A stretch of DNA of 64,000 nt from Tubulanus polymorphus. Lineage: Eukaryota > Animalia > Nemertea. The notes beneath the pieces were generated by a model, which had not been told where the DNA came from, made no database searches, and saw only the letters and a program-made list of their open reading frames with translations. The stretch lies in assembly GCF_964204645.1 (NCBI RefSeq), contig NC_134025.1, positions 29,058,299-29,122,298 of the forward strand, given 5' to 3'. The translations under genes and the position numbers were made by a program. This document shows, piece by piece, positions 1-64,000 of the stretch (the first letter of the stretch is position 1; each line of letters opens with the position of its first letter).

Positions 1-963
1 TTCTGTCTCAGGTTTTCGATTCCATTAGTGTCGGAAGGATGTCGTACACACTTTTAACAACCGACGACGTAAAAGTCGATACCTTATACCTATACAGCGT
101 CCTACACGTACAAAACATCGCCGGAAAAACTCAATTCTCTCAATTTTTAGGCCTGCGTTTGATAATAGAACTATTCAAATCACTCTCCGTCACATTAAAG
201 GAAGCAAACGAAATTGAAATCAATCGGTTTTTGAAAGTTGAATTGTTGTTTATCTGTCAACGATAAAGAACGCTGTCGTTAACTGTGGCCTGTAGTTATT
301 GGTTATGTGTTGTTGCCTCTTGGCGTTTTCGACACGGCGTAAATATGATTTGATTAACTAGATTTATTACAATAAACGACGGAAAGGGACTGGAATTCCC
401 TGGAGTAAAATGCATCAAGTCCAACTACATCAGTATAACATCGGTAGAATTGACTTCGAGTAAGAAGACTAAGTGATACTTATCACACACTGAAACGATC
501 TCGAACGTGTTTATTAGCATCGCGGGCGCAGTTAATGTATCAAATGTCCAAGTAGTTGATCCCGTGGGTTAGTTTTATAAAGGCACGGCTACGGATGCTC
601 TATGTGCAATCTATACGGAAGAAATGACTCCGCAATTTCATAAACTAACAGTGATTTATCTTTGAACACCGACTCCGGATTATCACCGTAACCATATTCA
701 ACGGTTTTTCGAAATTCTTTTAAGACGCGTTCTTTTTGTAAAAGTAGTGTAACGTAAGTTTCTAGCCCTATTCCGGACACTGCTGGTGTAAGATTATTCT
801 GGAATTAGTTCGTTTCTGGTAAATACTTGATTTTGAAGTAATATCACGTATCGGCGAGATTGCCTTGAGATTATTAGGGTAACGAGAAGTTTTGTCAACA
901 ATACACAGTTTTTATTATAAAGATGGCAACTGAATACTAATTAGGCACGCGCCTGATATACGT

Positions 964-1105
964 CATCCTCCCTCTGCAGGGACTCGAACCTGATAGCATC
1001 GCTACACTCAGCCACGGCACGAACCCCTGCATCAGTAGACCGGGTGCGCAGGTACATGCGCAGCTTTTCGAACGAAAACTGGCGGCACCAATCAGATTGC
1101 TCGTT
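964..1105 (-). repeat. tRNA-derived (SINE-like) repeat, copy 1
   Basis: Minus strand reads ...GTGCCGTGGC...ATCAGGTTCGAGTCCCTGCAGAGGGAGGATG, with a pol III B-box GGTTCGAGTCC at 980-990. It is an imperfect reverse complement of 1166-1306. Confidence 0.6.
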
Positions 1106-1165
1106 GTATAATCGTTGAGGCAAATTTCAAGGAAGAACTATAAATGGGAAAACCCGGGCTAAAAT

Positions 1166-1306
1166 AAAACGGGATTTCTGATTGGCTAAAAATCACATCA
1201 TCTGAACTGCGCATGTATCTGCGCACACGGTCGATTATGGCAGGGTTTCTTCGTGCCGTGGCAATCTCGATGCCATTAGGTTCGAATCCCTGCCGGGGGA
1301 GGATGG
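1166..1306 (+). repeat. tRNA-derived (SINE-like) repeat, copy 2
   Basis: ...GTGCCGTGGC...ATTAGGTTCGAATCCCTGCCGGGGGGAGGATG, with B-box GGTTCGAATCC at 1279-1289. Same family as 964-1105 and 41938-42020. Confidence 0.6.
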
Positions 1307-2593
1307 ATATACGTACGTACTCATTTGTAAACAATGTTCTTCTTTTAGTCAGCGTTCATAGAAAAAAACCCGTATTCGCTGTCACGTGTTGAGAAGAGAT
1401 TTAAATTGACGGTTTCGCGGCGAGGTTTATCATTATAACCAGCTCGCTCTTGACTTAAATCCGTGAAATCACTCGGAAATGATTATATTTCGACGGTGAT
1501 TCATCTTTTGAATCTTGGCTCGGATACAAATCGAAAGCCTGTACGACTGTGATATCAAAGATTCTCATATAGTTAAGAATGTTATCTAATTTTATGCCCA
1601 ACGATTTTTCGTGCGTTGAATCCAGCGATTCGACGTCTTTGCCATCGTTTATCCTTTTTTCATTCATTCTAGTGCGATGAAACGCATCCCGTAGAAAATG
1701 GATTTGAAGCCGATTCCATTTCTAGTCAGTATAGTGTTAACGACTTAACTCCACAAAACCCAATCTCCGAATCCGATTAGTAGTGATTCATAACATGAAC
1801 AAACAAAAACCATGAATGTATAAGACGAACAACGAACACCGAAGACAAAAATTGAGAATAAAACAGAGGTTGAAGCTTCCATAGCACAGGTTTGACTTAT
1901 TATCAAAATAAACATTAGAATGCCATCGAGGATGCGCCCCATAACAAATCGATATAGAATGAAAAAAGGCTATGATGGCTGAGTGGATATTCAATCAACT
2001 GAGATGACCAGTTGTGATTTATCATATCAGAGTAGATAAACATGAAGCCACCATTACATTAATGGGAATTCAATCACACTGATAACATCATCTTATTCCG
2101 ACATATATGGGCAAGAATTAATAATCTAAGGGTATGTCACCAGTATCTCTAAACCTATATTTACCCAGACCTCTTCGCGTGTTTTTCGAAGGTCGTATTG
2201 CTTTTTAATTTCACGATGATATTGATATATGAAAAATCTTTACGTTCTCGTAGTAGCCTTCGTAAATAAAACACGCGATAAACCTCTCAATTTTTCTATC
2301 GAATCACGTAATATTGATATTAATGAAACTATTTGATTCGGAAGGCGTTTAGATGCGTAATACTGAATGGATGATACTCATTTCGTGTGTTCTTAACTAT
2401 GAAGATGTAGTTCTCGCGAGCTTATGGATTTTGAATAGGTAATTAAACAATAATTACTGGTAATCTAATTGATACGTTAATTAATCCGGCTGATGGACTT
2501 CAGCGACAACTTCACAATCAACGACTGTTCAATTTGTTTGGCGTTTAATCACGTCATACGCAACGTAAATCTAACGTAATCCGTCATTATCCG

Positions 2594-2601
2594 TGACGTC
2601 A
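2594..2601. promoter_or_regulatory. CRE palindrome TGACGTCA upstream of the small secreted protein gene
   Basis: Perfect TGACGTCA about 170 bp before ATG 2769, within a cluster of ACGT cores (2550-2601). Motif match only. Confidence 0.3.
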
Positions 2602-2768
2602 TTTCAATTTCTTATCAATTGGCTCGGAGAGACTTTTTTGATATAGTACAAGCGAAACGTAAGAATAACCACGGAATTCCGATGATGGAAGGTTTTACGA
2701 AACTTGTATAGAAATTGCCAGCCAGTGATTCGTAGCTAATCTATATCGTAAATGAAGAAACGGTGGAT

Positions 2769-3774
2769 ATGATTTCAAGTTTTCTTATTCTTCTTATTTG
2801 CGCTGTTGTAACGCGAGGTAAGTCTATACTCCTCTCATTCGCTCAAATTCGACTCTACGATAACAAAAGCCCTCGGCTTTTATTTCTACTTTCCTTTCCG
2901 ATGCCCCACATTGCGGTGTCACATTTATAGGAGTGGTTGCTCTTCGCCTCCTCTTTGCATTTTTCGTAGGCAGAGTTGGGAAGTTCATATCTGCCTATGT
3001 GTGTACGGGGATAAATTCACTTTGACGTTTGTAAATTTGATTTATTTTCCTCAATACCATAAGAGGTAGCTTGTTACCGGGATGAAATGTTCTAACGCGA
3101 TAACCGTTCAATATATACCACGACGGTGGGTAAATTCAATTTCACCCGAAATGACAGCGAACTGAACACTCCTATTACGAACGAATTCGAATAAATACGA
3201 TGAAAATATCGGAGAGTCGCCGAGGTTTGCTAATTGCTCTAGAATTCAGTGATTGATAATCTATACATATATTAGTGAAAGATGATCGAGTCTTAATACA
3301 GAATCTACGAAAGCGTCCTGGAGACATTTGGAAAAAGATTTCGAGGTTGATTCCGAGTAGGCAACTCGGAATAAAGTAGTTTTCCTAGTTAAAGTGATTT
3401 TTGGAGGTTTATTCCTAACTTCGACATTTTTCTTTAGATATATAATTATGTCCCCAGGACGCTTCCGCCAGAATCCATCATTTACACTGAATATCATTCT
3501 TCATCGCACGTGAAATGAATTATTTTTCGTAGGTTCCGCGGCTAAATGGACGATGGGTAGCGGTACGTGTAAACAGATTGTACGTACCAAATATCTGATA
3601 TCGGTGGCACAATGTATAAACGCTTGCGAAGCCGGTCAAGACCCGTTTTATTCAGATAACCAGTGTACCGGCTTCATTTACGATGGGTTTTACTGCAAAA
3701 ACGTGAAATACTGTGAACTACGCAGTTCTGGCACCTCCAAGATTTATTACAAGACCATAGGTAAAGATGAATAG
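2769..3774 (+). CDS. Small secreted cysteine-rich protein, PAN/apple-like (96 aa; exons 2769-2817, 3533-3774)
   Basis: Exon 1 ATG 2769 encodes hydrophobic MISSFLILLICAVVTR and ends G|gtaagt. Acceptor tttttcgtag|3533 joins in phase 1, in frame with ORF 3553-3774. Product: MISSFLILLICAVVTRGSAAKWTMGSGTCKQIVRTKYLISVAQCINACEAGQDPFYSDNQCTGFIYDGFYCKNVKYCELRSSGTSKIYYKTIGKDE. Six mature-region Cys, including CxxxC...CxGFxY...C as in PAN/apple domains. Confidence 0.75.
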
Positions 3775-4067
3775 CATACAACTACATTTCGATGTAACTT
3801 TTTTCCATTTAACTATAAATTGCCTGTTGATATCTGATAAGCTAAAAATCTTGGACTACAGCCTTGAAGTAGCATTTGGAAAGGTGAGTTTATCACATTC
3901 ATTGAAATGAACATCTTAATTGGTTCAATACACTGTTTTTATCTTATCTTTGCAAACACGGTTTTCAAACACATTTACGAAGGTAAAACATATATCGAAG
4001 TAGGGTATATGCTTCGATACAAGTCATATTGCTCCGTTTGCAAAATTGAGTGTCTACTGTAATTACG

Positions 4068-6230
4068 ATGTTATTTTGTGTTTTTGCGACTCTAAGCTTG
4101 CTCGCACGAGCTCGGATAGATGCTGAAAATACCGCGTTTTCAAAATGGGATCCTCAACATTGTCCCCAAGACATCAGACCTATCGACGTACTACCAGGAA
4201 AAGGTTGGGACAATCTTCAAAACAGACCACTCGGACAAATACTGTCGTTGAATTTCTCCAGATGTCGCCTCAGTTACGATAGAGCTTACATGATACCGGA
4301 TAATGTGGATGTTTCTCCATCGCGTGTGAGTCAGGTGGACGTTTACGCCGAAACGATTAAACACTGGTCACAGTATCAAAGTACCACTTCGAAAGGCATC
4401 AACGTCGGAGCGGAAATGATGTTTAAGCCGCTGGGTAAGATCTCCGGATCTTATTCGGACGATTTTCAACGGAATAAACTTCATTACGTCAATCGAAAAT
4501 CGTTCACAACGAGGCTACAACTACGCCATGAAATCTATGACGTCGCGGCGGAAGTGAATTCTCCTCTACATCCGGTTTTTAAATCGCGTCTACTCGAAAT
4601 AGCGTCCCATTTACAGGCTGGGGATTTGAGAACTGCGAACTTTTTGTCGCAACTGCTGGTCAGGGATTACGGGACTCATGTTATTACAGAAGTTACCGCG
4701 GGTGCTGCACTCATCCAGGAAGATAGGCTACTAAATTCGTTTTCGCTAGGTGGCGGTGGTATCGTCTCAGAAAGTACAATAGCTGCTGCAGCTGGTGCCA
4801 CATTCTTCGGTAAACTATCAATCGGCGGTAATACCACGCATAAAACCGGAATTTCGGACACGACCTTGACCTATTACCTGACCAACCGTACCAGTTCTAG
4901 TTTCGGCGTCATAGGTGGCGCTCCGTTCGATTATACGAAAACAGTTGACGAATGGCGGCAAACGATCCCGACTAATCTAGCGGCAATAAATCGAAATGGA
5001 GAACCGATGTTCAGTTTGGTGAACAGATATAATTTACCGAGACTTCCAGCGACGACAATAAAAGACCTTCAAAATTGTGTACAAGACGCCGTGAAACAAT
5101 ACTACATCCATAACGCCCACTTCGGCTGTTTAGACAGTAATTCTAAACATTTCGATGTCAGAGCAAATATCGGACCGGACAACGAATGCGCAGAAAACAA
5201 AAATAATTTTACGTTTGGTGGAATTTATCAAAAATGCATCGGCGCTACTTGCGACGGACTGACGCAAGTTAATCCTAAAACGGGTAATTACACGTGCCCC
5301 GACGGGTTCCAGTCCGTTCTGCTATACTCAGGGGCTCGACGAGCGTGTCTACGAAAATGCGAACGATCGTTTCTATTCTTTAAACATTGTTATGACGATT
5401 GTACGATCGTACAAGACGACCAGAATACGAGATACGGTATCTACTGGTGTTCGCCGATATCCGGTGTTCAACAAAACAGCGGATATCTTTTCGGCGGTAT
5501 CTATAATTACATGAATAATAATCTACTGACGAAAGATCAAAGCTGCCCCGAAAATTTCTATCCGTTGAATTTCGGTCCCGGTACCACGATCTGCCTCAGT
5601 GACGACCAAGAACTCGCTAAATCGAGCTCAGTCTCTTTCGGTGGTTTTTTTAGTTGCAAATCAGGCAACCCATTGAGTATCAATGAAAATAAAATGCTCG
5701 GAGTATCGGCCGTCCCGGATCTGGCCACGTATTTTCGCGACAACAAAGCGTCGCTGTGGCCGAAACGTTGCCCCAGTGGTTTCAACCAACATTTAGCAGC
5801 TATCGTCGATTCGTGTGAGATCATGTACTGCGTCAAAGCGTTAACGTTCGTTTCGGAAACTCTACCGCCATTAAATCGTCCGCCTTATTCCAGCATGCCA
5901 TCTATGATTAACAACGGTAGTCTTATCTTGTTCACTCGTTCGCAACGGATTCTTTACAAGAAGAATGCCGGTTCCGATTGGGAAGAATCTTCGCCGGAAC
6001 GAGTTGGTATTATACACCAAGGATCATTAGCTTCTGATGATGCGACGACGACCGTTCAGCCCGGTGTAACTGCCGCCCTCACTATTGCCTGTACGTGTCT
6101 GATAGCTGTGATGGTGGCTGCAATCGTGTTCGGTGTACGCAAATTTCGAAGGAATTCTCGTCAACAACCCCATCATTCACTCCCGAATCAGCATTACAGA
6201 GCTAGCGAACAAACTGTATCAATTGAATAG
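4068..6230 (+). CDS. MPEG1: Macrophage-expressed gene 1 / perforin-2 (MACPF + P2 domain + TM), intronless
   Basis: First ATG at 4068 gives a signal peptide. MPEG1 hallmarks present: VLPGKGWDNL, YGTHVITEVTAGA (MACPF signature), NFTFGGIYQ, NPKTGNYTCP, SGYLFGG, FGGFFSC, CPSGFNQHLA, a C-terminal TM helix and a short basic cytosolic tail. Confidence 0.95.
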   Translation: MLFCVFATLSLLARARIDAENTAFSKWDPQHCPQDIRPIDVLPGKGWDNLQNRPLGQILSLNFSRCRLSYDRAYMIPDNVDVSPSRVSQVDVYAETIKHWSQYQSTTSKGINVGAEMMFKPLGKISGSYSDDFQRNKLHYVNRKSFTTRLQLRHEIYDVAAEVNSPLHPVFKSRLLEIASHLQAGDLRTANFLSQLLVRDYGTHVITEVTAGAALIQEDRLLNSFSLGGGGIVSESTIAAAAGATFFGKLSIGGNTTHKTGISDTTLTYYLTNRTSSSFGVIGGAPFDYTKTVDEWRQTIPTNLAAINRNGEPMFSLVNRYNLPRLPATTIKDLQNCVQDAVKQYYIHNAHFGCLDSNSKHFDVRANIGPDNECAENKNNFTFGGIYQKCIGATCDGLTQVNPKTGNYTCPDGFQSVLLYSGARRACLRKCERSFLFFKHCYDDCTIVQDDQNTRYGIYWCSPISGVQQNSGYLFGGIYNYMNNNLLTKDQSCPENFYPLNFGPGTTICLSDDQELAKSSSVSFGGFFSCKSGNPLSINENKMLGVSAVPDLATYFRDNKASLWPKRCPSGFNQHLAAIVDSCEIMYCVKALTFVSETLPPLNRPPYSSMPSMINNGSLILFTRSQRILYKKNAGSDWEESSPERVGIIHQGSLASDDATTTVQPGVTAALTIACTCLIAVMVAAIVFGVRKFRRNSRQQPHHSLPNQHYRASEQTVSIE

Positions 6231-7232
6231 AATGATCCCTTTCTCAACTGAAATTATAATCATTATCATTCATTGATTCATCTTAGACCAATAGAACTTG
6301 TCCAGCGGTTAAACAGTCCTATATGCGTAAGCGCATTGTAGACTCCGCCTTCATCGGCGTTTGGGCTGTAAATATTTCACTGCCGAGATTAGGGTCAGTT
6401 TGAAGGATTAATGAAATCAACGAAAATTCTTAGTAAATTTCAGTTAGATAAATGGTTTACCAGTCACTGGTGTATCAAATATAATTTCAAGATTTCGTTG
6501 ATATTTATTTCAGTTATTGAATGATGAATGAATGAATTTATAACATCTTTTTTCAATCGATAGTATTATCAGATATTATTCGAGCGTTGTTCCGCCATTT
6601 ATTTTACAGCAAGAAAATAAATAGCCGTTCTAATGCATGAGTCAAGATCTGTAATTACGCTTTCGAACCGTAACCGACATGAATTTCAACACAGATTTCA
6701 GTAATCGCTTGAAAGACTTCAAATAAGTATTAATACCGTTTTATGTTTTATGTGAACAGCTAAGGGGTAACATATCGGTCACGTTCCACGCACACAGAAG
6801 AATACGAGATATTGAATTGCGGTATTCAAATTCTATAGACTGCGCGTAGCAATTTGGAAAAAAACGGCGACAAATCGATATTGAATTACCCATTTACATG
6901 AGTACAAGAAAGAACATTTAGAAAAAAAAACATGGAAGATTATTTACATTTTAACAGTGAGCGGTACAGGCCTACCGCGTATATTCCGGGGTTTTGAAAA
7001 ATTGAATAATATTTCCATACTTAAACATTGTATTTACCAACGGACATCCCACGTGTAGAATAAGCGACAGATCGGTAAACAGTTCTAATTGGACAGAACA
7101 AATAAAATGGTTTCACCAATATTTGCAAATATCGAACAATCTATAATATATCGTAAAACACAGGGATATAAACATCTGAAATTGGGTAGAGCACGATGAC
7201 CATTAACGAAACACTCTCTTCGTGTCGTACCA

Positions 7233-7564
7233 ATATAGAATCCCTCACTCAGAAACTGATATAGAATCCCTCACTCAGAAAGTGATATAGAATCCCTCAC
7301 TCAGAAACTTATATAGAATCCCTCACTCAGAGAGTGATATAGAATCCCTCACTCAGAAACTTATATAGAATCCCTCACTCAGAGAGTGATATAGAATCCC
7401 TCACTCAGAAACTGATATAGAATCCCTCAATCAGAAAGTGATATAGAATCCCTCACTCAGAAACTTATATAGAATCCCTCACTCAGAGAGTGATATAGAA
7501 TCCCTCACTCAGAAACTGATATAGAATCCCTCAATCAGAAAGTGATATAGAATCCATCATTCAG
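7233..7564. repeat. 26-bp minisatellite, about 12.7 copies of ATATAGAATCCCTCACTCAGAAACTG
   Basis: Directly visible tandem array. Variant unit ends (ACTG/AGTG/ACTT/GAGTG) occur in a periodic order. Confidence 0.97.
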
Positions 7565-8826
7565 TAAAGCAAGACCGAAAAGTTTTCGTTCAAGGTTATG
7601 ATCTATCATCGACGTTTCAGCTATATCCTGTCTACAGGCATAATAAGGTTACAGCAAAATTATGGCATATCAAAACAATCCACATCAGAGCAGGCGCGGA
7701 ACCAGGATTTTTGCCGAAACATCATACAAAACATTAAAAACATCGTAAAAACATCATAAAAACAGTTACTTTTCAGACTCGTTTTTCTTTCCGAATGTGA
7801 GATTTTATTCAATATACTTTAATAAGTCAGTTCCCCAATCAGTTCGCTGAGATTTCAAGACTCGACAAGCAATGCCGTAATGTACATGATCTGAATCTTT
7901 GACGGTGGGTCAAAAAATTAAATGATTAGTTGTTCATGACAACGAAATCCCTTAACGAGTAAATTTGAATATCGTTTCAACAGAATTGAGACTTGTAGAT
8001 TAATTGATTATGTAAATCGCATAGAATACAATCAATCTATAGGTCTGATCGAGGATTATACGTAACATGTATAAAAGCGATCAGCTCAATTAAACTGCTG
8101 CTGTTTCGACGTGTAGAAAAACTTGTTGTATATAAAGCGTTAGCGACGGTAGCGACCTATTAGTAGTATAGTAGGGTCTCGATCGAATCGTAAACCAGGT
8201 CCGTGTGATCGCGCGTCGTCTTTTTCTTGGCAACATTAGACGGTGACTGATTGTGACACTCGTGGCGCCCCTAGTTACCACTTCAGTGTCATATACACGG
8301 AAAACTGTTGATTGTCATTTGCAGTATCGGACATCAGTACATTATTTCCACTATTTCTCAGTGGTTGCAGGTGAGTGTCTGTATGTAAGAAATATTATCA
8401 AAAAAGTAATCAGTCATTTGAAATAGCCATTCGAAAGTTTATACGCGAAGTAAAAACGAAAAAAAAAGTTAAGAGCGAATGTGACTTTCACTGAATATCG
8501 TCTCGTCACTATATACCACTTGAGGCGAAAACTTGATTCGAGATCGAGAGCTATTGATATAATATCTTTCTTCTGAAAACAGTTTTGCCTTCCTACTGGT
8601 TTTAGCTATTTCACTACTGCGAGATGTTTGCGATCGCGTGTCAATTGGCTAATAATATTGAATTCGTTACACGTGTATACCATATCACATCATATACCGG
8701 GAAATTTCATGTATATATCATCACTACTGCTGAAACTATCTTGAGCAGGTTTCATTATTAGTTCGACAATAGTTCAATTCAGCTCTATATTATTACGCTT
8801 TGAGAGTTATTGGTCGAATACGTATT

Positions 8827-8844
8827 GGTTGCTAAGGACGCGAA
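8827..8844 (+). promoter_or_regulatory. RFX X-box-like motif GGTTGCTAAGGACGCGAA
   Basis: Matches the X-box half-site type (GTTGCTA-GGA). The identical 18-mer occurs inverted at 10399-10416. Lies upstream of the ciliary gene ODF3. Confidence 0.55.
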
Positions 8845-10398
8845 AGGCGCAGTCACACATAATATATGCTCGAACTGATTTCACTCGATGTATAAATAAA
8901 TACAACTAAAAGCCTGTTATCGGAGATATGTAATATTGATTGCTGTCAATAAGGTTAGTACAAACTCATTTTATCACACGTGCAATATAACCACTTACGG
9001 ACGAACGATCTTAGATATGAAATGAAATAAATTATATTCGCATCGATTTACCTGTATATTTCAAGAGAAAATGTTTCAAGAGCTCTTTTGAACAGTTTGT
9101 AGAAAACGCAATATCATATCGTTATTCTATATTGATATAAGCATCGATAATCACCTAGACCGTTCAGATCTCAAATCATGATTTGAAATTAATTGAAATA
9201 AGTTAACCAAAGTCGAATCTTAAGCTAGAAAAGTATAACTGAGCTCAGCTTTCTAGTGAAACTGTCGATAGTGTCACTCGATATGGCTCATCCATCTCTA
9301 CTACGATCCATCAAATCGTTCTATTATCGTTCAATGAAAAACAATTAATTATTAATAAAAACTACATGTATGATTAGTATATTGAACGGCTACACAACAT
9401 GGATATTTGGTACTAATTGTATGCAAACTATAAGAATAAAGAGATACTAGGTAATGAGTGATACTAGAGTTTTAACGTTTACAGATAAGCAAGGCGTTAA
9501 CGGGATTTCTCTCTTATTCATCTTACACGGATATTGTGTATCTTCTCGACTTATAAATAAGGCTTCGATATCTATCTCTCATAAACTGTACTACCTTAAA
9601 AATGCGCTATCAAAATTTCAATGAAACATATTCCAGAACTTTCCCACTAAATGCATTGAATTTTCGAGTATCGAAGTCAAACTTGATCTATATATTAACT
9701 CTTTGAAAAGCATTTTAATTACGAGAGAATTCTCTCGTCCGTTGTAACGGTGTCTACTGGTTTTCATACCGTGCGACACATTATTCTTCAACGCTGTAAG
9801 AATAAAAAGTGATTAAATTGTAAATTTATAGTTGTCTTGTGTTTACATACAGCTGTTGTGCGGGGTAACGATATTATATCAAACATCAAAGATTTCATCG
9901 ACTTCACGTTTAATCTGATAATTAAGTAACTATGGCAATCAATTAACGTTATTTACGCTGTTTCATATAAAACAAGACCAAGAAAACATGTCTTTAGGAA
10001 GAGAACTTCACTGTTCTGGTAAATTCCTTTCGAGGAGGGCATGTCATTTTATGAGAGATTTCTAATAAAGAAATCTGTTGATAACCTTATGCGCTACTTC
10101 GTAATAAACTCAAGTCATGTAATAAGATATCGAGGAGTTATGTAATGGGCTAATCGGGTTGGTTTCATGTCAGATCACTTAGTTGAATATAGATCGTTAT
10201 TCGTTCCTCGCTGAATTCGTTGTCTACGGTTTAATTCGGCGCTAGAATTCTACCGTACGCATCAATAAAGACAGCTTTCACAAACAGGATATGAACGGTA
10301 AATAATTAACGAGGAATCGGCTTTTCACTCAGTCGGACCGGTAGTGACGTATAAAAAGAGAATCATAAACCGTTTACCGTGACTTCATAATCCAGTGG

Positions 10399-10416
10399 TT
10401 CGCGTCCTTAGCAACC
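10399..10416 (-). promoter_or_regulatory. RFX X-box-like motif (reverse complement of 8827-8844)
   Basis: TTCGCGTCCTTAGCAACC lies about 135 bp upstream of the ODF3-1 ATG. Confidence 0.6.
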
Positions 10417-10549
10417 TTTAACTACTAGAACAGTAGAGTAAACAATCACCAGTCAAACGACGTTAATTTGGTCAACAAGTGTTCTCGGACGCGCTGAAGG
10501 GCTGATATTTAATACGTATTCATTTGTGTGATTTTAGGATTTATAGAAA

Positions 10550-11903
10550 ATGGCCAATAAGACGATACCAAGGTGTCCACCGGCTGCTGCCTACGGTACA
10601 AGCCCTGGACCCGGTAAATACGGTCTCCCAGGAATAATTGGTCGACGAGATCATGACCCGAGGAGTGTCCACTTTAAAGGACCCGGTTGGGTGTTTGGAA
10701 CCAAGCACGGTAAATTCAGAGATGATTGTAGCCCTGGCCCGAAGTACGATCCGGGACGACAAACCCGTCACGGAGGCGACGGCGCTCAGAAATATTCGCT
10801 TTACAGCCGAGCACGCGATCCTTCGACATTCAAGACGCCGGGAGCAGGGGCTTACCGCCCGGAGGAGCACTGTGCCGTTTATCACAAAGCACCTATCTTC
10901 AGTTTCGGTTCCAGACATAGATCCCGAAGGACAGATGATACACCAGGTAAATTGAATTTGGTATAAGAGAAAAGTAACAATTTTCGGAACGATTTTCGGA
11001 ATACAACCTGATCGATATCCAGCTAAATATATGTATTTCATTTATGTATAACAGGACCAAACCGATATTCATTGCCAAACATGTTGGGTAAAACACCGCA
11101 GTCAAACAAAGTATCAATGCCAGGATATTCACTATCGGGACGCAGTAAACAAGGAAGCTTCCACGAGGATTTAACCCACGTAAGTGTAAATGGTCGTTCG
11201 AATATCTAATCGAAGTTGAAACAATATAAATCAATTTATAAAACACCATCGCTTACATATATTTCACAGACGCCAGGACCAGGAACGTATAAGATCACGA
11301 ATCCAGATATATTCAAGGATGCGTTACCTAGATATTCGATGATTGGTAGAAACTCAATGCCTGGAGACACAACGACGAAACCAGGACCAGGTGCCCACTC
11401 CCCTGAAACTGTGAGTATATATCTACATAGTGTAAATATAGACCTAGAATCATAGACAATACCTTCAGTCGCTTTGCTTTTGTGTACTCAGATCTTAAAT
11501 GCAATATATATATCCTAAGCTCTAATTCTACGTATCAGCAACTTATACATGTGTATCTATTATCTATATTCGTAGTCTACCCATACTTATCATATCGTGT
11601 ATCGTAAATCTATTAATTTCTCCGCTAAAAAGGCTTTCTAAATACCTTTTGAATATGTGTGAAAAAATGGATCCAGTTCCATCAGAGGCTCAAAAATAAT
11701 CCAACTATAAACAGTCAAATAAGGAACAGACTGTAGAACCGGGTCTTGGATATTCACACACATTGCACGCTCTATGCTTATGACTATATTAGAAAACATA
11801 TTTTAAATAGGTTCGAGTTAACAAACGAGATGCACCAAAATTCTCGTTCGGTACCCGCCATTCTGAATATGTTGCTCCGCTTATAATCGAAGTGAAGGAT
11901 TAG
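10550..11903 (+). CDS. ODF3: ODF3/CIMAP1-family SHIPPO-repeat ciliary microtubule protein, paralog 1, proximal-last-exon isoform (251 aa; exons 10550-10946, 11055-11179, 11270-11410, 11811-11903)
   Basis: Repeated SPGP/TPGPGxY...FSFG.RH SHIPPO motifs. All junctions are GT-AG and in frame. Last exon VRVNKRDAPKFSFGTRHSEYVAPLIIEVKD*, with AATAAA at 12201. Confidence 0.9.
11669..11745. mobile_element. Degenerate mini-MITE (GGATCCAGTTCCA...CTGTAGAACCGGGTC)
   Basis: Ends resemble the TIRs of the 24034-24148 element. Confidence 0.4.
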
Positions 11904-12272
11904 CCGTGTTTAGGTATGTATGAATAGATAAATCCCGCATTGCTAAGAAATATTTTAGCAGAACATCGAAATCTCGTAGTATCTTATTGTTATTTTTCGT
12001 TTTTGTTGTTAACTGTCTATACATTTGAATTGAGCTAAACCACAAAAATAGAAGAAAAAACTATGAGATCAATTTAACGTTTCGAGTCTAATTCTATGAA
12101 TTGTGAAAGAAGGCTCATAATATTTGCGCCTTAACGTCAAACTTCTCTTATAGTTTTTGTCTTCATCAATTCGAGACTGCATCTTTTCGTTAATTTCAAA
12201 AATAAAGATAATGATACTGAAATCCATGAAAATGAGACACTGAAAATTGATTTTGATTGGATTTTTTTTCAG

Positions 12273-12356
12273 AGACGCGCGCAGACCGCTGGACCATCAT
12301 TCGGTATCCGCCATAGCCCGTATATAGCACCATTGATCGTCGAAGTGTGCGACTAG
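12273..12356 (+). CDS. ODF3: Alternative (distal) last coding exon of ODF3 paralog 1
   Basis: Strong acceptor tttttttcag|, phase 0 like exon 11811. Encodes RRAQTAGPSFGIRHSPYIAPLIVEVCD*, homologous to the proximal exon. Has its own AATAAA at 12572. Confidence 0.85.
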   Translation, partial: RRAQTAGPSFGIRHSPYIAPLIVEVCD

Positions 12357-14332
12357 GAGATTAACGCTGTCTTCGTGCAAAACAAAATCCGAATGGAGAA
12401 AAATTTACTACCAAATTTCATTTCAACGAAAATAGATCAAATTAATATTTTAAGAATTCAATTCCAGAACTTACATATTACCGTTTTTTTTACAATTTTT
12501 TTTACGTAGTGCGTGTTGAGAATTTCTCAATAACATCATCATATTCATCACATATTCATTGTCATCATTCGAATAAAATCACTTTTCTTTCATTTAAAAT
12601 CTTTTTGCAACAAAGTTAGTAAATCCGCTCAGCTAAAACAGATTCCAAATAACAATAGTATTGCCATACGCTGTATTCGACCTTGGAGCAATTATCTTGA
12701 CAAGATGATTGTTCTAAGTTTTGACATTGCGCGACATTGGTTTCATTGGCTTCAATGAGCCGCTTACGCTTGACGGTCAAAATAATGCGTTGTGACGTCA
12801 CGCGAAAATCTCGCTTTGCTAGAGAAACGTTTCGCTATGAAGAATATTTTCGCCCTCAAAAGAGAAGTTGCCCATGAGATCACATGAGTCATCGGTTACT
12901 TCTCTATGAAAAAAAAACTCTAGTTTAGTGGAATACTGCTGTAGTCACCTGTGATATACATATTACTGAAATGATTTAGAAATATTCTTATCTATCGGTT
13001 TCTATTTTCTGGTTTTAAGTTAACATAATTACTATGATATTTTGTTTCATAACTTGTTACCTAGCTTAAGATTCGTGCTGAGTATCGAGTGAACCAGTCT
13101 TTAATTCATCATTCCTTTTAAGTACGGATTTTATTTACAGAAAACGTGTACATATAGTGAATATATATAAATGTATAACTAATAAATTGTGGTTGCAGAA
13201 ATATTATCTTCTTTATCTTATCGATTTTCTCCTTCGTTTTTTCCTTTTGAGCTTAGTGCAGTCGCTCGGGTCATTATTAGCCAATCAGAAATTCCGTTTT
13301 GTTTAAGCCTGCCTGGGTTTTCACCTGAAATCATCAATCGCTCCATGTGCGGCAATTAGCCACGTAAAGCGATTTAAAATCCAATTTTTCGTTCAATGAT
13401 CGTGGCCTTGATAAGTAGATCACGCCGCGCGTGTAGTTGCAACGTGCTCTCTAGGTCTCTCCTAAAACCCTCGCTAGTGTTAGGGTTAGGGTGATACTGT
13501 TGTTTTCTTTGCAAAGAGAAAATCATGTACTTTTTTCAATTAATTAATCTACTTGGCGCACACAATTCTAACAGATGTTTGTTGACCTATAATCCAAGCT
13601 GCTGTTACTGAATATTTTTACGTGCAGGGGACATTTGACGAAGGCGCCATCTTGTGAACAGATGAAGTTGGAATAGCTGACGTGGTGCGTACGCGATCGC
13701 ATGATAATATCCTATAAGTATGATATAATCGGGCGCGCGTTTATGATGTAATCTGTTTCTCCAATTTTGCTGGTGATGTAGACCAAAAACGTATTATACG
13801 GTAATGCTTTTTGTGTGCTGATGTTTCCAGCGTTTCATTGATATTATGTATACTTAAACTGCAGTCATCATCGACATTCATCGATTTTGACTATAGGACG
13901 AGCGAGAGCAGAGAGTGGCATACGCCATTTCAGATTACTGTCAGCTGCTTCAAACAGTAGGTTATGTGACGTTGGACTATAATACCGGTACATCGTTTGC
14001 TCAATTTGATGATGGAATTAACAAAATTATGTATATCATAACTATATCAAATGATATTAATGATACGTAATTCTTTTTTTAAAATGTACTGAGATATGAA
14101 AGAGGTCAAGATTAAATGGGTTGACTAACTAGTTCAACTAGAAACAATGAGCCGTTGCGAATGGGCACCTCCCAAGTTTCATTAATACAAATGTATAAAT
14201 ATATATACATAGTACAAGAATCGGTAAATGAATATTTTTGCTTAGCTTTTTTCTAGTGTATAACTGATCGCATTTCTATTTCAGATGTTCACCGAGTCAC
14301 TCCTGAGTTAGCACCACCACGAGACGGAAATC

Positions 14333-15151
14333 ATGCCTACGCTCATAGGGCACGCTATACCCGGCGTATTCTTCTCGGGATTTGCTCTCCATTGGACTAT
14401 TCAAATTTGGATTCGTTATTTCAAATGCAAACGAAATCAGGAAAAATTCTATAATTCTTGCACGTACCCGTGTTCCTGTTTTTGCGGATGTTTTAAAACC
14501 TACCAAGTTGAAAGCGTTTTTAAAGTCCTATTCCTCACAATTGGACTCATTATAGAAATAGTTGTGGGTTATGCCGACGGAACTGTGTCCGTTGCGCAGG
14601 GTCAGCATTCTACGATGTACTGCGCTTTCATTGTCGCTGGAATTCTCGATCTTTTGATTCACCACAAAGTTAGATTTATTCCCAAAAATGCCGACTACAT
14701 GGCATCATTTCTCGCTTTCACAATTGAAGTGATTCTATTCAAGTTCCATCTACACGGTCGCAGCAGTCTGGACGTACAATTGCATACTTTACTAGTTTAT
14801 GTGGCCGTCCTAAGTGCAATATCACTTTTAGCTGAAATGCGATACCCGAATAGCGTTTTAACTGGACTCGCGCGTTCATTTTCCGTTGGCCTTCAGGGAA
14901 CCTGGTTAATTCAAATCGGATATATTCTTTATTATCCATCTCCTGATGCATCAGGTTGGGACGGTGAAAACCACGAGCAAATGATGATCACTACAATAAT
15001 ATTTGGTTGGCACATGTTGATTATTTTAATCGCTATAATCACTATCGGAGCGATCGTGAGTCGCTTTTTCCGCTACGATTATTCGAAAAACGACGGATCA
15101 AATTTAGGTTTAATTGAACATGTTACTGATATTGAAACCTATAAGGACTAA
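14333..15151 (+). CDS. TMEM45B: Transmembrane protein 45 (DUF716), single coding exon
   Basis: GHAIPG N-terminus, QHSTMY, FKFHLHGR, LQGTWLIQIGYILY, and FGWH motifs with about 7 hydrophobic segments. A splice acceptor ends at 14284, implying a 5' UTR exon upstream. A versus B orthology is not resolvable. Confidence 0.9.
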   Translation: MPTLIGHAIPGVFFSGFALHWTIQIWIRYFKCKRNQEKFYNSCTYPCSCFCGCFKTYQVESVFKVLFLTIGLIIEIVVGYADGTVSVAQGQHSTMYCAFIVAGILDLLIHHKVRFIPKNADYMASFLAFTIEVILFKFHLHGRSSLDVQLHTLLVYVAVLSAISLLAEMRYPNSVLTGLARSFSVGLQGTWLIQIGYILYYPSPDASGWDGENHEQMMITTIIFGWHMLIILIAIITIGAIVSRFFRYDYSKNDGSNLGLIEHVTDIETYKD

Positions 15152-16629
15152 TGGTGAATGTTTTTTTTTCTATGCATATTATTACTTTGCCGCCAAAATT
15201 TGGTAAAACGTATACATGTATTTTATTTTTTCAAAATAGTCGATGAAACCTACCTATTTTTTATTTCCACCACCGACATCGTGTTCAGATTTTGAATGAA
15301 TACGAATGTAATGGATTTGAAGTAATCGAAGATTAAGATGACATTGATACTAGGTATCTATATATCGTGCGAGTCAATCCAACTACATTCATGGAAAAAT
15401 GTGTGCCAATTTCAATAATGTATTGTTGATATGTCCATTTGAAATAGTCGTTTGACTTAAACAGTATTTGTGACAAAGCTTAATAGGTGAGAGTTTTAAA
15501 CGTTTGCATGACGTAATAATCGGGGATTTTGGGGGCTTCTACTTTCATTGTATTATATCAATTGTATTAGAGGATTGTAATTTTCTTTTATTAAGATTGT
15601 ATTACTAAATAATATTTTATAAACTATTTATTTTTTCTATGCTGAGTATTTTATTGTAGTATTATTATATTGCATGAAAGTACGGGAGCGTCGTGACTTC
15701 GCATAATCTCAATGAAAAACTCGAAACTTTACATATGTCCCTAGACGCTTCCGTGATTGTAGCCTCTTGTAGTCTCACAGAGACGATTAATTACCGAAAA
15801 TGATGAAAGAGAAACGTTATAACTAGTCAAACAGCGAGGTTCAGCCATACGTTGATCTGTACGTCCAAATAAATGAAATTTAGTACAACAAATTTCAATG
15901 CAAATAACTGTGAATATGGAGAACCGTTGACATTTTGCTTATTATAAAAATGTAATTTCATAACTGACGGCGTCGGTGATTTTTCTCTTGTGATATGCAT
16001 TTGATATCAAAAATTCTTTAAGACAGTGCAATAAATATTCCTTAAAACGTGCCATGTTTGTACGTTTCATCTTTAAAACTCACTTAGTGGGTTAAGCATG
16101 CACGTTTACCTATATTAGTTTTTAATCAAACGGGTTCTTTTGAGACGATAATTATTATATAGGTCGTTCTTTTTAATAATATTGACAACGCCGAGTGCAA
16201 GGTGTTTTGTATAAGTTTGAGAAGCTCATAGTAACGCGGGAACTGAACGATAATAAACATATTTTATTATCTGCTTACTAGATATCCATTTGTCTTCGAA
16301 GACAGGTAAATTTTATGGTTGTAATTAATGAAATATTGGGTAAATGGTATGTTTATACTGTGTGTTATATATATTTAACGAATATCGATGCATTTAAAAT
16401 GTCGATTTTTACTGTGAAATCTCATATCCTATATTTCGTGTGGTATGAACTCGGTGCTTTCAGCTTTTTCTATCAATGTGGTTTTAAACACAGATCTATA
16501 TGAAAAATAAAATAGCTCCTAACCAGCTGGTGAAAATATTTATCTTTTTCATTTTTTTGTATTATCGATTGACATAACGGAAAGTTGATTGATTATTTTG
16601 TGGGACGCCAGAGATGATAAGCTTCTGCC

Positions 16630-16674
16630 GTTGCTAGTGATAGTAGTTGTGGATGCTGGCGTTGCTAAGGACAC
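16630..16674 (+). promoter_or_regulatory. Paired RFX X-box-like motifs upstream of ODF3 paralog 2
   Basis: GTTGCTAGTGATAG at 16630 and GTTGCTAAGGACAC at 16661. A candidate 5' UTR exon donor (cac|gtaagt) follows at about 16842, with an acceptor at 18851. Confidence 0.55.
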
Positions 16675-18870
16675 GGCGGCATAAAACATACGCTTGGGAA
16701 TAATTTATTCTATGCCCAGCTGACTGTCTGTAAGGATGCAAAAGGGATTTAGTTCTTACAGGAATTTTATTAGAATATTTCGATTAAAAATTTGTTTTCG
16801 AGGCCACATTCGAAAGTAGCAAGGATTTAAGTCTATCACACGTAAGTCGTAGTTGATCAAGTAGATTTAATCAACGTATTCAATAGAACGATAACCACAC
16901 TCAAACGTGGTGAACGGATAATAAGATAAAAATGTCTAAAAATTAAAATAAAAATTAATCTGTAGATAGTGGGTTTTAACTTATTAACGTATTCAATGTA
17001 TTATACCAAAATATTATTTCCTTCTGAATGGAATATACAAACAGGGCTAGAGTCCTTATATATCCGAGTTTTAAGTAGATTTCTGAAATAATGTTCAAAA
17101 CAGATTAACAACTCATCGTAGTCCATGATCGATCTCAAAATAGGGATACTCCCTGTTATTTATTTGTTTGGAAGATTTGGTTTGATTTGGTGTCCCGTAA
17201 ACACTTGCCGGGAACGAAACAAGGGGTTAGCTTTATAAATCGGAAATCGAAGTACAGATAAAGTTGTGTGATCTGCGGTCGAATTAACAGAAGTTTTGAT
17301 TTAAATCGTAGTACATAATATGGATATTTCGGGTTAATTTTGTTGGTTGTCTTATTTAATACATCTACATTTTGGAAATAACTACAACAAGGTCGAAGAT
17401 AATATTGTGCATTTTTATATTTTTGGTGGTTTCCAGTGTAAATAGTCCGAAAGTTTATTGTGCTTTTTTCTCTGGTAGGTAGTGATGTAGTCCATGATTT
17501 CAACAGAAAGGCATTGTGACTGATTATCGCACGTAGAGTCGACAGGTTTTTAGCGAGTGGTTATGTTTTTGAAAAAAGCTCCCCACATCGCTTGACAATG
17601 CGGTATTATTGAGCCATAAATCTCCACACGTCGGGGTTTAAGTTTCAGCGAAATAAATATGGGAATTCATATACTAGAATACACATATGTATGGATTCAT
17701 AACAACATATTGGCAGCCCATTAAAATAATATTTTTTAAGTTTATATTTGTGTGTGATATAAATACACATGATATGGCGGAAAATGCCATGGATGAATTG
17801 GATTATATGGCGGCAGTTTATGAGAAATCAAACCCCATTTATTTTGAACTACTCACACTGCCCATTGATTTGTTTCATTCAAAAGGAATTTTAACCCGTG
17901 ACCTCAGCACATCAGGCCTCTCCAATCTTTGATCAGATACTTCAAGTTTATCTTATATACGCGTATTATGGATGTAGGATTAGTTTTATTGAAATGATAT
18001 TAAGTCTTCTCAGACCAACTTCAACGTATATTAATCCTAACCAAATTACTTTTACATTGCAACTATTTTGTGCAGAATGAGAATGATTATGTATTGAACC
18101 TATACACAAAGGTTATAGGGCCTCTACGTTCCAACATGATAAGAGTCCTCGACGACGTCAGTATTCGCTGTGAACCTTACCGTCCATTTGGATTGTTGTC
18201 ATTTTGTAAGGTGTTCCGCTGAATAGGCATTCTATCACTTGGGAGAATCTTTATTTGTAGTAAATCTAATTATCCTGTCTTATCGTTTTTGGTGAGTATT
18301 TATTAAAGGTGATATGCCTATCTCTCTTGAGTGTTGATTTTTGTATTCATACCAGTTTTCGAAGTGTATTTTCTATAAGGATTTTCTTGTAGTCATCCAG
18401 CTAAATAAACTTGTATTTGAAAGTCCTGTTGCCTTTTTCACTGAACGACTAACGTTTTATGATTATAGTTCATCAATCGAATTTTCCCTACGAATGAAAC
18501 TTAGTCGTTCCATTGTTCGAACTGTCGGTCCTTTGAAAATGCATAGTATCTATGCGTTGTCAGACCTTTTTGGGTCGAATATGATTAATCGACAACTGAA
18601 AGTGATAGTTGAGTTTTAGATTTCAAATACAGCGAGCTACCTGCGCCGGACGTAACGCGGCGTAAACAGTGGCATGTTTACATTTATAAACGTTATACTC
18701 GATGTAGGCTTAAGAATGATTCGTTCAAATAATTAAAATATAAGTGGATTTGAATCCATCGATGAGCACGCTTGAGTAATAGTCATGTGAGCGTAGATTC
18801 TAAGATGTTCTAATGGATTCATATTAAGGTATATATTACTTCTTATTACAGAGTATTCGATTGATTAACG

Positions 18871-20117
18871 ATGTCATCTGAGACCAAACCTCGAGGTCCT
18901 GTAGCTGCCATGTATGGCAGTCCGGGACCTGTGTATAAGCTACCAGGACTGTGTGGACGGCGACAGCATGATCCCAGGAGTATCCATTTCTGTGGTCCTG
19001 AGTGGGCGTTCGGAATAAAATCCGGGAAATATCGAGACGATTCCAGTCCCGGTCCGAAATATGTAACAGGCAAAAATACGCGGTTTGGTAAGGACGGAAC
19101 ACCACAGTATTCGATATATGGAAGAAATCGTAATTTGACGATGTTTTCGACCCCTGGACCCGGTACATATTCAGCTGAGAATTGTACCGATAGATCGATG
19201 AATAGGGCGCCGGCTTATAGTTTCGGTACGAGACACCGTGAACGAAGGACTGACGATGTTCCAGGTACAGTAATTTTCTTACTTAAACTCAGAATCAACG
19301 CCGATAGCCAATGGTGTCTAAAGATTTGAGACATAAGCGCAGAAATGAAACATTCAAAAGATTATTGAGCCCAGCGATTTGGTGCTGTTTCCTACAGCCA
19401 CAATCGGGTGGGATTTCGGACCGTTTTTGAACTTAAAACTGATGCTGGATCCAGAACCTGAAATTAATTTTTTCTACCACATTTCTAACTACAAATTTTG
19501 CATTCAAAATGTACACAATCGGCACGCTATATATCAGTTTTCAACATATGCTGCTTTTTCATTTTCTAGGGCCAAATCGTTACTCATTGCCTCGTGTGAA
19601 CGTGAATAAAAAATCAGCCCCATCACCGATTGTTGCCAGTCGAAGTAAACAAGGAGGATTTGCTGAAGATCTAAGCCGGGTATGTTTATGAATAGTTCGA
19701 GCAGAAATCGAAATGTTGTCTAAAAGCCATATTTAGTATAGGCAATTTTCTGCTATTTTTTCTTTCAGGCTCCTGGTCCGGGAGCATATAAAACAACCGA
19801 TCCAGATAAATATCTCTGCGCTTTACCGAAATTTACGCTCACAGGACGTAACGAGATGCCTGGTGATAGTACCCGAAAACCAGGTCCAGGAGCTTACTCG
19901 CCTAACGTAAGTATTCTAGTAAGAGTTTGATTAGAGTCATTGAGAACGTGTTGGAAAAAAAAACTGAACCAACTATTTATCAAATTGACTATGCAATCAT
20001 CAAGTAATATTTATGTATAAAACTGAATAGTTGTATTGGAGGATTGGTGTTGCACCAGGTTTCTCTTTTGGTCGTCGGCACTCTCCGTACAAAGTTGCCT
20101 TATTCGATTACGACTAG
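18871..20117 (+). CDS. ODF3: ODF3/CIMAP1-family paralog 2, proximal-last-exon isoform (242 aa; exons 18871-19264, 19570-19679, 19769-19906, 20031-20117)
   Basis: PRGPVAAMYGSPGP start typical of ODF3. SHIPPO repeats present, with the same intron positions and phases as paralog 1. Last exon LYWRIGVAPGFSFGRRHSPYKVALFDYD* has a weaker acceptor. Confidence 0.85.
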
Positions 20118-20502
20118 TGAAAGGTAAAAGTTAAAACCGTCGCTAGAAAGATAGATCTGCTAGATCTGATACTACAGATTTATGTAGTTCTTCGTAACTA
20201 TAGTCAGGCGTGTCTGATGTGTGGGATTCTACTCCGATTCTTTAGAAGTTTCTATACTTTGTAAGACGCTTTCTGAGTAGTTTTATGATATACCTCGTAC
20301 ATGTATATTCTCTATCAATGTATGCATAGATATTTTTTAAATCAAATACTGAACGTCAATAACAGGTAAAGCACAACCGGTAATGTACATAGGTACACTT
20401 ATTATTATCACAATACACTTATTATGACCCGGAGTTTTTAACTCGAAATTCCAAAGCCTATTTGATCGGAGCATTTATTTGATGTCTTTTTTTATTTTAC
20501 AG

Positions 20503-20595
20503 TATCGTTGCCGTTGTAACGCTTCCGGTCCGTCGTTTGGTATACGTCACAGTCAGTACACCGCACCTCTTATCGCGGAACCAATTGATGATTAA
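20503..20595 (+). CDS. ODF3: Alternative (distal) last coding exon of ODF3 paralog 2
   Basis: Strong acceptor ttttattttacag|, phase 0. Encodes YRCRCNASGPSFGIRHSQYTAPLIAEPIDD*. Confidence 0.85.
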   Translation, partial: YRCRCNASGPSFGIRHSQYTAPLIAEPIDD

Positions 20596-23500
20596 GTCAT
20601 CATATACATTGATTCAAGATTTGGACGTTCAATCGATTGCTCTATATTTTACGTTACCGGACGATGTTCCAAACCACAATTTTGATTTGAATAAGTTTTA
20701 ATTTGGAAAATCCGACGACTATGACATAACTCCGTAATACTGCAGACAAAAAAGTTTAGGGTATACATATACACTTAAGGTCTGATCGATCAGGCCCCAG
20801 GACACCACTTCCCCGGACACTGCAAACATCAAATCTATATATAAATATAAAATCTATAGATAACTAATCGAAACTCATAATATTTTAGTACCCTATCGAA
20901 TGACATTCACTCAATTTAGCACTCATTATTTGTCAGTTAAATGTTTTTAATTTATAGATATTATGTAATCTGCTTCCACCGTATTAAAAATGATGTAAAA
21001 AATGATACCAGTTTTACGACCTTGGACTTGCAGTAAAGGACGAGCGTTACTTTCTACGCTTAGGGCGGTTGCTCCCGGCGTAGCAAGGTCACGGTTAAAT
21101 ACCACCAAAAACCTGATTTTCGTTTCGACGTATTCCGCGCTGGTTCAGGAATGGCAATTCTGGATTACAAACGCCTGTTCGCTGCTACATGTATTAGGTT
21201 TGTAGATGCTATTCCGGAATTATAGGAACTCGCCGCACATTGGTACGTAGCCAGAGGCTTTTAACACCTTCCAGCACGTTTTACGAAAAAAAGCAGCGAT
21301 ATTTGAGAATTGCACCCATCGATATTGTAACAAGATTTGTGAAACCATCGCCATAGGATTTAGCCTTATTGGAATTGGAGAATAAAAAAAACATTGTATC
21401 CTCGTTCGTCCGCCGTATAAATAGCGATGTCAATACATGTCAATTCAATGTCGACCGGCGAGTGCTGCCCCTGTGTACAACGTTAGCGGGGAAAACGTGA
21501 ACTAACGTAATACTCGCTTGCCCGAGTCTTTGAACGCCCGTAGTGGACAAACTATTTACCGATTAGCGGGCCGGATTTCCGAAAAAAGCAGTGAAAATAC
21601 TCAACTGACAAATTTTCTATAAAAGAATTAGTTTTAAAAGAGTAAATTTTATCGGAGTATGTCTAGGTTTGGTGGAAAGACTATAAACTAACTTGATAAG
21701 CGAGCCTTTGCTAAAAAATTGAATATCGTTAACCAATAACATAATATATCATTCAAAATTTATAACTATACTAAAAGTTATAAGTTATATTCAAGACGGA
21801 TCCATAGTATAGAAGCCCTGGGGCATGAGGGTAGCCTAGCTGGAAAGATTATCATAGCATAACCATACAAAGGTCAACAGGGCATGGATTGTGGAACCGA
21901 AATGATTCGAAGTCAACCAACAAATGAAGAACTGGATCAAATCTCCACAATAATAAATCTGCAACACAACTATTTCAATCATTTAAATTAATTATCTTTT
22001 TATTCAAACAATCTTGACACAATTTCGTTTCCGGTGTATATGCAAATTGTACACATCTCTTTTTTTTACAACGATCAGTATTTACACAAGAGAACTGGGA
22101 AAGTGTTGCTATGAAAACCGCACTAAAAATCACAGCAGATCATCAGAAAACAATCTGACCGTACAAAAAATTGCATGCGATTCAATTTATTATTATCATA
22201 CAACTATATGCTCAATAAAACCAGAAAATAAATACAAAGATTAAATTTACAGTATTAACACTAAAGGTTGTTCCATGAACAAGAACTACTTCCATTATAT
22301 GAAAGTACAATGGACTTAATGTATTTAAAAAGTGAAACCGACCACGCGTGGGCTGGTAGAGCCCGATTATCTGAAAGCAGTTTGCAAATATCATTTCACA
22401 CAATATTCCACGAAGTGCAGGTGTGAATCTACAGCCCGAAATGTACTGTGAAGCCCTAACGATCAGCTTTTGAAAATGCTTATGTAAGGTAAATGTCTAA
22501 TGTTAATTGTTTGTAGTTCATTTGCAATTAAAAACATCTGGGATGAAGTCTAGTCTAGTAAGTATCTAGTAAAACATCTGGTATTCAGACTAGGGACCGT
22601 ATGTGCAGATCTTTGTCCAGGCTGCAGATTGGATATCAGTACCTGCATTAGCATGGGTCAACAAACCCACACAGTCTACACTTCTGATATAAAACAAACC
22701 TCGTTTAATAGAAAATGATTTAAGCTATTTCTTAGATTGTTTGATATGAATAAGGGTCTCTTAACTGATAAATTCAAGGCCTTATTCGTAGATATTTACG
22801 ATGAGACTAGCATAAACACAAGCACAATGCATTCATTCACATGTTACACATTCACCACCCGTACATTAGCCAAAATCGATTATAAACTCTTCAACACATC
22901 TCAATCTCAACAGAAATCATTTCGTTGAATCATGATTCTTAAAAACAAGTTATTTCAATAAATACAAATAAATTAAAACTAGTTGTTGCGTTAAACAGTT
23001 AGGTAATGACTTCGTACAACTTGTACCATTGGCATTTCTATAGTTTAATGAGACTCGGATGAACGTTTAGAAGTTGCCATCATAAAAGAGGTGAAAATCG
23101 TTGATATTCCGTGATTTAGAGACACCACTAGTATCTTCAGAACACTCTTTTTGTGAAACACATTGGAATTACACTTTCAATCACACGTTTCGATTTAATC
23201 GATTGACTTATCGACACTAGACTGCTCTAAATACAGTAGCATCAAAATGAATGTATATATTTACTGTAGAATTTAGATGAATTGTGAATCAGCTGGATTC
23301 AAGCTAAGTTAAGCTCTAATCAAAATCAGCTCTGGTTGACTGATATTAATCTCAGTATTTCAGAGTTCATGAACAAAACCCACAGACAGTTGACGATTTG
23401 ACAATTTGATTTCTGAAAGTTTCGCAAAAGACCTTTTTTCTGTTTCTGCGATGAAGTTTAGTCAGAACTTCGAAACTGTCAGAAAATGAAATATCGAATC

Positions 23501-23740
23501 ATCAACTGTGAGTTCCGTTCATTAAAATCAGTTCTTTTCCAATATTCCCACCGATCAAATTCTCGTCAAGAACTTTGAAAACTAGGCTTTAGCGATTTGA
23601 ATTCGATGAGACGCAGCATGCGACTGCGTTGGAGTTTTAGTTATTTCTGTTTAAACAACATTCGAGACACTAATACAGGAATAACAGACATCACGATCAC
23701 GCGTAGCACACATTTCATATCAAACTCCACGAGATACAAT

Positions 23741-26700
23741 TTAAGACATATAAATAAACATGTTATTATCATCCTCGGCGCGGCGCATGTATTTGTGTTC
23801 TATCAACCATTCGATTTGTTCTTTGATCGTTTTCTTCGATGGAAGGAACATGTTTTTTAGTATGTCTATTAATTCAGTCTGTAACGCCGCGTACGTGATG
23901 CGTTTCCTCATTTTCATTATTTTCACAATCGCCTCCTGTTGGAAGAGAAAAAATATTCCATAACTTAATGATAGTTCAACAATTTCGAGTAAAAGAATTA
24001 ACTAAACTTAAGAAACTTAATTAATTATTGGCCCTTGGCCCAGTTCCACAGTCGTGAGTTAGAGTTAACTCTGAGTTAAAGTTAGTTCATTTTCAATGAG
24101 TTAACTCCGAGACAAATCTTAACTCACAACTGTGGAACTGGACCCAAGAATGTCATCCCTCTACCGGGAATTAGTTCATTTTCGACTAGTTGAAGTTGTT
24201 TTAAGTAGTTTAACCCTGAACTGTGGAATACTGAGACATACCTGCACCCTGAGTATTCTAAGTTGCATGATTCCTTCATTATCCTCCTCTTTGGCACGTT
24301 CAGTTGCGAGTTGTAATCGCCCGATCAGATTAATCTTTCCTCGTTTTTGTGGCTTTCCCTGTTTACTGTAAAGCGTACAAACATCGCAACACATTTTTAA
24401 CGATGACTGAATGCGATCATATTTAGAATGTTTGGCAAACTCGCAAGTTTGGACGATCATTATCCAAATAACGACAAACACTTAGTAAATTTAATTGGAA
24501 GTACAGGCTGGACGACTAAAACGGTTCGAGTGTACCAATGACTCGAACTGATACTCACATGAGAGCGAACTCTTGGTTCGACCAGAACTGTGTACTGTCA
24601 CTGAAATCTTTTGGATTTTTGATACCGGCATCGCATAATAAAACTTGTCTTTTTAGTTTAGGAAAGGCAACGAGTGACTGGAATAAACAAAAGAAAAAAA
24701 GTAACAATGGTGCCGTTTCATCTTTTAAAGTCGCAATTAAAACTTATTAATTAGTTTAATGAATTTCGAATGCGTGAAGAGGTGCAGGCTGCAGACACTT
24801 ACCCACAAGGTTCTCCTGAGTTCAGTATCTGGAAGTCCAGTAGCGAGTTTTAAATTTTCGTAGTTGATTCGATCTTTCGGTCGTTGATTCCAGGCGAACA
24901 GAACCGCCATTTGAAACGTAGTGACTTCCAGGTCGAAACGACCGATTTCATTCGCGAATGATATCTGTGAATTGACAAATCATTATAAATATAAGTCGTT
25001 CGATGAATTCTGTTCAATAATGAATATGAATTTGTGTCACATACAATTCCATTAGACATCAGATGATGCCACTGTAGTTTTCGTCCGCTGTGTTTCTGTC
25101 TGTAAAACTCTTCGACTTGTGGTATATAATCCTCTAACTCCATAGGTAACGATACAGTCACTCGATCACTACTTCTCGCCCACGCACCAGCATTTAATAT
25201 CTTTATATTTATGGAATCTACGAATAATGAATCGACATGTAAATCACTTCAAAGTATGAACACGTATCGGAGTTCTTAAGCCGAGGCAAATCACCGCTTT
25301 TGGAAGTCAAAATTTAACACTTTTCCCGGACTCCACAGAGACCAGTTGCCACAGGCAGATCCAGGATTTAGGAACTCATTTAATCCAGAAAGGGGTCGGT
25401 CATAGGGGTGCTCTGGAATATTTTCTTTTTTTAAACATCCTTAGATACAATTTCAGTAAAAAATTTATCATATCTCCCACCCACCACATCTTCAGCGTTT
25501 TGCTTGAAAAGAAAGCACTGTGGTATCTAAGACCTTGACTATTATTCCCAGTTAAGCTAGCAGTTTTAAGACTTTATCAGACTACGACACAAAACCTACC
25601 GGCTATTCCTTCATTATTGTTTCTTTGAGCTTCTTTGAACTCTAGATTCAAGTCTTCACTAACTTTAATATCTTGGAACATTCGCGCTAGTTTATTTACA
25701 TAGTCGGCAGGCATTCCCACTTCCTGTAACATCAGAAGATAATGAAAAATTTCAAAATTGATGATATCTGAAGTATATTTTTCAGAGAGTTTCAAGGTTA
25801 ATTCTAAATCGCACCTTCAGAGCAAAGGTTATCATAACTGTTCTTCTGAAGATGGGATTTAGATCAGTATTGAATCTATATGAAACCTACCCTGAGCCAT
25901 TCGACCATATTTTCCTCTTTCTCATTATCAGCTGACGTGTCTAGGATCAAACGCCTGGTTAAATGAGCTTTATGATATCTCATGAATACGTCTTTATTCT
26001 GTACATATTTCAATACCAGTAACTGTTTAAAAAGAGACCGACATTTTCCTACTAAAATTGATCATCAATAATTCGATATTTCAGTCGATTTGCCGTGTGT
26101 AAATACGAACCACATCGCGTAGCTTTTTCTCAACTTCTTCTGACGTCAATTTTTTGCTGAGTGGGGTTTTTCTTAAAAGCATATCACAGTAGTTAGCAAG
26201 CAGTTCAGGACATTTTGACTCCGGTTGAGTTTTTGCACCGACACTGAAAATACATCACAATCATAGCAGAATAACGGTACACTCTTCAGACACGGAGAAT
26301 AAACCCACTAAGATTCGAATAAACTTCATTCATCAAAACTTAGAAGACACAATGTTTAGACTTAGTTTCTCTCTAGAGACCATTATTAGGTGTGAGAAGA
26401 AATACACGTTACAATTTGTGTTACCAACATAATCTATAGAGAATCATTTTTGGACTTTTTATCATTTTTTCGTTATCATTTTATATTCGAAGACAATTCG
26501 ATTCATTCTGAATATACTTAAAATTAACATATAATGGGTTTAAATTCAAACATCAGTGAATCACAGTCGGTGGAGTGAGAATCGAGATATTTATCGATTC
26601 TGACGATGACTTACTGTTTATTTTTAGAAGGTAGTTCTAATTTAAACACGGATGTATCATTGACGACGAATCGGTAGGCTTTATCACGAGACGTTAGGAA

Positions 26701-29700
26701 CCGAGGATCATCGTGAAACGCATCTTTCACTAATAAACTAAACCTATTAAACAACATCAGTAAACGTTCGACGTATTTCTCCGAATCCTGAAAATAACCG
26801 AAATCGTTCCGAGTTTCATTTGACAAGTACCAGAGCAAAGATCGGATTTGATTGATTCATCAGAGGACTAAGTTTCAGAGTTCAGAGTTAAATATGAATC
26901 TAGCTGGATGGCCACTTTCCACCAATTTACAAATTCCCCAAGGTTTTCTTGATTTTTCCATGTTATCACACAAAATTAGTAAATCAGAGCGATTTCCGGA
27001 TTTCGAATGTTACAATTCATTAATTTCGAATCACGCATTGATTAAAAAATGCGTGGTCAATAACATATTCCAATTCCCTGAGTTTTCCCCAGATTTTTTA
27101 TAGATTTAAAATTGATTGTCAGGAGGATCCAATTCCGGTTAAGATTTGAACTTAGGGACAGATTATACACTCAATGAGTTTCATTTAACGAGTAGTGAAA
27201 TTTTGAATATGTTTGAGTTCAAGAACCGAGGACTCAATACAAGGCTTGTAAGACTTCTTGATGAAATTGGTTTTAAAATATCAGGACGTGGTTCCGCATT
27301 CAAACTTATATGTCGAATTTAACGATGAAACTGAATCCAGAACGTACCGAGGTGATTTCATCCGCACAAGACATCATATCAGCTAAACCAGCGTGTATAA
27401 CATGAGCTTCTAGATCCTGTAACATCGGATTGATTCCATCAGGAACTCGATCCATTAAACTGAACATCAACTGTAGTTCTGTAAAACAATACAATTCACC
27501 ATCATCAAACAACATCAAATCAATAGATAAATAGTGATTTCCATCAATTAGTGATTTCCATCAATGTGATTCAACATGGCATGCACAGAACAGGGTTCAT
27601 AGCCTCAATATCCTGAGCTGATTACACAACATTTTCAGCCAAATTCCATGCCTTTTTGTCAACAATTCATCATAAATGATCATATTATTGGTCGTATTAT
27701 AGGTGCACTCTAAAGAAAAATAGGCAAAGTAGAAATTTGAAATTTCCAATTTCATGACTCATTCAAAGACCTTCCACAACTAGTATGAACCCTGTCAGAA
27801 TTAATAAGGCAAATACGCATTATTCTGATGCATTAAAACGAACAAGAGACAACAGTTAGAAAGAGATTAGTAATAAAATGGGACAATGTTTCCGGCATTG
27901 TAAAATTTACCCTTACTTTCTGTTTCGTTATTACGGATCATTTCTGCGCACTCGGCCAGAATCTGATCTTTAAACGCTGTGACTAATACATTTACACAGC
28001 AGTCAATTAACTGAAAATACAACAACAATAACAAACATTTAAATCAGCAACCACAACAAGAAAAACCATTTTCATTGATCAAACTCAAGGTGGCCACTTT
28101 CCGCCCATTTCCCTGAAGTTATAACAGAAAATTCCCTGAGTAAATCTGAGGGATTTCTGGGTTTAGAATGTTACATTTTATTCATTTCTAATAAATCACA
28201 TAGTGATCAAGAAACATGTGGACCACGCCATATTCTATCGAATTGTGGTCGATAAGATATCCAAATTCCCTGAGATACAATTCAAGGATTTCAAGGGGAG
28301 TGTATGATGAAAATTGAAAGTCAGTACGATACATACTGCTGATACCGATGAACATCCTTTTCTAGTTTCTAGATATCGTTGAGCTCGCTGTTCTTCTTCT
28401 TTTAGTTTCAGATCGGCGTATTTCATATAATTCTGAACTCCGTTTTCCGCCAGATACTGCGGCGCTTTACTGCGATAAAACGCTTCCGTAGCTTCGAGAT
28501 ATTTACTTTCGAAATTCTCGCGGTAGATTTTCAGTTTGTCCTCGGGATCGCTGCACAGATTGACTTTAAAGTGAAATAAATAACAGCCGGTTCATTAAGA
28601 TCAGGGGTCAGTTGCTCAGTCAACGCTAAAATTTAAGACCAGTCTAAGACCGTTTTGGTTCTATATCCGATCTAATAACTTACGACCAGTCTATAAGTTT
28701 TGGGGCACTTTCGGACTTTTCTGTGCAACCGGGTCAACTGGGCCTTGGGGTCAGTTGCACATGTCTTGACTAAAGTCCAAAAGTGGTCTTAAATCTTAAG
28801 ACTGGTCTTAAGTTGTTAGATTGGCTTTAGGACTTAATTGGTCTTAAACTTAAGTCTAAGCCATGACTGTGCAACCGGCCCCAGGGTCATTCCTGGGTGT
28901 AAGGAGTTTCACAGAGGAGAAAGCAGGGACAAGAGATGTAATTTACCGTAAGATTCTCGAACTCCGATGACCAACTGTGAATCGAATGCTTCACCATTTC
29001 GTTCGGCGTGAACTAATTTCATGCCACTGTCTAACAAACGATCGTTTATATCGGAGAATATACTCTGATTCCAGCTGTCTAACATTAACTACAAAAACAA
29101 TACATACATCTCACTTACAGTAGAAATTATCATCATCCATCGGCAAGTGACAAATTCATTTGATGAAAAAAGCCAAAATTACGAAGTTAAACCAATGGAG
29201 GATTGAAGTTCTAACTCACATCATGTAATTTGATAATAGCCCCCTGTTAAAATATCTAAATCCTCAACTTTTATTGCGTAATTGTGGATATTTTCTTCTA
29301 TGAATGAATGAAGAAAATATCCACGATAATCACATTATTTCCTGTTATTAGGCAGTCAAACTATGCGCCGACAAAATACATTTTACATGTATTTTAGTGT
29401 GTTGATCAGTGATTACACACCGTACATTCTGCATGGCCTTTACAAGATTATCGATTGGAGCTAGTTTGACAGTTATAAGTTAGATCTGACTCAAGGGTTG
29501 GACATTAACTAATTCAGTCAGATGGAATGAGACTAGATCAATGGAACCGGCCAATAGGTTAAATATATACAGATCTAAAATATGAGTTCTTACCTTTCTA
29601 ACAATACTTTCTTCTTGGTTTTTTTTCTGATTACTGTGACTCGGGCCTTTATTAGCGAGCGTGATCTCTAACTGATTAAACGGTTTCGGTAGATAGTCGC

Positions 29701-31049
29701 ATTGTGTGAAGAATTTACCCCATTCTGCGATATAGTTTTTCAACAAGGCCGAGTCTTCCAAATGCTGCAACACTCTCTGTGAATTATGAAACAAATTATT
29801 GGATATTTGCCTCGATTGTTGATAAATGGTATCTCTGTTACAGATGAGTCACCCACTGACCCAAAGGAAACTTACAGCTTGTGCTTGTTTGATGAAATCT
29901 AAAATGTCACTTTGTAAAGCTGTGTGAACCTTCGAAGCCCCTTTATCGTCCCATAGACAAACTGAATGGACAGCCCTGAAATCAAATCGAGCAAAATGAA
30001 GATCAAAAATCAAAGATCTCAAAGGGCGTAGTTAGTAGCTCTTTTATTCAGAGGTAAGGTAGTTCTCCTACTCGGTTCAGATGAAAGCGGTATCAACTAA
30101 ATTCTTACCAAAATAAATCCTGCCATTCTGGTCGAGTAACTGTTTCTTGTCGTAATAGTTTTAGGACAGTTGGCCGCATTGAAGGCCATTTGTCATCAAA
30201 CTGCAGCTGTCCCGAACCCTGCAAAATATAAATTGATGTTCTTTCTGTAATCATTAATCTAAAACAATGGTAGTTACCGGACTACGGATTAGTCAGTAAC
30301 AGGACTGTGGTCTAGTCAGTAACCGGACTTATTCTGGTCTAGTCAGTATTGTACTGCTTTACTAGGTAAGTTAGTAACTGTAACAGGAAAAAATTTCTAG
30401 ATCTAGAATTGACCTGGATTGGTCCTTCTGATCCACCTAATACATCGGTCCATTCTATCGTCAATGGATTAGTCATTAATAACAGACTTTAATAATGTGA
30501 ATGCTTGTTAAGTCAGTTCTAACTTGGAACGGATTTAGTTTAGAAAATTCTAAATAAAGACAAGAAGTGAAAATTGTTAACCCCCTCAGCAATAAAATCA
30601 CTAGTAGATGCAGCCAAGCCAAGCTGATCAACCTTTTTGTTTTTGTTTTAGGTATCCGCCTGTTCTACACTTTTCGTCTGGCACAGGTTAAGCCAAGGCA
30701 GGGATCTAAATCACAACATATTTCTAAGCCCGGTGCTATTCATAGGACAATCTTGGTCTTCGTAAACTCAGAATAGCGATAGAACCAAATTATGAATCAG
30801 CTGATCAAGTAAAAAAATAGAGAAAGGAAATTTCTACGTCGTTATTTGAGCGATCAGGAGCGCTGTCTTACACCAGAAATTTCAACTCGATCTAAAACTC
30901 AGATGAGTTTCATTATCTATCGATCACATCTTAGTACAATCAAAATTAAAACAGATTAACGAATGTCCGAGTAAACAGCGCAAATAAAGAATTAACAACA
31001 AAATAAACAAAGGAAAACAACTCACTTTCAGCATACTGGATGCTGCCAT
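23741..31049 (-). CDS. CUL5: Cullin-5, about 17 exons, about 780 aa
   Basis: Starts MAASSMLK|GSGQLQFDDKW. Contains DSEKYVERLL, EVGMPADYVNKLARMFQDIKVSEDLN, HSGRKLQWHHLMSNG, GKINLIGRLQL and the C-terminus KNMFLPSKKTIKEQIEWLIEHKYMRR. Approximate exons: 31049-31026, 30218-30109, 29976-29877, 29776-29594, 29088-28947, 28563-28336, 28010-27916, 27479-27348, 26787-26615, 26243-26111, 26021-25891, 25723-25601, 25217-25044, 24964-24803, 24677-24559, 24365-24242, 23935-23741. Confidence 0.97.
24034..24148. mobile_element. About 115-bp palindromic mini-MITE in the last CUL5 intron
   Basis: Left end CTTGGCCCAGTTCCACAGTCGTGAGTTA pairs with right end TAACTCACAACTGTGGAACTGGACCCAAG. Partial copies occur at about 41338-41362 and 46006-46075. 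Confidence 0.75.
28604..28882. mobile_element. Two adjacent MITE-like elements (28604-28735, 28747-28882) in a CUL5 intron
   Basis: Each begins GGGGTCAGTTGC and ends CTGTGCAACCGG(G/C). Internal TAAGACC/GGTCTTA subrepeats are in opposite orientation in the two copies. Confidence 0.65.
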
Positions 31050-31261
31050 ATTGGGCCAATCTCGAAATCTTAGAATCTGACGAGACTTGAAAATTATTGC
31101 CAAATTTCGATAATTCTTTAATACTTTACTGATAGAATTATTTCAAAATTATTTTCAATCATCAGTACGATACATTCAATCGTCAATAATTTAATTTTGA
31201 TCTAAAAAGTCATAGTTTTTAGTCAACAAATTTGTCGGCAGGTGGCGGTAGTATCGTCAAA
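31050..31261. promoter_or_regulatory. Compact bidirectional promoter CUL5/VBP1
   Basis: The divergent start codons are only 212 bp apart. A YY1-like AAAATGGC overlaps the VBP1 ATG. Confidence 0.7.
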
Positions 31262-33063
31262 ATGGCTTCCTCCGTCGTCGCCGACGCCTCGGATAAAAAT
31301 GAGAATTCAAGTAACATTCCTAAAGCTAGTTTTGTGGTAAGCAGGTTTTATTTGATTTTACAATATTCTCTGTTTCGTGATTATTCATTAAGTGTAGTTT
31401 CTATTTCTGATATTCGCCAGAATTTACATGGAATTTAAACTGAAAGTTACACGCGAGATCAATGTAGTCTGGGCAAACGGTGTTGAGTCTTGAGATGTCA
31501 AAAGGTGACTGTCAAAATATGATGGTCATCGGTGTTTTTAGGCTCAAAGCAAATTTCGGATATCGTGTGGAACATTTCATTTTCGTTTAACTTCTCTATT
31601 TCACTGATGTCTTCCGCAATTCTGCCTTGCCCGTTAAAATCTATGTTTTTGACAGTTCAGTTCTATCTAGTCTGAATACCAGTCGTTGTTACGGCTAGGT
31701 ACTAGACTAAGTTCAGTTCCACCACCTCACTCAGAAGAGAGAGTAGATTCTCACTCAGAGGCCCTCTGGAGAGAGATCAAGCCTCTGTGGACGGAATATA
31801 GTCCCTGTTTTCTATCTATTACTAGGGTTGTGCCTTGTAGTCTTTAAGCATCATAAGAAATTTCAAAGTTGTTTTTTTTTCCCGAAAATTGTAGGAGGAT
31901 GTTGACGAATTTATGAAAGCCGAAGGAAATGAAAATCCGGAAGCAACTTTGAGACGGTTCGATGAACAACATCAGAAATATAAATTCATGGAATACAATC
32001 TTACGACGAAAAAAGCCAGGTATATTTCAAACGCTTAAGAAATAGCTCCCATTATTTTGACAGACCTGATTGTGATTTTTGTTGTCATCAATTTCAGATT
32101 GAAATCACAAATTCCTGATATAAAGCAATCATTAGATATTGTAAAGTATCTTAAATCTAAAAAGGTAGGATTGATATGAAACAGACTGTTCTCGGTTACT
32201 GTTCATTATAATATGATAGCCTATCCCTTGCTTAAAGATAGAAAGAGTCTGAAAGGTTTCATTGAGTTGATGTCTTATCCTTATCTCTTATTCTAATCGC
32301 GAGATTTTATAGTGGCAAACGTATTAGCTATGTTTTATTTGTTTCGACCAAGAAAGAAATGTCTCTGATTTTGATTGTTTATACAGGATTCTACAGATGT
32401 TATACAGACTAACTTTCTACTATCAGATCAACTGTATGCAAAGGCTACAATACCACCGACTGAAAAAGTTTGTTTATGGTTAGGGGTAAGTGCTGATCAT
32501 GAGGCAGGAATTTCAAGTGTGAAAATTCTGTCAAAAAATATTTTGATCCCCCTTATATGCCGAATACTGTTGAGCTCGGAATACGCACGAGATGTGTTCC
32601 AAGTTTAAGAAGTCTTATTTTATTTTATCTTGATATATGAAAAATTTGGTAACAGTGCATGAAAAATCTGAGTATTTTGTTGTGAAAAATGTTTAAAAAT
32701 ATAATAAGCTAATTGTAACTCTTGAAAAAATATGTGAAAATTCCAGGGTTCATCAATGTGTCCCTACATGGGAAGACAATCAATGTTTTTCTGAAGGGGC
32801 AGGTACAAGCAGCAGATTGAAAGCTGTATTATAAGTTATATTGACTTTTTTGTTTTATATTCTAGGCTAATGTGATGTTAGAGTATAATTTGGATGATGC
32901 AGATGCTCTTTTAACAAAAAATCTCGACGCGGCCACATCGTCTTTAGAACTCGTCGACAATGATTTAGGATTTATTCGCGATCAAACAACAACGTTAGAA
33001 GTAAACATGGCTCGCGTTTATAACTGGGACGTCAAGAAAAGACAAACGTCGAAAAAATCATAA
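31262..33063 (+). CDS. VBP1: Prefoldin subunit 3 (VHL-binding protein 1); exons about 31262-31336, 31895-32019, 32099-32164, 32388-32486, 32867-33063
   Basis: IPKASFV|EDVDEFM, DEQHQKYKFMEYNL, QIPDIK, FLLSDQLY, VCLWLG|ANVMLEY, RDQTTTLEVNMARVYNWDVKKR. Confidence 0.96.
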
Positions 33064-35803
33064 ACAGTTTGCAGCTGATCCAAGGACGATATCGAGAATG
33101 AAATTATATGAAATAGATTCTAATCTATATTCAGTCTGTGAATGAAACTTTCAACGATTTAAGGGAATATCATTTAAAGATCTTTATTTCATGTGTTGGA
33201 AAATTGTTTTTGTACAAAGAAACAAATTAATTTAAACCACTCTTTTCCTCGTCACTTTTCTTGTTTTTGCATCAGTTTCACACCTCTGGAAGTGTTAACA
33301 ACAGAAACCAAAAGATGACGCTACTGGTAGTTCATTTTGGCTCCCCTGCACTGCCAAAAAGTTTTGTCAATGCTTTATTGGTATTTTATTGGAGTTCTTG
33401 GGTGCATTCATTGCACACATTATTATAGTTTACTGATGATGTATAAACCACCTATGTGTCAACAAATGTAATTTATTGAGTGCAGATAAAGTTCATAACT
33501 TATTCTTCGGTATGAACTTTCATTACCCTGCACTGCAAGGTCTGTGCTTGAATTAACTTTTTACCTGCATGGGGGTTATTATTCTTTGTTCGAATTTGTA
33601 AAAAGAAAGTTTTTTATTTTTTGAGAAATAAACAATTTCACCGGCACCTTATACGCATTGTTTTACAATTACCTGTTTCGCATTTCTTTTTCTAACTTCA
33701 ATCGAGTCTTCGATAATATCACTTGTCATATGACATGACATACTGACGCAAAGGCCAATTCCTTGGCCCTGAAAATGTATCCATTTACAGAGGAAATCAA
33801 TAGTTGTCTTTGTGCTATAGAGATTCTGCAACACGTAATATATTATTCAAGTTCCAGCTCTGCAAACCATCAATTGATAATTTGATTGATTGACTAAGCC
33901 GACGACTACGGAATTGAGTGCTTATTTGGTCACATAGACTTCATCAAGTCTTTGTAAAATGGTGGAGACCGCCGTATCGGTACTCCTATCAAGAAATTCC
34001 GTTCATGAACCAAAGAAATACCTATTTGTGTGTAAAAATATATAAATCTTATTTTAAGTCAAAAATCAGCAGTAACACAATTGTAAGTGGAGCAGTTAAA
34101 CACAACTAGTACATAACAATCTAAAAAAGAACATGTTTTTAAACATTAAGCATAAATGTAGTGATATTTTGGCATATCTTCAGTGATGAAAACTACCTAG
34201 TTTAAAAAATTATCGTTTTATGAATTTTAAGTGTTGCCTGTCGTTAAGCCTAGAGAGGATTATAAAACGCAACAGACTGTAAAACATTCAAAAACTTAAG
34301 AAACAAATTAATGACCTATTATTCGGTGTCTATTGACATTGTGAAACCAAGGGTTTCCAGACTATAACAATAGACATATAACTGTTCCCTAACTCAATGC
34401 AAAACCAGTTTTTATTTGTTACCCTTGTTGTTCGCGACACTTAAAATTCACAGAAATATGGAAACGCCGGGCGGCCATAAATTTTACATTATCAACGATC
34501 AATATACCTTTTTATGGACAATGACTGTTATGCAAAATTAATGGCCTCTCATGAAGTTCATGTTTGCTCAGGATAGTTGGAAAAGCATTGAATGAAAAGC
34601 AATTCCTCAAAATAATCGATTGAAAGAATATTACACTTGAGAGGACATTAGTTTAGTACTCATTAGTTTTTTCATTCATATCTCGAATTAATGAATACTT
34701 TCTAGATAGTTCTACATTATTATTATCACAGCAACAGTACAGGTATTAATTTGTCGCATAATATTGAGCAAGTACCGTTATACCATGGATGTCCACGGTT
34801 ATACGCACATTAATCAGGTGCATTTTAAAGCCATTATAATTATTGAAATACGAAATATCAAACAGAGTGAGGAATTCAGTTTTGTTTACAAAATAACAAA
34901 TGTAATATGAAGCCTGTAATTGAGTGGTCCCATATATAATAAGCTGATCATAATTCTACTGTTTGCACTTGACCAACTTCACTCTAAATCCAATGTACAG
35001 CCTTGAAATAGAAGATCTACAACCTGAAATTAGAAGATCATATCTTTAGATAAATCAAACGCTTATAACGAAAAATAATACTATATAATTTAGATACCTG
35101 TAAATCAAATGCTTATTACGAAAAATTATATATGATTTCTCCTAATAATATAATCGCTCAAGGACACATATGTTTTTGTCTATTTTATGAACATCAGATT
35201 GAGTAAATATCAGGTTCAACGCTTGACCTGGAAATATGCAAAGGTAAAATGTCTGAAAACCTGACAGGGAATAAGATTAAATGATCTTATAAAAGAATAT
35301 TATTTGCCAGGTCACGTATTGGCACAAAATATGCTGAAAAACGAAAACCCCTTCTTTATGGAGCATATCTATTGAAAAAGACAAGGTGACGCAAATCAAA
35401 TACGTATTATGAAACAGTCACTGCCTGGGAGTGAATAAACATTACAGAAACAAAACAACACAGTTCAATTCTAAAATACACTTCATATCATTGCAGAAAA
35501 CAAAAACATGTGATATCAAAATGTTGTAGATCATACTATTATATCATTCGAGGACTTTTTGAGCAAAAAATAAGCAACTATTCAAAGAAATTGTCTCTCC
35601 CAGTTCCAAAGAGATTTTGAGTGATTTCTCAAAATTAGGAGATTTTAAGTCCTTGAAAATATCTCTTATTAGAAAGTTTAGAGAAATTTTCAAGAAATCA
35701 AGGAGCCGTAGTTTGAGCCCTGTATAACTGTAAAATAAAAGATGAATTATGAGAAGAATAGTTTTACCTTTCAATTTGTCTAATTTGAAATGATTATCAA
35801 CTC

Positions 35804-38071
35804 TCAGGTGGAGGTTGATCGCACCGGTCCCCAAATCAATGGCAGATCCCATACATTAGTGAACCTTTCCATGGCAGGAGCGCCGGCGCGTGGACTAGAA
35901 TCACCACCTCTTACTTCATTTGAACACGCTCTCGTTAATCGCTGAATCTCGCGTGAAACGACCCGCGCATCCAGATTCCCGGCGACTTTACGCGTTACGT
36001 CGTTGAACGGGAAAACCAAGAAGAAATCGCCGAAGCGAGATTGAGGTCCGCGTTGTTTCGTCGGAGGTTTAATCGCGGCCGTGAATATATTCGCGATCGC
36101 CGACGATTTCGACGTTTTCGCCTGAAGGTCGCGCGGAGTCGAGTTCGGTACGCGTTTACGCTCGACAAGAGGTGAATCTAACGAAATGCAGCTACGACGA
36201 CGCGTTGTCGCGCGGTCCGTCTGAGAACCAGAAACCAGTATTTGAGGACGCGTCGACCATCTCATCATCTTTGTATTTTTTCTAACCGGAGACAATGATT
36301 TCTGTTTTTGTAGTTTCTCCAGTGAAATCAACGGCTGACCTCCCGCTTTATGATAACGTTCGAGGCTTTTCTTGATTTCTGCGTCCAAATCTAATTGCGG
36401 TCGTAATTTCGCGTATCGACTCAACAAGTTAAAACTGCTGCTCGATCTCGATGAAGACTCATCGAAGCAATCATTACTACTTCGGTCTTTAGCCTCGTCG
36501 TCGGCATTTCTGTTCGAAATTTCGATTTGCGATTTACTTTCTTCGATTGAATATAAATCCGATACGTCGCTACTGGTGCCCGATTGACACGACACCGCGC
36601 TATCCGCCGATAGAAGCGAAGTTTTCGAATTCTCTTTGCCTTTTAAAACATTTTCGCAATCGCGAAAATCGACGGCATCTTCGTTACTAGCGCGACTGTT
36701 TTTTCTCGCAGGTGTTTGCAGACGTCTGTTACTGCTACTCGCGCTGCTACAGCCCGAACTACTGCTCACCGTATAACGTCGTTGTTTTCTCTGCAGTTGG
36801 ACGGAGGGTAAGCCACAACCCGGTTTTATCGGATTATCGGGATCGCTGTCGGTCGAGTCGGAATCTTCGCACACGTAACTCTTCGACTGTTGATTCCGAT
36901 CACCGACGATATGCGGTAAAACTTGGACGCTATTTTTCAGCCGGTCTCGGTTTAGAGTCTGTTTCGATTTCGAAGCCTTCTTGTCGACGACGTCGCTATT
37001 TTTAGGTTTCTCCGAGGATTTACCGCAATCGACGTCCGAATCCTTGAAATTCAACATCTGCATCAGATCGTGCAACATCGGTTTCTTGACGAGTATATCC
37101 GTCTGACAGTCTTCGGATAACGCCGGACTGAAATTCACCTCCAGTAACCACGGTTTCATATTCTCGTCGATGATAATATCGAATCCGTACAATTCGAAGC
37201 AGTTGTCGACCTTGGGAACTTGCGGCGCTTGAACGATAAGCGTGAGAATGACGACGCTGATAACGCGAGTCCACAACAAACGATCGTCGATATCGTTCTG
37301 ATGGAAATAATGTCTCAACTGGGTCAACGTCCATTTACACCCAGCTCCTATACACCTCTTCTCCGCCGTATACGACGGGCTGAATTTATTAATCGACGTA
37401 TTCGTCAGGTGCGAAAACACGTTATCGAGATTCTCCAGATCGAACTTCTCCGTGCTGAATCTCGCGATTCCTTCCTGACAGATGTACGCGTAAAGCGGAT
37501 GAAAACTCGGCACGCACACGTATAAACGTAAATCGAATTTATACCCGGAAATCAGCAGCGGATTCGATATATATTTCTGTACGACGGCGTTGCAGTCGTA
37601 TTGAAGTTGAGATAGATCGTTGAATATGAAGATGCCTCGACCCCGAGACAGATCAGCCGGTTTACAAATCCAGTACGATTTCTTCTTCGGTTCTTTGTGC
37701 CTCAGTTTTGTATAATCGGCTACGAATTTCGTGTATTCATTCGGTAAATTATACGCGATCGGACTGAAGTTATAAACCGACGCGCCGTAAATGCCTTTCA
37801 TGCGTTTCAGGTTTCGGGCTAGCGTGTCTTTCTTCGTGAGCGCCGTAGTTTTCGGATAATGATTCAATCGTTGCCATGGTTTTATATTTTCCGAATCGGA
37901 AATTCGAAATCGCGCCGTTTTCCACCAAATGTTCCATTCGTTTTCGTTTTGCGACGTTTGTTCGTCGTATTCGACCCAGCCTCGCTCCAAAAATACTTGC
38001 CGCACCAAATCCGGTCCGCCTCCGTCATTTAACCGAAAAACAAGTGGACGTTCCTGATTAGTGTCCGTCAT
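35804..38071 (-). CDS. TTLL2: Probable tubulin polyglutamylase TTLL2 (TTL domain plus long Ser/basic-rich tail), single coding exon
   Basis: PLVFRL...LERGW, KPWQRLNHYP, YWICKPADLSRGRGI, VQKYISNPLLI, HLTNTSINK, GCKWTL, CFELYGFDI, PWLLEVNFSP. This combination matches the TTLL2 subfamily. Confidence 0.9.
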   Translation of the reverse strand: MTDTNQERPLVFRLNDGGGPDLVRQVFLERGWVEYDEQTSQNENEWNIWWKTARFRISDSENIKPWQRLNHYPKTTALTKKDTLARNLKRMKGIYGASVYNFSPIAYNLPNEYTKFVADYTKLRHKEPKKKSYWICKPADLSRGRGIFIFNDLSQLQYDCNAVVQKYISNPLLISGYKFDLRLYVCVPSFHPLYAYICQEGIARFSTEKFDLENLDNVFSHLTNTSINKFSPSYTAEKRCIGAGCKWTLTQLRHYFHQNDIDDRLLWTRVISVVILTLIVQAPQVPKVDNCFELYGFDIIIDENMKPWLLEVNFSPALSEDCQTDILVKKPMLHDLMQMLNFKDSDVDCGKSSEKPKNSDVVDKKASKSKQTLNRDRLKNSVQVLPHIVGDRNQQSKSYVCEDSDSTDSDPDNPIKPGCGLPSVQLQRKQRRYTVSSSSGCSSASSSNRRLQTPARKNSRASNEDAVDFRDCENVLKGKENSKTSLLSADSAVSCQSGTSSDVSDLYSIEESKSQIEISNRNADDEAKDRSSNDCFDESSSRSSSSFNLLSRYAKLRPQLDLDAEIKKSLERYHKAGGQPLISLEKLQKQKSLSPVRKNTKMMRWSTRPQILVSGSQTDRATTRRRSCISLDSPLVERKRVPNSTPRDLQAKTSKSSAIANIFTAAIKPPTKQRGPQSRFGDFFLVFPFNDVTRKVAGNLDARVVSREIQRLTRACSNEVRGGDSSPRAGAPAMERFTNVWDLPLIWGPVRSTST

Positions 38072-39230
38072 TTTGGCATCAATCTGTAAGATTTAATAAC
38101 AGTAATAGTCCTAGTAAAAATATTCAAAACTCTATCGAGACAAGTCTTGAAGATTTTGGACGGCTGTATAGGCAGACACCTTTAATAAAATACCAATGAT
38201 TGGAGATCTTTGATGATGTGGCAGCATTTCTAAACAGTATATAAACATCACTTTGGGCTGCCTTGCTTCTATCGAAGTGTTTTGACTACTCAATTAAATT
38301 TATTTGAATTATATTTGATCGTAATCGAATATCTGATCGACCTTGTTTCGTTGATCGTAACGACAATCTTCTCCATTCAAGAGGAGGACTACAATTAACT
38401 TCATAAACCACTGGGAGGTTTCAAAAATCTTCAACTGCCAAACGCAAACTTACCGGGAATTCCTCTCTGGAAGCGGCCCGACCAAGCAGTGGAGCGCGAC
38501 TGACACACGCTACACACGTGCTTTCCGTCGAGTGTCAACAAACAACCAGACAGAAACCTACCAATCAACACCCTTGAGATACCTGACGTCACCACGCGTT
38601 CGCCAATCAGCTTTGACGACCTTAATTGGCTTGACTACACGTCCGTTTTGGGTTCGAATCCTAGAGAAACTACAACTCTAAAACCTTTCACAGAACGAAA
38701 ATATAAATGGAACTCAATAATCATTTCAATATTATTAAATAATATTTTTCAATCTACCAGTAGTCAGTACATTTTTAAGTAACAAATTATTGGACCACGA
38801 GAATTTCGCGGACCACAGATCCAGATGGCAGCACCTATCAGTTATAGTGGATTGTCAAGATTTGCGGGTAAGTCTCCTCTTCTTTATGGGTTATTCTTGG
38901 TGGGATGATATGTTATGTGCCATTTTTAGATGTATCAGTTTAATACAATCACATCACCGTGTGAAATAAGACGACGTAATTTTTCTTCATAGGGTTATAC
39001 TAAAGGTAACAAAACGATCCGTTGTTCTGGTCCGGCGGTTGGCGTTTGTCATACAGTCGTTGTCACGTTGAGCGAGCTCGAATTACCCACAGCCTTGCAT
39101 TCTCTACGTAATAGTACTGGAAGGAAAAGGTACACGTATTTGTTTTTATTAAGTCCTCTCTTTTTCGATTCGATTTATTTTTCATTATGCATCATTGACC
39201 AATATTTTCTTTTAGGCTAGCAGTCCTGCA

Positions 39231-40086
39231 ATGGACAGTCCGTCAGAAGTAGACTATGAACCGTGTTCAGCTTCATCGTTGCTTGATATCATAATGTCCG
39301 TTAATCCTGAAACCCGTGGTAAAAGTGACAAAGAACAGAATAGAAAGCACAATGTTTTGAATTCCTTTCAAGGAATTCCTTGCACGGCAATGGACGACTT
39401 TAATGAGGTGTACCCGGGAATCTATCTTGGTGGATAGTATGTTTTGGAAAAAGTTTCTTACAAATTTTATGAAATCTGTAAAAATTGCCATCGATATAAG
39501 TGACAATTTTCCCACGAATAACATGTTGCTGTTCTATGTTTTTCTGTTTAGTCAGCTGGCGAAAGATCTCGAAAAATTAAAACAACTTAAAATAACGCAC
39601 GTTGTCAACGCAGCGCAGGGCAAAAAATTCATGCAAATTGATACCAATGAAGAATTTTACGTCGGGGCAAATATCAAGTTCATGGGAATATGCGCTATGG
39701 ATACCCCGGGATTCAAAATGTCCCCTTATTTTAAGCCAATATCGAGTTACATAAGCAACTGTCTAGATGAAGGCGGTACGTGATTCGGTATTCTAATTTG
39801 CTCATAACATCGATAATCTGTTTACAAGCGCTGTTAATTGTTTAGTCCTGTCTTGATGTTTGTAGGAAAGGTTTTCGTACACTGCCATCAAGGTATCAGT
39901 AGGTCGGCTACCATCGTCTTAGCTTTTCTAATGATCGAGAAAAATATGACAGTTCAACAAGCGTGCGTGACAGTCCGTAAAATACGAGATATTATACCAA
40001 ATGTTGGATTCCGTAAAGAACTGTGCGAACTGAACAAACAACTCCACGGGTCTACTGCCGAAGAAAACGCCGGAACTCAGCCGTGA
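39231..40086 (+). CDS. Atypical dual-specificity phosphatase, DUSP3/VHR-like; exons 39231-39436, 39552-39775, 39866-40086
   Basis: NEVYPGIYLGG, ITHVVNAAQG, general-acid AMD, catalytic HCHQGISRS, AFLM, and IIPNVGF motifs. GT-AG junctions are in frame. Confidence 0.9.
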
Positions 40087-40265
40087 ACTTCTTTATGATA
40101 AATACATATTTCATACATATTAAATTGCGTTCCAGTTGGGTATTTTGATTACTGTGAACTTATAAACAAAAAAAGATAATTGTTGCGGTTTTTGGTTTAT
40201 TTCCCCCGGGTATTTTTAGTGCGTTCAAACTCTGCTTTCTACATGTATTTCAAAATAAGCCTTTT

Positions 40266-40479
40266 TTACGTCACGTAGGTATGATACGTAGGCGTAAAAT
40301 ACGACCCTGAAAATAGTCAATCCGATACTTCGGATTCATGAAGAAGCAATTCCTCCCCGCCGTGAAACCGCCGTCGGTCGACTGCCCCAGAGAGCCGAAA
40401 TGAAGTCCTAAACCCTGTTTTAATTATTACCCGTCGCTACAATGATGTGGCAAAATGGCCGACATGAACCAGGAAGTGT
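40266..40479 (+). promoter_or_regulatory. ERLEC1 proximal promoter motifs
   Basis: Tandem ACGT cores TTACGTCACGTAGG (bZIP/XBP1-like) at about 40267, YY1-like AAAATGGC at about 40452, and ETS CAGGAAGTG at about 40470. Motif matches only. Confidence 0.35.
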
Positions 40480-40563
40480 GAGATTTTCGCGTTAAATTTC
40501 AAGTGTCACTGTCTTGTTTGATCATTCTGATTATTGAAACTCGTCTCAAACCGTGAAGTGATC

Positions 40564-43500
40564 ATGTTTCATGATGTGGACTTTAAGTGGTTGGTGCTGT
40601 ATTGGATATTTCTAGCCTCAGCGAGCGCCGATTTCAATCCTTACAGCGACAACATTTTGTTCCATGTCAACTGGCCGGGAACCACCACTGGTCAAACCGC
40701 TGTATGCATCTCTTATCTTCAATTATAGTTCCGCTTCTCTTTGTTATCTCTTCAACGTTAATTATAGATATTTTGACTCAATAAATTCTGTGATTTTCTA
40801 TTTCAAGGAGGATAGCTTTCATCATCGGAAAGATGAAAACACGATGGTCATGACAACTGCTGATAATGAAAAATATCAATGTACCATTCCTACTCAGATA
40901 AAAGAAAAATTTGCAAGGGTTTGTTCTGGATTTTCCCTTTTTTCCCCAAGTTTTGAAAATGGTTGCCTTGGTTGCATTATTCATAGGTCTTTTTATGTCT
41001 AGGTTGAAGAAAACTACTATGGCCCAAGTGCAAAGGAGTTAATAGCTCCACTCCAAATGACTTCTAAATGTTCCTATAGGGTTAGTATTATTCTTGGCGT
41101 CTAAGCTTGAAGCCCCTTTTTCCTTCATTGTTATTTTTAGATCAAAAAAGACAAAAAAAATAAAATTTATCTCTTGTTATTTTATTTTAAGATTGAAAGT
41201 TACTGGACGTATGAACTTTGTCATGGGAAACATTTACGTCAATATCACGAACGTCAAGAAGCTGGAAAGGTAAGTTGTGGTGGAGTTCTGATTACAGTAT
41301 TAACTCATTGAACTGATTTTAGCTCAGAGCGAACTATAACTCACAACTGCGGAACTGGATCCTCAGCTGCCCTCTCCTCAGAGACATTCGATACTTAATC
41401 TCTATTCAAACATCTTTTATCATCCACACACTTCCCGTAGGACTTAGACTGAGACATTTTCGATTGAACATAAACCGCAAACATCAGACATCAGACATTC
41501 TATCAGTATGTTTTCAAAAAGGTGACCATCAAGATGGCGAATATCTGAAGGAGGATCAAGGGTTTAGGCCTTTAGATTCATACTGTCATTCTTCATTCAT
41601 TTGTCAATGAATTTCATTTTATTCATTCTATAGACTCCACACGTGCAAGAATATTTCCTCGGATATTTTACTAAAGATCATGAAGGTGAATTGAATTGAA
41701 TATTTCTCTAACTTATGAAGTTTGTCTTCGATGAATTGAGAGTAGTTAATGCATTTGTTTTACAGATATTAAAGATGAAGAACAGATTAGTGGTGATAAT
41801 ATTTCTCATAAACAGGTAAAATAACGCTAATTCTCTTCACTTAAGGTTTGAATCCATTTTATCAGCCCTCAACTCGCTGATCGGGATTTTTGGGCATAAT
41901 AGGCTGGTTCAGGCGGTCTTTCTTATCTTGACTAAAGCATCTTCCCACGGCAGGAATTCGAACCTGATGGCAATGCTAGACTCATTCACGGCACAAAACC
42001 CTACCGCACTAGACCAGGTTTTGCTGCGAGAAAAGTTTGCCAAGAATCTGCTGCCTCTAGGATGTGAATCAATGAGCCGTTGATTGAGACCAGTGACTGA
42101 TGACACACCTCTCTTCGTCATCAACTCTTATTATTGCTAATCATCTATTTCAGATTCCGACTATAAAATTGGATGGTCTTGATTTTGCGTATCAAGCCGT
42201 GAATATGACTGGTGGAACAGTATGTGACGTTACCAATAAACACAGAAGAGCCACTTTAATGTATATTTGCCACATGGACGGCAAAGGTGAAATATTCGAG
42301 ATCAAAGAAGTTTCTAGCTGCGAATACGAGTTAATTATCTTTACTAAGACACTGTGCGCTCATCCTTTATATAAGTATGTTAGAATTATTGATGTTTTTA
42401 ATTTACTGTTTGTTTATTGTATGTATCCAATCTGCAGCCTTGAATCTCCCCCTTCAGACATTCAACCCTTCAAACAATCAGCTCTCCTCAACCACAAACC
42501 CTTCAGATATTAACAATTGCAGTGTTTGTGCATCTAATGCCATCAGAGGATGGGTCCTGACCGAGGGGTTGCGGGGTCTGGATTGCTTCCTGCACTAGTA
42601 TCAGATTTTTGCATTTTCAGGCCTAAAAGTTTCCATGTGAATAGTATAGAATGCCGAGCTTTAAGCGGATCTCCAGTTCGGCCTGTTGGTTTAGATGCGC
42701 TCGAGATAGAAAACACTTTAGGACGATATAGGAATGCTGTAAGTTGTAGTAACTACTTATTCACGTCCTATCACTGCCACTATGATGAGTTTATTTAGTT
42801 CACCTTACTTCTTTATTTGCTATTATAAATTCACTCTTTATAAGGAATGAGTTTAGTCTCTTAATATCATATCATTCGATTGTGTTTTCTATGCGCTCAA
42901 GATAGAAATAGAAACCACTTTAACACCAGGTGGTATTAAACATCACTAGTGAAGTTTAATACCACCTGCTGTATTAGAATTGCTGCAAAACTTATGTTTA
43001 TGCAGCTGCTGTTTTTTGGAAATATCCGAATACAATTTCTTTGTTCTGTTTCTTTTCACCGACCGTTTCATGCTCAGAAATCGTCGAAACGTGGTAAGAG
43101 TAAGGTTAAACATGAAACCAAAAATCCGGTGCCATTGAATTCTCCGACAAGACAACAGCCTCAGTCTACGGTGTGTTATCACACTCAAATCACAGTTGCA
43201 CCGAATGTTTTGTGTTTATTTTTCGTGTTGAGGATTTGGGAAAAATGTTGTTGATTTTTATCCGAATTGTTGTCATCAATCCTCACAATTTCTGTAGTCA
43301 ACCCCCGATATACTGCGCCCACATGTCGGTGATTTAGGATCTTGGTGGTATAGAGAGAATTGCATTTCATTGGGCCTTTACTTCGACTGGTTCCAATACA
43401 AAATGCAAATGTTCTGTTTCAGAAGAAACCTAGCATTAGGTGCAAATGGCAGTTTATCGGGGGCAGTATATCCGGGCTTGACTGTGGTAGCTTTGGTCAG

Positions 43501-45702
43501 GTTTTTAATGCCTTTTATCGCGATCATTATGGTGTAGTTCGGAATTCGTATTTATTGGGATGATACCGATATGTTCACATATTATGTTTTGTATAAAATG
43601 TCTGCTTGAATGCGACAAATATTGAAGTTGATTCATAGTAATTTCACAGTGAGAGATGTGTTTGTGTAGATCTGGTGAATATTAACCGTATATTCCCTTC
43701 AAATCCAATTCCTTTTTCAATTTGATCATTTTTTCATCAATCAGTTTTTTTTTCATTCCCTTGTATATATTCCATCTATAGGGGCCATTCATAAAGTATG
43801 TACAGATTTCTATAAATTTTCAACTCAACTTTTGGTAATTAAATTTCTAATCTTTTAAATAGTGGGTTTTAATCTCATTTTATTCTTTTCCTCACCAGTA
43901 GCGAGTTGTATATACTGAAGAATGGCCTGTTGTATTCGCTTCACTCTTTTCTTGTTAATCTAAAAAATCTTGTTAATTCATTCAATTTATTGAATTACAC
44001 TTATTATAAATGATTTCGTAGGAAACGTATTTCTTTTTCTTAAAGCAAAAGTTTCACGAAATGGAGGCGGAAAAGAAACAGCCGGATATCCCAAATTCAC
44101 CTGCATTTACGTCAACATCGAGCGCTAAAGCCAGTAAACAAATCCTCGCTGATTTTCTGCGAGGAGATTATTGCGTCACCGGGGTGAGAAAATCGCGATT
44201 CTACCAATAACAAAAAGGGCAACGAATGAGTGAAATTACGTTTTTTGAATTGGTTGTTATTTCAGGGAACCGGATGGTGGAAATATGAGTTCTGTTTCGG
44301 TAAAAGAGTTTCGCAATACCACGAGGTGAAGTTTTAGCGCGTTTTGTTAATAACCGGATTCTTACAGATCCGGGGAAAATCAGGGAATTCTGACTCTTCT
44401 TGAAAATCGGGGAATTCGAATTTCTGTGTCTCGTTGTTCTTTGTGGCGATGAGTAACACGAGGAACCTCTTGATAAGAAACATATGGATATCCGGGAATT
44501 TTTGGTTAAGGGTGAGGGAAATATCAGGGAATTTTGGATTTCTTGATCTAGTATAGGAACCCTGATATTCGAACTTGAAGATTATCACTGAACATGATGT
44601 TATTCATGATTTGTGTCATATTTTCTAAAGGGCTGTTCTTAAACTATGTATTGAAAATTCTAATCCCCATGTAAGCAACTTCCCGAATGGCTCCAAATTG
44701 ATTTTTCCATTATTAGGCAATGTCTGTCCTTATCTGTTGTAGGAAAAGGGAATTCGAACTACTATTGTACTAGGTCGATGGAATATACAGGAACATATGT
44801 CATGGAGAAAAAAAAATTCTGAAATGATCAATAATCTACCACATAAGTATGTGCACCTATCTACATGTATAACTAGTGATTTTAAGCCTAGCGCACATCG
44901 ACACTGCGATTGGAGACAACTAGTTGCCAGGCAGTTTTCGGCGCATGAGAGCAACTGGCTGGATACAATCAGTTGCTCGAATTTGTCGATGTGAGCGAGC
45001 TTACGACTGGTTAGCGTCCATCTATCTCCAGTTCCACCCAGTTGCTCATGTTCTACTTTTGAGCAACTAGTTGTACTCAGTTGCTCTCATATCCGTCGAT
45101 GTGAGCGCTCCATAATCAACAACACATGGTTGTAACTGACTAAAACAAAGCTATTTGTCACGTGACTTGTGATGCCCTCAAGAATATTTGCTAGACAACA
45201 TCTCAGTTGCTGTCGATGTGTGCGCTATGGACCTAGCGACCGGCATGAGCCACGTAGTTGCTGGTTTTTACTAAATTTTCGATGTGCGCGGGGTACTCGC
45301 TCACTAGCAACTAGTTGTCTCCAGTCGCTTTGTCGATGTGCGCTAGGCTTCAGATTCGTCTTTCGCGTCGATTCAAACATTTTAACCTTACGTTTTCAGA
45401 CCTATAGTTAATTTTTATTCAAACGGTGATAATTGTGATCTAACCAATAAACCTCGAGAAGTGGAAGTCCGTCTGAAATGTAAAGATGACCCTAAGAGAC
45501 CTCACGCTATGGCAATTTCGCTCGCCGAACCTCGCAGTTGTCACTATATTTTAACTGTAAGTTTCTCAGTCATTCGGGATCTTGGTTCCGTAGTTCGGTT
45601 ATAGGTATTTCTGTATTCGTATATTTGCAGGTTGAGTCTAATATTCTGTGTTCAATAATGGATCGAGCCGATGATTACGGTATCATCAGTCAGGACGTGT
45701 AA
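40564..45702 (+). CDS. ERLEC1: Endoplasmic reticulum lectin 1 (XTP3-B), two MRH domains, about 13 exons
   Basis: Signal peptide then [24 protein letters not shown]|[36 protein letters not shown]. Second MRH: DYCVTG|[53 protein letters not shown]|VES. Stop at 45700-45702. Confidence 0.92.
41938..42020 (-). repeat. tRNA-derived repeat, copy 3 (ERLEC1 intron)
   Basis: Minus strand TGGTCTAGTGCGG (A-box-like)...GTGCCGTG...CATCAGGTTCGAATTCCTGCCGTGGGAAGATG (B-box). Homologous to the copies at 964-1306. Confidence 0.6.
44884..45350. mobile_element. About 467-bp MITE with about 44-bp terminal inverted repeats, probably PIF/Harbinger-type, in an ERLEC1 intron
   Basis: Left AAGCCTAGCGCACATCGACACTGCGATTGGAGACAACTAGTTGC versus right reverse complement AAGCCTAGCGCACATCGACAAAGCGACTGGAGACAACTAGTTGC (3 mismatches). 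Internal GTCGATGTG and CAGTTGCT subrepeats. Flanks TTA/TCA resemble a 3-bp TSD. Confidence 0.85.
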
Positions 45703-46991
45703 ACATCGGCAGCTCGTTTTAGATCAATATTGCTCAATTAACAACGAAAAATCTCGAGAAATCTCACTTTAGGGACGTAGCTTCGATTTACTCAGGGGGT
45801 ACATTTTTAGAAAATGAAACTGGCAAACAATGGTTAGACAGCTCTTCAGGAGGGGTGCTCCCCAGAAAATGTAGAATAGAAACAAGAAGATGAGAACTTG
45901 CCCTAATTTACCCTGCCTTTCATTTTAAACGAATATTTCGAAAGAATATCGTGGGGCCCCAAATATCTGTGGGCGTTGATGTGAACTCTAGTTACGTCCC
46001 GTCACCCGGTTCTACAGTTCTGAGTTAAGATTTGACTCGTATTTTCATTCAAGAGTGAACTCAAACTCACAACTGATGCTCCTGCACATTATTTCTAAGT
46101 ACACGTATTATTGGTGCTAATGGTGTTTATTGTACTTACGTACACGTCAGCGTGGTTTCTCTCGTTTCACAAATTGGTTCGGGTGCAACAACAACAGTTT
46201 TATTTCAATTTACAGAATACTTCGTTTTCCATTTTACCGAAACATAGTTTTTAGAAATTCTGTCTTCGTATTGCATTGACTACTTGGATGACGTTTTTCC
46301 GGAGTCGACCTTATTTTTAGAAATCTTAATCGAAAATATACTTTATTTGTTGTGATAATTATGTAGTACGTAATTAAAAAGCCAGTCGTACTAAACTATT
46401 TAAAATTATTTCTTCTGTCTTCGTTTTTTGTTGATATATTTGTAAATGTAATTAATGTAAATATAGATCATGGCCTTATAACATATGAACGACTTGTGCG
46501 AATTATTATCTGTGTCATCAGCGGGTTGTAGGATGTGACCGGGAGACTGCAGTTAGTGAGCATTGGAAGTTCGTGACTCGTATCACGATCTATTTGATAG
46601 AAAACCAGAATGAGGATTATTTCAAATAACGTATTATATTTAACGGGCAGCGGTTCATAACGAGATTTTTCTGGTCCCCGTGGACGATACATGGTTTATT
46701 TGAAATAATAGTGCACGAATGTGACAAGATTTCTAGATAACGGTCGTTTCGTGAGCGCGGGAACGCGATACGTACCATCTCACTAAAATAGCGAAGAACC
46801 CGAAACTGAAATATAACAACAAACTTATTTTTCATGTGGTGATTTATTAAATTATGTAAAACAATATTCAACGTGCAGTTTTTGATATGGTGTGTGATAC
46901 TCCGCGTAGGAAGAATCGTGGAATATATAAGGTTCGTTTTCATGCTCGCGCAGTTACTTCACACTAGACTCTGTATATTTCAAGTTCATCA

Positions 46992-64000: not shown

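What the first reader, a model, noticed from the sequence alone, without database searches (positions are those of the whole stretch)
2769..4067. Small secreted six-Cys PAN/apple-like protein tightly coupled to perforin-2
Seen in sequence: a clean two-exon gene (signal-peptide exon, phase-1 intron, mature six-Cys domain of about 76 aa) ends 293 bp before the MPEG1 ATG on the same strand. I see no AATAAA in the gap. Established knowledge: PAN/apple modules bind proteins or glycans, MPEG1 is a bactericidal pore-former, and a signal exon plus phase-1 intron is typical of secreted effector and toxin genes. Inference: this could be a co-expressed or read-through recognition-plus-pore module, or a novel lectin-like, antimicrobial or toxin peptide.
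Basis: partly seen in the sequence, partly recalled or inferred. Interest (0 to 1): 0.7.

Follow-up and report, generated by a model that had tools for sequence, protein, structure and literature searches.

The report
Unannotated secreted PAN-like protein beside perforin-2
In what is likely a ribbon worm, a likely real two-exon gene that my protein-database searches did not find would make a small secreted six-cysteine protein, probably of the sugar- or protein-binding PAN type; it ends 293 bases before an ordinary perforin-2 gene, which is likely made separately, so a partnership between them is untested.

Summary
The anatomy is as reported: signal exon 2769-2817, phase-1 intron, six-Cys exon 3533-3774, MPEG1 ATG at 4068, no AATAAA in the 293-bp gap. 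The small gene is probably real. Its signal exon is the only strict one in 64 kb, and two haplotypes in a DNA run differ at 5 sites in exon 2, 4 of them silent. The splice junction itself is unverified. No homologue was found in the protein collections, and there is no Pfam hit. PAN likeness is motif-level (C-x3-C...C-x-GF-x-Y...C-x-L; HHalign probability 88%, partly circular); unbiased folding failed. It is not an apple domain in the strict sense. Coupling is unsupported. MPEG1 is an ordinary intronless 720-aa perforin-2 with its own signal-like N-terminus, held as a stand-alone protein in NCBI/UniRef, and none of 119 relatives carries a PAN pattern. The gap holds a variant poly(A) signal, a TATA-like box and a perfect, unpaired splice donor (3884). 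These fit an MPEG1 promoter but leave a shared transcript open. Verdict: a new member of a known kind beside an ordinary gene; partnership about 8%. The scan's notes held no look-alike on other DNA.

The parts
2769..2817 (+). Exon 1: ATG plus 16 codons of a hydrophobic, signal-peptide-like stretch; phase-1 donor GAG|GTAAGT
   Evidence: maximum 9-residue hydropathy 3.68; only strict case in the window; no difference listed in DNA run X1
2818..3532 (+). Predicted 715-nt phase-1 GT-AG intron; holds part of a high-copy repeat near 3340-3470 and a second acceptor-like site at 2969
   Evidence: junction not verified by RNA
3533..3774 (+). Exon 2: mature six-Cys PAN-like domain (C-x14-C-x3-C-x12-C-x9-C-x5-C), about 8.8 kDa, pI 8.5, then TAG
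   Evidence: 4 of 5 allelic differences silent; PAN profile match
3761..3766 (+). Weak phase-1 donor (TAG|GTAAAG) just after the domain; would make exon 2 a 1-1 module exon
   Evidence: Score 1.6, top 4.3% of GTs, lower than the two RNA-verified donors (4.5 and 4.1)
3814..3820 (+). TATAAAT: possible TATA box of MPEG1, or a variant poly(A) signal
   Evidence: 17% chance in 293 bp, so weak alone
3884..3889 (+). Perfect donor AAG|GTGAGT with no strong acceptor before ATG 4068: end of a non-coding first exon of MPEG1, or a 3' UTR intron of the small gene
   Evidence: One of 4 such donors on the + strand (0 on the - strand) in 64 kb; null P 0.004 in 293 bp
3927..3932 (+). AATACA, variant poly(A) signal followed by a T-rich tract: candidate 3' end of the small gene
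   Evidence: that AATACA works as a variant signal is recalled, not from a call
4068..6230 (+). Intronless MPEG1/perforin-2, 720 aa: own signal-like N-terminus, MACPF, P2/MABP domain, transmembrane helix near 670-690, cytosolic tail
   Evidence: PF01823 E 1.9e-17; 6SB3 E 7e-120; 6SB1 E 3e-46; contigs of the spliced run X4 cover 4536-5175 and 5454-5970
6616..6621 (+). First AATAAA after MPEG1

Best explanation
This is likely a real, unannotated two-exon gene whose product would be a secreted, roughly 76-79-residue, three-disulfide protein with a probable PAN-type fold that likely binds a glycan or an extracellular protein; it lies 293 bp before an ordinary perforin-2 gene that is likely transcribed and translated on its own. 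Steps: (1) shown in the DNA: the open frame, the splice motifs and mostly silent allelic change; (2) inferred: splicing 2817>3533, signal cleavage near residues 17-20 and secretion; (3) inferred from alignment: a PAN core with disulfides C28-C61 and C32-C45 and an extra C13-C55 pair; (4) by analogy with leech LAPP and Sarcocystis SML-2: it acts as a stand-alone adhesive or recognition module in mucus, body fluid or matrix; (5) inferred: its transcript ends near AATACA 3927, while MPEG1 starts from a promoter in the gap, perhaps with a short non-coding exon ending at 3883.
For: Only strict signal exon in the window. Rare Cys pattern. Good acceptor. Two X1 haplotypes (depth 18 + 22.9 against about 37 in the flanks, so alleles) differ at 5 sites, 4 silent: pN/pS 0.07, P 0.008 by site count, 0.045-0.05 on stricter nulls; MPEG1 gives 0.12. 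PAN profile from 40 domains: 8.5 bits, best of 654 window ORFs, reached by 1 of 1000 full and 1 of 1000 Cys-fixed shuffles; HHalign probability 87.8, E 3.3e-6, 37 columns; four Cys, the F and the C-x-L align. The unseeded model has strand-helix-strand-strand-strand order. [quoted passage not shown]
Against: No homologue in any protein search and no Pfam family. The PAN seeds were picked with the same motif, and 74 of 1000 motif-fixed shuffles score as well, so support outside the motif is thin; the next window ORF scores 7.2 bits. The second-to-third core Cys spacing is 12 against the usual 5 (PMC3261864). Even the PAN-seeded model reaches only pLDDT 54 and Z 4.7. The 293-bp gap is far tighter than two other same-strand gaps nearby (about 4.3 and 3.7 kb stop to ATG), has no canonical poly(A) signal, and the 3884 donor has no strong acceptor before 4068. 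MPEG1's own signal stretch is on the weak side (27th percentile of 94 sequences). Five SNPs are a small sample.
Confidence: 0.5

Rival explanations
1. Shared transcription unit: the transcript runs past the stop to 3883, splices to a weak acceptor in the gap (e.g. 3982) or reads straight through, and ends after MPEG1, so both proteins would come from one promoter.
For: 293-bp same-strand gap, no AATAAA, perfect donor at 3884 unlikely by chance (P 0.004); both products enter the secretory route.
Against: TATAAAT 70 nt before the donor fits a separate start just as well; acceptors in the gap are weak; a 96-codon upstream ORF would hamper MPEG1 translation (established knowledge); a search for spliced-leader trans-splicing in nemerteans listed one paper, on chaetognaths (listing only).
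Confidence: 0.17
2. Secreted cysteine-rich mucus or proboscis peptide (antimicrobial or toxin) whose PAN likeness is incidental.
For: Signal exon, six separate Cys, net charge +2.4, no homologues; ribbon-worm mucus holds unannotated peptides with a C-C-C-C-C-C framework (PMC12846013, section 4).
Against: No C-x-C (defensin or scorpion-toxin type) or CC (knottin type) motif and no pro-region (motif definitions recalled); variation is mostly silent rather than diversifying; no tandem paralogue in the window; the PAN motif match holds.
Confidence: 0.15
3. Silent remnant or chance ORF: a decayed or unexpressed exon-shuffling product.
For: Absent from the protein collection that holds the neighbouring MPEG1; poor folding.
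Against: Intact frame, Cys and splice motifs in the window and in X1; 4 of 5 differences silent; a signal exon and the Cys pattern, each rare, in the right order and phase.
Confidence: 0.1
4. PAN-perforin-2 fusion: exon 2 is a 1-1 module exon spliced from donor 3761 to a phase-1 acceptor at 4110 or 4119, just past MPEG1's signal sequence.
For: The donor sits right after the domain, and both AGs are in frame at the start of mature MPEG1.
Against: The donor is weak and the acceptors very poor (bottom tenth); no such protein among 141-2000-aa entries (weak); no PAN in 119 relatives; MPEG1 has its own ATG and hydrophobic N-terminus.
Confidence: 0.05

Closest known systems
PAN module superfamily (Pfam PAN_1 PF00024, PAN_4 PF14295; TgMIC4, HGF N-domain, factor XI apple domains)
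   Same: C-x3-C helix, C-x-GF-x-Y strand, C-x-L strand, about 80 residues, secreted.
   Different: No Pfam hit; 7-residue insertion between the second and third core Cys; extra Cys pair placed internally, not at the termini.
Leech anti-platelet protein LAPP (PDB 1I8N) and saratin (2K13); Sarcocystis lectin SML-2 (2YIL)
   Same: Small secreted PAN proteins that act by binding collagen (LAPP; PMC7191736, passages) or galactose (SML-2; PDB titles); listed for the PAN-seeded model at Z 3.7, 2.2 and 3.5.
   Different: No sequence similarity found; the structural match is circular and weak; ligand unknown.
MPEG1/perforin-2 (PDB 6SB3, 6U23; Lingula, Tubulanus and Lineus proteins at 38-41% identity)
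   Same: MACPF + P2/MABP + transmembrane helix, intronless CDS, 18 conserved Cys.
   Different: One extra ectodomain Cys (C337) seen in 0 of 110 relatives, giving an odd count of 19.
Apple-snail perivitellin-2 (MACPF chain disulfide-linked to a tachylectin; bioRxiv 10.1101/2019.12.23.880021, abstract)
   Same: The working model for a lectin-plus-pore pair.
   Different: The lectin there is a six-bladed propeller and the MACPF is soluble; here the pore-former is membrane-anchored and the small protein has an even number of Cys.

Membership tests
PAN module | Four core Cys (pairs 1-4, 2-3) in the C-x3-C...C...C pattern (PMC3338822) | tested here: met
   C28, C32, C45 and C61 align with the four invariant Cys of 40 PAN domains; spacing x12 against the usual x5
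PAN module | Match to a curated PAN profile over cut-off | tested here: not met
   0 Pfam families at E<=10 (HMMER filters apply)
PAN module | Profile similarity beyond the core motif | tested here: inconclusive
   P 9e-5, HHalign 87.8%; 74 of 1000 motif-fixed shuffles tie
PAN module | Alpha/beta PAN fold | tested here: inconclusive
   Unseeded pLDDT 42.5; seeded pLDDT 53.8, top 12 rows are PAN-containing proteins at Z 3.4-4.7, rmsd 2.6-3.9, 54-70 aligned, circular
PAN module | Disulfide connectivity and ligand binding | not testable with these tools
   Needs mass spectrometry and binding assays
Apple domain (strict subtype) | Third disulfide linking N and C termini | tested here: not met
   Last Cys is residue 61 of 80; first is 13
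MPEG1/perforin-2 | MACPF domain with Y/F-G-T-H motif (motif recalled) | tested here: met
MPEG1/perforin-2 | P2/MABP domain | tested here: met
   6SB1, E 3e-46, residues 353-625
MPEG1/perforin-2 | N-terminal signal stretch, C-terminal transmembrane helix, intronless CDS | tested here: met
   Hydropathy only, no SignalP; single ORF
PV2-type lectin-MACPF AB toxin | Soluble MACPF chain and tachylectin propeller partner | tested here: not met
   MPEG1 has a transmembrane helix; the neighbour is 80 aa
PV2-type lectin-MACPF AB toxin | Inter-chain disulfide | not testable with these tools
   MPEG1 has a spare Cys337; the small protein's six Cys are even in number
CS-alpha-beta defensin / scorpion toxin | C-x3-C helix paired to a C-x-C strand (recalled) | tested here: not met
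   No C-x-C in the peptide

The most novel reading that the evidence does not exclude
One ribbon-worm transcription unit makes a small PAN lectin and perforin-2 together, and the lectin docks on the pore-former (perhaps through its lineage-specific spare Cys337) to aim it at microbial glycans: a two-part recognition-plus-pore effector built on perforin-2, parallel to snail perivitellin-2.
Probability: 0.08. Interest if true: 0.75.

Novelty: new member of a known kind. Interest (0 to 1): 0.3.

Why it matters
At the least it adds a small secreted gene that my protein searches did not find, with a divergent six-Cys PAN-like layout, in a phylum whose mucus is full of unannotated cysteine-rich peptides. 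If the shared-transcript and partner reading were true, it would give perforin-2 a genetically linked targeting partner and make its target choice in invertebrates directly testable. My searches (listings only) showed no paper reporting such a link.

Tried and rejected
Expression: no RNA holder was listed. Run X4 behaves as RNA (two GT-AG skips at 10943>11052 and 11179>11270) and has low-depth MPEG1 contigs but no contig on exons 1-2 or on MPEG1's first 470 nt; X5 laid nothing. Both blanks are uninformative. X1-X3 behave as DNA. Complex prediction of the MPEG1 ectodomain with the small protein: no verdict, score 0.00, folded without alignments. Homologue searches for the exon-2 peptide, all empty: near length, longer (25), 1.84 billion representatives (24), Pfam, PDB sequences (17, best E 5.9), plasmids, viral contigs (35). 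Two hits were rejected as chance: L001 lies antisense to a long bacterial ORF; L002 is a 14-residue match that I did not inspect. Fold searches with the unseeded model gave nothing meaningful (best Z 2.7, no PAN row listed, which excludes nothing); Foldseek with the seeded model gave no E<=0.001. The protein Atlas was unavailable. No whole genome is held, so paralogues and synteny could not be tested. Bacterial PAN seeds: 0 of 301 genomes over cut-off, not used. Of 59 viral loci, 21 gave no stop-free in-frame domain and were dropped; 42 domains, 40 unique, were kept. No Rfam hit in 1-12000. The bacterial promoter scan was irrelevant. No convincing downstream coding exon between 6230 and 10600 for an 'MPEG1 nested in an intron' model. 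Ribbon-worm toxin papers: no PAN-domain or MPEG1 mention in the main texts of PMC10674772 and PMC12846013, no PAN mention in PMC9415933, and nothing in its supplement. The supplement of PMC12846013, which holds the sequences of its six-Cys peptides, could not be read and may bear on the toxin rival.

Full report
Observation. Exon 2 has six Cys spaced C-x14-C-x3-C-x12-C-x9-C-x5-C. MPEG1 starts at 4068, 293 bp on, and the gap has no AATAAA.

Is the small gene real? Three lines say probably. First, exon 1 is the only strict signal-type exon on either strand of the window; the null gives P about 0.005 within 800 bp, or 0.03 with a loose donor, which finds 6 plus-strand and 4 minus-strand cases. 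Second, the Cys pattern occurs once here and in 2 to 3 of 150 simulated windows; both filters were chosen after seeing the sequence. Third, DNA run X1 has two contigs over 3619-3732 at depth 18 and 22.9, which sum to the flanking depth, so they are alleles. They differ at 5 sites, 4 silent third positions and one Tyr-to-His change. pN/pS is 0.07 (P 0.008 by sites; 0.045-0.05 on stricter nulls), like MPEG1's 0.12 from 10 silent and 4 replacing changes. The sample is small and the junction has no RNA proof. The peptide is not in the protein collection at 44-140 aa or 141-2000 aa (weak) and has no relative among 1.84 billion representatives, while the neighbouring MPEG1 is there exactly, from NCBI and UniRef. 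So the gene looks unannotated.

Is it PAN? Pfam gives nothing and single-sequence AlphaFold fails (pLDDT 42.5), though its element order, strand-helix-strand-strand-strand, is compatible. I collected 40 PAN domains from viral contigs by a degenerate motif. One was checked against Pfam (PAN_1 over cut-off), and their profile retrieves factor XI, kallikrein, MIC4 and HGF from the PDB. The peptide scores 8.5 bits (P 9e-5), best of 654 window ORFs (next 7.2). It is matched by 1 of 1000 full shuffles, 1 of 1000 Cys-fixed shuffles and 74 of 1000 motif-fixed shuffles. HHalign gives 87.8%, E 3.3e-6 over 37 columns. C28, C32, C45, F48, C61 and L63 align to invariant columns. Because the seeds were chosen by that motif, this is partly circular. 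So is the seeded model (pLDDT 53.8; top 12 rows PAN-containing proteins, Z 3.4-4.7). PAN modules are defined by four Cys and recognised largely by pattern (PMC3338822, passages); the MIC4 consensus is CX3CX5CX11C (PMC3261864, passages). I put a PAN-type fold at about 70%. The strict apple subtype is excluded by the Cys positions.

The neighbour. MPEG1 is ordinary: MACPF, full-length match to mouse and human perforin-2, transmembrane helix, 18 conserved Cys plus one spare, C337, found in 0 of 110 relatives. Best relatives are from Lingula and two ribbon worms; earlier notes call this genome a ribbon worm (unreviewed). Invertebrate MPEG1 genes have no CDS intron (PMC3477005, passages), as here. 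Among the best 120 of 412 hits (itself and 119 relatives), none has a PAN pattern and the longest N-terminal stretch is 97 aa. Contigs of run X4, which is spliced elsewhere, cover parts of MPEG1.

The gap. 293 bp is tight against about 4.3 and 3.7 kb for two other same-strand gaps nearby. Lack of AATAAA says little (69% of such stretches), and AATACA with a T-rich tract lies at 3927. TATAAAT at 3814 is weak alone (17%). The perfect donor at 3884 is one of four on the + strand in 64 kb (P 0.004) and has no strong acceptor before 4068. It fits a short non-coding first exon of MPEG1, or a 3' UTR intron that carries the small gene's transcript onward. A weak phase-1 donor at 3761 and in-frame AGs at 4110 and 4119 allow a fusion on paper, but those acceptors rank in the bottom tenth.

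Mechanism. Most likely a secreted single-domain binding protein, working like leech LAPP (PAN domain, binds collagen; PMC7191736, passages) or the lectin SML-2, from its own transcript, next to an independently expressed perforin-2 (0.5). Rivals: shared transcript (0.17), mucus or venom peptide (0.15; PMC12846013 section 4, reports unannotated six-Cys mucus peptides), silent remnant (0.10), fusion (0.05). The known lectin-plus-MACPF pair, snail perivitellin-2 (bioRxiv 2019.12.23.880021, abstract and outline), uses a propeller lectin and a soluble MACPF.

Literature seen. Passages only: PMC10674772, PMC10781884, PMC3477005, PMC7593815, PMC7191736, PMC2575384, PMC4986456, PMC3338822, PMC3261864. 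Passages plus one supplement search: PMC9415933. Passages plus section 4, supplement unreadable: PMC12846013. Ten searches listed no paper on a PAN protein linked to MPEG1, judged from listings.

Verdict. A probably real, unannotated, divergent PAN-like secreted gene: new member of a known kind. Coupling to perforin-2 rests on spacing alone. Interest 0.3.

Noticed in passing
window 964-1305; partial copies 41938-42019, 13270-13309: Element with about 100-bp inverted arms and very high depth in DNA runs, MITE-like, 1.5 kb upstream of the small gene.
   Followed up: partly
window 5076-5078 (MPEG1 Cys337): Spare ectodomain Cys absent from 110 relatives, which have small residues there in the three closest; may be semi-buried or free for an inter-chain bond.
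   Followed up: partly
window 3564-3598: A separate 556-nt contig of run X1 (depth 21) matches 35 nt of exon 2 with 5 differences: possible paralogue or chance; not retrievable.
   Followed up: no
window 8325-8370: 46-nt exon-like stretch with a good acceptor and a perfect donor; perhaps a 5' UTR exon of the SHIPPO-repeat gene at 10550, or the partner of the 3884 donor, which would nest MPEG1 in an intron.
   Followed up: no
window 7233-7567: Tandem array with a 52-bp period.
   Followed up: no
window 10550-12357 and 18871 onward: Two SHIPPO-repeat (ODF3-like) paralogues flanking a DUF716 (TMEM45-like) ORF at 14333-15151; the first is spliced at high depth in run X4.
   Followed up: partly
window 24850-29848 (-), 35804-38092 (-), 39361-39783 (+), 46992-51631 (-): Cullin, long single-ORF tubulin-tyrosine-ligase-like, dual-specificity phosphatase and potassium-channel-like genes: no immune cluster around MPEG1.
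   Followed up: partly
window 2969: Second TTTTTCGTAG acceptor inside intron 1; by my reading its phase-1 frame closes after about 18 codons.
   Followed up: no
L023-L081: PAN domains are common in large-virus contigs, mostly of the four-Cys type; one (L036) has an extra Cys pair placed like the window's peptide.
   Followed up: partly
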